Assembly: GCA_965112155.1 (NCBI GenBank)
Contig: OZ218098.1
From: Podarcis liolepis
Lineage: Eukaryota
Length of the DNA stretch: 64,000 nucleotides
Reading direction: 5' to 3' (one strand)
Under the pieces are notes generated by a model that saw only the letters and a list, made by a program, of their open reading frames with translations, made no database searches and was not told where the DNA came from. Of the stretch, positions 1-64,000 are shown one piece after another (within the stretch, counting starts at the first letter, position 1; each line of letters begins with the position of its first letter). Position numbers and translations under genes: made by a program.

Positions 1-50
1 AAGGGAGGGTGTGAGTACTGATGTACTTTCTGTAATGCAATTGTTTGGTT

Positions 51-360
51 TGGATTGGATTTTGGATTTGATATCCCGCTTTATCACTACCCTAAGGAGT
101 CTCAAAAGCGGCTCACAATCTCCTTTCCCTTCCTCCCCCACAATAAACACTCTGTAAGGTGTGTGAGGCTGAGACTTCAAAGAAGAGTGGCTGGGGAAAC
201 CCAGCCAGATGGGTGGGGTATAAATAAATCATTATTATTATTATTATAATATAAGTGTGACTAGCCCAAGGTCACCCAGCAGCTGCATGTGGAGGAGCAG
301 GGAATTGAACCCGGTTCACCAGATTACGAGTCCACCGCTCTTAACCACTACACCACACTG
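51..360 (-). mobile_element. tRNA-derived SINE (Squam3-like), interrupted by a short L2 3' tail at ~184-250
   Basis: Minus strand starts CAGTGTGGTGTAGTGGTTAAGAGCGG...GGTTCAATTCCC (Pol III A/B boxes), has a CORE-like body (GGGTGACCTTGGGCTAGTCAC) and ends GCGGGATATCAAATCCAAA. Family name from recall. Confidence 0.75.
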
Positions 361-1997
361 TGTTTATTAGCCAATGCAGGCTTTATGATCAAATTATCCT
401 TAGTATTATGTCCTGCATTTACAACAACTGACACGAGTGTCGTTGTGTGAAAGCACCCTTAGGGTAGACACGTTCCTGAGTGAAGAGCACATGTCTTTTA
501 CAAAGCATTTGTACTGTATATATGTGTGTGTGTGCATGTAGACTGCCTGATATTTGAGAAGTAGGGAAAGGGCTGGCAATGGGGGCAGGAAACTTGGAAT
601 GTAATTGCCTCATCCAATCAAACCTGGGTGTGATTCTAAGTAGTAATTTAATCACCACATGCAACAATTAAGATTGTAGTCCTATACACAATGACCTGGG
701 CAGGTTAGCCTACTAAATAAACATGCATGGCATTGCACTGTAACAACTACAAAGTTGGTCAGACTGATTTTAAGCGTCATCCTTGTGTTCTAATTTAGGT
801 TATAGAACTCTCCATGGATCTCCTTAGAATGAAATGGCTGTTTCCCCTTTAAGATCAAATGGCACAGAACTGGTTCTTGGATAAATAAGACCATTCCAGT
901 TTCCCCTCTCCTAGCTATGTATTTAAAAGTGTGTGTATGTACTCCCTGCCCGCTCCTCCTCCGCCCATCGTGCCCCAGAAGAGCTGCTGTTTATTGCCAC
1001 TGAAAACAGTGGTCATTAAACTGACCTACATGTTTTTTGAGACACTTGACTTTTGACATCAGTGGCAAATAGAGGGACAACGTCTCCTCTTCTGTTGATT
1101 TACCTACTTATCTCTCTCTGAAAGGGCTCTCGGAGCTCTTTCGAGTGTATACATTTCTGTGGGTGGGGTTAGCATTTGGTAACTTGGGTTGCAGTCTTAA
1201 AAACAACAAAATGGCCATGAGATAAGGGGTATTTGACTTAATAATTCAAGGTCCAGCTTTAGCTTTAGATAAACAGGCATGCTTGTAGGGCAAGCGAGGA
1301 TAAAAGAACAATGGTATTTTGCTTTATGAGGGCCACTGTTTTATTTATTAATTCCTGTTGCTAGTAGGAAGTAAGATTGGCAGGGGGCTGCCTTGGGCAG
1401 TGTGGGAATCTGCTGTACATTATCCAGGACAAAGTTTCAGCCACTCTTCTGGAGTTATAAGATACAGGGATACAATAATAAAGCTATGTCGTTCATAGGC
1501 TCCTGCCTATCAGAATGGTGCTATTACTCCATTAGCAAAGGGTATTTTATTTTTCTCTGTGGCCTACTAAAATCAGGATCTGTTGTCCAGATCTTTAATT
1601 AGAAGATATTCAAAAGGGAAAAGGGTTTTGCTTCAGTTATTGAGATTTATTATGAACATGTGAGTGGTTAATGAGGTTTTAGAATTGTTTTTAGCAACTG
1701 CGGGGGGGGGGGGGCTAGAATACCATTTTCTGATAAAACATCCTTCAACATGAAATTTCAGTTCTGCATGCATGTACGCGACAGGTAGGAATGCAAGGAA
1801 GATATGTGCTCTATTTTACTTTGGTTTGTACTGTTGTATGTCCATGGAGATTTATACCCATCTGAGCAAAAGCATGTACGGAGTAGCATATGGTCTGAAG
1901 AAGCACGTAGTGTGTGAGGACATGCAATAGTTTTCATTAGTGGTGTTTGATTTTTCTGGCATTAAATATATGGGCACATTGCAAAACTTAAACATAA

Positions 1998-2294
1998 AAA
2001 GGTAAAGGTAAAAGGACCCCTGACAGTTAAGTCCAGTCGCAAACAACTCTGGGGTTGCGGCGCTCATCTTGCTTTACAGCCCAAGGGATCCAGCGTTTGT
2101 TTTTCTGGGTCATGTGGCCAGCATGATTAAGCCGCTTCTGGCATAACGGAACACTGAAACCAGAGCAGCACACGAAAACGCCGTTTACCATCCCGCCGGA
2201 GCAGTACCTATTTATCTACTTGCACTTTTTGGCGTGCTTTCAAACTGCTAAGTTGGCAGGAGCCAGAACTGAGCAAGGGGAGCTCAACCCGTCG
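1998..2294 (-). mobile_element. Sauria SINE, 5'-truncated
   Basis: (AAAGGT)n tail on + strand; body matches the other Sauria copies in the window; tRNA head missing. Confidence 0.85.
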
Positions 2295-2378
2295 CATACC
2301 TCTCATTAAAATAAATAGAAACTTACAATCTCAACCATGAGTACTCAGAAGTAAGTCCCACTGAATTAAATGGGGCTT

Positions 2379-2731
2379 AAAGTAAAGGTAAAGGGACCCC
2401 TGACCATGAGGTCCAGTCGTGACTGACTCTGGGGTTGTGGCGCTCATCTTGCTTTATTGGCCAAGGGAGCCGGCGTACAGCTTCTGGGTCATGTGGCCAG
2501 CATGACTAAGCCGCTTCTGGCAAACCAGAGCAGCGCACGGAAACGCCGTTTACCTTCCCGCCGGAATGGTACCTATTTATCTACTTGCACTTCGTGCTTT
2601 TGAACTGCTAGGTTGGCAGGAGCAGGGACCGAGCAACGGGAGCTCAACCCGTCACGGGGATTCGAACCGCCGACCTTCTGATTGGGAAGTCCCAGTCTCT
2701 GTGGTTTAACCCACAGCACCACCCGCGTCCC
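2379..2731 (-). mobile_element. Sauria SINE, full length, inserted in a short palindromic repeat
   Basis: Minus strand GGGACGCGGGTGGTGCTGTGGGTTAAACC...(ACCTTT) tail; TSD AAATGGGGCTT at 2368-2378 and 2735-2745. Confidence 0.9.
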
Positions 2732-5019
2732 TCAAAATGGGGCTTACTCCCAGGTAAACAGGCGTAGTTAGGATTGCAGCCTGATTTTAGGCATTTTGCT
2801 CAAAAGCTAGTCCCACTATGTTCTATTTGAATTTACTCCAAGTAAATTATGTATGGAATTGAATGACATTACAGTCAAAAGTGCTTTATCATTGGCTAGA
2901 TCCTGCCCATACTGAACAAACTCTTTCCATAAAATTCAACGAGGGCTGTGCTCACACTCCCATTTGCTGTGCACTCATTGAATTAACAGTGCCGGGTTTA
3001 ATCCATGTTTACACAAGGTTATCCGAAATGCATATATATCCTGTACTTTGCTATGCAATTCTACTTTTTCAATGTGTTGATTCTCAAACCAGCTTCTTAC
3101 GGACCGCAGTCCTTAAGCTGTTCCTAATTTGTCTCCACCCAAAGCGTAGAACACTTTTGCATAAGGTAAAGATGCCCCTGTTTGGTCAACTTGCCCTGGT
3201 GTGTACACAAACAGAAATGAATCTGATACTAATGAAGCAGTGCTGATGTGAACAATTGTGAAATGCACCCTGAAAAAACAAAACTGTGCTCTAAAATACC
3301 CTAAGATGCCTATGTGTGAATAAAAGGCCTGGACCTTGGTTTCTGGTGGCCTTAGACCAGAGACACTTGGTAGATCCCACCCAAATTCAGGACTGAATGC
3401 CAAGGGTACGACATCATCATCGCGTCACTTTTCTTACAAGGGAAGCTCAAAGCAATTTACATTTAAACCTGTTAGAAATTACAACTAAATCCTAAAAACG
3501 CAGCAATTCAAATGAAAGACTAAAAATGCAGTTAAACAAAAAGGCAAGTCCTGCAGCACTGAAAGACGCCTTCAAATTTAGGACTCATAATTGAAACATT
3601 AGTTTTGTAGCGCAAGTTGGGGGAAATCTGGGCTAGTGAAAGGCATGATGAATTCATCCTGATTGCTTTAGCCTCTGAATGGAAAGAAATGTTAATGTGC
3701 AGATTAGGCTGTTAGATCCTTTTCTGGATCAGCAGTTGACTCAAGGAGGGGAGAGTCTGGGAGAGATGGGAAAAGGCTTGCTTGATTAAAATGTGCATGG
3801 GAGGTAAGATGGAGGAAGTTCTCAACCTCACCTTTGATGGCTTGGATGATGATTCTGAACAGCCATGGAAAGGCTGTTGAGAAAAATACTTCCATAAAAA
3901 ATCCAGAGCCGAAGTGTCTGCTGAACAAGGGTGTTTTTATGCTCATAGACTGACCTTGCAGCTTGTTGCGGAACCCAATTGTTGTAGAATTGCAACACTT
4001 TAAGATATTGCACAAGTCATAATTAAGCAGGCACGGAATACTGTGGGAGGGGGAAAGGGATAAGAAGTCCCTACACAACTTGTAATCCTTTCTATCCATG
4101 TCAACAAGGAAGGCCAGGGCTGAAACTGACAAATAGCTGTAGCCCCATGGAGCATGCCACACACTTGTTAAACAGACCACATCCTCAGGCAGGGGCTTGG
4201 CTCACACCACAGCAAGGCAACTTGCCAGGTGACCTGTGACCAATTTCAGGATACTTATTAAAGGGCAGCAAATTGTCAACCTGTACACTAATACCAATTT
4301 GAGGCTTCCTGTGCTTATGTAACTAAACCCACGGCAGCAATGCACGAGAGTAGTGGCAGAACTTGGGAGTAAGTAAACCCAAGTATGCACAAGTTAAGGG
4401 AAGAAAGATGGGGGGGGGGGGACGGACCCAGTAAACAGCCTGACAGTAACTCTGTGGCACAAAAGACAGAGAGAAGGGCATGGGGAGTGAGGAACCTGAT
4501 AATTGAGTGGAAAGGGAGAGTAGAATGGAGTGGCGGGAACAAAGTAAGAGTTATGTCTCTGTCCTTAAAAAGGGGGGAAAGAGCTATTTCATTGTATGTA
4601 CCCAGGGACAGAAGACAGCTGTATCATCAGTGGAATAATCCAAGATGTTAATGTAACTGGGAATGATCACAGCTGTCCACCCCACCTTCCAAAACCGAAA
4701 AAAGGGAGAAACCTCCAAATGGTGCCATGAGGACAACATGCTCTGTAGGTACAGAAAGCTGAGTGTTGGGCGGGGAGGACGGGACCAGGCAGAGCAGGCA
4801 TAGGGTGGAATGGAGTGGTTCGAATCCTAACAGAAGCATCCCACACTGGAACATTTCGTTGCAAGGTCATACTTGTTTTGTCTATTGTTTTTCCTACCGT
4901 GGTGGGCATTGCTTAAATTTTCTGTTTCACATGCTGATATATCTTGGGCCATCTCTGCTTAATTGGTTGGGCTGGCCGCGTCAGATGTTCTAACCTTCAA
5001 TACATACACAGCTATACAA

Positions 5020-5246
5020 CAGTGGTACCTCTGGTTGCGAACGGCATCCATTCCGGATGAAAAGAATGCAACCCGCATCTGCACACGCGCAGGTCACGAT
5101 TCGCTGCTTGTGCGCATGCGTGTGACGTCATTTTGCGCATCTGCGCATGCGCGAGCGGCGAAACCCGGAAGTAACCCTTTCCGGTACTTCCAGGTCGCAA
5201 CCTGAAAAAACGTATCATGAAGCAAACGTAACATGAGGTATGACTG
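5020..5246. mobile_element. Tigger/pogo-like (Tc1/mariner) MITE
   Basis: Ends CAGTGGTACCTC...GAGGTATGACTG followed by TA; related copies at 20164, 39941 and 48270. Confidence 0.75.
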
Positions 5247-5593
5247 TATCTGGTTCCTGTATGTGCTTACTTGGGAGCAAAGCTCACTGAACTCAGTGAG
5301 ACCTTCATTGGGCGTAAACATGCCCAGGATGGAGTATTTTGATAAAAATTCAGCACTGGTGTGTGTGGTGTGTCCTTTGTTCTCCTCCATGGTGTATTTT
5401 GGGGAGTTTCAGCTTTCCTGATTCATTTACATTGTGGGAAACAGGTACTTTTATAGTCCATAAAATACATTTTTTTCGAGGATGGAAATTAATCCTTGGG
5501 TTGAGGAGTGAAATAGCCTTCAAGAATCACAACTGTTTCTGCTGCATTCTTTAGTGAGAGTTTGATGAGACAATATATAAATAAAAGACACTG

Positions 5594-5669
5594 CGAGCCT
5601 ATCCACGTCTACTTGGAAGCACATCCAATGGAGCTTACTCCCAGGAAAGTGGTTATAGGATCGCAGCCT
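5594..5669. repeat. Short (~90 bp) palindromic MITE-like repeat
   Basis: CTGCGAGCCTA...TACTTGGAAG...CAATGGAGCTTACTCCCAGG...TAGGATCGCAGCC; same family at 2325-2782, 5868-5952, 10594-11060, 11765-11861 and 13310-13402. Confidence 0.6.
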
Positions 5670-5867
5670 GAAACACTTAAAGATTAACTGTTTAGAGTGA
5701 GTTGGCAACAGAACACTTACAGACAGTATCTCTTGCATTTCAGGCCTCTCCCCCCCTTCTGTTTACAGCTCTCTCACTTGCTTATAAATACATAAAATCT
5801 GCCATCTGAGAACCCTTCATACATCTGATGAAGACACTATCCCATGAAGGCTTCTGCACAATGACAG

Positions 5868-5952
5868 TGCAATCTCCACAAGCTTACTCAGAAGTCAATC
5901 TCCATTTTCAGTGGGGCTTACTCTCATATCAGCATGCATAGGATTGCAGCCT
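5868..5952. repeat. Short palindromic MITE-like repeat
   Basis: TGCAATC...TTACTCAGAAGT...GGGGCTTACTC...TAGGATTGCAGCC. Confidence 0.6.
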
Positions 5953-6219
5953 CAAAACTTGTGAAGGTTTTGTTGGCTACCAGTCAAGACGCCTCTACAC
6001 TTGTGAATCGGAGAGGTCTGTTGCAGGTTTCCCCAAGGGCATCCTCTGGCTGGCTGCTGTGGGACTAAAGCAGATAGACCCAAGAGAGACACAAACACAC
6101 TCTCTTCTCTGTGGTCTTCTCACCAAGTTGAAGCCGACTTTGAAACTTGCTGTCTGCTGTCTTTTTGCTGAAGGGTTTCGAAATACAAAACTATTGACCG
6201 GCTTGCTGTTCGAGAGGGG

Positions 6220-7700
6220 TGAAGCTCGTGTGTGTGTGTGCGCGCGCGCATACACACAAACCACACACCCAGGCGCGCGCTCTCTCGCTCTCTCTCCTTT
6301 CCCTGAAGTGACTTTCAAGCTCATCCACATACCACGTAGGCTGGTGGGAAGCAGGGCGGAGGGGAGACGGAAAAGCCAGTCGGAAGAAGCGAAGGAGGTG
6401 GGTTCGTGCAACGTTTCGGACTCTCCAAGTGGTGGAGAGGAGAGCCGGGGGAAGCAGGCCAAAAGAGGCGGCGGCAGGCAGAAGCAGCCTGAGAATTTCC
6501 TGTGAGGGGATCACAGGCCTCAGTCGGGGCAGGCGAGGAGGAGGAGGAGCAGGGCATGGAGCGCCCTTTGCTTTGGCGACCTCCGCCGAGGGCTGCGTGC
6601 GCCCCCGAGCTCGGCGCGCTGCCGCGGCGCTTCCTTTCCTCGCGTTTCTCCTGCCGCGCAATTGCGCTCGCGGCGCGCTAAAGGCGAGGGACCTTCCTCT
6701 CTCTTCCTCTTCCCCCGGTCCTAGCCCAGCCCTCTCCTCCTTCCCGCTGTGGCGGCTAGTCTCGGCTGGCCCTGCCCACGTTTCTCTCTCTGTCTCTCTC
6801 TCTCTCTCTCCCCGCTCCCTCCCACCCGTGGTCATGTGTTGCCTTTTTTTGTTGTTTGCAGTGGAAACAATTTGGCGTTCTTCGGCTCGCTCTGACCCAA
6901 ACCGCTACTCCAACCGGGAGTAGTGTAGACAGGCGGGCAGACAGAAAGGCAGGCAGGGAGGGGGGAGAGGTAGGTCGGGGGTGGGTGGGTAGGTAGGTAG
7001 GAGGGCGAAGCGAAGAGGGGGGGAATTGCAGCAGGGTCCCATGCTCCCCCCTCCCCACGGCTCCTGGCTCCCCTTCTCTCTCTCTCTCCCCCACTCGCTC
7101 CCTTCGGCCACATTGTTGGCTCCAGGCTGGGGGAGGAAGCGATGCCTCGCTCAGTCGGATGAAAAGTTTGCATAATGACCATGGAAAAGGCAGCAGTAAA
7201 AATCTAGAGCTCTTCCAAGCCCCAGGTAAGTTTGGGGATTTATCTATATTTTTTATTATTTTATAAATATATATATATATATATTTGTGCGTGCTTGCTG
7301 CTGCTGCTTGTTTTTTGTGTCTTGCTCTGTGTGTGGATTTTTGTTTTTTGAAAATTCATGGTTCCCTTGTTGGGAAGATTGCGTAAGATTCTCTGCAATG
7401 AAATCGGCAAGAAGAAGAAGCCGGAGTGGGTTGAGGGGGGGTGGGGAGAAGGGAGAGACACGCACGCATGAGAAGGTGGGTCAGCCCCACAAGAAGGCAG
7501 CCAGTTAGTTCGGGATGTCTGAAAAAGCAACGTGCTGGTCGTCTTAATTTCGACTCCCCCTCCACCCCGAAACTCCCGTGTGTGTTGGGTGAAGGAAAGC
7601 AGGAAGCGGATTGAGCTGAGAGTTGCAGCCACGACCCGAATATGTAATGTTACTGCTGGAGCTGCCTGATTTCCGAAGACGGTTGGCGAATAGAGTTGGC
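6220..7700 (+). promoter_or_regulatory. FOXN3: CpG-island promoter region of FOXN3
   Basis: Sharp rise in GC and CpG density (GCGCGC runs, GGCGG boxes), no recognisable TEs, a strong splice donor at 7226 and position 5 kb upstream of the first coding exon. Confidence 0.8.
7091..7225 (+). other. FOXN3: Probable non-coding first exon of FOXN3 (5' boundary approximate)
   Basis: Near-consensus donor CAG|GTAAGT at 7223-7231 inside the CpG island. The start site cannot be fixed from sequence alone. Confidence 0.6.
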
Positions 7701-7944
7701 ATTGTATGGAAAGTTAGGAAGGGAGGGGGAAAATTGTGCCCAGTCGAGGAATGCTTCAACCTTTAAAAGCATTTGTGTGCTATTTTTGCCCATTGGCTTG
7801 AGAGTGGTTTATCCCTCTGTAGTGCATTTATTACCAAACTCTTTTTTAAGGCGGGGGTGGGGAGTGTTGTTCTTTATTTATCTTGTTTTAAAATCCTCTC
7901 GTTATTCTCCAGTGGAGGAAGCCAGTCTTCATATTCTTTTAATC

Positions 7945-7947
<3 letters not shown>

Positions 7948-7980
<33 letters not shown>
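7948..7980. repeat. (AT)n microsatellite
   Basis: Seen directly. Confidence 0.95.
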
Positions 7981-7982
<2 letters not shown>

Positions 7983-8136
7983 ATTTAGTTCCTGAAGTTA
8001 GTTCGTAAGTTTGTTTTGAGGAATTTTTTTTTTGCATTTATTATGGTGTAATGGGGGGCAGTACAAGGTTTATGACATCTGAACAGCATTGAAGGTATGC
8101 TTGCTGCAAATGGCACTTTATAGGAGCAGTTTTGCA

Positions 8137-8178
8137 GTCTCCTAGCAACGCCATTGATTGATTCGAATCCCGGCCAAT
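8137..8178 (+). promoter_or_regulatory. RFX X-box plus CCAAT box
   Basis: GTCTCCTAGCAAC (8137-8149) followed by GGCCAATC (CCAAT at 8174-8178) in locally CpG-retaining DNA. Confidence 0.45.
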
Positions 8179-10650
8179 CCGCGAGCTCCTTCTCCCCTTC
8201 AAATGTTTTTGACAAGTACAGTAGGGAGTGTAGCAAAGTGCAGCGAGAAAAACTGTCCCTGGCTGGTTGTCCTTTTAGTCCCTTCAAAATGACGCCCCCG
8301 TTGTATGTTTTTAAAAGAGACACATCTGTTTGAGCCTGGCCTGTAATGTATATATCAGTCCTGAGAAGCACTAACAGTGATCTGGCTTGATTCCCGCACT
8401 CCCCGCTTCTTGTCTGATTCTGCCATGTCAGTTTTACAACCGAGAATGCGAGAGATATTGTGCCTTTCTTCTACAACAATGAAGTTTGCTTTTAGACTTG
8501 CCCCTAAGCACTGCAGCTGTGGACATATCTGATGGAGCTACTTAACTGGCAGCAGATTAAAAAATGTTTGCTTAACTGCAGCACCTCCTCTGATTCGTGT
8601 GAAGTATGAAGTGCAGGAGAGAGCTGGAGTCTGACACTGGAAAGATTGGCTGGGGTTGGGAAACATCTTTTTTTTTAATGTGTTTCTGAGTCCCCCTCCA
8701 CACACACTTAAATCCAGGGCTAGGATTTCTGTCCTCTAACGTAACTTAGAGGCTACGTGATTGTCTGTCCTCGCACGGTACTGGGAACTTTTCCATGTCC
8801 TCCGTATGGAATTGTGACGCGAGGCTCCTGGATTTCAAGGTGAAGGGGGAAAAGAAGAAGTTTTGATTCCCTCCTGGAAATGGTTGTCCTCCTTTATATT
8901 AAAAACAAAACCCTGCACGTCCTTTGCAGCGTTTGCAAAACGGCGACATGTTTCAAATGTTTACAGCGGAGTTAAAACATGTAGAACCAGCTGACTAAAG
9001 CAAGGTTGTTGCTGTTGAAATGTGTATGGCCTAATGCAGCTTCAGGTTTGTTTTGTTCAAATGTGACGTTTCCCAGTAGCATATTCATTGTTTTAACAAA
9101 CTATTATTAGTAGAAACTCCAAGGCATTTACAATGTGATCCTAAATTGAGTTCAGTTGCATTCACTCCTAGCATGCAATGCTTTGGGTTGCTGCCCCAAT
9201 ATCACATGCTTTAAAGTGGCAGATGTGATGAAGTTCCCTCCGCTGTGTCTGCTATACTAAAGATAAGTGATTTGAGGATTGCAGCTTTAACTAACTTTGG
9301 TCAGGCTCGCACGCCACCGTGCAATTAAGCTTGATGCTTGAGAGCTGCAGGATTTGGAGCCCCTGTACCCGTCTCTTAAAGATATGTCACTAGTTTTTGT
9401 GTGAAAATTGGTGGTATGATATGGCCCTTTGGGAGAACGCGGGCAAGTAAGCAAATTAAACTGAAAGAGAGCAGCATGTCGTCATAGCAACAGTGCAATT
9501 AAATTATGTTGTCAGCCATGATATAATTTTCCTATTTAAAAGCTTGCTCATGGGACATGCGTTCTGTTTGTACTGAACTCATTTGGCTACACTACTCCCA
9601 ATTGGAAGTGGTGAATGGGGAGGAGGGTATAAATGATGTTTTAGGGACCCACACAAAGTGTGGTATAATTTAGGGCTTATTTTTCTATGCATCCCTCTCC
9701 CACCCCCTCGATACTTGAGTTCTTTGATTCATTTAAAGGGAAACATTTTCTGAAATAACTTCCCATTAAATGGTAAGTACAAATGAAAAGTTTAAATATT
9801 ACTAGAGCAACAGGAATATGGAAGTGATTTCCGGGGCATAAAAATCTTTTCCACCACATTGGGAGGGGAACTGGGGTATGTAATTTCCAACTTTTTTCAT
9901 TTTTAAACTACTTTTAGAAAACCTAATAAGTTACACTTTTCTTTTCATTTGCTGAGCTTGGCTTTACAGAGTTTGATATGAAATAACCTGTCCCCCTAAG
10001 ATTTTTAATTTTCATCTACGTCATTGTCCAATTTTATCCATTCTTTATTGCATGGTAATCTTTCTCTGCCCTCCCCATCTCTAATTACTTCTTATGTAAT
10101 TATAACATTCCCTTGTTTTAAAGCATCTCTTTGACAGCATCAAAACACAAATTCTCTGAAAAGTGTAATGCAGTGTTTTTAAATTAGAGGTTCTGCTAAA
10201 CACTTGTTTGACTCTTTTTTTAAAGAGCCAAGTTTCACTTCTCAGATGCTTTTTCTTTTAAAGCAGAAAGCCTTCCTCTTAGAGTATATGTTTGCTGACC
10301 TGTATAAAAATTGTATACCGCACTTCCTGTTAAAAACTTTATGCAGTGTACGTAGCATGATGTACTTCATGAGAACAATTGCAGTTGGTGCTAGAGTAAG
10401 GCAGACTTTCAATGTGCTTCATCATACAACTTTTGCAACCATACAAAAGTTTTTGTGCTCTTAAATGAATTAAGAATAGAACAGGTACCAACTCCTTTCT
10501 TAAATAATCAAATGCTTTGCCTTAGGCCTTTGGTAGAAGTGTAGCCTGTTGTGGATCATATTGGTGCTGATGGTAGAAATATGGCCTAGAGAGCTACAGT
10601 CCTAACCCCACTTACCTGGGAGTAAGCCCCCTTGAGTTCATTAGGACTTA

Positions 10651-10920
10651 CCGTATTTTTCGCTCTATAAGACGCACCAGACCACAAGACGCACCTAGTT
10701 TTTGGAGGAGGAAAACAAGAAAGAAAATATTCTGAATCTCAGAAACCAGAACAGCAAGAGGGATCACTGCGCAGTGAAAGCAGCAATCCCTCTTGCTGTT
10801 CTGGCTTCTGGGATAGCTGAATGATTTTAGAGTGTTGTTTATGTTATACTTTTATACTGTTTTATTGTTGTTAGCCGCCCTGAGCCCGGCTTCGGCTGGG
10901 GAGGGCGGGATATAAATAAA

Positions 10921-10955
<35 letters not shown>

Positions 10956-11031
10956 GCTCCATAAGGCGCACACACATTTCCCCTTACTTTTTAGGAGGGA
11001 AAAAGTAAGTCTTATAGAGCAAAAAATACGG
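10651..11031. mobile_element. Tc2-like (Tc1/mariner) MITE containing a LINE 3' tail
   Basis: TA|CCGTATTTTTCGCTCTATAAGAC...GTCTTATAGAGCAAAAAATACGG|TA; internal insert ~10815-10953 ending GGGATATAAATAAA(TTA)n. Confidence 0.8.
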
Positions 11032-11549
11032 TACTTCTGGGTTGATATGCTTTGGATTGTAAGGTGGATGCTTAATCTTGAGCACAGAAGTCAGACTTGA
11101 TACTTATAGGTGTATTTGGAAGTTGACTTTTGGGAAAGAAAGAACTATGAAGATTGAGTATGGATGTTTTTGTGTTACATAAATTCAAGCTTCTTTCTAT
11201 ATGTGTTGCAGCTTGTTTTGTTTAATACCCTGGTTTGAGATAATTAAAATGCACTAAAGCCTTGTCTATTTTTGCTTATTATTATTCTCTGGGCTCAGTA
11301 TAGCAACTCTACTGATTGGTGTATGAGGTCATTCTTCATGCTTTCTTCTAAGTCATGCTTATCATATCCATCGCTCACTCTTGTTTCATTTAAATTTGTT
11401 TCACTGGGGTGGAATCTCCTTTTGTGTCTCCTTCTCCCCCTCCCTTTGATCCCTGGAGCTTGATTCTTAACCCATGCTGCAGAATCCTTCTGCCCTGCTG
11501 TTTTGGAGGCAAAAAGTTGGTAGCTGCAGAGAATGAACACTTGGCTGTA

Positions 11550-11551
<2 letters not shown>

Positions 11552-11594
<43 letters not shown>
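11552..11594. repeat. (GT)n microsatellite
   Basis: Seen directly. Confidence 0.95.
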
Positions 11595-11597
<3 letters not shown>

Positions 11598-11764
11598 CAT
11601 GGAGTTTTGCCTGCTTGCGCACTGAGCCAGAGAGGCTATAATTATAATGTGGCAGTGTTCGTACTGGAAGTGAAACAGCTGAACTTAATCTGAAGCAACT
11701 GGTCTTAAGCTCTCAATTTTTTGTGCTTATTACAAGCAGTAGGAGTGACATGACCAGCGATATT

Positions 11765-11861
11765 TGCAGTCCTCCAAGCCTAGGCATGCTTGCTCAGAAG
11801 TAAGTCCCACTGATTCTAATAGCGCTTACTCCTCAGGTAAGTGTAATGTAGGATTGCAGCC
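11765..11861. repeat. Short palindromic MITE-like repeat
   Basis: TGCAGTCCT...TGCTCAGAAGTAAGTCCCACTGA...CTTACTC...TAGGATTGCAGCC. Confidence 0.6.
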
Positions 11862-12185
11862 TCAAGAAGGACCCCTAGAATATATGAGTACCTTTCTCTC
11901 CACTTTAGAGCTTTGCAAGAAGGCAAAAATGAAGCATCTTCATTTGTATGCCAGCGATTGAAATCTCATTTCTGCTCTAGCTTCTGAATCTTCCTGCTTA
12001 ACAAGCCTGGATGTGTGTTTATGTTATGTGAGTCTGTCTTCTTGTTTTTTTAAAAAAGTAGGATTCATAAAAGGCCAAATTGTAGACTGGGGAAAAGCTA
12101 CCAGAATGTTGTGATGCTGTCTATACCTTTACCAGCTAACACTCTTTTTAAAAATTTGGATTTATTACCAGGAGTCTCCGTCTAA

Positions 12186-12728
12186 ATGGGTCCAGTTATG
12201 CCTCCCAGTAAGAAGCCAGAAAGCTCGGGAATTAGTGTTTCCAGTGGATTGAGCCAGTGTTACCGGGATAGAGACTTAGCAAAGACGCTTCACGACGATG
12301 AGGACTTAGACTTTCCTTTACCTGCCCTCCGGTTGGAAAAAGGTCCCATGGAGGATGAAGAGCTCACCAACTTGAACTGGTTGCACGAGAGCAAGAACTT
12401 GCTGAAAAGTTTCGGGGACTCGGTCTTAAGAAGTGTTAGCCCAGTACAAGACCTTGATGACGACACCCCTCCATCACCTGCTCACGCCGACATGCCCTAC
12501 GATGCCAAGCAAAACCCCAACTGCAAACCACCCTACTCCTTTAGCTGCCTCATATTTATGGCCATTGAGGATTCTCCAACCAAACGGCTGCCTGTAAAGG
12601 ATATATACAACTGGATTTTGGAACACTTTCCTTATTTTGCAAATGCCCCCACTGGATGGAAAAACTCTGTGAGGCATAATCTGTCGCTGAATAAGTGTTT
12701 TAAGAAGGTGGACAAAGACAGAAGTCAG
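12186..12728 (+). CDS. FOXN3: Forkhead box protein N3 (CHES1), first coding exon (exon begins 12172; codons 1-181)
   Basis: [27 protein letters not shown]-terminus, LTNLNWL motif and forkhead [38 protein letters not shown]...[15 protein letters not shown] match recalled FOXN3. Acceptor AG at 12170-12171; donor CAG|GTGAGG at 12729 (phase 0). Confidence 0.97.
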
Positions 12729-15700
12729 GTGAGGCTGGAGTGATACTACTCCGTGTAACCCATTTGATCTGCTGATGGTGATTTCCTATTGTTTATATTC
12801 TGCCTTTTGTTCCTTCTCTTTTATCTGTGAGAAATAGCTTCCAGTGATTCTTAAGAGGATCTTTGTTCATAAATCTAGTCATATTCTCAGTGTATTTCCC
12901 GCCCCCGCCTAGTTGCTCTCACTCTTCCCATCTCACTCTTCAACTTCTGGGTCCTGCTCAGGACAAACATCCTAAAACTTATAGTTAACAGAATACAGGG
13001 CAGGCTTTTGGGATGCAAATCCGTCCAGGATGCTTTGCAAGCCAGCAGTAAAATGCATTTTTAAAAGTCATTGGGGTTATACCCCCAGGGCAGCTGGTGG
13101 GGAGGCAGAGAGTCCAGCTGGAACAGGAGCTGTTGGCCCTTGGAGAGAGTGAACCCCTGACCCTCCTGAAATGACTAAAACCATACAGAACATGCCTTCT
13201 TCAGATTTGGAGACAATGTGCTGCCTGGGGCTGATGGGAGTTGTCCAAAATATCTGGAGGGTGTCAGTTTGGGAAAAGACTGGTCTAGAACGAGTTGTCT
13301 CAATCAATCTGCATTGAGAGCTTGACTTCCATCTACTCAGAAGTAAACCTTATTGAGTTCAGTGGGACTTTATTCTAGGTGAATTGGTATAGGATTGCTG
13401 CCTAAGTGTAGCATTCAAGTTTGTGATTTTTTTTTTTGAGGATCTGACAGCTGAATGACTTAAAAAGCCTTTAAGATGGGAATGAATCCTTGACAGTTTG
13501 TAAACTTCCTAGCTCACTCACTGCCTGCATTTGCACATCATTTGCACGTGGTTCAGTGCAATGTTCACGAGCCAAAGTCAGTCCTGGGACTGCACAATGT
13601 TCTCTCTTTCTCATGTGGCCAGGAGGTTGATACCAGACAGTTTCACCCTCAGCTCCAGTAAACCGCAGTCTGCCCACTTGTCTGGACCTGGAATTGCAAC
13701 TCATGCTAACTGTGATCAGGCCAAACAAGACAGTTTCAGAAACCATGGTTTGCACAAGACTTTGTGTTCACCACATCTTCTCGCATCAGACAACACAGCA
13801 AACTGCTGTCAAGCAGAAAGCAAAAGCCTCCTCCCATCCATGTTTAAAATGCAACAAACAGTCCTGTGTCTATTCTTCCCATCCTCCCATTTTTAGTTCA
13901 TTGCATTCCAAGAGCCAGTATTTGCTCTTGAATAGTTCATTTTTAACAGCATTCAAATCTTTGTCTAGACAGCTGTAAGAAAGTGCTGTTTGTATAAATG
14001 CATGTTGTACATGGCTTTCAGAAAAAACCTCCCATCTTGTCTCTCCATGAATAACATGAAATATTGTGCTTGGGTGATGGTTTCCTGCTATACTATAATC
14101 CTAGAATTGTAGAATTGGAAGGGACCCCAAGGCTCATTTAGTTTAACCTCCTTCAGTGCAGGAATGTGGTTCCCATCCAATTTGAAACCATACTTGACCA
14201 GACACTGCTTAGCTATGCAAATGTGCCAGCAGTTTTATTGCTGCACCGCTAGGAGTACTAGATGCATGTAAACCGCAGAGGTTGGGTTGAACATTGTTCT
14301 TCACTTAGTTACTTCTATAAACATTTTTTTGAGGGGGGCGAATCTTTCCTAGACAGGTTGCATCTCTGATAATTGGAGTAAACCTTGAAAATATTTGCAG
14401 TTCCTTCCTTATTCCTAGAATCAAATGTAAAGGTTCCTGGGTGACCTTGCATCCACTGTTGTTCTTGTTATGAACTGTTGGTTTACTATGCGTGTTGCCT
14501 TCTGTTACATGGGGCTTTTAGTGGTGCTTAGGCTCAGGAGAGATGAAGCTACAAATACTCTTGTACGTACATCCACGCAGACCAGTGTGTCTGGGGGAAA
14601 ATTTCGATTGCAGAATAAAGGCTTGGCCTGTTCTTTTCTGTGCTTGAGTTGAGACATGAGGTGGGATGAGGTGAAGTTCTGGTATCTTCAAGGAGAAAGT
14701 ATTTCACATACTCAACTTCTTTGCTAGCGATATTGCAGGGAGCTTGAGCTGTGTGCCTGCTTGGGATCAAATATCCATTTGCTTTACTTAGGAATCTGCC
14801 TTGTGCTAGGTCAGGCGATTTGTCCATCAGCCTCAGGTAGCATGGCCAAGGATGAAGGCAGCACCTCTCCAGAATCTCAGGAAGAGGTCTTCTTTCATAA
14901 CTTGCTACCTGAGCCTTTTAACTGGAGATGCCAAGAATTGAATGTTGGACTTTCTGCATGAGCAACATGCACTCTGCCATAGGGCCCTGGTCCATCCCTA
15001 TAGTTTTAGCAGCTGAGCTATATCGTATGGCTAAAGACCTTTCTTTGGACCATTGTAATGACCTGGTAACGTCTTGTGGCTTCTTCTGAGACTCTTATAT
15101 TTAAGTACAAAATAATAATAATAATAATAAAAATCACTATCCCAAGAATTCCAGAATGCTGTCTCTAATCAGGTTGGATAATGCCTTGTATGCCTTCTTT
15201 GGGCAACTCCTGCAGCCAAGCTGGTGCCAAATGGGTCGCTCTGCTTTCCTTTGGACCACATCAGTGAGGCCAAGAAGGGGATCTTGTAATCTGGGCAACC
15301 CCGGACCTTTCACCCTGGGGAGATCACTTCAGTGCTACTGTCGCAGCAGTTTGATTTCACCCCCAGAATTCCTTTCCATTGTCTCTCGAGACAGACAGCT
15401 CCCAACAACAAAATCCTATGAGCACATTTCTGTTGCGTGGCTCTTTCCTTTGTATAATTTGAAAGGTGAAGGGGTTGAGGTATCTTGCTTGCAGAATGCT
15501 AGTTGCTTATGTAGCTGTGTTAGAAGCATGTCCTCATTTCAGTGGGAGGATGCATCTTGCAAACAGCTGCTGAGGCAAGATTTGCCTGTGTGCAGTAAGG
15601 AGGCTTCATTTAAATCAAAGCGGATGAAATTTAGGAACTTTATTTGTTACGTAAGCAAAGTAAGTGGCAGGTAAGAGTATGGTTATTCGGACTCTCCTGG

Positions 15701-15910
15701 TGACTAAATGGTCAAGAACACTCTCAAAAGAATAATAATAATAATAAACAAAAAATCTTTAATTATTTGGCCAGGCGTAAACTTTCCCATCCTGTTTCTT
15801 CAAAATGCTAGAAAGTAGAAATGGCATAGTGGGCATTGGGTATGCTTCCCCACCCTCTCCCAATTGCCAAAAGAGAGAAATGGTACCAACTATCTCTGCA
15901 GGCCTGAAGT

Positions 15911-16111
15911 GATTGTTGTACCTCGGGTTACATATGCTTCAGGTTACAGACTCCGCTAACCCAGAAATAGTACCTCTGGTTAAGAACTTTGGCAGTGGTG
16001 CGGCAGCAGTGGTAGGCTCCATTAGCTAAAGTGGTGCTTCAGGTTAAGAACAGTTTCAGGTTAAGAACAGACCTCCGGAACGAATTAAGTACGTAACCAG
16101 CGGTACCACTG
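15911..16111. mobile_element. Tigger-like MITE (same family as 53740 and 54030)
   Basis: Shares GGTTAAGAACAGTTTCAGGTTAAGAAC...GGTACCACTG|TA; left end degenerate. Confidence 0.7.
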
Positions 16112-16589
16112 TATTACTTCAGTTTCTGTTATTTGGTGTTGGTGAAGGTGCTACTGTTCAGCATTCCAGTCAACTGGCCTATGTATGTGTGCCAGGAAAA
16201 ATGAGTGGTGCAAGTACAAATCCTGGTTTTGTGGCAGGGGTCATTGATGTATTGTCCTCCAGATACTTTGGATTACAACTCTCATCATCCCTAGCTATTA
16301 GCCAAGATGGTGGAGAACGATGGAGAGTTGTAGCCTGCAAAATCTGGCAGGTACCACATCAGCTAGTCCTGATTTTTGCTTGAATGTTAAAGCATGCAAC
16401 AGAGATGTGTTCTTTTAACCTTCAGTTAAGAGGATAATCCCAGAAAACCTTGATCATAAATGGTATGTGTTGTTTAGCTATGGAAGGACAGAAGGAAGTT
16501 GAACTCTGCAATACAGTAGTCTGCAGTGGTCTCTTCTCTTCTACACCTCCCTTTGGCACCAAGCATCCACAGATCATTCTCTTGCTCAT

Positions 16590-17465
16590 CAGAACATGAG
16601 AACAGCCTGCTGGATCAGGCCAATGGCCCATCTAGTTCAGTATCCTGTTCTCAAAGCGGCCGACCAGATGCCTGTGGGAAACCTGCAATCAAGCTTCCAG
16701 TACAGAAGTACTCTCCCGTCCTGGGCTTCCCAGCATCTAGTATTCAGAAGCATCACTGCCTCCAGCTGTAGAGGCAGAGCATAGTCCTTGAGCAGCCATC
16801 AGTAGCCATCTCCTCCATGAATTTGTCTAATCCTCTTTTAAAGTATTCTAGATTGGTGGCCGGGACGCGGGTGGCGCTGTGGGTAAAACCTCAGTGCCTA
16901 GGACTTGCCGATCGTATGGTCGGCGGTTCGAATCCCCACGGCGGGGTGACCTCCCGTCGTTCGGTCCCAGCTCCTGCCCACCTAGCAGTTCGAAAGCACC
17001 CCTAAAAAGTGCAAGTAGATAAATAGGTACCGCTTTATAGCGGGAAGGTAACGGCGTTTCCGTGCGCTGCGCTGGTGCTGGCTCGCCAGAGCAGCTTCGT
17101 CACGCTGGCCACGTGACCCGGAAGTGTCTGCGGACAGCGCTGGCTCCCGGCCTCTTAAGTGAGATGAGCACGCAACCCCAGAGTCGGACATGACTGGCCC
17201 GTACGGGCAGGGGTACCTTTACCTTTACCTTTAGATTGGTGGCAATCACTGCTTCCCCTGGGAGCGAGTTCTATAATTTAACTGTGTGAAGAAGTCCTTT
17301 CTTTTATTTGTCCCAAATCTTCCAGCATTCATCTTCATTGGATGTCCACTAATTCTAGGGTTATGAGAGAGGGAGACAAACTTCTCTCTACCCGCTTTCT
17401 CCATGCCACCAACTTTTATCGTGTCACCTCTTACTTGCCTTTCCCCTAAACTAAAAGTCCCAGAT
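16590..17465 (-). mobile_element. CR1 LINE 3' fragment, split by a Sauria SINE
   Basis: AGAACAGCCTGCTGGATCAGGCC... tail and degenerate ORF2 C-terminus on the minus strand (FSLGERQVRGD...NAGRFGTNKRKDFFTQ). Confidence 0.75.
16862..17231 (+). mobile_element. Sauria SINE, full length, young
   Basis: GGGACGCGGGTGGCGCTGTGG head, (ACCTTT)3 tail, perfect TSD TAGATTGGTGGC (16849-16860 / 17232-17243), CpGs retained. Confidence 0.93.
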
Positions 17466-17770
17466 GTTACAACCATCTTTTATTTAACATTAACATCCCC
17501 CCAGCTCTTTGTAGGTGCTTGGTGAAAAGAGCTGATAAAGGTCTTTTAGGAGTTGCATCAGGATGCAGATAAGAGGGAGGGTGGGTTCTGATTGTTGGTT
17601 TTTTTAAAAAAAATTAAGGTGATTCAATCGTGCTTTACAACATCAAGAAAAAAGATTAGCTTTAAACCAGGATCTGCATAGATAGATCTGGGCATAGATA
17701 GCAGTGGTTGGCCGAAACCATTTTTGATTTTTGATTTCTAACTGGGCAGAGCCTTTAAAAGAAGGGTACG

Positions 17771-18053
17771 CTCTCTGTTGTCTTTGTCCATGGAGTTTTC
17801 TTGGCAGGGATACTAGAGTGGCTTGCCGGTTCCTGCTCCAGGTGAATCACGTTTGGTCAAAACTCTCCACTATGACTTGTCCATCTTGGGTGGCCCTGCA
17901 TGGCATAGCTCATAGCTTCTCTGAGTTATTCAAGCCCCTTCGCCACGGCAAGGCAGTGATCCATGAAGGGGATCATGAAGACAGGAGTGCCTGGCGTGCT
18001 CTGGTCCATGGGGTCATGAAGAGTTGGACACGACTAAACAACCAAACAACAAC
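17771..18053 (+). mobile_element. RTE/BovB LINE remnant: inverted 5' segment joined to a sense 3' end
   Basis: 17976-18053 is a BovB-type 3' end (CCTGGCGTGCT...GTCCATGGGGTCA...GGACACGACT, (AAC)n). 17771-17971 reverse-complements to a BovB-like 5' region (GAGCTATGCCATGCAGGGCCACCCAAGATGGAC...). Confidence 0.7.
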
Positions 18054-18628
18054 ACGCTGTTTCTTTAAACAAAAACATTTTCTCAAACAGTTGAAAGGTT
18101 ATCAGATGATTGTTAATTTAATTTTATGCCTAGCTGCAGAAGGATATTGGTTTGAAATTATACGCACATATTAAGAGGGCAGTGTTAGAAATTAGCCAGG
18201 TGCTAGGTGCATTTTGCTACTGGCATGGGTCCAGGTATGACTACATGGAGATTTCTGGGCACCTGGTGGGCGACCGCAGTTTAAAAGCCTCTCATTCCAT
18301 AGGTAATTCCATTTCCGTTTCCACTGTGTGTGTTTCTCCTCCCGTATTGGGACAAGTGAATTGTTGTCAGAGCAAATTACAGTCAAGCAATGTAGTTGAG
18401 ATCGTAGAATTGTAGCATTGGAAGGGACCCCAAGAGTCATGTGGTCCAACCCCCTGGCAAATAGACATCTGTTGTGCCAAATGTAACCCAGGTTTAATGT
18501 GCCATTCGCCCCCTAGCTTGTATATCTGTGTTTCTAACACTGGCAGAGGGCAGGATCCTACCTCCCAGGGCAGGGGTAGCCAGCCTGGTGTCCTCCAGAT
18601 ATTAATGGGATCGTAACTCACTTCATAT

Positions 18629-18958
18629 TGGGACACGGGTGGTGCTGTGGGTTAAACCACAGAGCCTAGGACCCTTGATCAGAAGGTCGACGGTTCGAAT
18701 TCCCGTTGCTCGGTCCCTGCTCCTGCCAACCTAGCAGTTCGAAAACACCTCAAAGGGCACATAAATAAATAGGTACTGCTCCGGTGGGAAGGTAAACGGC
18801 GTTTCCGTGCGCTGCTCTGGTTCATCAGAAGTGGCTTAGTCATGCTGGCCACATAACCCGGAAACTGTACACCGGTTCCCTCGGCCAATAAAGCGAGATG
18901 AGCGAGGCAACCCCAGAGTCGGCCACGACTGGACCTAATGGCCAGGGGTCCCTTTACC
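18629..18958 (+). mobile_element. Sauria SINE inserted in a hAT-type MITE
   Basis: Head and tail motifs present; TSD TAACT(C/T)ACTTCATAT at 18614-18628 and 18959-18973. Confidence 0.9.
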
Positions 18959-20163
18959 TAACTTACTTCATATGACCGTGGTCATGCTGGCTGGCCCTGA
19001 TGGGAGTTCAGCAACATCTGGATGACACTATATTGACTGCCCCTGGCTTATGGGGCAAAGAAGACATTTTGACTGAGCAGAGGGGGGAGGTTAGAAGATG
19101 CTTAAAGAAATAGGCTGACTCTGTGCCAGCACACTCACCTTTGTGTACATACCTCAGAGGGAGGGGGAAAGAGGCTCTGTTATGCTCCAGCTCAGCCTTT
19201 GCCAACCTGATGCCCTCAAGATGTTTTGGATTACCAAACAGTATGCTTGGGGCTGATGGGATTTGTAGACCCAACGCCTGGAATGTGCCAGGTTGCCAAA
19301 GACTGCTGTATTGGGATCTTCCACATGAGGACTGCAGGGGGACAGTTGCCATTAGTCATGTTTTTGTTTTTTTAAAAAACTTTTTCTGATTGCATTTCTG
19401 TCTTGGCACACTCAAAATAATAATGAGAAAGGCGTTTACTTGTAGACCCATGATCTAGAATTTTTCCAGGAAGCAACTGCTGGTAGGTACAGGTAATATG
19501 TGCTAGTAATGCATATTCATAATTTGAAAACAGAGCAAGTTGCAGAGCTCAGCTAGTTAGTCAGCATAAGATTACCCCCATAGGCTTAGTTGGGTACAGG
19601 ATCAAAGTGAGGCACTGGAAGATTTGCCAGTTCCTTATCACTATTATCAAGCCCATTAATTAATTTATTTTTAAAGTATGGCTCATTATATTTTGTACCA
19701 TATTTGTAATGCATAAGCTGAACAGACAGATATTCTAAGTTCATTCTTACAGTCCTAACATAATGTATTTGAGACTGGTTGACATATTCAGTTTAAAGAA
19801 GTATGTATTGGTTTTGCTTTAATATGTTTGGATTCATTTTAGATGGCATTTTTAACTAGGCTTTAAAAAATAATAATAATACTGTAGCTTTTTTTTTTTT
19901 AAGGAATTAAATCCTCTTTAGTCTGAGAGCAATACAGTGCTTGTGTTGCTCCTGACACCAGGATGGTTTTAGATTGCTGGTTAAATTTAACGTGGCTGTT
20001 TATGAAGACGCTTGACTGAATGTTTCTCTAGTCATTACTTGAATGCTGTTTCCTTTCCTGGTTGTGATTTTATGCTGTGTGGTTTGAAATATGGCTTCTA
20101 TTTTATTGTGAGGTTGTGTTTTGTAAGTTGCCTTGAATTCACTTGGAGAAAAGAAGTGGAATA

Positions 20164-20362
20164 GAGTGGTACCTCTGGTTGCGAACGGGATCCATTCTGG
20201 AGCAATTCACCGCTTCCGCGCATGCGCGTGATGTCATTTTGCACGTCTACGCATGCGTGAGTGGCGAAACCCGGAAGTAACCCTTTCCAGTACCTCTGGG
20301 TCGCCACAGGACACAACCTGAAAAAACATAACCCTCAGCGTTCACAACATGAGGTATGACTG
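20164..20362. mobile_element. Tigger-like MITE
   Basis: TA|GAGTGGTACCTC...GAGGTATGACTG|TA; nearly colinear with 5020-5246. Confidence 0.75.
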
Positions 20363-20989
20363 TATAAGGTGTCCCCCCCCCCTTACCCAATAAATGGGTT
20401 GCAGTGATGTCTTTGGGTATATGTACTAATTGTGTGAATTTTATTAATTCTCTGATGAGGACTTTTATTTGTTACTGCTAGTGTGTAGATGGTGGCTTGA
20501 TGGGACAGGAACGGAAAGATACAATTATATGCATGACGAAGATTTATGTTTAAAAGTCTGCATATCCTATTAAACTGGCCCAGTAAAAGATGACATGCTG
20601 ACCTTATTTGCATTTCCTATATCTTAAGTGGCCCAGAGTTGCTATAAATAGCAGGCAGAGTTGTTTGTTGGGTGAGATTGGTTTTCACTGTATGCTCTTG
20701 ATACCCCTTACTTAATACTGAAGTGTACATTGCAGAGAAACAGAAGATGCTACACAGCACTGCGTCTAAATAGAAGTTGCATGTATATTGCATCTTACCC
20801 AGTTTCAAGTGTTGTTGTTTTTTTGCACTAGTGTTTTTCTTTTTATTAAACACAGGCACACACAACAGTAGAGTTTTTCCATTGTTGCTATATATCTGCT
20901 TTTAGCACAGAAAAATATTGATTAAATGGAAAGTGGACATTTTACTTCAGGTATCTTAACATCAAAGCTGCTGTCGTTTTTGTTTTGGG

Positions 20990-21007
20990 GTGTGTGTGTG
21001 TGTGTGT

Positions 21008-21049
<42 letters not shown>

Positions 21050-21061
21050 AGAGAGAGAGAG
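20990..21061. repeat. Compound (GT)n(CA)n(GA)n microsatellite
   Basis: Seen directly. Confidence 0.9.
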
Positions 21062-21900
21062 TATATATATGTCTTTCTCTATGCTTGTGATTATCTCATT
21101 TCCTAACTTATTGCAAGTGTTCCTTAAGACACACTTATTAATCAGCTCTAAAATGTCTGATTCTCCCCACTCGACTAGTTAAGAGCCTGCTCTCTTACCC
21201 AACATGTCCAGAAGACAAAAAAAAGTAGCCACAATTGTCTTAGATATAATGCTCATGATCTTTCCAGTCTTCTGAACAATCTTGTGTCTGCTTCCCTATC
21301 CCCTTTGCTTCAACTTCTCTATAGTTTCAGCAGTTCCAAAAATAATCTAATTCAGTTGAAACTTTGCAATTTTTGTGAGCGCTCCACTGTGTGGTTGCGA
21401 TTCTTCAGGTCTTTATTACACACGTGGACTCGTCTTCTCTTCCACAATAGAAGCAAAGTGAGTACACAGCTAACTTTAAATGGAAAGCAAATGCTTGTTT
21501 AGGATTGATCATTGTTTAGAAGTTGTCTGTTTACCCGGCAGTTCCTCTATATGTATTTGCACTTGGGGCTGTAAATCATTGAGGGAAGCTTGAAGTTAAA
21601 AGGGGGCGTGCACAGTGAAATAAGGTTTCAAATAGGTTTTCTCCACAAAAACTTCAGGAGTGAAGAAATTCTGCATTATAGGGCAAATATAAAGAATGTC
21701 ATCCTCTAGTCTCAAAGAAAGCTCAGTTATTCCACCAAATGGAATGCAACCATACTCAACTTATTCGAAAAATAGAAGGTTAATACTCTATTCAGTAGTT
21801 AACGTGAAGAAAAAGAATTTCACATTCCGTTTGTATATTCAACTGATGCAGCCAAGATCCTTCAGGTTATCTAAAAGCGCTCATCGGGAAACAGATGGGT

Positions 21901-22296
21901 TTAAGTGTCAGTCAGTTGCAGTCTGCTAATTTGGTTGGAGGCCTTCGCAAATGTTTGGGGACGTTTGCAAATGGCAGCCAGGCAAAGAGGAATGATACAG
22001 TAGCCCACCATTTGGGGATCAGCTCTTGTACAGGAATAAAGGAACAGGAACATTTGCAAATAAGGGATCAAGAAGATAATAGTCCACAGCCAAAAGGGTA
22101 CGGACAGCAGCCGTGTTTTTAAGGAGTGCATCCAGGTGGTTTCTTCTCTCAGTTTTTCAGGAGGTTGCTGGATGTGCTCCAGTGCCAGTCTGTTGTAAGT
22201 CTCATTGATTTCAAAGACATAGTAAAATGCTGCTGCACTTGCTATTAAGTATAATCCCACACCAATCCATCCCATCCTCTGACAGAAGTTCATCAT
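21901..22296 (-). CDS. LYSET: Lysosomal enzyme trafficking factor LYSET/TMEM251-like ORF, 131 aa, nested antisense in a FOXN3 intron (functional gene vs duplicated/pseudogene copy unresolved)
   Basis: MMNFCQRMGWIGVGLYLIASAAAFYYVFEINETYNRLALEHIQQ...PFWLWTIIFLIPYLQMFLFLYSCTRADP...GYCIIP...KASNQISRLQLTDT* aligns end to end with the recalled short TMEM251 isoform; the upstream RAWR is also retained; no frameshift or internal stop. Confidence 0.9.
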   Translation of the reverse strand: MMNFCQRMGWIGVGLYLIASAAAFYYVFEINETYNRLALEHIQQPPEKLREETTWMHSLKTRLLSVPFWLWTIIFLIPYLQMFLFLYSCTRADPQMVGYCIIPLCLAAICKRPQTFAKASNQISRLQLTDT

Positions 22297-22319
22297 TCTC
22301 CATGCTCTGAACCTTCCTC

Positions 22320-22500
22320 CGCAGGAAAACACGGGAATGAACAGGCAGGAGGAGGGAGCGCGGGTGGCCCAACCCTTGTCACCCCACCGCCGCTCCTGCC
22401 GAGCCGCTCTTTGAGTCCATCCCTTCCACCGCCCACCTGGGGCCTGCCCCTTTCGAGCTCTGCTTCTGGTGCCGTGTGACATGGCTGCCGTCACGTGAGG
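22320..22500 (-). promoter_or_regulatory. GC-rich 5' region of the LYSET copy with a CLEAR-like E-box
   Basis: GTCACGTGAG at 22490-22499 (9/10 to the CLEAR consensus GTCACGTGAC), local GC/CpG enrichment, candidate donor CAG|GTGGGC at 22436 (-). Confidence 0.5.
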
Positions 22501-22911
22501 AGGGTCCAAAACCAAGACTTTCTGTGCTTCACTTCAGACTGTTTCCCCTTTACAGGCAGTGTCACCTTCACTATTGTCCACAAGCTGATGAGTTTGATGT
22601 CTGTAATCTTCAATACTTGCTAAATAAATAAAAGGGGAACGTAAAAGAAAAGAGTTTAGGAGATGACATATTTCTGAAATCTTTTGAGAGGCTGCAGTGG
22701 ATGCAAAATAGCCTTTTACAGTTCTTGTCAGCTGTGAGAATTATGGGCACTGGTTAATTGTGTTTGCTTCTCTCAGCCCCTTCCCGGCCTAAAATAAATG
22801 GTTTATTCGTGAAGTTCAGTTTTTTGCTTTTTGCCTTTCACTGGACATCAGTGCTCTATGAAGGGATTTCAGGTGCTGTCTTCTTCCTAACAAATAATGC
22901 AACCTCTGCAG

Positions 22912-23163
22912 CAGGGGTCAGCAAACTTTTTCAGCAGGGGGCTAGTCCATTGTCCCTCAGACCTTGTGGGGGGCTGGACTATATTTTGGAGAGAAAAAAA
23001 TGAACAAATTCCTATGCCCTACGAATAACCCAGAGATGCATTTTAAATAAAAGGACACATTCTACTCATATAAAAACACGCTGATTCCCAGACCATCCGG
23101 GGGCCGGATTTAGAAGGCGGTTGGGCTAGATCCGGCCCCCAGGCCTTAGTTTGCCTACCCATA
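22912..23163. mobile_element. hAT-type MITE
   Basis: CAGGGGTCAGCAAAC...GTTTGCCTACCCATA termini; degenerate 8-bp TSD CTCTGCAG/CACTACAG. Confidence 0.7.
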
Positions 23164-23171
23164 CACTACAG

Positions 23172-23309
23172 CAGCGGTTCTCAACCTGTGGGTCCCCAGA
23201 TGTTGTTGGACTACAACTCCTATCTTCCCTGAGCTCTGGCCTTGCTAGCTAGGGGTGATGGAAGTTGCAGTTCAACAACATCTGGGGACCCACAGGTTGA
23301 GAAAGGCTG
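23172..23309. mobile_element. hAT-type palindromic MITE
   Basis: CAGCGGTTCTCAACCTGTGGGTCCCCAGATG...CATCTGGGGACCCACAGGTTGAGAAAGGCTG; 8-bp flanks CACTACAG/CGCTGCAG. Confidence 0.8.
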
Positions 23310-26233
23310 CGCTGCAGGATCTGGAAGGCAGGAAGGGCTGCAGGCATCTCTGCTCAACCCCTCCCCCCAAAAAAAATCTTTTATACACTTAAAGCCACCT
23401 TAAAACACTAGCCTGGAAGTCATGGGTGAGCAAGAACTGTATGCAGGTGAATGAGCAGTCAGGCAGAGGAAGGAGCCCTCCTCTTAGCTCAGCCCCATTG
23501 CTGGAGGGTGGCGTTAACATTTTCCAAGCAAAGTGCTGTATTTTGCGTGCTGTATTACATCAGGTGGCACACCTCAATGATATAATTACAGTGTGGATGT
23601 AGACATGTGTTGGATGTGTTTCCACAGGCACTCGTGAGAGAGATAAGGCGTGCAAAGCACCCAGCGGCATTCTGTCAGTTGTTCACGCATCTAGTTGTTC
23701 GAAGGCTGCATGCTCTTTTGTTGTGTGCAACAAATATGGAGCAAAAGAGTATATTATTAATTATTTTAAAATGTTTCGCATTGTTTTCAGCTGTTTTTCA
23801 CTGATAAATTTCACAATTACTGTAAACCATGGCTGTTAAAGTAGTATAATGTGGTATTCCTAGTTAACAGCTTATAACCACATAAGTGAAACATGGTGAT
23901 TCAAGAAATCCACTTGTACACTTTGAAGACACCAGTAGACCAAAAGAAAATAGTGTCTCCCTCTCCACCCTTATATTTTGCAGTTGAGATGACTTGTTCA
24001 TCTTTCTGCAGTATTCAGTTTGAATTTATGCTGCCTCTATTTTGTAAGTGTAGCTACATTGGTATAATTCATTGCCACAGATTACCATTTAATGACTTGC
24101 CTGCTGAATGAGATTTGCAGCTAGACAATCTCTTCTAATATATCCAAGAACAGATGAGAAATGCTGTCAGGCTTTGCCTACTGACAATTCAGTATCCCAT
24201 GTACTAACCGTGAACTAATTTATAGCACCATCTATGCACGAGAAGGAGGTATCAGCAAGCTTGAGGGAAACCCAAAGGTTGTAGGTGTACAAAACAACTT
24301 TAAGAGGGAACCACAACTGTCCAATAAGGACAAAGCATGCCTTGTGGCCTTTGGCTCACTGCCGTGGGGGAACTGGGGGAATGAGGCAGAAATGGAACGG
24401 AGAATCCCACGAGAGGTCATGACTCACTGGCTGGAACCCTGAACACTGCAAACTGTTGATGTGTTTTAGGTCCCACTTGTTATCTGCATGTTCAGTATTA
24501 TTTCTGCATTCACACCCATCTTCTATCACTTTCTTTTAACTCCCATTTTTTCTCCTCCCCTCCATTTTTTTTTTAAAAGTTGAAAGTAAACTTGGATGAA
24601 ACATGGGTGCTTTATTTTAAAAAAAGTGTGTGGTTTTTGAATTGCTTGTTGTACAGCTTCAGATCTCTCTTGGCTTGATGCTGGGGGAAGAGCGCTGAAA
24701 TGCTAACAAACACCGACCTGATGGGTGGCAGAGAAGACAATTGCTGGAAATATGGGAGGCAGCTTTTTGTTTGTGCTCGGTCAAGAACATTAAGGTCGGT
24801 CGCCGAACTCCCAGATCCTGCTGGGTTGGTGGGAAAGAGGGCAGGACTGTAACCTCAGAAGATGAACTTGTTCCAAATGCAAGTTTTGTGCAGTAGTTAA
24901 TTACCAATTCACAGTTGGGGCGTTTGTCTCTCTACTACTTGAAACTGATGACTCTGTTCTGGAATTGTGACCTGTGTACCAAAGAGAGTCCTCTCTGTAT
25001 GAGCCCATCAGAATGCAAGATTCTGTTCAGAGTTGCATCCGTAAGGGAGGTTAGATTGATAGAACAGGGCCTTCTCAGTGGCGGCACTGCTTTCTGAAAC
25101 TGTGGAAAACAGAGCAAAACAATATGGCCCCATTTGAGGCGGCTGAGATATTTTTGCCCTGTGTCAGTGCACTCTGTGGTTTGGGTGTTTCTCCTAAAAG
25201 GCAACAGCCCAAATATGTGCAGTATCTTCAGGCCACACAGCACATAAAAGCATATGAAAATTTCAAAAATAGCATCCAAATATTGCAATGAAAGAAAATA
25301 AATCATGGAGGTAACTTCAGATAAAATAATAAAGCCAAGAGAACAATTAATGAAAAACCTTGGGTAACAGCCATGTTTTTGTCCAGACATCTGAAAGAGC
25401 AAAGTCTTCTGATGTGTATTGTCTTACATTTATTTATAAATCCCATTGTTTTCAGAGGAGCTTTCAAGGAACTAAATGTGTGGTATTAAGAACAGCACTG
25501 CATATAAACAGTCTTTCGACTGGTTGTGAAACAGGGTGATAGTTAGCAAACATTGGGCACTCGGTATGGCTTCTTAAATACCAGAGCCTTTCTTTAGTGC
25601 TGTGGTTCATCTCTTCCCCCACTCCTGGTTTGATCAGTACACTTTCTTCTGTGGAGTAATTGTGTATGTGTTTTGATCTGTTTTTCATGTAATCCATTTA
25701 TACGTTGCGTGCTTATTTCCAACCTTCTAGACTTCACTATGATGGTTGCAGAGAGTCTTCTATACCAATATTCTTCTCCAACAAGATTAATGCTAAACTT
25801 TTATTTAGATTTATTAAAAAATCAGACATGGAAAGTGATAAAGTGATTTAACAACAACAAAATGAACCTATTTTTAATAAAGTAAATGTTGTGTGAGTGT
25901 GTGCAAAATGAAGGCTGGGGGAGAGGGGAGCATTAGTACCATTACAAACCTTCTTGTTAACACATGTCAGCTAGTTATATACAAGCACTAAATCTTAATG
26001 GTACCACCATGAGCATAACATGGGAGGTTTTTTTCTCCTTCCCCCCTTTTATATCTCTCCTTATTGCTAGACCTACATATTCAATTGCTCAGATTTCATC
26101 CTGTTTCCTAGTACATAGATCTGAATGCCCTAGTATGTGTCCCATTTAGTACAATCCCTTTAGCCCATGACTCTTCCTGGCTTCCCTTACCATCTGGTCC
26201 TTGGCTATGGAGAGGAATTTTTCTTGTATATGC

Positions 26234-26290
26234 GTCTCCGTAGCAACGAGTTTGCAGTTGATATGGAAAGTAAGCAGTTGCCCTAGCAAC
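26234..26290. promoter_or_regulatory. RFX X-box cluster (candidate intronic enhancer)
   Basis: GTCTCCGTAGCAAC (26234-26247), GTTGCCCTAGCAAC (26277-26290) and a weaker GTTGATATGGAAAG between them. Confidence 0.55.
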
Positions 26291-27504
26291 AGAGTTACTG
26301 ATGTGGCAGATCCTCGGCTTTCAGGGTAAAGGCCTGTGAAGCTTCAAATGCATTATGCAGGTCTGCTGTAATTATGGAAGTGCCCACTAGTGCTGTTGCC
26401 GATTAAGGGGACCGTGAACATCTTTTGTTGCAGCCTTTGTTTTTTTGGGAGGCATGGAGCTGGCTAAAGTATTTGCCCTTTGGGGGCCTTTGGGTAGCAA
26501 GGTGTTGGCTGCAGACCATGTGGCTTTGTGTGTGTTTATAGGAAACGGGAACGAAGTTCACCGTGAGGACATTTGTTCCCATCCTTTGCCTTACTGATGG
26601 GAGTTCCCTTCTGAGCCTATGAGGCAGAGGCTGCCAGCCATAAATTTTCTGCTGCCTTTTCTTGTCTCTCTCCTCCTCCTCCTCCTCCTCCTCCTTCCTC
26701 CCAACTGTCCTTCCTATGATTTCTCCTCTTGGCTTCTGTGAACCTCCTTGCAGAAGTTGACATTCTCCTTGCCCTAGTTTACTTCTCTCCTCTCCTCTTC
26801 CATGGTATCTCATCAAGTATTTAAGCTTCTGGGAAGTGCCTCCTGCTAAATGATGGAGAATTTCGGTTCAGTAAGGGGAGGAGAACATTCCAAAGCCTGC
26901 TGAGCATTTGCTATTCGACTTCCCACCCCCAGGGAAGTCTAGCTGTATTCCATTATACAGGCAAATGCTGGGATCACCCTTTCTTTACAAGAATTGGTGC
27001 TTGCAGAGAAGCTTCATCTGAATGCAGTTTTGAAAACCCAAACATTAGCATCCCTTTGTGTGTACCTGCATGCGAATGGTGACACGCACCACTATCTCAA
27101 GATTTGTGGGGTGGGTGGGTGTGGTTGCTTTAAGGCTAAAACTCTAGATTCCTTCTCCTTTACTGTTACTGTCTTGAATCTGTAGTGGAGGCAATTTTCA
27201 GTAAGTGTGTTTAGGAATCTGCATTCACTAGGATCAAAGAGTTTGGCAGTCCATATAGAGTCCTAACGATCTGAGCTTACATTCCTAAGAAGGAAAAAGA
27301 AATCTGGTCCTAGTGATTGCTGAGCTGTGAAGTTTTGTGATATGGGCAGGTGTTTTGCTTTTTGCAAAAGAAGAGAGAGTTTCTGGTAATATTCATTCAA
27401 ATCTTCTGTACCAGTTGCTTCTGGTGCCTTTTCTTGTCTCTCTCCTCCTCCTCCTCCTCCTTCCTCCCAACTGTCCTTCCTGGTACAGGGGCAGGTGAAT
27501 TGTA

Positions 27505-27842
27505 CAGTGGTGCCCCGCAAGACGAATGCCTCGCAAGACGGAAAACTCGCTAGACGAAAGGGTTTTGCAGTTTTTGAGCTGCTTCACAAGACGAATTTCC
27601 CTATGGGCTTGCTTCGCAAGACGAAAACGTCTTGCGTTTTTTGCAAGTTTGTTTCCTTTTTCTTAACACCGTTAATACAGTTGCGACTTGACTTCGATGA
27701 GTAACTCATAGAACGTGGTGTGGTAGCCTTTTTTGAGGTTTTTGGCAATTTTTGAAGCTTTTCCAAAACTTTTCCGACACCGTGCTTCGCAAGACGAAAA
27801 AACTCGCGGAACGAATTAATTTCGTCTTGCGAGGCACCACTG
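27505..27842. mobile_element. Tigger-like MITE
   Basis: TA|CAGTGGTGCCCCGCAAGACG...CGTCTTGCGAGGCACCACTG|TA; same family as 33455-33815 in the opposite orientation. Confidence 0.85.
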
Positions 27843-28853
27843 TACCACTGTAAGCAAGGTACTCCCCCCCCCAAAAAAAACCCTATTTGTACAAGTCCCT
27901 TTCACATGTACAGGAGGTAAGCAGTTTTGTGCCCGCTCACAGCCACTTTCCCTGCTACCCCTATGGATGCATCTAGGTGATGGCATGAAATCCTGTGTTC
28001 GCAGGCTTTATCCACAGCATGGACTCTAGCTACTCACGTGGATGTGCACAGTCAGTTTTTTGCATCTTCATATTAATATGCATATAAGGTGAAAAAGTGG
28101 AACAATCCTGCTCTCTACTTCCACCCTTCCCCTAAAATTTGTTCAGCTGAACATGTGAAAAGTGTTGCAGTAAAACCTGGATCCTCCATTTAGTTTCCTA
28201 GTTCATATGTCATCAAAAGGAAGTGAGCGGCTTGTTGTTTTCCTGGTGTAAATTCCAGCAGTCCTCTTGAGCTCTCCTACATCACCATCTTAGTTGGAAA
28301 AAAAAGGAAGAGATATGCTTCTCCTTAGTCCTAGCCTTTTGACCCATCAAGGGATATTAGTGCATTGAGGGGAAGGGGCATAGCGTACCTTGGTGAGCAG
28401 TCACTAGAGCTCTGCTGCACTACTTTGGGAAGGATTCTTTCTAAATTACGTAGATCCTCTGCTCTGAGGAATTGAAAACCAAGACTCATTGCTGTAACCT
28501 TGTTTGGTTCTTAGAGAGGTCTGTTCCTTGCAGCAGACCTGGTGGAAAAAGCTATGTTTAAATCCCTGACATAATTTTATTGTTTATTGTTACCCAAGTG
28601 GCACCATTTTGCACGGTGTAAAGGTGCTTATTCCTGTGTTCTTCATCCCTTAGTTAATAATATTCTACCACTCAACAGAAGGCAGTTTGGCCATCTCTAC
28701 CTAACGGTTATGATAATTATTTTTGCGGTGTTCTGTTGCTTACTGCTTTGATAGCTGTGCATAATAATAATAATAATTTTATTTTATATATATATGCAAA
28801 CTTCAGTTGGGTTATCTGTCAAGAAGGACTATTATTATTGTTATTGCATATAC

Positions 28854-28886
<33 letters not shown>

Positions 28887-29410
28887 CACCAGATGTAGGT
28901 ATGTTTGGTTTGAAATAAGTACCAAAGAGTTATGGAGGGTTTACACCCAAGCTAGTGTACAATGGACTAAGAGCTAAATCAGGTTTCTCAGATGTGTCTC
29001 TGTGTGTGTTGGCTTGCTTGATAACGGGAGGGGGTGGGAAATTTGAATACATTTTCATCGAAAAAAGAGATTAGGTAGTCATGTAAGAACAAGCTGTTTG
29101 TTCCGTCACCACAACATGGGAAGACAGTTGCATAACCTTGTTTTGGGCAATCAAGTAGGAGAGTGTTGCGCTGAAATCTTGTTTGCAAGAGCAGGCTGGG
29201 ATGGTGTGTTTTTTAAATAAAACGATTAAAATTATAACAAGTTCCTTCCCTTGTGTTACTTTGCTCTGTTGCGTTGCATTATACCGCTGCTATCTGCAAC
29301 CCACCTAAGTATGCATTTTATATCGTATCTTTCAGTCAAATTATTCTCACGGTAGCCTACATGTTGTAATAAAACATACCTCATTGAAACTCATCAGATA
29401 TACACGTGTG

Positions 29411-30712
29411 CGCACATCCCTTCCAATCAGGATTTGAGCCCCATCATGGGACTGAAACAGCCTTGGTCCCGCTGGTCAATGATCTCCAGCAGGCTAGGTA
29501 CAAGGGTGAAAGCTGTTTCCTAGTTCTGCTGAATCTCTCAGCAGTTTTTGATACCATTGACCATTGTATCCTTCTGGACCGACTAGAAGGGTTGGGAGCT
29601 GGGAGCACTGTCATACAGTGGTTCCGCTCCTTCCTCCTGGGCCGTGTCCAGAAAGTGGTGTTGGGGGATGAGTGTTCAGACCCCTGGACTCTCACTTGTG
29701 GAGTGCCTCAGGGCTCCGTCCTCTCCCCCAAGCCTTTCAACATCTATATGAATCCGCTGGGAGAGATCATCAGGGGTTTGGGCTGAGTGTTCACGAGTAT
29801 GTGGATGATACCCATCTTTACCTCTCTTTCAAATTGGAACCAGTGAAGGTCCTGTCTGAATGTCTGGAGGCGGTTAAGGATGGATGGTGGCTAACGGATT
29901 GAGGTTGAATCCCAACAAGACAGAAGTGCTGTTTTTTTTGGGGGGGGGCTCCCTGGTCCTGAACAGGGTAACTGTGCCCCTGAAGGACCGAGGTACAGCC
30001 TGGGAGTCTTTTTGGACTCCTAACCGTCCATGGAGGTGCAGGTCAATTCTGTGACCAGAGCAGCTGTCTTCCAGCTCCATCTGGTACACAGGCTGAGACC
30101 TTCCCTGCCTGTAGATTTTCTCACCAAAGTGGTGCATGCTCTGGTTCTCGCCCGCTTAGATTAATGCAGTGCGCTCTATGTGGGGCTACCTTTGAAGGTG
30201 ACTCAGAAACTACAACTAATCTAGAATGCAGCAGCAAGACTGGTGACTAGGAGTGGCTGCCAGGACCATATAACACCAGTCCTAATGGATCTTCACTGGC
30301 TCTCTGTATGTTTCTGAGCACAATTTAAAGTATAGGTGCTGACCTTTAAAGTCCTAAACAGCCTTGGCCCAATATACCTGAAGGAGTGTCTCCACCCACT
30401 TCGTTCAGCCCGGACGCTGAGGTCCAGCTCTGAGGGCCTTCTAGCGGTTCACTCACTGCAAGAAGCGAAGATACAGGGAACCAGCAGAGGGCCTTCTCGG
30501 TAGTGCTGCCCTTCTCTGTGAACATCCTCCCTTCAGATGTCAAGGAGATAAAGAACTGCATGACTTTTAGAAGATATCTGAAGGCAGCTCTGTATCGGGT
30601 AGTTTTTAATGTTTGGTGTTTTTCTATGTTTTATATACGCTGTAAGCCGCCCAGAGTGGCTGGAAAACCCAGCCAGATGGGCAGGGTATAAATAATAAAA
30701 TTATTATTATCA
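29411..30712 (+). mobile_element. L2-clade LINE, 5'-truncated, decayed reverse transcriptase
   Basis: QSGF...HGTETAL, LVLLNLSAVFDTIDH, GVPQGSVLSP and YVDDT (YADD-like) motifs with frameshifts; 3' end GCCGCCCAGAGTGGCTGG...GGGTATAAATAATAAAA(TTA)n. Confidence 0.9.
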
Positions 30713-33454
30713 TCGCATAGGGGGTCCTCAGTAATTAGCTAATTGGGAACCACTATCTTAAGCCCTAGGCATCCACATCCAGTTTGGCTCAAGTTCCAAT
30801 GATCTTCCTCCTGCTCTCCTCAGCCCCTTCTGCCTGGGGGAGAGGGGGACTCAGTAGGTTTTTGTAGGAAGCATAGCAGAGAAGATCATTAATTGTTGTA
30901 CAAGGTGACCTGGCAATGAAGGTCTTTTTTCTGGTTGAGTAGCGTCAGAATGTCTTTGAGAAGGGATTGGGTGAGGGAGGTATATATTTCTTTGAGGGGC
31001 ACAATATCCTAGGAATTCACTCAGGAAAAGTCATTCTCTGGGTGATATGCTTCTAGAAACTGTGTGGAGATTGTAGTCTTAATCTGCTAAAGCATCATTT
31101 AAGGTACAGAAATGAATTGATATTTACCGGACTATAGACTTATCCCTCCTTACAGTCTATAACTTGCCAAAACTGAGGTAGGAGAATGCATTTTTTAACT
31201 GAGATGTCAGTTAAAAAAGAGATATTCTGTGAAGTGAAACATTATCTGGAAATAATTCCGTTTCTCAAACCTTAAATTTAGGATGATGCTTGCAGTTTGT
31301 ATTAAAATGAGAGATGGGGACGCAGCAGTGTTGTTGATATGACTAATCTTGGCCTTCCACACTGGCAGATATTTTTACACATCGATACTAATTTTTGCTG
31401 GTTTCACATGCTTTCTTTGCTTTTTGTGGACTAAAAATAGACTTTAAAAGAACAACAACCCGAAAAGCGTTGAGGTGTGACTTCTTAAAATATATTGCCC
31501 AAATTAAAAAAACAAAAACCTGAATGAGATGCTTTTTCCTTCTGTGGCAATTAAGACCCGACTTTCTTGAAACAGCCCCTGTCCAAGAGTACAAAATATG
31601 CACCCCATTTTTTTTCTTTTTAAAAAGAGGATTGGTTTTTAAAAAAATTCCTGAAAGAACATCTAATTTAGCCTTCAGTTCAAGCAGTATATCTGCTTGG
31701 TATATGTACAGGCTGTAAAATAAAAAAATGGATATTTCTCTTTTAAGTGGCACCTTTATTGTGGTATAGCATGGTAGATGATATTCTTATTTCAGTATCC
31801 TTAGCATTACTCTTCTTCCCATTTTTTTGTCTTAAAAGCTTTTTGATGTGTCTCTGGATAATTTTGCCTTTCAAAGCAAAATACAAGTAGTAAATCTAAT
31901 TGTGTGCTTTAAAAAAATAAATAAATGTGATTCCTTGTTTACTTTTTACCTGTTAGGTTTCTTTAAAAAGTTACTTATGTAAATAAAATTGTCAGCTAGA
32001 AAAACAGAACCAGGGTGTTGATAATTTTGATTTGGCATCCTTGGAGAATGAAAAACAAGTATTTTGAAAATATTTCTGCACGGTTTTCTGGTTTTCTACA
32101 TGGTTTCTGGGCAGCCCATTGATTCAGTATTCCTGGAATTTCGTTGCTGTTGCTGGAGGGTTTTTTCTCTCTCCCAAGAAGGATGGTACTAAATGGACGC
32201 CAGCAATTTTTAAAGTTATGGCCAGTTATTTTCTGCAGCTTTTAAAGGAATTGCAATATATTCTTTTCCTTAACGAAACACACTGCTCTTTTAATTTTTC
32301 CATTATGACTATGACATTGCATGAGCTTCTTCCTCTTCTAAGGTACTTTCCCTAACTTTGCTTCATCCAGATCCTTTATCTCACTTCAATTTGTCTATGG
32401 TTCTCGTCAGCAGCTAAGTTTAGTGAGGGAGAAATTGGACCCGGGTCAGGGTAGAGGAATATACACCTAGGTTCATAGTTTAAGGGCATCAGTTTGTGTA
32501 TATATGTGTACATATGCCAAGGCTAGTTTGTGCTTGTAGACAGCTGTCCTGGTGTTTCCTTAAACACCACAGAAGTGGAGCTGTTCTTCTGCTCCTCACA
32601 TGGTTCTCTGTTTTCATCCGCCACCATTCAAAAAAATGTAAGGAAGAAAGTTTGCTTGTGGTAAATTTCCAGAGCCGTTTCACATAAACAGTAGAGCGGT
32701 CTCCACAGTCCTCATTTTGCCCCTTGGTGGGTAAGCTGTTATTCACATGCAGAAGGTACTAGGTTCAATTCCTGACGTCTCCAGGTCATGCTCGTTCAGG
32801 GGAGGGGGGAAGGCTCCTGTCTGAGACTTTGGAGAACCATTGACAGTCAGTGTTGACAGTGCTGAGTTGAATGATCTGGTGGTCTAATCTGGCATGTGTC
32901 AAGTTTCCTGTTTAGAAGTTTATGGGTGGCATTTGCCCAAAGTACCCGGTCAGAAGAAGTGCTGCACAAGAACTTCTGCTTGTGCAATGGGGTCCCCCCC
33001 CGTCATGTCTCCCCTGAAATTGGCTGAGGGGGAAGCAGTCAGTGCTCTTTTCTGCGTGTCTTTCGCAAAGGACTTGTCTGTTCCCATTTTAAAAAGGAAT
33101 GTTTAGAAGGAATACGGTCCACTCTACACCCTTTCCAAGACCAGAACAAATGTAATTATGATCTTGTGGTTGGTAAATCCATCTGTGTTACAGAAACGAG
33201 TCCTCCCAGTTTTCATTGGGACCACAGCTCATTGTCTCTCTCTCCCCAGCTGAAATCCCGATGAAAATTGTGCCCCAGGTGGACTGCTTAGCCTTAGGGA
33301 AAATGCTCCCTTGGGGTTGACGGGAACCTCCCCGCCCCACCAGGTTAATTGCAGTGCGGCAGTGGGAGTAGGTAGGTTTGCGAGTGGGGAAAACAAAACT
33401 TCTACTCCCCTTGTGCTGGGATTTTGATGTAAAGCTGTTTCTTTTTGCCTAGTA

Positions 33455-33815
33455 CAGTGGTGCCTCGCAAGACGAAATTAATCCGTTCCGCGAGCCTCTT
33501 CGTCTAGCAGTTTTTTCGTCTTGCAAAGCAACCCTATTAGCGGCTTAGCGGATTAGCGCTATTAGCGGTTTAGCGGCTATTAAAGGCTTAGCGGCTATTA
33601 AAGGCTTAGCGGATTAGCGGCTAAAAGGCTATTAGCGGCTTAGCGGTTTAGAAAAGGGGGGGACAAAAAAAAAATCGGAACACTTGCAAGACGTTTTCGT
33701 CTTGCAAAGCAAGCCCATAGGGGAAATCGTCTTGCGAAGCAGCTCAAAAACGGAAAACCCTTTCGTCTAGCGGGTTTTCCGTCTTGCAAGGCATTTGTCT
33801 TGCGGGGCACCACTG
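33455..33815. mobile_element. Tigger-like MITE with an internal (TTAGCGG)-type minisatellite
   Basis: TA|CAGTGGTGCCTCGCAAGACG...TCTTGCGGGGCACCACTG|TA; tandem TTAGCGG variants at ~33535-33650. Confidence 0.85.
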
Positions 33816-33869
33816 TATTAAATTTTAAAACACATGTATACACCCCAGGTCTGATTGCTACCCAAGCAA

Positions 33870-34222
33870 GGTGGCGCTGTGGGTTAAACCACAGAGCCTA
33901 GGACTTTCCGATCAGAAGGTCGGCAATTCAAATCCCCGCGACGGGGTGAGCTCCAGTTGCTTGGTCCCAGCTCCTGCCCACCTATCAGTTCAAAAGCACG
34001 TCAAAGGGCAAGTAGATAAATAGGTACCGCTCTGGTGGGAAGGTAAACAGTGTTTCCGTGCACTGCTCTGGTTCACCAAAAGTGGCTTAGTCATGCTGGC
34101 CACATGACCCAGAAGCTATACGCCGGCTCCCTTGGCCAATAAAGCGAGATGAGCGCCACAACCCCAGAGTCGGCCACGACTGGGCCTAATGATCAGTGGT
34201 CCCTTTACCTTTACCCTTACCT
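33870..34222 (+). mobile_element. Sauria SINE
   Basis: GTGGCGCTGTGGGTTAAACC head; CCTTTACCTTTACC tail. Confidence 0.88.
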
Positions 34223-34932
34223 ACATGGGGGTTATGTTCTGGGGATCACAACTAAAGTCAAACTCGCATAAAAGTCGCATAAAGTCGAAACACATTGGGT
34301 GCAATGACAGGTGGGATTACCAAAGTCTTTTTTCCTGGACATCCACCCCCTTTCTGCCCTTTAAAAAACCGTTTAACACACGCACACCGACAAAAAAAGT
34401 TTGTAAAGCTGAAAGTTCACAAGTTAAATGTGCATAAGTATTGGGCTTACTGTAATGTTTAGTTTGGGAAAGCGTCATGCGACTGTTGCCCTTCTCTGGT
34501 TGGTACTGGGTGTCTGAAGATCTGATCCTGTTCCTACCTTGCACATAATAGACTTGATCCTAGCTGGTTCTTGTTAGATAAATGTTACACAAAAATGACA
34601 AGCCTTTCTGCGATTGCAGTTCCAGAGGAATTCAGTTATTTCCGTAAGTATGTGTGCCATTTGCCTCTGCCTGTGTTGCAAACTGTAGAGATTTAAAACG
34701 CATACAGGCTAAACCACTATTCTGTAACATACTGTTTCTACCATTATTGCCTTACCTGCTTGGTGTTGTTGGATATAAAAAAGCACGTGGCTTCAGGTGG
34801 TGAGGGGTAGGTTTAGATGTTGGCCAAGCATCACTTTCGATTGCTGATGGCTGGCACTCTTCCCTTTTACTGAATACAGTAAAATGTCAAAATGTGTGGA
34901 GGGCATGTTATGGTATCCAGAGGAGAGGGAAG

Positions 34933-35200
34933 GAGAGCCAGTGTGGTGTAATGGTTAGAGTGTTGGACTATGACCTGGGGGAGCAGAGTTCGCATCTCCC
35001 ACTCAGCCTCACTCACCCCACTGGGTGACCTTGGGCCAGTCACCATGTCCTAAGCCTGTGAGGGTTGTTGTGAGGATGAAAGGGAGAGGAGGAGAATCAT
35101 GTCCACTTCCTTGAGCCCCTTGGAAGATAAAGGTGGTGTATTATGTATGTATGTAAGTATGAATGAATGAATGAATGAATGAATGAATGAATGAATAAAT
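34933..35200 (+). mobile_element. Squam3/CORE-like tRNA SINE with (GAAT)n tail
   Basis: GAGCCAGTGTGGTGTAATGGTTAGAGTGTTGGACT head; GGGTGACCTTGGGCCAGTCAC core. Confidence 0.7.
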
Positions 35201-35304
35201 AAGAGGGCCATAGTTGTGTTGGTAAACTGTGTGCTTGTAGTAGTGCTGCCCTTTTCATAGGAATTTAGGAAACTGTCTTATGCCAGGGCACACATCTAGC
35301 TTTG

Positions 35305-35449
35305 ATAGCACAGTTGATTAGAGTGTGGAACTGGCAACACCAAGGTTTCAGGTTGAATTCCCCATAAGGGTCAGCTGTATATTCCTATATTGCATGGAGT
35401 TGGATACTGGATGATCCCCAGGGTCCCTTTCAGCTCTATGATTCTATGA
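35305..35449 (+). mobile_element. tRNA-head / CR1-tail SINE, degenerate
   Basis: tRNA-like 5' part; ends GGTCCCTTTCAGCTCTATGATTCTATGA (CR1 terminal repeat). Confidence 0.55.
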
Positions 35450-35491
35450 GTTATCCTGTTCTATGAGCCCAACATTGCCTGACTGGCAGAC

Positions 35492-35872
35492 AGGATACGG
35501 GTAGTGCTGTGGTCTAAACCACTGAGCCTCTTGGGCTTGCCAGTCAGAGGGTCGGCGGTTTGAATCCCCACAACGGGGTGAGCTCCCGTTGCTTGGTCCC
35601 AGCTCCTGCCAACCTAGCAGCTTGAAAGCATGCCAGTGCAAGTAGATAAGTTGGTACAGCTGCGGCAGGAAGGTAAACGGCGTTTTTGTGCACTCTGGCA
35701 CTCATCATAGTGTTCCGTTGCGCCAGAAGCGGTTTAGTCCTGCTGGCCACATGACCCGGAAAGCTGTCTGTGGACAAAGGCCGGCTCCCTCAGCCTGAAG
35801 CGAGATGAGCGCCACACCCCATAGTCTCCTTTGACTGAACTTAACCATCCAGGGGTCCTTTACCTTTTACCT
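35492..35872 (+). mobile_element. Sauria SINE
   Basis: Head and tail motifs; flanking CTGACTGGCAG duplicated. Confidence 0.85.
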
Positions 35873-36489
35873 TAGCCTCTGACTGGCAGTGGCTCTCCAG
35901 GGTTTTGGGCAGAGGCTCTGATTGCCAATTCCTTTTTTAGAGAGCCACTTGGGAGGAGGTGAGCCTATTGCTCTGAAATAGCCTATCTAGCACCTCCCAG
36001 GGCCCAAGCCACCTCTCTCAACTCTCCTCTGGGATGGGGAAAGCTGACACCCGTGGAGCGTCTTGGTTTTGGCTCTCAGCGGTTCACCTGCTGCCCCCCT
36101 CCCCTTATGCTAGAGTAGTGCAGAGGCCATGGTATCACTGCTCACTAATGCTCAGTTTGTTCACCCAGGACCAAAGACCCAGGAGTTAGTTTTCAATCAA
36201 AGGTCTAAAGCTATGAGCTGAAAAGTACAATTTCCCCACAAAAGTAGTCCTGCTAATGCCTGCGTGCTTGGAAACCTTGCTCCTGGCTGCCACAGAAATT
36301 TTGCCTCTAGCTATTGGAACTGAAGCAGTGTCTCTCTTCCCTCAAGCTATAGCTGAGTTCTTAATTTCTTAGGCTTCGTCATAGGGAGAGCCACCGGTAG
36401 CAGAAACACTGAAGTAGTTTAAAGGCATGAATGTATTTATTACACCTGATGCCTTTCCCTCCAAGGAGATTAGGGCAGGGTTCAGGGTT

Positions 36490-37310
36490 CAAAATGTTCA
36501 AGGGGGATGGATTCAGGACAGATAAAAGAAAGCACTGCTTCACGGAGCGTATCGTTAAACTACAGAACTTGCTCTCACGCATAGCTGTCAACTTACAGAT
36601 TTGAAAATAAGGGACCAGCAGCCTCAAAAATAAGGGATCAGCAGCCAAAATAAGGGATTTTAGTCAACCAGCAGCCAAACGAAGCCTCAAGCGGTGGTTC
36701 CCACAGCGCAGCAACCCGGCAAAGGGGATGCAGCAAGGAAAACCACTGTCACCTCTCCGCTGGGAAGCACTGAGCAAAGGTGAGTCCCCAGGCAATGCGG
36801 CTCATTTGATCGGCACAAGGCATGCAAGCCCCACCCCCAGTTGTTCTTAGACTCCTTACTGGGTGAGCAACGCAGCCAAGCAACACAGTTGGAGCCTCCC
36901 TCCTCCCTGGCCGGCAGGGAGGGAGGGAGAGGAGCTGCTTCCTTTGAAACCCGGGAAATTTAAGGGACATCATCAATAAGGGACAGCAACGGGACACGGC
37001 GCTGGGATAAGGGACTTTCCCGCCAAATAAGGGACGGTTGACAGCTGTGCTCTCACGGGAGCCAGTGATGGTCACCAACCTGGATAGCTTGAAAAGAGGG
37101 TTGGACAAATTCATGGAGGATAAGGCTGTCAAAAGCCTACTAGCTGTGATGGCTATGCTCTGCCTCCGCCAGTAATGCTTCTGAATGCTAGCTGCTGGAA
37201 ACCACAAGAGGGGACAGTGCTTTTCTGCTTATGTCCTGCTTTGAGGGTTTCCCACAGGCATATGGTTGGCCACTGTGAGATCACGACACTGGACTAGATA
37301 GGCCAATGGT
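36490..37310 (+). mobile_element. CR1 3' fragment split by a hAT MITE
   Basis: GATTCAGGACAGATAAAAGAAAG...TGAAAAGAGGGTTGGACAAATTCATGGAGG...GGACTAGATAGGCCA. Confidence 0.7.
36580..37049. mobile_element. Non-autonomous hAT element
   Basis: TIR CATAGCTGTCAAC...GTTGACAGCTGTG, perfect 8-bp TSD CTCTCACG, subterminal AATAAGGGA repeats. Confidence 0.88.
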
Positions 37311-38785
37311 TGTTTATCTTCGCAGCAACCCTGCGAGGTAGCTTGGGAATGAGAGATAGTGGCTGGTCCATGGTCCTTGGTTGAGTGGAGATTTCAACTC
37401 GGGGCTTCCCACGCCTCAGACATTCTGACCACTACCACCACCCCACCCTGGCTTCCCAAACGATAGCCAAGCCTGTAAGACAATATGAAACTTGGCTTCA
37501 GTTTTGAAATAAGCTACAAGCTTTTATGATGCGTCAAAGTCTGTGGGGAATAGAAGTATCCAAGTGCGTCCAGGATTGTGTTCCCAGTCTAGGCCCGAAA
37601 TAGCGTGTGAACTAGGTCATATTCATATTGGATATTGCTCATTTCCAATGTTTGTACTTGTCTGGTACTAGTGCCCACTTTTAAAAACTTTAATTCTGCA
37701 AAACCTATATAGACTGCATCAAGGGAAGTAAGCCTAAAAGGCTTGGCTTGGTTCAGTCTCCCTTCCCCTCCTAATTTTGCAAGATATGTTTAGTACGGGA
37801 CAATATTAAATGTAGGGGTGTGTCAGAAGAGAATTTATATGCAGGAAGAACATCAAGGAAGAGGCTATTTACTAAGGCACCACGGGCCACAAAGGGATGA
37901 AGGAGCTTGATCAAATTTGCTTGGGGGAAAACTCCATCGCAAGCACATGGACTCTATCAGCCTTTTCCAACCTGGTGCTCTCCAGATGTTTTGGACTCTA
38001 ATTCCCACCCCCACCCCCCTTTCTGGACTTCCTTCCCCAACCATTAGCCATCCTGACTAGGGTTGATGGGCGTTGGAATCCAAGACATCTGAAGAGTCCC
38101 AGGTTGAGGGTAGGCTGGACTCTATGTCTTGGCATTCAGTAGAGTGAGAAATTCTCTGTTGACAAAGGCTTGGCCTCCTGTTTGCTGGACACCTGACACT
38201 TCACTTCTGCCTAATGTTTTCCCTCTGCATGTTGTGAAAACTTGCTGAGTGCTGCCGATGGGAACTTGCCCCAGGTATACCTTAGAAAATGCGCAAGGCG
38301 ATTTGGTGGCTCATCTGAGTAGACTTTCTTTATGTACTTAAGGCATGGCTGTTTGTTTTTTAATCCCTTTAAACATTTGTAATGTAGATAGTAATATAGG
38401 AAGTGGCAAAATTAAAATGAGGGTCTCATTTGTTCTCCTGGTAACAGTTTTTGTTATCCTCAGAGAGCCTTGAAATAGTCAGCTAGGTTTGTAAGGTGGG
38501 AGTGCAGTGTATTTTAGGTTGCAAACCTATACACACCTGCATGTCAGTAAGGCTGAGTGTACCCACCATCCATTTAAAGGACATGATTCCCCCCAAAGAC
38601 TTGGATCCTCATTTAACAAATTTACTGGCAGGGTCAGAAACACATTTGGTTAAGCAGCAGCAGCAGCAGCATCAATGGTTGAACAGCTCTCCAAAAAAGA
38701 GAGAAAAGCCTACAGGGACATGGGACATTGCAGAGTCAGGCCATTGGATCATCTAGCTCAATATTGTCTCCTAAATATTCTCTAA

Positions 38786-39058
38786 GAACTTGTCCACACT
38801 TCTGCTTTTCCTGCTGCTTTCCCCCGGGAAAACCCGCTCGTAACTGAATTCATTTGCTGAATTGGAGCAAATGTCAATTGGGTTTTCTGCAGATTGACGT
38901 TTGCTCCGATTCAGCGGTAACAAGCAGATTTCCCCGGGGAAAGCAATGGAGCAAACAGAAAACCACTCAGACCCGTGCCTGGAAGCATGGGACAAGTGGA
39001 AAACCTCTCGGACCCGTGCTTTCTAGGTATTAGGCGAGCGGAAGTGTGGAAGAGCCCC
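38786..39058. mobile_element. Palindromic MITE (PIF/Harbinger-like)
   Basis: TCCACACTTCTGCT...AGCGGAAGTGTGGA termini and internal inverted TTTCCCCCGGGAAA/TTCCCCGGGGAAA arms. Superfamily is a guess. Confidence 0.55.
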
Positions 39059-39940
39059 CACTCTTGAAGGGTGAAGGGGTCAGGGATCCTCTTGCACAAG
39101 ATACCATTTTCTTAATTTGTAGGTTCTCCTTCCAGCATTCTTACTCCACTGAACTTCCCTGAACTTCCAAAGAATCAAGGAAAGTGTGACTGTGATGTAA
39201 TTTTGCATAACTATTCAGAAGCACCTCCCACCAATTGGCTCTTGCAACTGGCTTTTATGAAATGGTTTGTGGAGGTGGCATTCAGAGCAGAAGGCAAGCA
39301 TTGTTTTGTTGTGCGTGTGTGTGGTGTTTTCCATTTTTTCATAGTCTCCTTATTTAAGAAGCACACTTTGTTCCTCTGCGCAAGTTACAGTGTGTTACTA
39401 CTGCTGATTTAGATAAAAAGGCACCTGGTTTTTTCTTCTTAATAAAAACACTTATTGGAAAGTTATTTTACGTTGTCTAAAATGTTGTGTTAATAACTGT
39501 GTGACGGAGCTTACAGACAGTCCCACTCCTATTAAGAATGCTTGAAAGGAGTGTAGAAAATCTATTGACTGCGTGAGCACTTTGTAATTTGTATGTGCCA
39601 TTACAGGAGATTGAAATGGCATGTAACTGGCGGTAATGGCTGGCAATTCATTTGTTTTTCTTTAGGAATTCTGCTGCGATTTTATTTGTTCTGTATTAGA
39701 AAAATCAGAGACGTGTTTTGCTGAATTCAAATGAATATCTATTTTTTAAAGATATAAATACCTTAGGGGCTTTGGGCAGCCTCAGCATTGATATGATATG
39801 CGGGCCTCAACAATTGCTTGAGAAATAGGTCCAATTTATTTTTGTGTGCCTTACTTAAACACCATCCAGACTGTAGCTTGAGAAGAGAATGCAGGCTGCA
39901 GTCTTTGAGCAGTGTTATCTAAACATAGGAAGAATAACTA

Positions 39941-40188
39941 GAGTCATACCTCGAGTTGAATGTGCTTCAGGTTGAGTGCGTTCGAGTTGCGCTCCGCGGC
40001 AACCCGGAAGTAACGTAGCGCGTTACTTCCGGGTTTCGCCGTTCGCGCATGCGCAGATGCTCAAAATGATGTCATGCGCGGAACTGGCGAAACGCGACAA
40101 GTGCAGATGCACCGTCGCATCTTGCATTCCGTTTGGGGTGCGAACGGGGCTCCGGAACGGATCCCATTTGCATCCCAAGGTACCACTG
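39941..40188. mobile_element. Tigger-like MITE
   Basis: TA|GAGTCATACCTC...AAGGTACCACTG|TA. Confidence 0.8.
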
Positions 40189-40210
40189 TACTTTGGAAGC
40201 AAGTACTGTA

Positions 40211-40451
40211 CAGTCGTACCTTGGAAGTTGAACGGAATCCATTCCAGAAGTCCGTTCGACTTCCAAAACGTTCGGAAACCAAAGCTCAACTTCTGATTGG
40301 CTGCAGAAAACTCCTGCAGCCAATCAGAAGCCCCATCACACGTTCGGCTTCCAAAAATAGTTCGCAAACTGGAACAGTCACTTCCAGGTTTGCGGTGTTC
40401 GGGAGGCAAAATATTTGAAAACTAAACTGTTCGAAAACCAAGGTATGACTG
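40211..40451. mobile_element. Tigger-like MITE (different subfamily)
   Basis: TA|CAGTCGTACCTTGG...CCAAGGTATGACTG|TA with internal hairpin CTTCTGATTGGCTGCAG/CTGCAGCCAATCAGAAG. Confidence 0.8.
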
Positions 40452-43400
40452 TAGTTTGTAGACTGCAGATCAGTTGCCTTCAGCACAATAGTACCAAACT
40501 CTGTTGTCTTAACAGGTTGCCAGTGTAGATTTCCCAGTTTACTGTTTATAGAAGCAGAAGTTGGTCGAAACTTCACATTTTAGAAATTCTAAACGATGGT
40601 GACTTGACTATTCGAAATTCAAAATATCGCTAAAGAAAGAATAACTGCAACTCTTTCGTGCTGACTGGCAAAAACTGGATATTGGTTCACAAATGGTGGG
40701 AAATCAGGTTGTGAATTTATAAATATACCCTACATTCTATAGTGTCCAGTACCAAATTATTGTACCATTCAGTTTGTGATATACTGGTCCCCCACTATTC
40801 CCACCCACCCAAGCTTTTAAGGCATTGCAGAATGAAAGATCTCTTTCTTGCTCAACTGATGGAACTCAAGTGCGGAAGAGATTGCTGGAAGGAAAGCGTG
40901 TTTTGCTCCCCCCCCCCCACCTCTTTGAGAATCGGTAGGACAGCGCTGGCTTTTAAGAGGAGCATTCATCACTGTACAAGTTCCCTTTTGTACATGGCAA
41001 AGCTTCTCTGCCCTTGGCAACCTTGGGCCACGGTTTTGCTGATACAACCAGACATAAATGGTCACAGTGGGCTTGATTTGTTGAATTACCGCCCTACGGA
41101 AATGCTCCCCCCCCCCCCCAGTGCTGGTGTTTCCATGAGTTGCAGCACATGCTAGTGAAGGAAGCCAAAATCCACTCTGGTAATTCTTATTTTTTATTTT
41201 TTAAAAATTGTTTTCGCATCCTTTCCTTTAGTGAAAAGCAGATGCATTATTTAAGCCAGCATTTCTTCCCCAAAGTGCATTTCTGAGAGATTATTGCATG
41301 CCTCAGGTGCGCTGAAAAGCTCAAGGCATCATTTCTTTAAGCATTCAAGAGCCACAATTTCCTACATGCCGCATTGCCCAGAAAGTCTTAATTCGATACA
41401 AAATGGATATTGTTATTATTATTTTAAAAGGAGCGGCTGAACAGCCCCGTTGTTGCATTTCTTGTGAAATTGTTATTGGAAAAGCCTTCGCGAAATTGGG
41501 AAAACTCTTCTTCAGGGGGAAAGTCTTTCCATAATTGAGATGAAGGAAGACTGCAATAATGCAGAGTGGTGTAATCCTCTGCTGACTTTTGGCCTATTAG
41601 TGGCTCTCAGTTGTACTCCCCGCCCTCGCCTTTTCGGATTTGGTGTGCCAGTAAGGTTGGCTTTTATGGCAGCTGTGGTGCAGTCAATACGATTAGGGGG
41701 CACAAACTGCTCTTCCCCTTAAAATCTCGGAATGGTGAATAAGCTCTGCCGGTGGATTCATGTTCTCATAGCAACCCTCTAATGTGCTCCCATCACCAGA
41801 TGCATGGCCAAAATTTTCACAGCTGAATGCCTGAAGTCAATGGGGGACCAAAGTGGTTAGCGTCTCTGAATAATCCATCTGGCTGCTCTGTTTTGATGAT
41901 TAAATGTGTGTTTCGGCTCTGCAGACACCCATGAAAATTTTGGATGCCCGGTTTCCAAAATGTCAGTCAGAAGGCACAGTATGGCTTCACTTAGCTGAAT
42001 GGCTTGTGAGACAATATCTACAACATGCAGATAATCAGAAGTTCATGCCTCCTTGTAGGGCATTATGACATGGAGCGCTGGAGATGGCGGGTGGAGCATG
42101 CATTGAATTAAGAAGTAGGAATATCAGCTAGTTTGGGGGGGGGTTTAATGTCTTAGGAGCCAATATAAAACACAGTTCTGTAAGTAGGGTTGAGCTTTAT
42201 ATCAGCATAGAGTTTGCTTAGGATGGAGCAGGTAGAATGGGAGCCCTCCAGCTGGTCTACAACTTCCATCAGTTCTAGCCAGCAAAGCCAGTGGCCATAG
42301 ATGATAGGAGTCATAGCCCAAAACACCTGGAGCATACAGAATGGAGGAAGGCTGATACAACATTTGTTTGTGGCCTTTAAAATATAGTTAAATGTGTATA
42401 GGGAAGTTATACCATTGACCCTAATGTGCGCACACACTCTTTAAATTTGATTGAAAGAGATGCATACTTAGTATCGCCTGAGGTTAAAATACTGTGTGTT
42501 TGTGAGAGACAGAGACAGAGAATGGAGTTAAGCATTCGATCAAAAATATTTTGGAAGCAGGTAAAGTTTGGCAGAGGAAATTGACTTATCAGCTATTACT
42601 ACTGGATGTAGTAGGAAAAACCAGATTCTGGAGTAGGTGAAAATCTGGCACAAATTAATTCCTGTGTGCTGTTGTCCACACCAACATGACATGCCTTTAT
42701 TGCTTCAACCCAATTGTATAGGTTTCAGAGGAGCACTGAATGAGTTTGGGACTGTTGGACTTTAGGTTTGCTTTCAGTTCTTCAGCTGCTGTGTTGGGTG
42801 TGCCAGACTGGGTCATGGACCAACCTAAATTAAATTGCACCTGGAATCCAATCATTTTCTTTTGTCCCCCCCCCCTTTTTTGAGGACACACACAAAGGTA
42901 AGGTGGGGGAGGTAATGCAGAAAAATGGTAGTGTTGAGAGAAGTAGAAGGATATAATTGTTCTACAGTGGGCTGGTTCTCATATGACATGGTAAGCTAAA
43001 CTATGACTAACTGTGACCCCCTCGTAGTTAGGGAGGAGAGCTTAGCCACAAGCCTGGGTTCAAATAACATGCTAAGCCCAAACCTTGATTTAGCTCAGCA
43101 TGGCTCAGGATTAAAAGGGACCAGTAGTTTGTCTTTCTGTGTCATACAACCCAGGCCGTAGGGTCTGATGGAGGATGCTCTCGTATGGCCTGCTTTTCTG
43201 CAGATGGGGCCTTGCTGCTGTTGATTTCTTTCTGAAAGCTGGCTTCCCCTGCCCAACCCCCAACCCAACCCCCCAAATGTTTTTTACATCATTTGATATT
43301 AGTGGCCACTTTGAGCAATGATTGTAATGAGGTAGCGAGATAAAAATATTTTAAATGGCTAAAAAAATAGACAGTAAATTCCATGATTGTAGGAGGCTGG

Positions 43401-43605
43401 GGTTAAAGGTGGACCCCACTCTCAAAAAAAAAAGCTTTGGGCAACTGGCATTATGTGCTTGATAAAACTGTGATGTTTTGAAGCTCACATATTTTCAAGT
43501 GCACTTCCCCTACATTGTTGAAACATACTGCTGGGAGCCACAATGAGCTGTAAAGCTTCCTGATGTTGTTCTGCAGCATACACAATACAGGTTTGTAACT
43601 TATAC

Positions 43606-43607
<2 letters not shown>

Positions 43608-43689
<82 letters not shown>

Positions 43690-43696
43690 ATATATA
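43608..43696. repeat. (AT)n(AC)n microsatellite
   Basis: Seen directly. Confidence 0.95.
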
Positions 43697-45237
43697 TGGT
43701 ATGTGAAGCAGCTTTTAGGGCCTTGGGATTCAGCTAAACTTTTTAAAGATTTGAGAGACCAGGGCGGGGGGTGGGGATGAGGAGGGGGGTGATATATCAT
43801 TGTAGCAAAATATTTTTTTCCCCTGTCTTAAATTCACCATCTGGGCATTTCACATTTGTAATATTATTTCTCTGAGCATATGCAAACTGGCGAGAGAAAC
43901 GTAGCTAAGGTGCCAAGCTTGTTGAGGTTGCCAGCTCTAAATTTCAAGTAGCAAAGGCATAATGTGGAGCTGTAATACCAAAAGGATTTGGCAGAGCCAG
44001 AGGAAACGATATGTGACTTTGTGCTTAAACATCATATTCCATGGGGCTGATCACTTTTGTCTGTTTCGGCATCTTTTGGGGGGCAGGGGTGTGTGGCACG
44101 GAGGATCCCATCAAAATTATTTTGCTATTGCCATCTGAAGTGGAACCCATTGTTAGGATGCACATCCTAAAAGATACTGCCTGATGCTAAATATGTTTTA
44201 CTTGGGGGTAAATTCCATTAATGTCAGTGGAACGTATTTCTAGCAGTGTGCTTAGCATCATAGCCTTAACCTGTCTTTCTGCAATTTGGTGCTTTTGTTT
44301 GATTCTCAGTGAATAAAACCAAACTATTGTTGCCCTTCTGTCTCCTGAACTTCTCCCACGACTTGCATAATATTCCTACAAGCTAAAGCAGATATGTACC
44401 ATGGTTCCCAATTCATGCTGGAAACAGTATATGAATCTGAAGCCCTGTTGTACTTAAGGCATGGCCAATTCCTGTCCAATCTGAGAATGAGATACTGTAG
44501 TGGTTAACAGGTTAGGCTATGACTGGCTAGACACAGATTCAAATCTCCCACTCACCCACGAAGTTGTTGGGTGGATTTGGGCCAGTCACTATCTCTTATC
44601 CTAAAGTTCCTTTCAGGATTGTTGTGAGGTCATACCATCTTGAGTTGGGTGGGTCATAAGTTCAATTAGTAATAATAATCTTCTGGGACAACTGAGGGTG
44701 ATTCATTGTATAAGAGTAAACTTGAGGCAGATCTGAACTTAGCATCATGGTCCTAAACATTCTGTACCAGGGCTGTGTGTTCATGCCCATGTGTTAAAAA
44801 GAAATTACAGTTCTGATCCCAAGCGATAGAAATTCTGACCCAATTCTTGGTCATATAATTTGTATAACATTATGCCAACTGACCATAAATTTACATTTTC
44901 TTGCATATTTCTTTTTTCATGCATGATTTTGCGACTTAGGATTATTCAGCTACCTCCTGCCAGTCTTAGGTTAATCAGCCCAGTTTGCACGCTTGGGTCA
45001 CCCTGCTGGGTACACTCTGCTCGTCTTAAAGAATGCTCTGCAGGGCTAAAAGTGGGAGGGACTTTGCACAGAGCGCATTGCGCACAGAAACCCGTGGCTG
45101 TTTGTGGGCTGCTAATGCAATTCCAATGCCTGTTTGTGGAGGAGGACTGAATCAAGTAGCCTCTCCTTCCTCTTGTTCCCAACAGATGCTCAACTCTGAC
45201 ACAGAGCTGGTACTTTCAAATTGATCCTGGTTACCTA

Positions 45238-45544
45238 CCGTATTTTTGGCTCTGTAAGACACACTTTTCCCCTCCTAAAAAGTAAGGGGAAATGTGTGTG
45301 TATCTTATGAAGCGAATGCAGGCGGGAGGCTCTGCTAAGCCCTCCCTTTAAAGAGCTGCGTGGAGCGTGTGTGCGGCTCTTCGGGGCTTTTCCCATAAGC
45401 CAGGACAGCCAGAGGGATCGTTGCACTGCGATCCCACTGGCTGTCCTGGCTTCTGGGATTCAGAATATTTTTTTTCTTGTTTTCCGCTTCCAAAAACTAG
45501 GTGTGTTTTATGGTCTGGTGCGTCCTTGTAGCGCGAAAATACGG
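45238..45544. mobile_element. Tc2-like MITE
   Basis: TA|CCGTATTTTT...AAAATACGG|TA. Confidence 0.8.
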
Positions 45545-46618
45545 TATAAGGCCTTCTCTTAAGGTCCCAATAGAATCACAGGATTGTAGGGACCATGAAG
45601 AGTCATCTAGTCCAACCCCCTGCAGTGCAGGAACAAATACAGTAACTTAGTCCTTAATTCAATAACCTGTCTGTGTTCAGCTCCATATGGATTGTGTGTG
45701 TGTACTGTGCACAAAATTTGAACCTCAGCAATTTAATCTTCCCCTCTTGTATCTGAGAGGATATACCTTTCAGGTAACTTGCTGTAAAAAAATAAATTAA
45801 TTAAAAAGTCACTTACTATTCTGTGACTTGTGCTTTGATCAGGAGACATGCTAAAAAAAAAATCACATAAAAATATTGGAACTTGACCATAATAGGTATA
45901 TTTATTTATCACTATAATCCACCACTTTTCTAAGGAGCTTAAGGTGGTGTACAAGGTATACCCCAGACAAATACATGGTTGTAACAACCCTGTGAGGTGA
46001 GTTAGGCCAAGACATAGGGACTGACCCAAGAGGGTTTCATGAATGATTGGGATTTTACCTTATCCTACAGTCTTAACCATCATACCACATTGAATTTCAA
46101 GTTTCAGTTGACTTTGGTGGAGTTGCAAGCTCCCCAAAATTGTTTGGCCATTTCTGGGACCAAGCAAAGGCGTAGTACCAAGGAATTTGTAGCTCAGCTG
46201 TAAAAGAAATACGTGAATGTGGAAGGCCCAGGTTCAATCCCTGACATTTCTGCTTGGCAAATCATCTCAGGTAGCAGAGCTTCATCAGGCCTTCTGTCAG
46301 CCTGATACCTTGGGGACTATGACACCTATGATACCACTTTAAGAGGCCCGGTTTCCCCCAAAGAACGGTTGGAGTTGTAATTTGTTAAGAGACCCCCTAT
46401 CTCCCTCACAGAGCCACAATACCCAGAGTTCCCTTCAAAGAGGGATTGATTTTTAAACCACTCTGAGAATGGTGGCTGTGTCTTTCCTAACAACACTCTG
46501 CACCCTGAACAAACTACCACTTCCAGGATTCTTAAGGATGCTTTTAATGTAGAGTGCAGATGTGGCCAATGCTAAGCTATACAGACCTGTTTGCCTGTAA
46601 CTTCTCTTTAAGTAACTA

Positions 46619-46877
46619 CCGTATTTTTTGCTCTATAAGACTTACTTTTTCCCTCCTAAAAAGTAAGGGGAAATGTGTGTGCGTCTTATGGAGTGAATGC
46701 AGGCTGCGTAGCTATCACAGAAGCCAGAACAGCAAGAGGGATTGCTCCTTTCACTGCACAGCGATCCCTCTTGCTGTTCTGGCTTCTGAGATTCAGATTT
46801 TTTTTTGTTTTGTTTTCCTCCTCCAAAAACTATGTGCGTCTTGTGGTCTGGTGCGTCTTATAGAGCGAAAAATACAG
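46619..46877. mobile_element. Tc2-like MITE, inverted relative to the 10651 copy
   Basis: TA|CCGTATTTTTTGCTCTATAAGAC...GTCTTATAGAGCGAAAAATACAG|TA. Confidence 0.82.
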
Positions 46878-47602
46878 TACCTGCTTCGGATGAGTAAAAA
46901 AATGGATGCAGGCAACTAAGTAAGTTCAAACACGTGGACCAGTAAATGTTTCTGTGGCTATTTGTGAGTTTGGAGCTGTGACCGAGGAAACAACCAGCAC
47001 CAGTTTTCGTTCATTAATCACTGAAGGACAAGTAAAGCAAATGAATGAATGACTGTAGCAAGGCTTGCAGTGTTGTGCTTGAGGAGTTTGAAACATTGTG
47101 TTGCAAAAGTGATCCGGGAGCTCTTAATCCACTCCATATGCACTACTTGTTGCCTTGGAGACAAATGTAATCAAAAGGGCTCTTCCTTCCCACCCCTTTC
47201 CTCACTTTTTATCATAAGATTCTGTTGAATTACGGCTTTCGAAGCGTGGTGGAGTATCATGCGAAATGTTGGGAAGATGGAAATTCAATCACTGAGGGAT
47301 TGGTCTAAACTCCATTGATTTGGAAAAGTGAAGGGTTGTTTTTATCCTTCCTGAAGAACCACACAAGGTGTTCTTCACACCTTTTCCATATCAAATAAAA
47401 TATTGTCAGTGTCTGCTTTAAAAAAAACCTTTAGCATTTCACAACTCACATGTAATCATTCTGCTAGTGGGATAAGGATACTTCAACCTGGAACTTAGCT
47501 CACTGACAGCTCTCAACTGAAAAAGGCTGTAACATCGAGCAAACTTTCTCTTTATTGGAAGTTCTGGTATGTGATCAGCCTTTTTTGGCTGCTTCACATT
47601 TT

Positions 47603-47822
47603 CATAGAATCATAGAATTGTAGAGTTGGAAGGGACCCTGAGGGTCATCTAGTCCAACTCTCTGCAATGCAGCTCATAGTTTGCCAACTTATCCACAAGA
47701 ATACCATGGGAGACTTTGTCAAAAGTCTTACTGAAATCAAGATGCACTGCATCCGTGCATTCCCTTGATCCACCAAGCTTGTAACTCTATCGAAAAGAAA
47801 TGAGTTTCATCTGGCGCGGCTT
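47603..47822 (-). mobile_element. CR1 fragment(s)
   Basis: CATAGAATCATAGAAT terminal repeat on + strand, followed by an internal ORF2-like piece (ACTTTGTCAAAAG...CTGAAATCAAG, YLDFSKxFDKV-like on -). Confidence 0.7.
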
Positions 47823-48192
47823 ATTTTAGAGCAGAGCTTTCCAAACTGTGTGTCGCGACGTGTGTCAGCTGCAGTGTGTAAGTGTGTCACATGAACATTG
47901 CCCGTGCTCCTCCCAGGGCAGGAAAGGGGTCGGTTTAAACTTCAGTTTGCTAGTAAAACTAAATTACTGTGTCATGAAATGATGCTCAGTTGAACGTGAT
48001 TAGGATTTATCTCCATGTAAGTACAGAAACCCAAAAAGGCTGTGAATTAATTTCTCATCTTGTTAGCTTCCTTTTTAAACAAGGGCCTTTTCTACTATTG
48101 TAAGGTGCTCCTCACGGAGCTTATTTCTTTTGGAGTCTTAAATCCCTTTATCATTTAAACCTTATTGTTCACTTAAATAAAATCTCTCATTC

Positions 48193-48198
48193 ATATAT

Positions 48199-48262
<64 letters not shown>
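48193..48262. repeat. (AC)n(AT)n microsatellite
   Basis: Seen directly. Confidence 0.95.
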
Positions 48263-48265
<3 letters not shown>

Positions 48266-48269
48266 TATA

Positions 48270-48480
48270 CAGTCATACCTCGGGTTAGGAATGCTGAGGT
48301 GCGTTTTCGGGTTGCGGACCGCACCGAACTGGGAAGTACCAGAATGGGTTACTTCTGGGTTTCGGCGCCACGCACATGCACAGAAGTGCCGAATCGCGTC
48401 ACACGCGTGCGCAGACGCAGCGCTGCGGGTTGCGAGCGTGCCTCCTGCGCAGATCACGTTTGCAACCCGAGGTATGACTG
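48270..48480. mobile_element. Tigger-like MITE
   Basis: TA|CAGTCATACCTCGGGTT...AACCCGAGGTATGACTG|TA. Confidence 0.85.
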
Positions 48481-50469
48481 TAAGTTGTTTTGCTTTCCCT
48501 TCTTCATGTAAGCCTCCTACCTATGTGAATGTATATATGTATGTGTTATTTTAAATTCCTTTAAAATACTTTTTAAATCTGTGCTTTTATTAGTGGTTCT
48601 GAGAGGCTTTAATACTGTCTCCTCTCCTGAATATTCCCATCCATATTGGTCATTAGAACAACTTGTAACTAAGGGTGTGAACCCAGGTTCACTTCTTTCC
48701 TCCTTCTCAGTCCATTTTCCTTTTGTGCCGTGTCTTTTTATTGTAAGCCAGGGGACACAGACTGACTTGACTTTATTGTGTTGTATTGCATTGCACTGCA
48801 TTGTGGTTATTTGTAAGCTGCTTTGGGAGCCTTTTATCAATCCTCCTGACATAGCAAAACCTACCACAGTTGCCTGCTATATTTCTGTGTTAATTCATGC
48901 CAAATATTTAATAGACAAGCTGCTGAAGCTGTACAAGAAACCAGGCTACTGTAGCATTCTAGGCGTTCCTCCTCACCAAATCACATCTACCCTGGATGCA
49001 TCTTGGAATTTTCACCAGCTATATTGCTTGTATGATATCACAAAAAAGAATGGCTATAGTAGCTCTTACTTGTGAACTTTAAGAAGAACGGCTAAGATTT
49101 GCTCATTGCTAGTTCACATGGCCATTGAGTCCGCAGCCCATCATTTCAGGTTATTCTAGTTTCACTCTAGTTTTCTTGTAGTAAAGTGGTGCTCTTTAAG
49201 TACTGTTTCGAACATAGGTTTAATAGCAATGCCCTGAGCCATTACCTGTAGTGGAATGCTTGGATGGTTGCCTTGCCAAAGTAAGATAGAGTCATCTGTA
49301 TGAATTGTAATTGAATTTGGGGATGGAAGGGAAACATTCCCTATGTAAACCTTCCTGACTGACCTGATCTGGGAGTCCCTGAAAAGTTGTAATTCCTTCT
49401 AATAACGGTGGCACATTCCCAGTAGTGTAATAAATGGGGATATGATGTGTTGTCCATCCTGGTATTTTTTTGAACATGCCCCTCAGAGAAGATTAGGGCA
49501 ACGAGCACAGAGCCCGTTGTGCAAGCAGAAGTCCTTACGCTAACAGGAGGCAGACTTCGTGGGATACAACCCACTGTGCTTGGTTCCTGAATCAGTGTTG
49601 TTTCTGCCACTCAAGAGTGCATTTTTTTCTGTTAGTGCAAGAACTTCCACTTGCACAACAGAATTCCCCCTCCTTGCCTTCTTCCACATATAGTTCTGCT
49701 CTCAAGTTCTGTTTGCACTGACAAGGACAAGTTGGTTGAATTCCACCCATTATTACCAGTTGCAAGGGAATAGAAGTGGAATCGTCTGAACTTGAAAATA
49801 ACTAGTAAATTTTGTTTAAGCCTTACCTGTTGCAGGCAAGCTAAACTGATTACGATTCTCTCAGGCTAAAACTGAAATTCTAGATCTCCCAAACAGAAAC
49901 CTAGGCTTCATATATTCAGATTTATTTTAATTATTACACTTGGTGTGAACCAGACAGTAAGTGGAGTTGAGGGATTAAGTTTTTTGTGGTAAGGTGGAAC
50001 TCATGCTTTCTGGTATTAGGCTTTCTGGTATTAGTTTTTAAAATAAGTTGCTTAGGGAGCTTAAGCCCACCTTCCTCCAAGTTTCTTTTACAACACCCAG
50101 AAGAGAATAACAGTTTTAGTTTCTTGTCTGCAAAGCTTATTTATCTTCCAACTTGGCCGTGAAGAATAACTATGATATTTCAATATGTGGTATGTGTGCT
50201 GCATTGACAGAGAGGGAGAGAGAATTTCCAGAAAACTGCTGAACAGAGCACAGTAGTAGCTATTTTCACAGTTTACATACAATATCAGACTGCCCCAATT
50301 CCTTCTTAAACATCAAAACTGAAATACAGCTGCACCTAAACTAGCATTTGTAGCAGAAAAATGAGATCTGTTGTTCTTCATAAGCAGGAAAGAATATTCT
50401 CGGTTTTCTGAAAAACTTAGAGATATACTTACATCATTTAAAATGATATTTTTTTATCCTCCTTTGCAG

Positions 50470-50606
50470 AGTATTGGGAAAGGGTCTTTATGGTGTATAG
50501 ACCCAGAATATAGACAAAATCTTATCCAGGCTTTGAAAAAGACCCCCTATCACCCATATTCGCATGTGTTCAGCACCCCTCCAGCGTCTCCTCAGGCATA
50601 TCAAAG
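50470..50606 (+). CDS. FOXN3: FOXN3 second coding exon (137 nt; end of the forkhead domain)
   Basis: [45 protein letters not shown] continues in frame from DRSQ; acceptor TTTTTTTATCCTCCTTTGCAG, donor AAG|GTAAGA. Confidence 0.96.
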
Positions 50607-52160
50607 GTAAGAAAACTTGAATATCATTTTAACATGGGCAGTTGCTTTTGTCTTGTCTCAAATACTGGATCAGGCAAGGTCTAGAAATTGGGGAGGGCTG
50701 CTAACAACATTATGCAGTCTAGCTTTTACTAGAATTCCACTGCTTGATGGGCTAGCAAAGGCGATTACTGCGCTTATCACAAATTAGTTGTACTTTAACT
50801 GTTGAAAGATCCAAAGTATGCACTCTTGGTATGCACTCTTGGTATTTAGCTCTAATTGTGCATATTTGGGATCTTTTAAGGCACAACTAATTGTGATAAG
50901 CGATCCCAGGTATGTAATCTCGCTTAACAGCACAGGATGCACCTTTGCTGTTTAAACCAAAACCCACCTAATTCACTGTTTTTTTGCAAGAAACACAGCA
51001 ACCTGTTAGCTCTCAGTGGGCCGCTGGAAACTTATTGGTGGCCCAGTGGAGAGAAATTAGACCACAGTCTGTCTTCTGCCCACTCCCTGCCATAAAGGAC
51101 TACAGCAGCTGCAGAAAGCATGGTAGTTCCCTAAACTTATTGGTACTTAAATCGTCGGTTAGAGCCGCAGTATGTCTTACCGGTTTTGGAGGAACCGACC
51201 TGTTCATTTGCAGTTTGTCATTGTAAGTTTCCAGCGCTCCTTTGGATGTTTCTGAAAAACATTCTAGCTGCTTGTGCTCAGGGCCATAGCTGGAGTTTTA
51301 AAAGGGAAAGGAAACCAGCTGGGTTTTCCTCTTTGCTTGCATGAATAAATGTGTACCTCTTTGGAAGCAGGTCGCTGGTGCTTTTTGTCCTCCTAGCTCC
51401 CTACTTGGTAGATCGCTTTGTCAACACAGCTATATAAACTTTTGCTTCTAGGTAACAGGAAGCTTCCCTTGCTGTTGTGGTTACCTGTTCTGTGAGGCGA
51501 GTGTGTCTGTGCATGGTTATGCCTAGTTGCCATAGCTCACTCCTGTTCATCTTGTAAAAAAGGTGAATCTAGGACTGGTGACTTTGAAATGTCATTGGAG
51601 GGGGGAAATGGAAGCACTTGAACAGTGATTGTTTGTTTCTTGTTTGTCCTACTCAGGGGAAAGTATGAGATAATTACGGGGTATCAAACCGCCTGCTTTT
51701 CATAACAACCATTCGGGAAATGAATTATTTGTTTCTAGAAACGGAGGATCAAATCACATCTGCACATAGGACAACAATAGGCAAATTTAAAAATAATAAT
51801 AATTTAGAAACCTGTGTAACCTGTTGCACAAATTAGATCTAAGCTACACCCTACCTGGCTGCAGATATATATGTCTGTTGCCCGTGTTAAAAGCCAATAA
51901 GGAATTTTAAATATGTATTTAGATGGGGATTTTGGGGGTGGTGCAATACTCTTCTGCCCCCCCCCCCCAAGTTATATCACTTCTTCCCTGCTTTTAAGAA
52001 GCCAGCAACATGCAAAGTAATTTCGTTCTGGTAACGTTAATGAGGTTCTCGTGCATCTGTGTTGATCCGCGCGTTCCGTCACATGACCCAGACAATCAAT
52101 CTTCAGGCAGAGATTGGGAGGAACAGCTGGGCTTTTGCAGGAGACGGCTGTATGTCTGCC

Positions 52161-52331
52161 CTTGCTAGGCGATTAGCGTGATGGTAACCATAGCGACTAG
52201 AACGTCTCCATAGCAACGCATAGCTGAGACAGGTGCAGTTGCATCACAAGGCTGTTGCCTGGCAAAAGGACAGGCCATTAGTACTAAGATATACGCTGTT
52301 GCCTTGGTAACGGATAACCCTACATAGCAAC
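52161..52331. promoter_or_regulatory. Dense RFX X-box cluster (candidate intronic enhancer)
   Basis: GTAACCATAGCGAC (52184), GTCTCCATAGCAAC (52204), GTTGCCTGGCAAA (52254), GTTGCCTTGGTAAC (52298) and CATAGCAAC (52323) within 170 bp; CpGs retained; no TE recognised. Confidence 0.65.
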
Positions 52332-52647
52332 TACAGTGGACTTGCAGCATTTTTACCCTCCTGATTAAAGAAAATAATAATAATAAGAGACATTCTACCA
52401 GGTTGTTGTTGTTGTTGTTGTTTTAATCTATGATCAGCAGCACCGGGAGCTCTCACTGCCAGGGTATCTGTTGCTAAAAGGTGTACTGAATGTGAGATTG
52501 AGCACTGATGACAGAAGGAGGTGAAGAGCTGCGCCTAAGGAATTGATACTAGCTGTAGCAAGTTGAATATTGGAGGTTAAGGCAGCCATCTCATGTTTGC
52601 CACCATTGAACTTAATGAGGTTTATGTCTTGGTAGACATTATTAGTT

Positions 52648-53003
52648 GGGACGTGGGTGGCGCTATGGGTTAAGCCACAGAGCCTAGGACTTGCCGATCA
52701 GCTGGTCGGCGGTTCAAATCCCCGCGATGGGGTAAGCTCCCGTTGCTCGGTCCCTGCTCCTGCCAACCTAGCAGTTCGAAAGCACGTCAAAGTGCAAGTA
52801 GATAAATAGGTGCTGCTCCAGCGGGAAGGTAAACGGCGTTTCCGTGTGCTGCTCTGGTTCGCCAGAAGTGGCTTAGTCATGCTGGCCACATGATCCGGAA
52901 GCTGTATGCCGGCTCCCTCGGCCAGTAAAGCGAGATGAGCGCCGCAACCGCAGAGTCAGTCACGACTGGACCTAATAATGGTCAGGGTCCCTTTACCTTT
53001 ACC
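52648..53003 (+). mobile_element. Sauria SINE, full length
   Basis: Head and tail motifs; perfect 14-bp TSD TAGACATTATTAGT (52633-52646 / 53004-53017). Confidence 0.92.
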
Positions 53004-53216
53004 TAGACATTATTAGTAGCAGCAGCAATAGTGAGATCAAGCATTTTTGCCCTGCTCTTTAGTAAAAGGTTTCCAGAGTTCTATAGGCAGGTCTGTGCTC
53101 AGGCTTACATTCTAAAATACATGACATACAAGGGGAAAGGGATGGAGAGGGAGGAGGAAAAAAGCAAGTTAGGGCACTAGTTCTTGACGACCACCTGGGA
53201 AGAAAACAGTTTAGGG

Positions 53217-53697
53217 CAGAGATTTTCAACCTTTTTGAATCCATGGCTCCCTGGACCAACTACATTATTTCTGCGGCAACCCTGTGAGGCTCAGGAGCCC
53301 AGTTATACCCCCCCTTGCCCTTTTCCAAACACCTTCCCTTGTGGAGTGTTCCCTCAGCCTCCTCTCCTCTCCCCTTTCTTGGGGAGTCCTCTGGCCTGTT
53401 GGAACTGCCGCTTCTGGTCTCTGAGCTGCCCCCTCTACCCCCAAAGAGAGCTGCCTCCTTACACAGGGGCCTGGGAAGCACCCCCTGGCCGGCCCCAGAG
53501 GCACCATTCGCCTGGGGAGCTTGTAGCCAGGGCTGCTGCAACAAACAGCTGTGCAAGCCTTTGGGAGGCAGAGATGTGAGAGGGCATCAGAGGAGGGAGA
53601 GAAGGAAAGAAGGCCGGAGGCCAGTGTTGCCCATAGCACATCCTAACCATCATTCAAGGCAGCCAGGGTCCCACAGCACACTGGTTGAAAACCTCTG
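53217..53697. mobile_element. Non-autonomous hAT element
   Basis: CAGAGATTTTCAACC...GGTTGAAAACCTCTG; TSD GTTTAGGG/GTTTAGCG. Confidence 0.82.
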
Positions 53698-53739
53698 GTT
53701 TAGCGAGCCTGAGGGTGGAATGGCTGCAGTTAGGTGATA

Positions 53740-53930
53740 CAGTGGTACCTCGGGTTAAGGACTTAATTCGTTCCGGAGGTCCGTTCTTAACCTGAAACTG
53801 TTCTTAACCTGAAGCACCACTTTAGCTAATGGGGCCTCCTGCTGTCGCTGCGCCACCAGAGCACGATTTCTGTTCTCATCCTGAAGCAAAGTTCTGTAAC
53901 CTGAAGCATATGTAACCCAAGGTACCACTG
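53740..53930. mobile_element. Tigger-like MITE
   Basis: TA|CAGTGGTACCTCGGGTTA...TAACCCAAGGTACCACTG|TA. Confidence 0.85.
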
Positions 53931-54029
53931 TAGTTGGAGGGGGGACCCAAAGGCAACTGGTATCTGCAGAGGCAATGGAACAGTGCTGGTTCCCATCTCT
54001 ACTCTGTCCTGCAGCCTGATGGAGATGTA

Positions 54030-54271
54030 CAGTGGTACCTTGGGTTACAGACGCTCCAGGTTACAGACGCTTCAGGTTACAGGCTCCCCTAACCCAGAAA
54101 TATTACCTCGGGTTAAGAACTTTGCTTCAGGATGAGAACAGAAATTGTGCTCTGGCGGCGTGGTGGCAGCGGGAGGCCCCATTAGCTAAAGCGGCGCTTC
54201 AGGTTAAGAACAGTTTCAGGTTAAGAACGGACCTCCGGAACGAATTAAGTACTTAACCCGAGGTACCACTG
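54030..54271. mobile_element. Tigger-like MITE, inverted relative to 53740
   Basis: TA|CAGTGGTACCTTGGGTTA...TAACCCGAGGTACCACTG|TA. Confidence 0.85.
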
Positions 54272-54716
54272 TATATGGGTTTGTTTACACTGGCATATAT
54301 AAAATTGTGTTGTTAATACCTGCTTTATCCTCCCAAACGTGCCCCCCCCCAGTAAATTCCACAATAGTCTCTTTGATGTTTGTGTTTTTTCCCTGTATCC
54401 CTCCCTGAATTAGTCACCAATCTGCTCTGGCCCAAAGTAACTAAATGTTTTGTAGCCTGACCTTATAGAGCCACAACAGTACAAGCCAAGACTTACGCTA
54501 CAGCAGAACAACAGCAATATCTTATCTCTGCCATGCATAGCTGGACCCTAAGTGGCACTCACAGTTTGGGAGGGCAGGAGAGAACTGTCAGGGACAAAGG
54601 CATTTAAGAGGGTGCATGGATGGGTCCGAATTTTATCCACACCAACTCGGCACATGAAGCTGCTGCAGGGCTTGGCTATGGTGTCATTTACTGGCATAGT
54701 AGTTGTCTGTTTAGAA

Positions 54717-54852
54717 CAGGCACCTCCAAACTGTGGCCCTCCAGATGTTTTGGCCTACAACTCCCATAATCCCTAGCTAACAGGACCAGTGGTCAGGGAT
54801 GATGGGAATTGTAGTCCAAAACATCTGGAGGGCCGAAGGTTGGGGGTGCCTG
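54717..54852. mobile_element. hAT-type palindromic MITE
   Basis: CAGGCACC...GGTGCCTG, perfect 8-bp TSD GTTTAGAA. Confidence 0.85.
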
Positions 54853-54863
54853 GTTTAGAACTA

Positions 54864-55228
54864 CCGTATTTTTTGCACCATAACACTCACTTTTTTCCTC
54901 CTAGAAAGTAAGGGGAAATATCTGTGCGTGTTATGGAGCGAATGCCTGCGGGTGGCAGGGGGGATCTGCTGCAGTCGTGAGCAGAGGATCCATGGTTCCC
55001 TTTCCTTCCCTCCTCTGTGGTTACAAAGCATGGATCCACATGGATCCTCAGGATTTTTGCATTGGGCTACTCCAAACTCACTGTCAGATCACATGTCTGT
55101 GGCCACAGCATGAACCACAAAAATCATATATCCACTATTTCATTTAGAATATTTTTTTTCTTGTTTTCCTCCTCTAAAAACTACGTGCGTGTTATAGTCT
55201 GGTGCGTGTTATAGAGCGAAAAATACGG
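54864..55228. mobile_element. Tc2-like MITE
   Basis: TA|CCGTATTTTT...GAAAAATACGG|TA. Confidence 0.8.
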
Positions 55229-58200
55229 TAGTTGACTACGGTGATTAAGAACCCTGTGAGATGGGAAGATCCCAGCTCCCTTATGGGAAGGACTCCTGGT
55301 GATCCTGGTTATAACAAAATCTTGTCCCTGTGACTTTATTGATGTGCTTTTGTTATTTGTAAATCACCGTGGAATAATTTGTAATCAATTAACATTCCCC
55401 CCACCTCCTCAAGTTGCTGTCAAGGCTTTTTTTAAGCCAGAACTAAGTTCCGGCACCTCTTAGGTGGGCGCCATTGCCATTCTCAGAGAACATGGGAGGT
55501 GTTCATGAAGAGTTCTGGCCCCTCTTTTTCTAGAAAAATAGCACTGGTTGCCAATGTTATATAGATAACTGGACCACATTATTTCAAAGGTGCCCTTCTA
55601 TGGAGGCCTTTGCAGAGCTTGTGTTAAGATCGGGGTGGGAATTTTGTTAGAATAAAGTTATAAACTGAAACAAAAAAGTAGCCAGTCCCTGGCCCCTTAC
55701 AGGCCTGCTTTCATGGATAGAAGGTGCTTTTGGAGCCCTCCATTAATGGAAGAGATGGTGGTTTTCACTTATTTCCCCCTTTTCCACCAGTGTTAGAAAC
55801 TGGGATAGAAAAGCTAGGAGCCAAATGCCTCCTGGGACCTGGGTTGTGGGCGCCAAAACAGAGTGTCTAGTTGCCATTGGGGGGTGGGGTTCGGCAACAC
55901 TTTCTATTTATTACTTTGATATTACACAATTCACATAAGTGACACAGTATCACAGTTTTAAGAGAAATTGTTAATCCATGTTTAATTTGGAGTTTACAGT
56001 AAAAAATATTCGTACTGTACCTCAGTTTTCAAAACACTCTACCCTTTATTGTTAAACTCCTTAACGTATTGTCTATCCTTAACATATACTTCAAGGCTTC
56101 AAAGCACATACATTTCAGTAATCCTTGAGTGTCAGCCAGGCACAAAAAAAATTGCACCCAGACTTTTTTAGGTGCTCTCAAATGGAGAATCTTTAGGTGC
56201 AAAAAGCACCTGGCGCCCTGCTAATTTCTAACCCTGCTTTCCACACCCTTGCTGTTCTGGATTTTTTTTTTTCATGATGGGTGGGGGAGAACGCCTTTGG
56301 AGAGGTTACCCTGAGCTCCTCAGAGGAAGGGCAGAATAAAAATGCAATAAAAGTATGTACAGCACCCCCACCCCACCCCTGCGACCACAATCCCTCATGC
56401 TTGGGTCGGGTCTAAAACATTTATTGCCAGGTAGAAGCTTAAAGCAGAATGTGTGTCATAAACATCAACCACTGCTAGAACCTTCACTTCGGCTGCCAAA
56501 TCCAGGCCAAAGGGAAGAAGGAGTCTGAATAATGTTTCCAAATGTGCCTCTGGCAATTTGGGACCAGGTTACCTAAAGATCACCTGCCCCTGTATAGACC
56601 TGTAAGACCACTTAGATTATCTGGGGGAAATTCTGTTCATGGCATTGCACCCCACTGAATGCCATACAGCAGTGACCCCCCCAAACCAGGCATTTTCTGT
56701 TATTGTCCATGTGTTATTCTGTTATTGTCCCTTCCCTCTGCCATATGTGAAGCAACAACCATCAGTTGCATCAGACATCTTGTAAAGACTTCTTTTTTAG
56801 CCCAGACTTTCCGTCACCCGTAAGGTCAGACTCTATTTTATGCATTTGAATCCCCTGAATGCCTATTTTATTTGTTTTTAATATGCTTTTATGCTGTTGT
56901 TTAATTGGTCTTGGGTTCTATTTTTGTTTTAATAGTTTTGTTTTGAAATGCACACCACATAAGAAAATTTACAAACACCAAGCAGTTTACAAATGCTTTT
57001 AACTAAACTAAGTCAGTCATTGGGAGAAGCACCTCTGGGTGCCGTTGCTGCCTGGCCCCTTAATTTTCCGCGTGAAATCAGATTGAAGAGGAGGTTTCTG
57101 AAGGACAATTCATTTTTAGGCTTTATAGGAACTGCCGTCTGCTATACCTGTCTTGGCAACTTCTCAGCTTTTTTATTTGAATGCTGTGAACTGTCCTTGG
57201 GGTGTACTTGAAGGCTGCTCAGAAACATCACCAGGTGCCAAATTCTGCCTGCAGTGAATACACTAATTATTTATGTATGTGTTTATTTCAGGTGCTTATA
57301 TTCCACTTTTTGTCAAGCAGTGACCAAAGCAGTCTCCAATTTATTAAGCCAGAACACCGTAATTTGAAAATTTATAAAATGCCACTAAAACCACCAACAA
57401 TTTAATTTATAATAAAAATAACTATTGCAGAACAACCCCCTCCCCCTCAACTCAGAGCAATCCAAATCTTACTTCAGACTAGCACTGAAGGAATTTCAGT
57501 GGCTGATGCCCAGACACAACTTGAGGAAGTGCATTTGACCTTCTCAAAGCCCTAACAAGCTTAGATTGGGCAGATTTTTGAGCTTATCTGCTCCCATGTG
57601 AACCTCCTGGTGATCTTCTGGTGATGCTTTGTTGGTTGTTCCATGTGCCACCTCCTCCGTGGATTTGGCTGATAGCGTCCTTGCGCGAAGTTTTCAAGAA
57701 AAAAGATGGGATATGAGTCTAAATAACTAGTTGCCGGAGAACAATAGCAGCTAGTTGCCCGTTGTGGGAAATGGAATGCCAGACTCAACAAGGCAGATGT
57801 GGGGAACGTTTGACCCTCCAGATGTTGCCAGACTACAATTCCCATTGGCCATGCTTGTGAAGCCGATACAGGTTGTAGTACAGCAACATCTGGAAGGTCA
57901 GAGGTTCCTCACACCCGCAGTAGGCCTCTTATCCACCAGGAATCTTAGATAATTTCAACCAACAGCTGGAGTGACCTTGAGTGGAGTTAACGGTAGAAAC
58001 GAGCGCTCATGCTTTGCACATGTAAGTTTCTAGGTTCAGTCCGTGACATCCACAGTTAAAAAGGATCTTAGGAACATGAGAAGCTTGTCAGTGCCTTGTA
58101 CTGAATCTGACCATTGGGCTGGCTTTCCTACCCTTACCTGGAGATGCCACAGAGTTAACGCAGGACCCTTTCCGTGCAAAACATCTGCTCTACCGTTAAG

Positions 58201-58314
58201 CTGTAGGTTCTGCTATAACATGGAAGAGTCTTTGCCAATCAGGCTTGCTGTTGCTAAATTCACCAGTGGCTTGACTTTGTGTTAAGCCAGCTACTTATTT
58301 GAATCATGCCATTC

Positions 58315-58445
58315 AATAATAATAATAATATTTTATTATTATTATTATTTATTTGTACCCCACCCATCTGGCTGGGTTTCCCCAGCCACTCTGGGCGGCC
58401 TCCAACAAAGATTAAAAATACATTAAAATGTCACACATTAAAAAA
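58315..58445 (-). mobile_element. L2 LINE 3' end
   Basis: Reverse complement of the 3' tail seen at 30640-30712 (CCCATCTGGCTGGGTTTCCCCAGCCACTCTGGGCGGC). Confidence 0.8.
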
Positions 58446-59206
58446 TTCCAAGGAGTTTGAAACCGTTGGAACTGGGTTTCCTTCGGGCTTGGGTTTCATT
58501 AGTATTTCCTCCCTCCCTCTGTAACTGATCCAACCTCCTCAGAGGGGTCTGGAAGGGTCTGAGTTAGAATTGATTAACGGATCTGATACTCTCTCATCAA
58601 CAAGCTATAGGAGTGGCTTTCTCAGCACTGAAAGTAACTTTCCCACTTTAGGTGGTTAAATTAACAAAGCAAGGAAGATAGCATTATACCCAGGGGCTGT
58701 GGGTATCAGCCCCGCCCCGCTCTGATTAGATCTTGTACTTTTCTTTTAGAATTGGGGGTGGTGAACCTAGACCTATGTCTTGCTGTTTGTTTGTTTTATG
58801 GTCCCTCTGAATATTCAGTTCCCCCTTGTTTTCTCTCTCTGTATGTGCCAGAGGTGGGGAACCAGGTACCAAACGCTGGCCTTCAGTACTCTCCTCAGGC
58901 CACACACCCCTCCCCAACCACACCTCAAACTAACCATGCTTCACACCTTTCTTGCATGTCTTTGCCTGGCTAGAATGTGCCCTTAAACTTTGGATAATGA
59001 TTTTTGCTGACCGGCTGGAGCATGGAAATGGGTGTGTGCAGAAACTTGGCTTCTGGACAAAATGTACATTCATAGCTCTGCCTGCTCTGGCCTCTGATCC
59101 CACACACCACTCACAAGTTGCTCAGAAAGGAGTGTGTCTGAAAACAGGCTCCCTGCTCCTACTGTACTCATTTAAGTAGCTGCACCATGTATCCTAGAAA
59201 ATAGAC

Positions 59207-59339
59207 CAGGCATAGGCAAACTTGGCCCTCCAGATGTTTTGGGACTACAATTCCCATCCCTGACCACTGGTCCTGTTAGCTAGGGATGATGAGAGTTGTA
59301 GTCCCAAAACATCTGGAGGGCCGAGTTTGCCTATGCCTG
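59207..59339. mobile_element. hAT-type palindromic MITE
   Basis: CAGGCATAGGCAAACT...AGTTTGCCTATGCCTG, perfect 8-bp TSD AAATAGAC. Confidence 0.9.
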
Positions 59340-60867
59340 AAATAGACTCTAGTTCACACAAGTTTATGCCAGTGAAAATGCTTTTAAGATGCTACAGGCA
59401 GTCTTACTATAAGAAGGCACAATTCGTTTCTTTTGAAACATTCCTATCCTGAATTTTCCTTAACTGGGCATAAAAAGAATAAATTACGAAAGGTGTTAAA
59501 AATAAAATTGCCATACTTTCCCTTCCCTCATTTGGAAAACTCGAGCAGTCCTTGGCATTTTAAGCAATTTCTAGTTAAGATTCTGGGATATTGGATTACC
59601 TCCTGATTGGTAAAGCACTTCATTTCTCGTTTACTGAAATTGCTAATGCTAGTGCCGTTGCACAAAGGGGCTTCTGGGAAGCTGTTAAAAGACGCAATTT
59701 GATGTTGAAATAATTTCACCAAATGCTGGCTGTCAGTTCTTCAATAATGGACGTGCTTATCTATATAACTTTGTGTGTATATAGGAGAAACATTCAGCTT
59801 GTCCAAATTGTCTTGTGCTGGAAACTTGTATAACTAGTTTTCAGAAACAATTAGTGTCTCCAAAGGAGGAGCAGGCTCCCATTTGCCAGTCAGCGTTTTG
59901 TAAGAAGTTGCAAAGTGAAATTGTGGTTTTAGGTGTGCAGATGCTATCTTCAAAGGAAAGTTGCGTGGCAGCATTCCATCGCCTCCCGCAAAGCTCCGAA
60001 AGACCGACACCTGAAATTAATAACTGACTGAAATTAATAAACTACACGCAGAATAACTTTTAATTCCCCCAATATTAAGATGCCTCTAGGGGGCTGGATT
60101 AACTGAAGGAATTACAAGGTTTATACAGCTCTGCTGGCAGGATCCCGTGGAGGCAAATTGACCCACTGTTTGTGTCTTTCAAACCTCGCAGAGAAACAAA
60201 TATTGAGGTTTGTCGCCAACTGTTCCAGAGCTCATTCTGCTGAATACTTAGCTGCCATCCATTGTTTTCTATTATAGTTTTCTGCGACATTTTGGAGCAG
60301 CGACAGCATCAGAACACAGGACTCTGCCACATGCTGGATGCTATTGAACACTATAGCTCTGCTCATGCGACAGACATCTCTGTATCCTCTCCCTCTTTGT
60401 CCCTTCCAGTGCCTCACATACCCTTAAAATCGGTTCCATAGGGCTGCAGGATCCTTCAGAGCAGATTTGAGGGCATGTGGGAAAAGAGTATATGAAAGTC
60501 CCATTGTTCATGTGGATTTTCAATCATGCAGCATTGGATGCAAACCACTGAATTTTCCCAGTCTGGTGCCGTCCAGATGTTTTGGACTACACCTTCCATC
60601 AGCCCCATCCAGAACTCTGGTCATCACTAACCTTTGGAAGGTACCAATTTGGGAAACTATGGTCTAAACAAGAGGCATACAGCCTAAGGAGCACATTCCC
60701 TAGTGAGCAGCCTTCTGTGTGCCTGCATATGGGTGGTGGGAACAAGTGAGTCGCGAGCAATGGGTGCAATTTTTGTACATTAAGCTATATTCCAGCCACC
60801 CAAATTCAGAGGTTTCTACACATAACAAACAGCACATCACCCAAAATTTGGAGACATGCTAAAGGTA

Positions 60868-61385
60868 GACCTCACCTGGAGTACTGTGTCCAGTTCTGGG
60901 CACCACAGATCAAGAAGGACACTGACAAACTGGAACGTGTCCAGAGGAGGGCAGCCAAAATGGTCAAAGGCCTGGAAACGATGCCTTATGAGGAACGGTT
61001 AAGGGAGCTGGGCATGTTTAGCCTGGAGAAGAGGAGGTTAAGGGGTGATATGATAGCCATGTTCAAATATATAAAAGGATGTCATATAGAGGAGGGAGAA
61101 AGGTTGTTTTCTGCTGCTCCAGAGAAGCGGACACGGAGCAATGGATCCAAACTACAAGAAAGAAGATTCCACCTAAACATTAGGAAGAACTTCCTGACAG
61201 TAAGAGCTGTTCGACAGTGGAATTTGCTGCCAAGGAGTGTGGTGGAGTCTCCTACTTTGGAGGTCTTTAAGCAGAGGCTTGACAACCATATGTCAGGAGT
61301 GCTCTGATGGTGTTTCCTGCTTGGCAGGGGGTTGGACTCGATGGCCCTTGTGGTCTCTTCCAACTCTATGATTCTGTGATTCTGT
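60868..61385 (+). mobile_element. CR1 LINE 3' end, young, ORF2 C-terminus intact
   Basis: [11 protein letters not shown]...[31 protein letters not shown]...[23 protein letters not shown]; terminal CTATGATTCTGTGATTCT. Confidence 0.93.
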
Positions 61386-62344
61386 AACCAAAGCAAAGTC
61401 ACACAGCAGCAGCAGTAGCAAGGAATAGCTCTTGGAAAGAAAAAACCCAAAGATAGGGGGGGAAAATACATAACTGCAGACCTCTTGGGGAAAGAGAATG
61501 CCATCCATTGTGTGAGAACTGGAAGATGGGGGGCGTTTTTAAGTGTTGCTACCTCTCCTGAGCCTTATAAGGGGTCAGACATATTAGTTAGAATTTGAAC
61601 CAATAGAACAAAAATCCACCCACATTGTCCTTCTGAACTTACACTGTAAATAAAGCAAAGTTATATGATTGCATTTTCCTTAGCAGCTGATGCCATTGCT
61701 GAAGTCAACACTGTTTAAAGTTAACTTCTGGGAAATACACCTATTTGCAGTGTTTGTAATGTATCCCCACAGAATGTATATCCTTCCTATAAAAAGTGTT
61801 TGCAGAGCTAAAGCAAAGCTATTGACTCACTGGCTGACTTCTCTTTGTAACTTTCTGATGTCCCAACGTTCATTTTCTTTCCTCAGAACAAATTCTTTCG
61901 GTTGTAAAAAAAAAGAAAGAAAAGAAAACATGCTTGCACTTAACAAGGAAATGGGAAAATCTTTCAAAGTAGCTTTCCTTTCAGAAAAAGAAACAGCATT
62001 TTGCATCATCCCACATAATTCAAAATATATGCTATCAAAGTAAGTGCCAATACATAATAGTTTGGGTGAAATGCACTGTATTCATCTTTTCTCATATCCG
62101 TATCATAGCTCTTAAATCTCAAAGGTTGGCTTGACGGAGACAGTAATAATAGTTGTAAAAGGCTTTCTGTGCTGAGTTTGGCAGTGTTTTCCTTTAGCCC
62201 CTTCCCACCCCACAAATCAACCAAAATGATCTTGGGGTTAGAGGACGTTCTCTTCAATTTGGCTGTTTTCGTGTGTGTAGGCAAAAGGCAGCCAGGGTGG
62301 CAGACTTGACATAGACACTTAGAAAATTAGGCATGTTGCAGTTA

Positions 62345-62390
62345 TTTGTTTGTTTGTTTGTTTGTTTGTTTGTTTGTTTGATTGATTGAT
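62345..62390. repeat. (TTTG)n/(TTGA)n microsatellite
   Basis: Seen directly. Confidence 0.9.
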
Positions 62391-62855
62391 TTCTGGTTAG
62401 AGGAATGTTTCTCTCTCCCCCCCCCCCCCCAATGTTTCAACTCTGAATCATCCATTTGAAACTGGTTGGCAATAGATTAAGGGCAGAAAATGTATAGCCA
62501 GCTTACAGAATTCCTTGCCTCAAGATGTTGTGACAGCCGCTAGTCTTCGATAGGCTTAGGTGGAAATGTATGGAAGGCAAACCTACTAATGGGAATCTCC
62601 CAAGTCCTACTTTAGGAGACAGGATGCTGGACTGATCTAACTGAGCTGCTTTTCCTCTTCTTCTTTCAGCTTAGTTTGGAATAAAAAGCCTTTGTTTCAT
62701 TTTGATGCTTTCCCCCACTCCAACTTCTGAATTTGGTGAATTGATCAGCCTCTAAGATAAAGTATTTTTAAAAACTTCTGAGTTGATCCTTAAGCTGCTA
62801 GCTGCATTCTTGTGCTGAGTCTCAAAACCAGCTCACTCAAGATTATATCCTGTAT

Positions 62856-62991
62856 CAGGCATAGGCAAACCCAGCCCTCCGGATGTTTTGAGACTACAAT
62901 TCCCATCATCCCTGACCACTGGTCCTGTTAGCTAGGAATGATGGGAGTTGTAGTCCCAAAACAGCTGGAGGGCCGAGTTTGCCTATGCCTG
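62856..62991. mobile_element. hAT-type palindromic MITE (family of 59207)
   Basis: CAGGCATAGGCAAAC...GTTTGCCTATGCCTG; TSD TCCTGTAT/TCCTATAC. Confidence 0.85.
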
Positions 62992-63420
62992 TCCTATACG
63001 GATACAGGTTTTGTGTTGAAAAGCCATGTGTGGAGACACAACTTTTAGTGCTGAAGACCACAATATATATGTGGTGTGTGTACATACTTCTTGCACACTG
63101 CGGGCTAGGAACATTTTTCAGCCTACAGGACACATTCCTTCATGCACAATCTTCCAGGTGCCATGTGGTATAATAGCCTGCGTTTGAAGCATGCAGAAGT
63201 CAGAGGTTTACACACCCTTACCTGTTCATCCTCAAATCAGGGCAAGTAAGAGGCAATGTCATAGCTCAAGGACGCATTTCTTCCTGGCAAAAGCATTAAA
63301 GGAGAGCATGTAGCAGAACTTCTGAGTGGCATGACCTCAGGAGACACCCAAGGACCAGGTCAGCTTCCAAGTGCCAAATTCGGGTCCTACCTCTGAAGTG
63401 GCCTTCCTCTTTCCTATACA

Positions 63421-63951
63421 CAGGGCCGTCTTACCTATAGGTGCTAGGGGTGCCAGGCCGAGAATCTGGGGCCCAAGAGTCTGGGGAAGAGCCCACCCGT
63501 CTGTCAGAGCGCCGCGGTCAGCTCTTCTGCTGCAGGCGGCTCTCCACCCCAACCCCCCGCCCTCCTGCTCAGCGTCTGATGGCGGTCATCGCCGTCAAAG
63601 TCTTAAGGTGCCGCGGGACCAAAGTGAGTGGGCGCTCCGGGTCCCTGGACGTGCTTTCGCGAGCCGCCCACAGAGGCTTGCCACTTTCCTCCTTCCCTTT
63701 CTCTGCCTCCCAAATTTTAGGCGCTTTGCTGGAGACGGAGGGCAACATGGGAGCAGGGAGGGGAATGCAGGCGACAAAGAAATAGGCTCGGCCATTTTAT
63801 TTGATTTGTAAACCCCTCCCTGTCGCCAGCACCCGGCATCCGACTGAGCTCCAGCTGCAGCAGCTCCGTCCAGAAGGCGGGGTGGGGTGGGGGTGGGACC
63901 TGCCAGGCGAATTTTTGCACCCCAGTGCCACATATGCTTAAGACAGCCCTG
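63421..63951. mobile_element. Non-autonomous hAT element, GC-rich
   Basis: CAGGGCCGTCTTA...TAAGACAGCCCTG; TSD CCTATACA/TCTATACA. Confidence 0.82.
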
Positions 63952-64000
63952 TCTATACAAGAAGGATATGCTAGCAGGGGGACGGGACCTATTTCACACA

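Follow-up and report, generated by a model that had tools for sequence, protein, structure and literature searches.

We sought to establish how an intact reading frame for LYSET, the Golgi factor that stabilises GlcNAc-1-phosphotransferase, came to lie antisense inside a large intron of FOXN3, and whether it still behaves as a gene. The stretch of Podarcis liolepis DNA that was analysed (the window) is 64,000 nucleotides long, and its features are collected in Table 1. As the original prediction had held, the LYSET frame is full-length and uninterrupted, with 131 codons and a stop on the minus strand at 21901-22296, and its product matched the Pfam family TMEM251 (PF15190) with an E-value of 2.9e-67 over profile positions 1-130 of 131. 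At 225 bits against a curated cut-off of 27, this full-length match lies far beyond chance. The frame stays open from an in-frame upstream ATG at 22482, which gives a product of 193 aa, and the same extension is annotated in P. muralis and P. raffonei, also at 193 aa (P0127). The predicted nesting held equally well. The FOXN3 exon at 12186-12728, for which the best solved-structure match was FOXN3 itself (PDB 6nce, E 3e-45), ends in the splice donor CAG/GTGAGG at 12728/12729, the forkhead is continued in the next exon from 50470, and the LYSET frame lies antisense within the intron that these two exons flank (12729-50469).

Table 1. Features of the window that bear on the LYSET copy and its FOXN3 host.
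Feature	Position	Strand	Basis
LYSET/TMEM251 core ORF, 131 aa + stop	21901..22296	-	translation, Pfam
Core ORF changes vs parent (n = 9): R5C, K95Q, T96M, I104L, V108A, V109I, N111K, H113P, I129T			
In-frame 62-codon N-terminal extension with inherited ATG (long isoform, 193 aa)	22297..22482	-	parent with same extension
FOXN3 coding exon preceding the host intron, from ATG to splice donor	12186..12728	+	Pfam Forkhead
FOXN3 host intron, 37,741 nt	12729..50469	+	donor and acceptor read
Whole LYSET processed retrocopy, 930 nt	21580..22509	-	BLASTN vs parent locus
Exon-1-derived segment, CpG-island 5' end	22313..22509	-	match to parental exon 1
Exon 1/exon 2 junction, 7,730-nt intron missing	22312..22313	-	parent vs window splice-site reading
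E-box TCACGTGAC, candidate inherited promoter element	22490..22498	-	kept in copy and parent
Parent-derived 3'UTR, ending 145 nt before the parent's inferred cleavage site	21580..21900	-	alignment with parent
Unique intronic flank in copy-sense transcripts (recruited 3' end), AATAAA at 21417-21412	21280..21579	-	X23, X16
Distal AATAAA, then A-rich stretch; candidate signal	20842..20847	-	sequence reading

Elsewhere in the window, a CpG island at 6001-7000 (GC up to 0.64, o/e 0.75) lies ~5 kb above the FOXN3 coding exon and is likely the FOXN3 promoter or a 5' exon, and weaker CpG-rich stretches were seen at 18501-19000, 52501-53000 and 63501-64000. Two ORF-like fragments, at 60960-61307 (+) and 17872-18174 (+), may be of retroelement type, with an apparent resemblance to a CR1 LINE 3' end and to a piece of a Bov-B/Sauria-SINE.

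A protein search of the same genome returned two matches (16 candidates scored), namely the window ORF and a locus at C1:22240626-22241018 (-), which lies 1.9 Mb away on the same contig and is 93% identical to the window copy (122/131 residues). This parent locus (C1:22240623-22248961) has two exons separated by a GT-AG intron of 7,730 nt, with a CpG island covering exon 1, and it encodes a protein identical to the annotated Podarcis muralis LYSET. A zf-UBR exon lies 9 kb downstream on the same strand (C1:22231397; 1 of 5 matches), and ITPK1-family exons lie ~141 kb upstream on the opposite strand (C1:22389749). We take this arrangement to fit the human ITPK1-LYSET-UBR7 order, the name UBR7 being given to the neighbour from its family and position. 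The lacertid parent's exon 1 (C1:22248765-22248934) encodes an arginine-rich 62-residue N-terminal extension whose sequence is unlike that of the human long isoform; the extension of Rhineura LYSET (P0144) is related to the lacertid one. Because basic tails bind GOLPH3, the long form may differ in Golgi retention.

BLASTN aligned the window to the parent in two blocks, 22311-22509 with C1:22248763-22248961 (86%) and 21580-22315 with C1:22240296-22241037 (94%). Where the parent reads GGAAG/GTAAG at its donor and TTTAAG/GTTCAG at its acceptor, the window reads GGAAG/GTTCAG, with 22312-21580 making up the exon-2-derived part. The intron has been lost exactly at its splice sites, and the window copy is therefore a processed retrocopy. 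All the marks of this class were found, that is, exact intron loss, an intron-containing parent elsewhere and no parental flank. Homology to the parent is confined to 21580-22509, no parental intron or flank accompanies the copy, both of its flanks are single-copy in this genome, and protein and DNA searches of the genome found no intronless donor elsewhere. The original prediction had offered a lineage-specific duplicate or a relocated gene; the duplicate stands, as an RNA-mediated one with an exact exon-exon join, and the relocation falls, the intron-containing parent being still in place between the zf-UBR and ITPK1-family exons. If LYSET had been duplicated or moved into FOXN3 at the DNA level, a parent on the same contig and a copy with neither poly(A) tail nor target-site duplication (TSD) would be expected, but the intron would not have been cut out exactly at GT-AG and parental intron or flank should lie alongside the copy. 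The exon-exon junction refutes this explanation. An assembly artefact is countered by a 628-nt contig from organism B (DNA run X3) that spans the 3' junction of the copy, and by the separate parent and 'LYSET-like' proteins of three other species. We give DNA-level duplication, relocation or artefact next to no credence.

At its 5' end, which begins 27 nt above the upstream ATG, the copy carries the parent's CpG-island first exon. The GC content of this segment is 0.66 and its CpG o/e 0.62 vs 0.88 in the parent, and 9 of the 26 differences between copy and parent in the coding extension are CpG-type transitions. The E-box TCACGTGAC stands 8 nt above the upstream ATG in the parent (~C1:22248941-22248951) and in the copy alike, and is presumably CLEAR/TFEB-like by consensus; the literature passages searched gave no support for TFEB control of LYSET. 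Upstream of the copy, at window 23181-23310, there is a short inverted-repeat (MITE-like) element that also occurs in several places near the parent.

The 3' end of the retrocopy, at 21580, bears neither a poly(A) tail nor a TSD. Comparing the 5' junction region with 20500-21600 gave as the longest exact repeat an 8-mer ~270 nt from the 3' junction, a chance match that agrees with the earlier remark that no TSD was convincing. The L1-type (TPRT) signature of 3' poly(A) plus TSD is thus missing from the window copy, and because it is missing we can only infer the mobilising element. A DNA search located a third LYSET sequence in the genome, on C21, as two pieces at 84-92% (C21:40451650-40452290 approximately; L015:1290-1950, -). 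It is a dead processed pseudogene, 5'-truncated, with a stop codon and a 125-nt deletion. An A-rich remnant closes it ~30 nt past the position of the parental AATAAA, and a degenerate TSD-like repeat, ATGGAGCT, lies near both ends. DNA of organism B holds a matching C21-type copy that lacks the large deletion and has a 7-nt deletion. Since the end of the C21 copy marks the parent's likely cleavage site, the window copy is 145 nt short, and these 145 nt of parental UTR were found nowhere else in the window, where the remaining matches to that stretch are simple repeats. With the C21 copy, retroposition of LYSET mRNA is shown to have happened at least twice, with TPRT-like marks. The 5' junction of the C21 copy also bears additional, palindrome-like sequence of ~40 nt, and the copy lies ~200 nt away from a GC-rich stretch that resembles a promoter. 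Jerboa, snow vole and marmoset have degenerate 'LYSET-like' proteins (P0033, P0054, P0056) that resemble independent mammalian retrocopies, and the short two-exon LYSET may therefore be retroposed repeatedly.

We propose that spliced LYSET mRNA was reverse-transcribed into the FOXN3 intron in an ancestor of Podarcis and Zootoca, likely by LINE target-primed reverse transcription. The LINE was probably of L1 type, since the C21 retrocopy has an A-rich tail and a degenerate TSD. A later deletion would have taken away the final 145 nt together with the tail and one of the two TSD copies, after which the transcript would have gained a new 3' end from intron DNA, and the antisense orientation may have let the copy persist without truncating FOXN3 transcripts. 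The promoter could be the carried exon-1 segment or a nearby intronic element, and the copy is now likely drifting under strongly relaxed selection.

The relatives of the copy bear on its age. Among 155 proteins, the best match was the 193-aa 'LYSET-like' protein of P. muralis, whose cluster also takes in P. raffonei; the Zootoca vivipara model has 218 aa. In RefSeq these are annotated as 'lysosomal enzyme trafficking factor-like' (P. muralis XP_077781038.1, P. raffonei XP_053233217.1, Zootoca vivipara XP_034963369.1), with identities to the window copy over the alignment of 96%, 92% and 81%, respectively, and they differ from the separately annotated parents in the same three species. The window copy has K95Q, T96M, I129T and the KGQAP extension changes in common with all three, and goes beyond them in R5C, I104L, V108A and H113P. 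The models are automated annotations, and their orthology rests on the shared derived residues. Queried by itself, the extension retrieved the P. muralis/P. raffonei cluster and nothing else (1 of 8 candidates). The shared residues argue for an old lacertid insertion, and the organism B contig over the 3' junction means that one further species, at the least, has the insertion at this site. A tree of Zootoca, Podarcis and Lacerta, in which Zootoca is most distant, is reported with its deepest node calibrated at 37.55 Mya (bioRxiv 2025.06.04.657811), and the Lacertini tree is described as unresolved (PMC2719621). An insertion age above ~30 My is likely, as a loose estimate.

The frame may have been broken in other lineages. 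The Zootoca model contains a 24-residue insertion, while its extension is open and holds one inserted codon in frame. Whereas the RefSeq model of P. muralis is intact, 14 residues are missing from an alternative one (P0040, UniRef A0A670HPH6), which also continues past the stop; this alternative model may stem from an allele that is broken, from faulty assembly or from the modelling itself. At the level of protein models, the Zootoca insertion and the A0A670HPH6 gap and read-through suggest breaks. No copy protein of Lacerta agilis or P. lilfordi was found among the 15 of 29 main-cluster members listed. Broken copies yield no protein; the copies visible as proteins are selected for openness.

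Reads mapped on 20701-22200 came from four of 24 listed sequencing runs, any RNA among them being from organisms other than the best-matching one, with testis perhaps absent from the tissues sampled. In X23, stranded bulk RNA of organism C (~12% of the run, 128 reads mapped), all depth lay in the LYSET sense, the direction of the parent-derived reads, and there was zero depth opposite in 30/30 bins. The unique flank at 21301-21550 was covered at a depth of 1.4-3.6, with no reads below 21251. Since the reads run in one direction and stop at 21251, they are neither FOXN3 pre-mRNA nor DNA. The window's letter was carried by 4/24 X23 reads at 21625, 2/22 at 21911, 2/21 at 21921, 2/8 at 21964, 2/28 at 22057 and 1/36 at 22138, by 0 of 18-31 reads at eight UTR sites (21681-21829) and by 0/4 at 21972; 7/128 reads were >=99% alike. 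Among copy-sense reads in the single-cell run X21, the window's letter was seen in 0/17, 1/41 and 1/47, and up to 3 copy-sense reads lay at 21051-21300. Run X16, from another study and by our guess RNA, gave one 310-nt contig at 21280-21589, and for P. raffonei and Zootoca each copy has 2-3 transcript accessions in RefSeq. The copy appears to be transcribed weakly in a related species, at roughly one LYSET read in 10-30, and the 3' end of its transcript reaches at least ~21280, beyond the proximal AATAAA. Both AATAAA motifs that had been put forward as candidate poly(A) signals, at 21417-21412 and 20847-20842 (-), are present.

Transcription opposite the FOXN3 strand and into unique flank could point to a role at the RNA level. 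Convergent antisense transcription would then damp the elongation or splicing of FOXN3, or regulators shared with the parental LYSET mRNA would be drawn off by the transcript. Regulatory retrocopy RNAs are on record (PMC5470649). The overlap is purely intronic, however, at least 8.5 kb from any FOXN3 exon found, and the level is low. The UTR has also changed faster on the copy branch (9/302) than on the parent branch (4/302), and therefore no RNA-level constraint is seen. We regard such a role as very improbable.

The explanation that weighs most against simple decay is a functional, weakly constrained retrogene, whose product would have the LYSET membrane core conserved but the cytosolic tail diverged and, in a restricted tissue such as testis, would add to or tune the retention of GNPTAB and the tagging with mannose-6-phosphate. 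The coding regions of parent and copy are separated by 15 differences, of which 9 are non-synonymous (301 sites) and 6 synonymous (92 sites). In P. muralis/P. raffonei, P. lilfordi and L. agilis the parent core is the same as in this genome, with 0 differences, and all amino-acid change therefore falls on the copy's branch. Over 302 ungapped UTR columns, with the C21 copy as outgroup, 9 changes fell on the copy branch, 4 on the parent and 31 on C21, with 3 unresolved. The amino-acid rate on the copy branch, 9/301 (0.030), equals that of the UTR, 9/302 (0.030; Fisher p = 1.0), a yardstick that may itself be constrained. Podarcis copies differ from one another by 4-6 amino acids per 301 sites (1.3-2.0%), much like the flanks (organism C 6/310, organism B 10/579; 1.7-1.9%), a comparison limited in that organism C is not known to be among the named species. 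This equality of protein, UTR and flank rates argues against the retrogene. A raw pairwise pN/pS of 0.46 was dropped as a sign of selection because it includes parent-branch synonymous change, the C21 copy placing the codon 126 change on that branch. Gene conversion by the parent, considered as a source of the core's low divergence, likewise gained no support, there being 3 synonymous differences in ~64 sites, not below the UTR rate.

The kinds of change and their positions point the same way. The four copies yield 21 distinct changes, which we scored against a set of 139 homologues from which nine copy or '-like' sequences had been excluded. Their mean BLOSUM62 score was -0.43, vs -0.42 to -0.44 for random point mutations (P 0.5), and 9/21 fell in alanine-scan-critical segments, which make up 39% of residues. 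R5C, Y26S, P78L and C89Y occur at positions invariant in 138-139 sequences, so that other lineages do change invariant core residues. In the opposite direction, sites conserved at >=95% took 7 changes vs ~11 expected (P 0.05-0.07), and the four-copy changes were marginally shifted toward variable sites (P 0.05-0.15). In favour of the retrogene, the transmembrane core is almost unchanged in this genome, with 1/212 sites changed in codons 1-92 (p = 0.052 vs UTR) and 8/9 changes within codons 93-131 (p = 0.0004, with the boundary picked post hoc). Over the four copies this tail clustering weakens to 10/21 (P 0.07-0.11).

Frame survival also supports the retrogene. The 193-codon frame is open in this genome, P. 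muralis and P. raffonei, as is the extension in Zootoca. Under neutrality the core would stay intact with a probability of 0.08-0.21 in this lineage, 0.03-0.10 over three Podarcis lineages and 0.32-0.50 for the two other Podarcis tips, the part unselected by the finding; for the extension, likewise unselected, to stay open in all four copies it is 0.01-0.12. These values, overall 0.01-0.2 on the retrogene's side, rest on small counts and assume 0.1-0.2 indels per substitution. Frame retention is somewhat above chance, and the likely age of >30 My, the stranded transcription and the recruited 3' end fit a gene in use. Weighing on the other side are the pre-selection of protein-visible copies for openness, the listed cluster members without an L. 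agilis or P. lilfordi copy, and the small, patchy share of LYSET reads that the copy supplies, with none at the eight UTR sites in X23. We consider the functional retrogene a possibility to be entertained, though a doubtful one.

A fair reading of the sequence comparisons is that constraint on the copy is strongly relaxed, with dN/dS somewhere at ~0.5 to 1. Purifying selection of the kind expected of a functional retrogene was not seen (9/301 vs 9/302, a neutral-like spectrum and marginal signs of constraint), and the stop or frameshift of a classical disabled pseudogene is likewise absent from this genome's copy. Downgrading the locus to a young pseudogene, as had been foreseen for a near-neutral, unexpressed copy, is apt in that dN is close to neutral and inapt in that the copy is old and, in a related species, apparently transcribed at a low level. 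On balance we judge, with modest confidence, that this is an old LYSET retrocopy whose ORF is intact and whose transcription is weak, and that it is slowly decaying while constraint on it is strongly relaxed.

What such a copy would make can be predicted from human alanine scans, which are reported to place a GOLPH3 motif at F4xxR7 with R5A tolerated, ER exit at 93-96, retromer binding at 97/99 and 108-110, and a critical segment at 127-131 (PMC13106649). The N-terminus of the copy, MMNFCQR, retains F4 and R7, which together with the tolerance of R5A in human cells counts for the retrogene. Those scans swapped blocks of residues for alanine, and the effects of the copy's single changes are predictions. 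If translated, the copy would likely be a weak, redundant LYSET, a two-transmembrane Golgi/ER protein; a weak and redundant GNPTAB partner is expected because its changes sit in 93-96 (ER exit), 108-110 (retromer) and 127-131. Both human isoforms are reported to rescue knockouts (PMC11649813), and the long extension is therefore unneeded. The boldest version, a lacertid retrogene >30 My old with its own E-box/CpG promoter, a recruited 3' end, an unimpaired membrane core and GOLPH3 motif and a rewired ER-exit/retromer tail, acting as a natural trafficking variant that tunes mannose-6-phosphate tagging tissue-specifically, we think unlikely.

There is nothing unusual about the locus as a retrocopy, and automated annotation already labels its relatives 'LYSET-like'. 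It is nonetheless a clear, dated cross-genus retrocopy in squamates, where few are described, and its presence or absence can serve as a marker within Lacertini, whose tree is poorly resolved. It can mislead LYSET orthology and read mapping in wall lizards. Should it be translated, its changes at 95-96, 108-113 and 129 amount to a natural test of the ER-exit and retromer motifs described for human LYSET, a disease gene of recent discovery. A second LYSET that functions in an amniote would, if true, be new within the literature searched, although the sequence evidence leans against strong function. Among the papers listed by our literature searches, none dealt with a LYSET retrocopy; the supplementary retrocopy tables of two VGP papers may list the copy.

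The copy resembles vertebrate processed retrocopies in its intron loss with an exon-exon join, its new location and its CpG decay, and differs from typical ones in having neither poly(A) nor TSD and in being common to several genera. By one account, 22.5% of lepidosaur retrocopies keep their ORF and, in a sparse sample, 90.6% are species-specific (bioRxiv 10.64898/2026.06.26.734816); another describes ORF-intact retrocopies as common in lepidosaurs (PMC13320880). The window copy carries the parent's CpG-island first exon together with its E-box, and ~3% of expressed mammalian retrocopies are reported to inherit the parental promoter (PMC4772013). Compared with LYSET/TMEM251/GCAF proteins (PF15190), the copy keeps F4xxR7, V97, Y99, both helices and the full two-transmembrane core, and has both long and short in-frame starts, as described for the human isoforms (PMC13106649; PMC11649813). 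It departs from them in being intronless, nested in FOXN3 and shortened in its 3'UTR, and in carrying K95Q/T96M, V108A/V109I and I129T within the scan-important segments 93-96, 108-110 and 127-131.

Follow-up and report, generated by a model that had tools for sequence, protein, structure and literature searches.

An array of RFX X-boxes in a FOXN3 intron of a reptile, a possible two-way dock for activation and self-repression

We describe an array of RFX X-boxes in an intron of the reptile FOXN3 gene, at positions 52161-52331 of the 64-kb stretch of DNA analyzed here (the window). Six full or partial X-boxes fall within these coordinates; the array really consists of four good sites in ~130 bp plus two weak companions. 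The array itself is real and probably functional. On balance, we lean toward a model where it acts as an intronic FOXN3 cis-regulatory element, a two-way RFX dock embedded in a loop of feed-forward activation and self-repression.

The window holds part of FOXN3, which runs on the plus strand. An open reading frame at 12186-12728 encodes a Forkhead domain; among solved structures FOXN3 is the closest relative, the printed alignment showing 69 identities over 70 residues, which bears out the host gene proposed in a previous reading made from the sequence alone (the sequence-only reading). The first coding exon (12172-12728, plus strand, 557 nt, with the ATG at 12186) accounts for most of the forkhead domain, equals the mouse first coding exon in length (557 nt), and includes the RFX-binding LXXLXWL motif, present in the reptile protein as LTNLNWL. 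The second coding exon (50470-50606, plus strand, 137 nt, AG/GT) ends 1,555 bp before the array, in agreement with the 1.6 kb given previously. Toward the 5' end, a CpG-rich region (~6.0-8.3 kb) that includes a splice donor (7225) likely represents the promoter and first exon of FOXN3; the intron from this likely first exon to the first coding exon spans 4.9 kb, and the array lies ~45 kb from the FOXN3 start.

An X-box is a 13-15 bp imperfect inverted repeat made of two 6-bp halves, and four sites of the array have this architecture at 10-19 bits. These scores derive from a matrix counted from 31 validated X-boxes published in PMC3245922, with spacers of 1-3 for the bits quoted; a hand-set matrix of our own (0/1,000 shuffles) was written after the sites were known and is circular, and thus the verdict rests on the published-site matrix. 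No strand is assigned to features unless indicated. The array opens with a weak 13-bp X-box (52161-52173, 7.8 bits) and a medium 14-bp X-box (52184-52197, 10.3 bits), each with one half (52168-52173 and 52192-52197, respectively) in which a CpG stands at the T of the consensus; the 52184 site is a candidate methylation-dependent site. A strong 14-bp X-box follows (52204-52217, 16.8 bits); it is one base off the validated worm bbs-5 site, and its 3' end overlaps a forkhead-like ACGC core (52216-52219). Past a CAGGTG E-box (52230-52235, plus strand), which separates the two halves of the array, lie a good 13-bp X-box with a single mismatch (52254-52266, 13.3 bits) and the highest-scoring X-box in the window (52298-52311, 18.9 bits); the reverse complement of the latter is the validated worm dyf-2 X-box, letter for letter, and an ACGC core sits just 5' of it (52293-52296). 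The last member, 20 bp past the 52298 site, is a half site (52318-52331, plus strand) with an intact right half (52324-52331), scoring below 3 bits with the 31-site matrix and 9.4 bits with the hand-set one. Both 14-mers singled out by the sequence-only reading, at 52298-52311 and 52204-52217, are confirmed, and its count of five to six full or half sites agrees with the six seen here, of which four are good, 52161 is weak, and 52318 is a half site. The upstream flank (52020-52160), where a CpG-raised patch (52020-52331) starts, is probably part of the element. It contains a half site (52028-52035), an ACGC core (52071-52074), a CACATG E-box (52080-52085), a reverse CCAAT (52113-52117), and a CAGCTG E-box (52124-52129); together, array and flank hold two CAGSTG E-boxes and three ACGC cores within 250 bp, a content matched by 19 of 6,360 windows. 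Farther upstream (51444-51540), the two partial sites reported before are present at 51444 (10.3 bits) and 51526 (9.6 bits), with a forkhead RYMAAYA match nearby at 51420; yet both are middling, and their cluster is not among the significant ones.

With the 31-site matrix, the array is the best 200-bp X-box cluster in the window. None of 500 block-wise dinucleotide shuffles reached its score under either of two spacer settings, and column-permuted matrices did so once in 250 for each setting, at a tandem repeat near 33.6 kb. Similarly, a weighted mismatch score of 13 was absent from all 600 local dinucleotide shuffles scanned window-wide, and four sites with ≤2 mismatches in 200 bp occurred in 6/600. 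Among random motifs, the mismatch score was reached in 794 of 30,825 draws (220 of 16,821 at matched abundance); the draws repeat, and the top ones fall in microsatellites. The bare count of six sites with ≤3 mismatches is ordinary, being reached by 164/600 shuffles, and it is thus the four good sites that carry the signal. Overall, the clustering noticed in the sequence-only reading exceeds chance in all three sets of shuffles (0/600, 0/500, and 0/500), and the array is a homotypic cluster in the usual sense, that is, an above-chance grouping of several sites for one factor in a few hundred bases. Some observations nonetheless suit a non-functional array, due to chance, to a decayed local duplication, or to motifs that arrived with a low-copy transposon. 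The mismatch score is reached elsewhere in the window by permuted consensus motifs (3/359, at 33.5 and 40.2 kb). Two array sites (52251-52270 and 52295-52314) are 80% alike, with 16 of 20 bases in common, short (AAT)n and (GTT)n runs follow the array, and our repeat detection reached second copies within the 64 kb only, which low-copy elements may escape. Strong X-boxes with unrelated flanks at three other loci, and RFX binding of mouse Foxn3 at parallel positions, argue against this reading, which we regard as very unlikely. At 33537-33651, a GC-rich tandem array of period 8-26 sits inside a small inverted-repeat element and is a source of false-positive clusters in the permutation controls.

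Outside the array, four further sites score at least 16 bits (8137, 26234, 26277, and 47149); shuffles yielded a mean of 0.77 such sites, and at least four of them in 6/1,000. The first (8137-8149, plus strand, 16.8 bits) is found 0.9 kb past the likely first-exon donor at 7225, with an overlapping ACGC and a CCAAT at 8174. A second cluster (26234-26307) combines two strong and two weak sites, with GACGC overlapping the first; it was equaled in 1/500 shuffles with a 2-bp spacer and in 19/500 with spacers of 1-3. A strong single X-box (47149-47162, 18.8 bits) is accompanied by a weaker one at 46978, and at 41670-41864 a single X-box (41762) occurs with two CAGCTG, one RYMAAYA, and one GACGC. 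Counting the array, strong X-boxes are present at four FOXN3 loci, with unrelated flanks, and this recurrence argues for selection over a single insertion. Of nine strong sites picked after the fact, four contain or adjoin an ACGC core, compared with a background of 6.5%; ACGC partly overlaps the AAC end of the X-box. The 26234-26307 cluster was not cited in the sequence-only reading; a duplication between it and the array was considered and rejected, the sole match being 16 bp that correspond to the X-box itself (nhmmer E 0.079). More X-box-like sites are seen in the first intron, at 9478-9491 (with CpG at the T position) and 9798-9811.

The immediate surroundings of the array agree in part with their earlier description. 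The array is indeed not a tandem repeat (0/84 Tandem Repeats Finder rows overlap it, and mean flank identity is 0.23). CpG retention holds for ~300 bp only, since 52020-52331 shows a CpG o/e of 0.78 with 15 CpG (top 6%), whereas 50.7-52.5 kb as a whole has 0.42 (a level reached by 26% of 1.8-kb windows) versus 0.37 for the whole window. The absence of transposable elements is overstated: 48423-52645 has no second copy inside the window, but a long palindrome lies in the stretch. Its core (50771-50902, ~130 bp) is single-copy (z -6.7, 0/200 shuffles) and of the type left by small DNA transposons; it could be an old small transposon, or an intronic hairpin that might affect splicing. The palindrome region as a whole (50754-50949) has a 13-bp tandem repeat in its loop and starts 150 bp past the second coding exon. 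Within 51013-51236, a 12-bp direct repeat (51028, 51133) and a 13-bp perfect inverted pair (51022, 51224) are possibly another decayed element. A repeat of 350 bp, present at least seven times in the window and once at 52646-53004, resembles a Sauria SINE, which makes a squamate the probable source of this FOXN3. Rfam returned no gathering-score match in the window and one chance match (E 0.61) over the 50.9-kb palindrome. A structured noncoding RNA was rejected for the array, given the lack of an Rfam family and a fold z of -1.06, with 27/200 shuffles as good. A cryptic exon or TATA promoter was likewise rejected, as 51900-52500 contains no TATA match, strong donor, or plus-strand acceptor. 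The latter result also weighs on the possibility of an RFX-driven intronic alternative promoter, of the kind active in testis or ciliated cells, from which a short FOXN3 transcript or antisense RNA would start: the X-boxes, CCAAT, CACATG E-box, and local CpG retention do resemble a small promoter, and NF-Y motifs are enriched in RFX peaks, yet GC is only 0.50 and no Rfam family lies above threshold, and we find this explanation highly improbable.

Other features of the window are unrelated to X-boxes. An intact single-exon TMEM251/LYSET frame (21904-22533, minus strand; ORF 21907-22293) lies antisense inside a FOXN3 intron, with a Pfam E-value of 2.8e-67 and 130 of the 131 positions of the profile covered. 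Upstream, it is continued in frame by a GC-rich stretch, and a TCACGTGA E-box lies at ~22498-22491. It is a candidate retrocopy or relocated gene; neither of two versions of the exact protein (0/2) was matched in the protein collection searched. The segment 63330-64000, GC- and CpG-rich, with open frames on both strands and unrelated to any recognizable FOXN3 exon, is a candidate inserted element or retrocopy fragment. A LINE reverse-transcriptase fragment is found at 29388-29783 (RVT_1, E 5e-15), and 60750-61304, which gave no Pfam match, we take to be a CR1-like 3' fragment.

RFX binding along mouse Foxn3 offers a parallel to the reptile loci. In ependymal cells, RFX1 peaks lie at +1,630, +17,678, +46,656, +52,822, and +53,711 from the Foxn3 start, RFX3 peaks at +1,622, +17,717, +52,795, and +53,689, and the RFX2 peak within 60 kb downstream at +53,733 (PMC7498320 Table S8; GEO GSE145324); the comparison covers peaks up to 60 kb downstream of the start, leaving out those upstream or at +160 kb and beyond. 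The strong reptile loci are placed at ~+1.1, +19.2, +40.1, and +45.2 kb, and the mouse loci were fitted to them with a slope of 1.15, merging the last two mouse peaks, using the six top sites only, and with a 4.4-kb residual at the second locus. Random four-locus sets fitted equally well in 1.6-1.8% of cases, in a post hoc comparison chosen with both lists known. The probable mouse counterpart of the array is the pair of peaks at +52.8/+53.7 kb, and orthology is suggested by a parallel of position rather than by sequence alignment. Along the same gene, the 8137 X-box parallels the mouse +1.6 kb peak and the 26234-26307 cluster the RFX1/RFX3 peak at +17.7 kb.

This correspondence depends on where the mouse start and second coding exon lie. 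The start-to-start distance between Ttc8 and Foxn3 is 473,185 bp (Ttc8 row, PMC7498320). The mouse Foxn3 start used is proximal: according to mm9 exon coordinates and assuming equal assembly spacing, it precedes the first coding exon by 0-31 kb. Given the Ttc8 start, this distance would presumably be ~4.8 kb, like the 4.9-kb intron in the reptile. With a proximal start, the mouse peak pair falls after the first coding exon and before the one at mm10 99,291,236-301. The Foxn3 exon rows found in PMC5153657 and PMC8355340 comprise the first coding exon and one later exon of 65 nt, and coordinates of the mouse second coding exon were not found in the parts consulted of the PMC4498915 supplements, PMC4634137, PMC4542305, and PMC4996846. 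With that exon unplaced, the peak pair may precede it and match 46978/47149 instead; in this alternative mapping, 41762 would pair with +46.7 kb, and the array would have no mouse ependymal peak.

Is FOXN3 the target? Foxn3 is absent from the rows listed in Table S1, which gives the genes whose expression differs in ependymal cells deficient in Rfx; its first occurrence in the supplement is in Table S5, and the flanking genes Ttc8 and Efcab11 do change, both falling. RFX redundancy may hide an effect on Foxn3 in the knockout. Alternatively, the array could be an RFX-bound silencer or loop anchor aimed not at FOXN3 but at a distant cilia gene, TTC8/BBS8 or EFCAB11, the two that respond in mouse. 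Mouse peaks are assigned to Ttc8 too (+419 to +420 kb), and Rfx2 has been proposed to join distal elements to promoters by dimerization. However, the Ttc8 promoter has RFX peaks of its own, the FOXN3 start is only ~45 kb off and has its own X-box, and reporters of Foxn3 introns respond to the Foxn3 circuit; we thus deem a distant target quite unlikely.

This circuit has been described in mouse, where two intronic Foxn3 enhancers are bound by Foxn3, Rfx3, and Foxn4, both being activated by Foxn4, Ascl1, and Rfx3 together and repressed by Foxn3 (bioRxiv 10.1101/2024.10.28.620684). When the single Rfx3 site of enhancer 2 was mutated, most activation and all repression were lost. In the same work, 81% of Foxn3 peaks overlap Rfx3 peaks, some co-bound peaks show RFX motifs without a Foxn3 motif, and forkhead proteins bind the Rfx3 dimerization domain via LXXLXWL; on its own, Rfx3 gave less than two-fold activation with each of three cilia-promoter reporters, and it is presented as a dock for Foxn4 activation and for Foxn3 repression alike (10.1101/2024.10.28.620684). 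Foxn3 RNA is up in Foxn3 mutants of two knockout lines (10.1101/2024.10.28.620684; PMC12304973), and the ACGC core is the Foxn3 motif (PMC12304973). Transposed to the reptile, the dock model that we favor would have several RFX dimers (RFX1-4 type) loading on the array, with little activation by RFX itself. Where present, FOXN4 or FOXJ1 and a bHLH factor would bind RFX plus nearby E-boxes and ACGC cores, thereby increasing transcription of FOXN3, perhaps with RFX-RFX looping from the array to the promoter-proximal X-box (8137). In turn, the FOXN3 protein would bind the same RFX dimers through LXXLXWL, displace the activators, and recruit co-repressors; repressing through its own dock, the FOXN3 gene would thus limit itself. 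The array lacks GACGC and RYMAAYA, and forkhead factors are therefore read as arriving mainly through RFX. It would be one of about four RFX modules along FOXN3, and its sign would be activating when FOXN4/FOXJ1 prevail and repressing when FOXN3 does.

The sequence-only reading had instead envisaged a plain, strong RFX-dependent enhancer, with strength scaling with X-box number. That the array is an RFX-bound regulatory element appears well supported by motif statistics and by the mouse peaks and enhancers; its strength does not. Four good sites in 130 bp, a CpG content raised over ~300 bp, E-box and CCAAT neighbors, and an Rfx3-bound intronic Triobp element that drove a reporter in mice are what such an enhancer would predict. 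Yet, apart from the less than two-fold effect of Rfx3 alone and the missing Foxn3 in the knockout table, most intergenic cochlear Rfx3 peaks are without open chromatin, one tested intronic element was inactive, and multiple X-boxes are non-additive in worm, where a second X-box repressed rather than added (PMC3245922). A strong activating enhancer is accordingly unlikely in our estimate. Little net change on RFX loss would be seen with a two-sign dock, an element aimed at another gene, or a non-functional element.

A bolder extension of the dock model would make the array an amniote-wide, multi-dimer RFX platform that sets FOXN3 dose, and hence the ceiling of the cilia program, with a methylation dial; we hold this to be rather improbable. 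Methyl-dependent RFX1 sites exist, and methylation of the CpGs at 52161 and 52184 would turn both into better X-boxes, 5-methyl-C being read as T, adding docks and not silencing. RFX1/5 are listed among proteins preferring methyl-CpG, and thymine mimicry is reported for HOX factors (PMC6923324). Half-sites with CpG at the T position are not special by themselves, since 52 occur in the window, and CpG decay could equally be the origin of X-box halves. As for spacing, sites are 23.5, 20, 49.5, 44.5, and 20 bp apart in the array and 23, 20, and 17 bp apart in the 26234-26307 cluster, values too few for a statistical test; the 23 + 20 bp arrangement in both clusters and the repeated 20-bp step may be a grammar for adjacent RFX dimers that forkhead partners bridge.

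RFX factors switch on cilia genes, and recent work has established FOXN3 as a repressor of such genes that acts through RFX3 and limits its own expression. Both self-repression by Foxn3 and the control of its introns by RFX are already published in mouse, and the array reveals no new kind of element. If reptile FOXN3 has the chain of RFX modules of the mouse gene, the loop would be at least as old as amniotes and would have been found from motif content. The array is also a compact test of whether FOXN3 represses through RFX without its own DNA site, and of whether several X-boxes add, compete, or switch sign. The literature searched, which covered few subscription papers and whose supplements may hold a mouse counterpart, describes neither a multi-site FOXN3 X-box array nor such elements outside mouse.

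Several known systems resemble the array. The mouse Foxn3 enhancers share with it the gene, the intronic position, and the association of an Rfx motif with E-boxes and forkhead-type motifs. Enhancer 2 has one Rfx3 motif, two E-boxes, one FKH, and one FHL-N, whereas the array has four good and two weak X-boxes and two E-boxes, without FKH or FHL-N motifs, for which we take the letters RYMAAYA and GACGC. The enhancer-2 inventory occurs in 6 of 6,360 windows of 250 bp; all four motif types are found at 41670-41864 and not in the array, and thus the best-tested mouse element is probably not the array. By motif content, 41670-41864 is a candidate ortholog of enhancer 2, and the array, or else the 26234-26307 cluster, could be the counterpart of enhancer 1. 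The mouse peaks at +52.8/+53.7 kb agree with the array in gene and in the order and rough scale of the four RFX loci; the pair is 0.89 kb apart, versus 0.7-0.85 kb from the 51444/51526 sites to the array, and +53.7 kb is the sole in-gene peak common to all three factors (PMC7498320). These peaks are reported as positions, and several closely spaced RFX sites are found only at a minority of loci (PMC7498320). In Xenopus multiciliated cells, the Rfx2 scaffold and looping model similarly has RFX at distal and proximal sites docking a forkhead factor; there, however, Foxj1 activates cilia genes, and the main text does not include foxn3 (PMC5245798). Finally, worm F25B4.2, yeast RNR2-4, and human MAP1A display adjoining strong and weak X-boxes that tune expression non-additively (PMC3245922). 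In worm and MAP1A, the sites number two and lie close to the promoter or within the first exon, whereas the reptile array comprises up to six, 45 kb into a transcription-factor gene.
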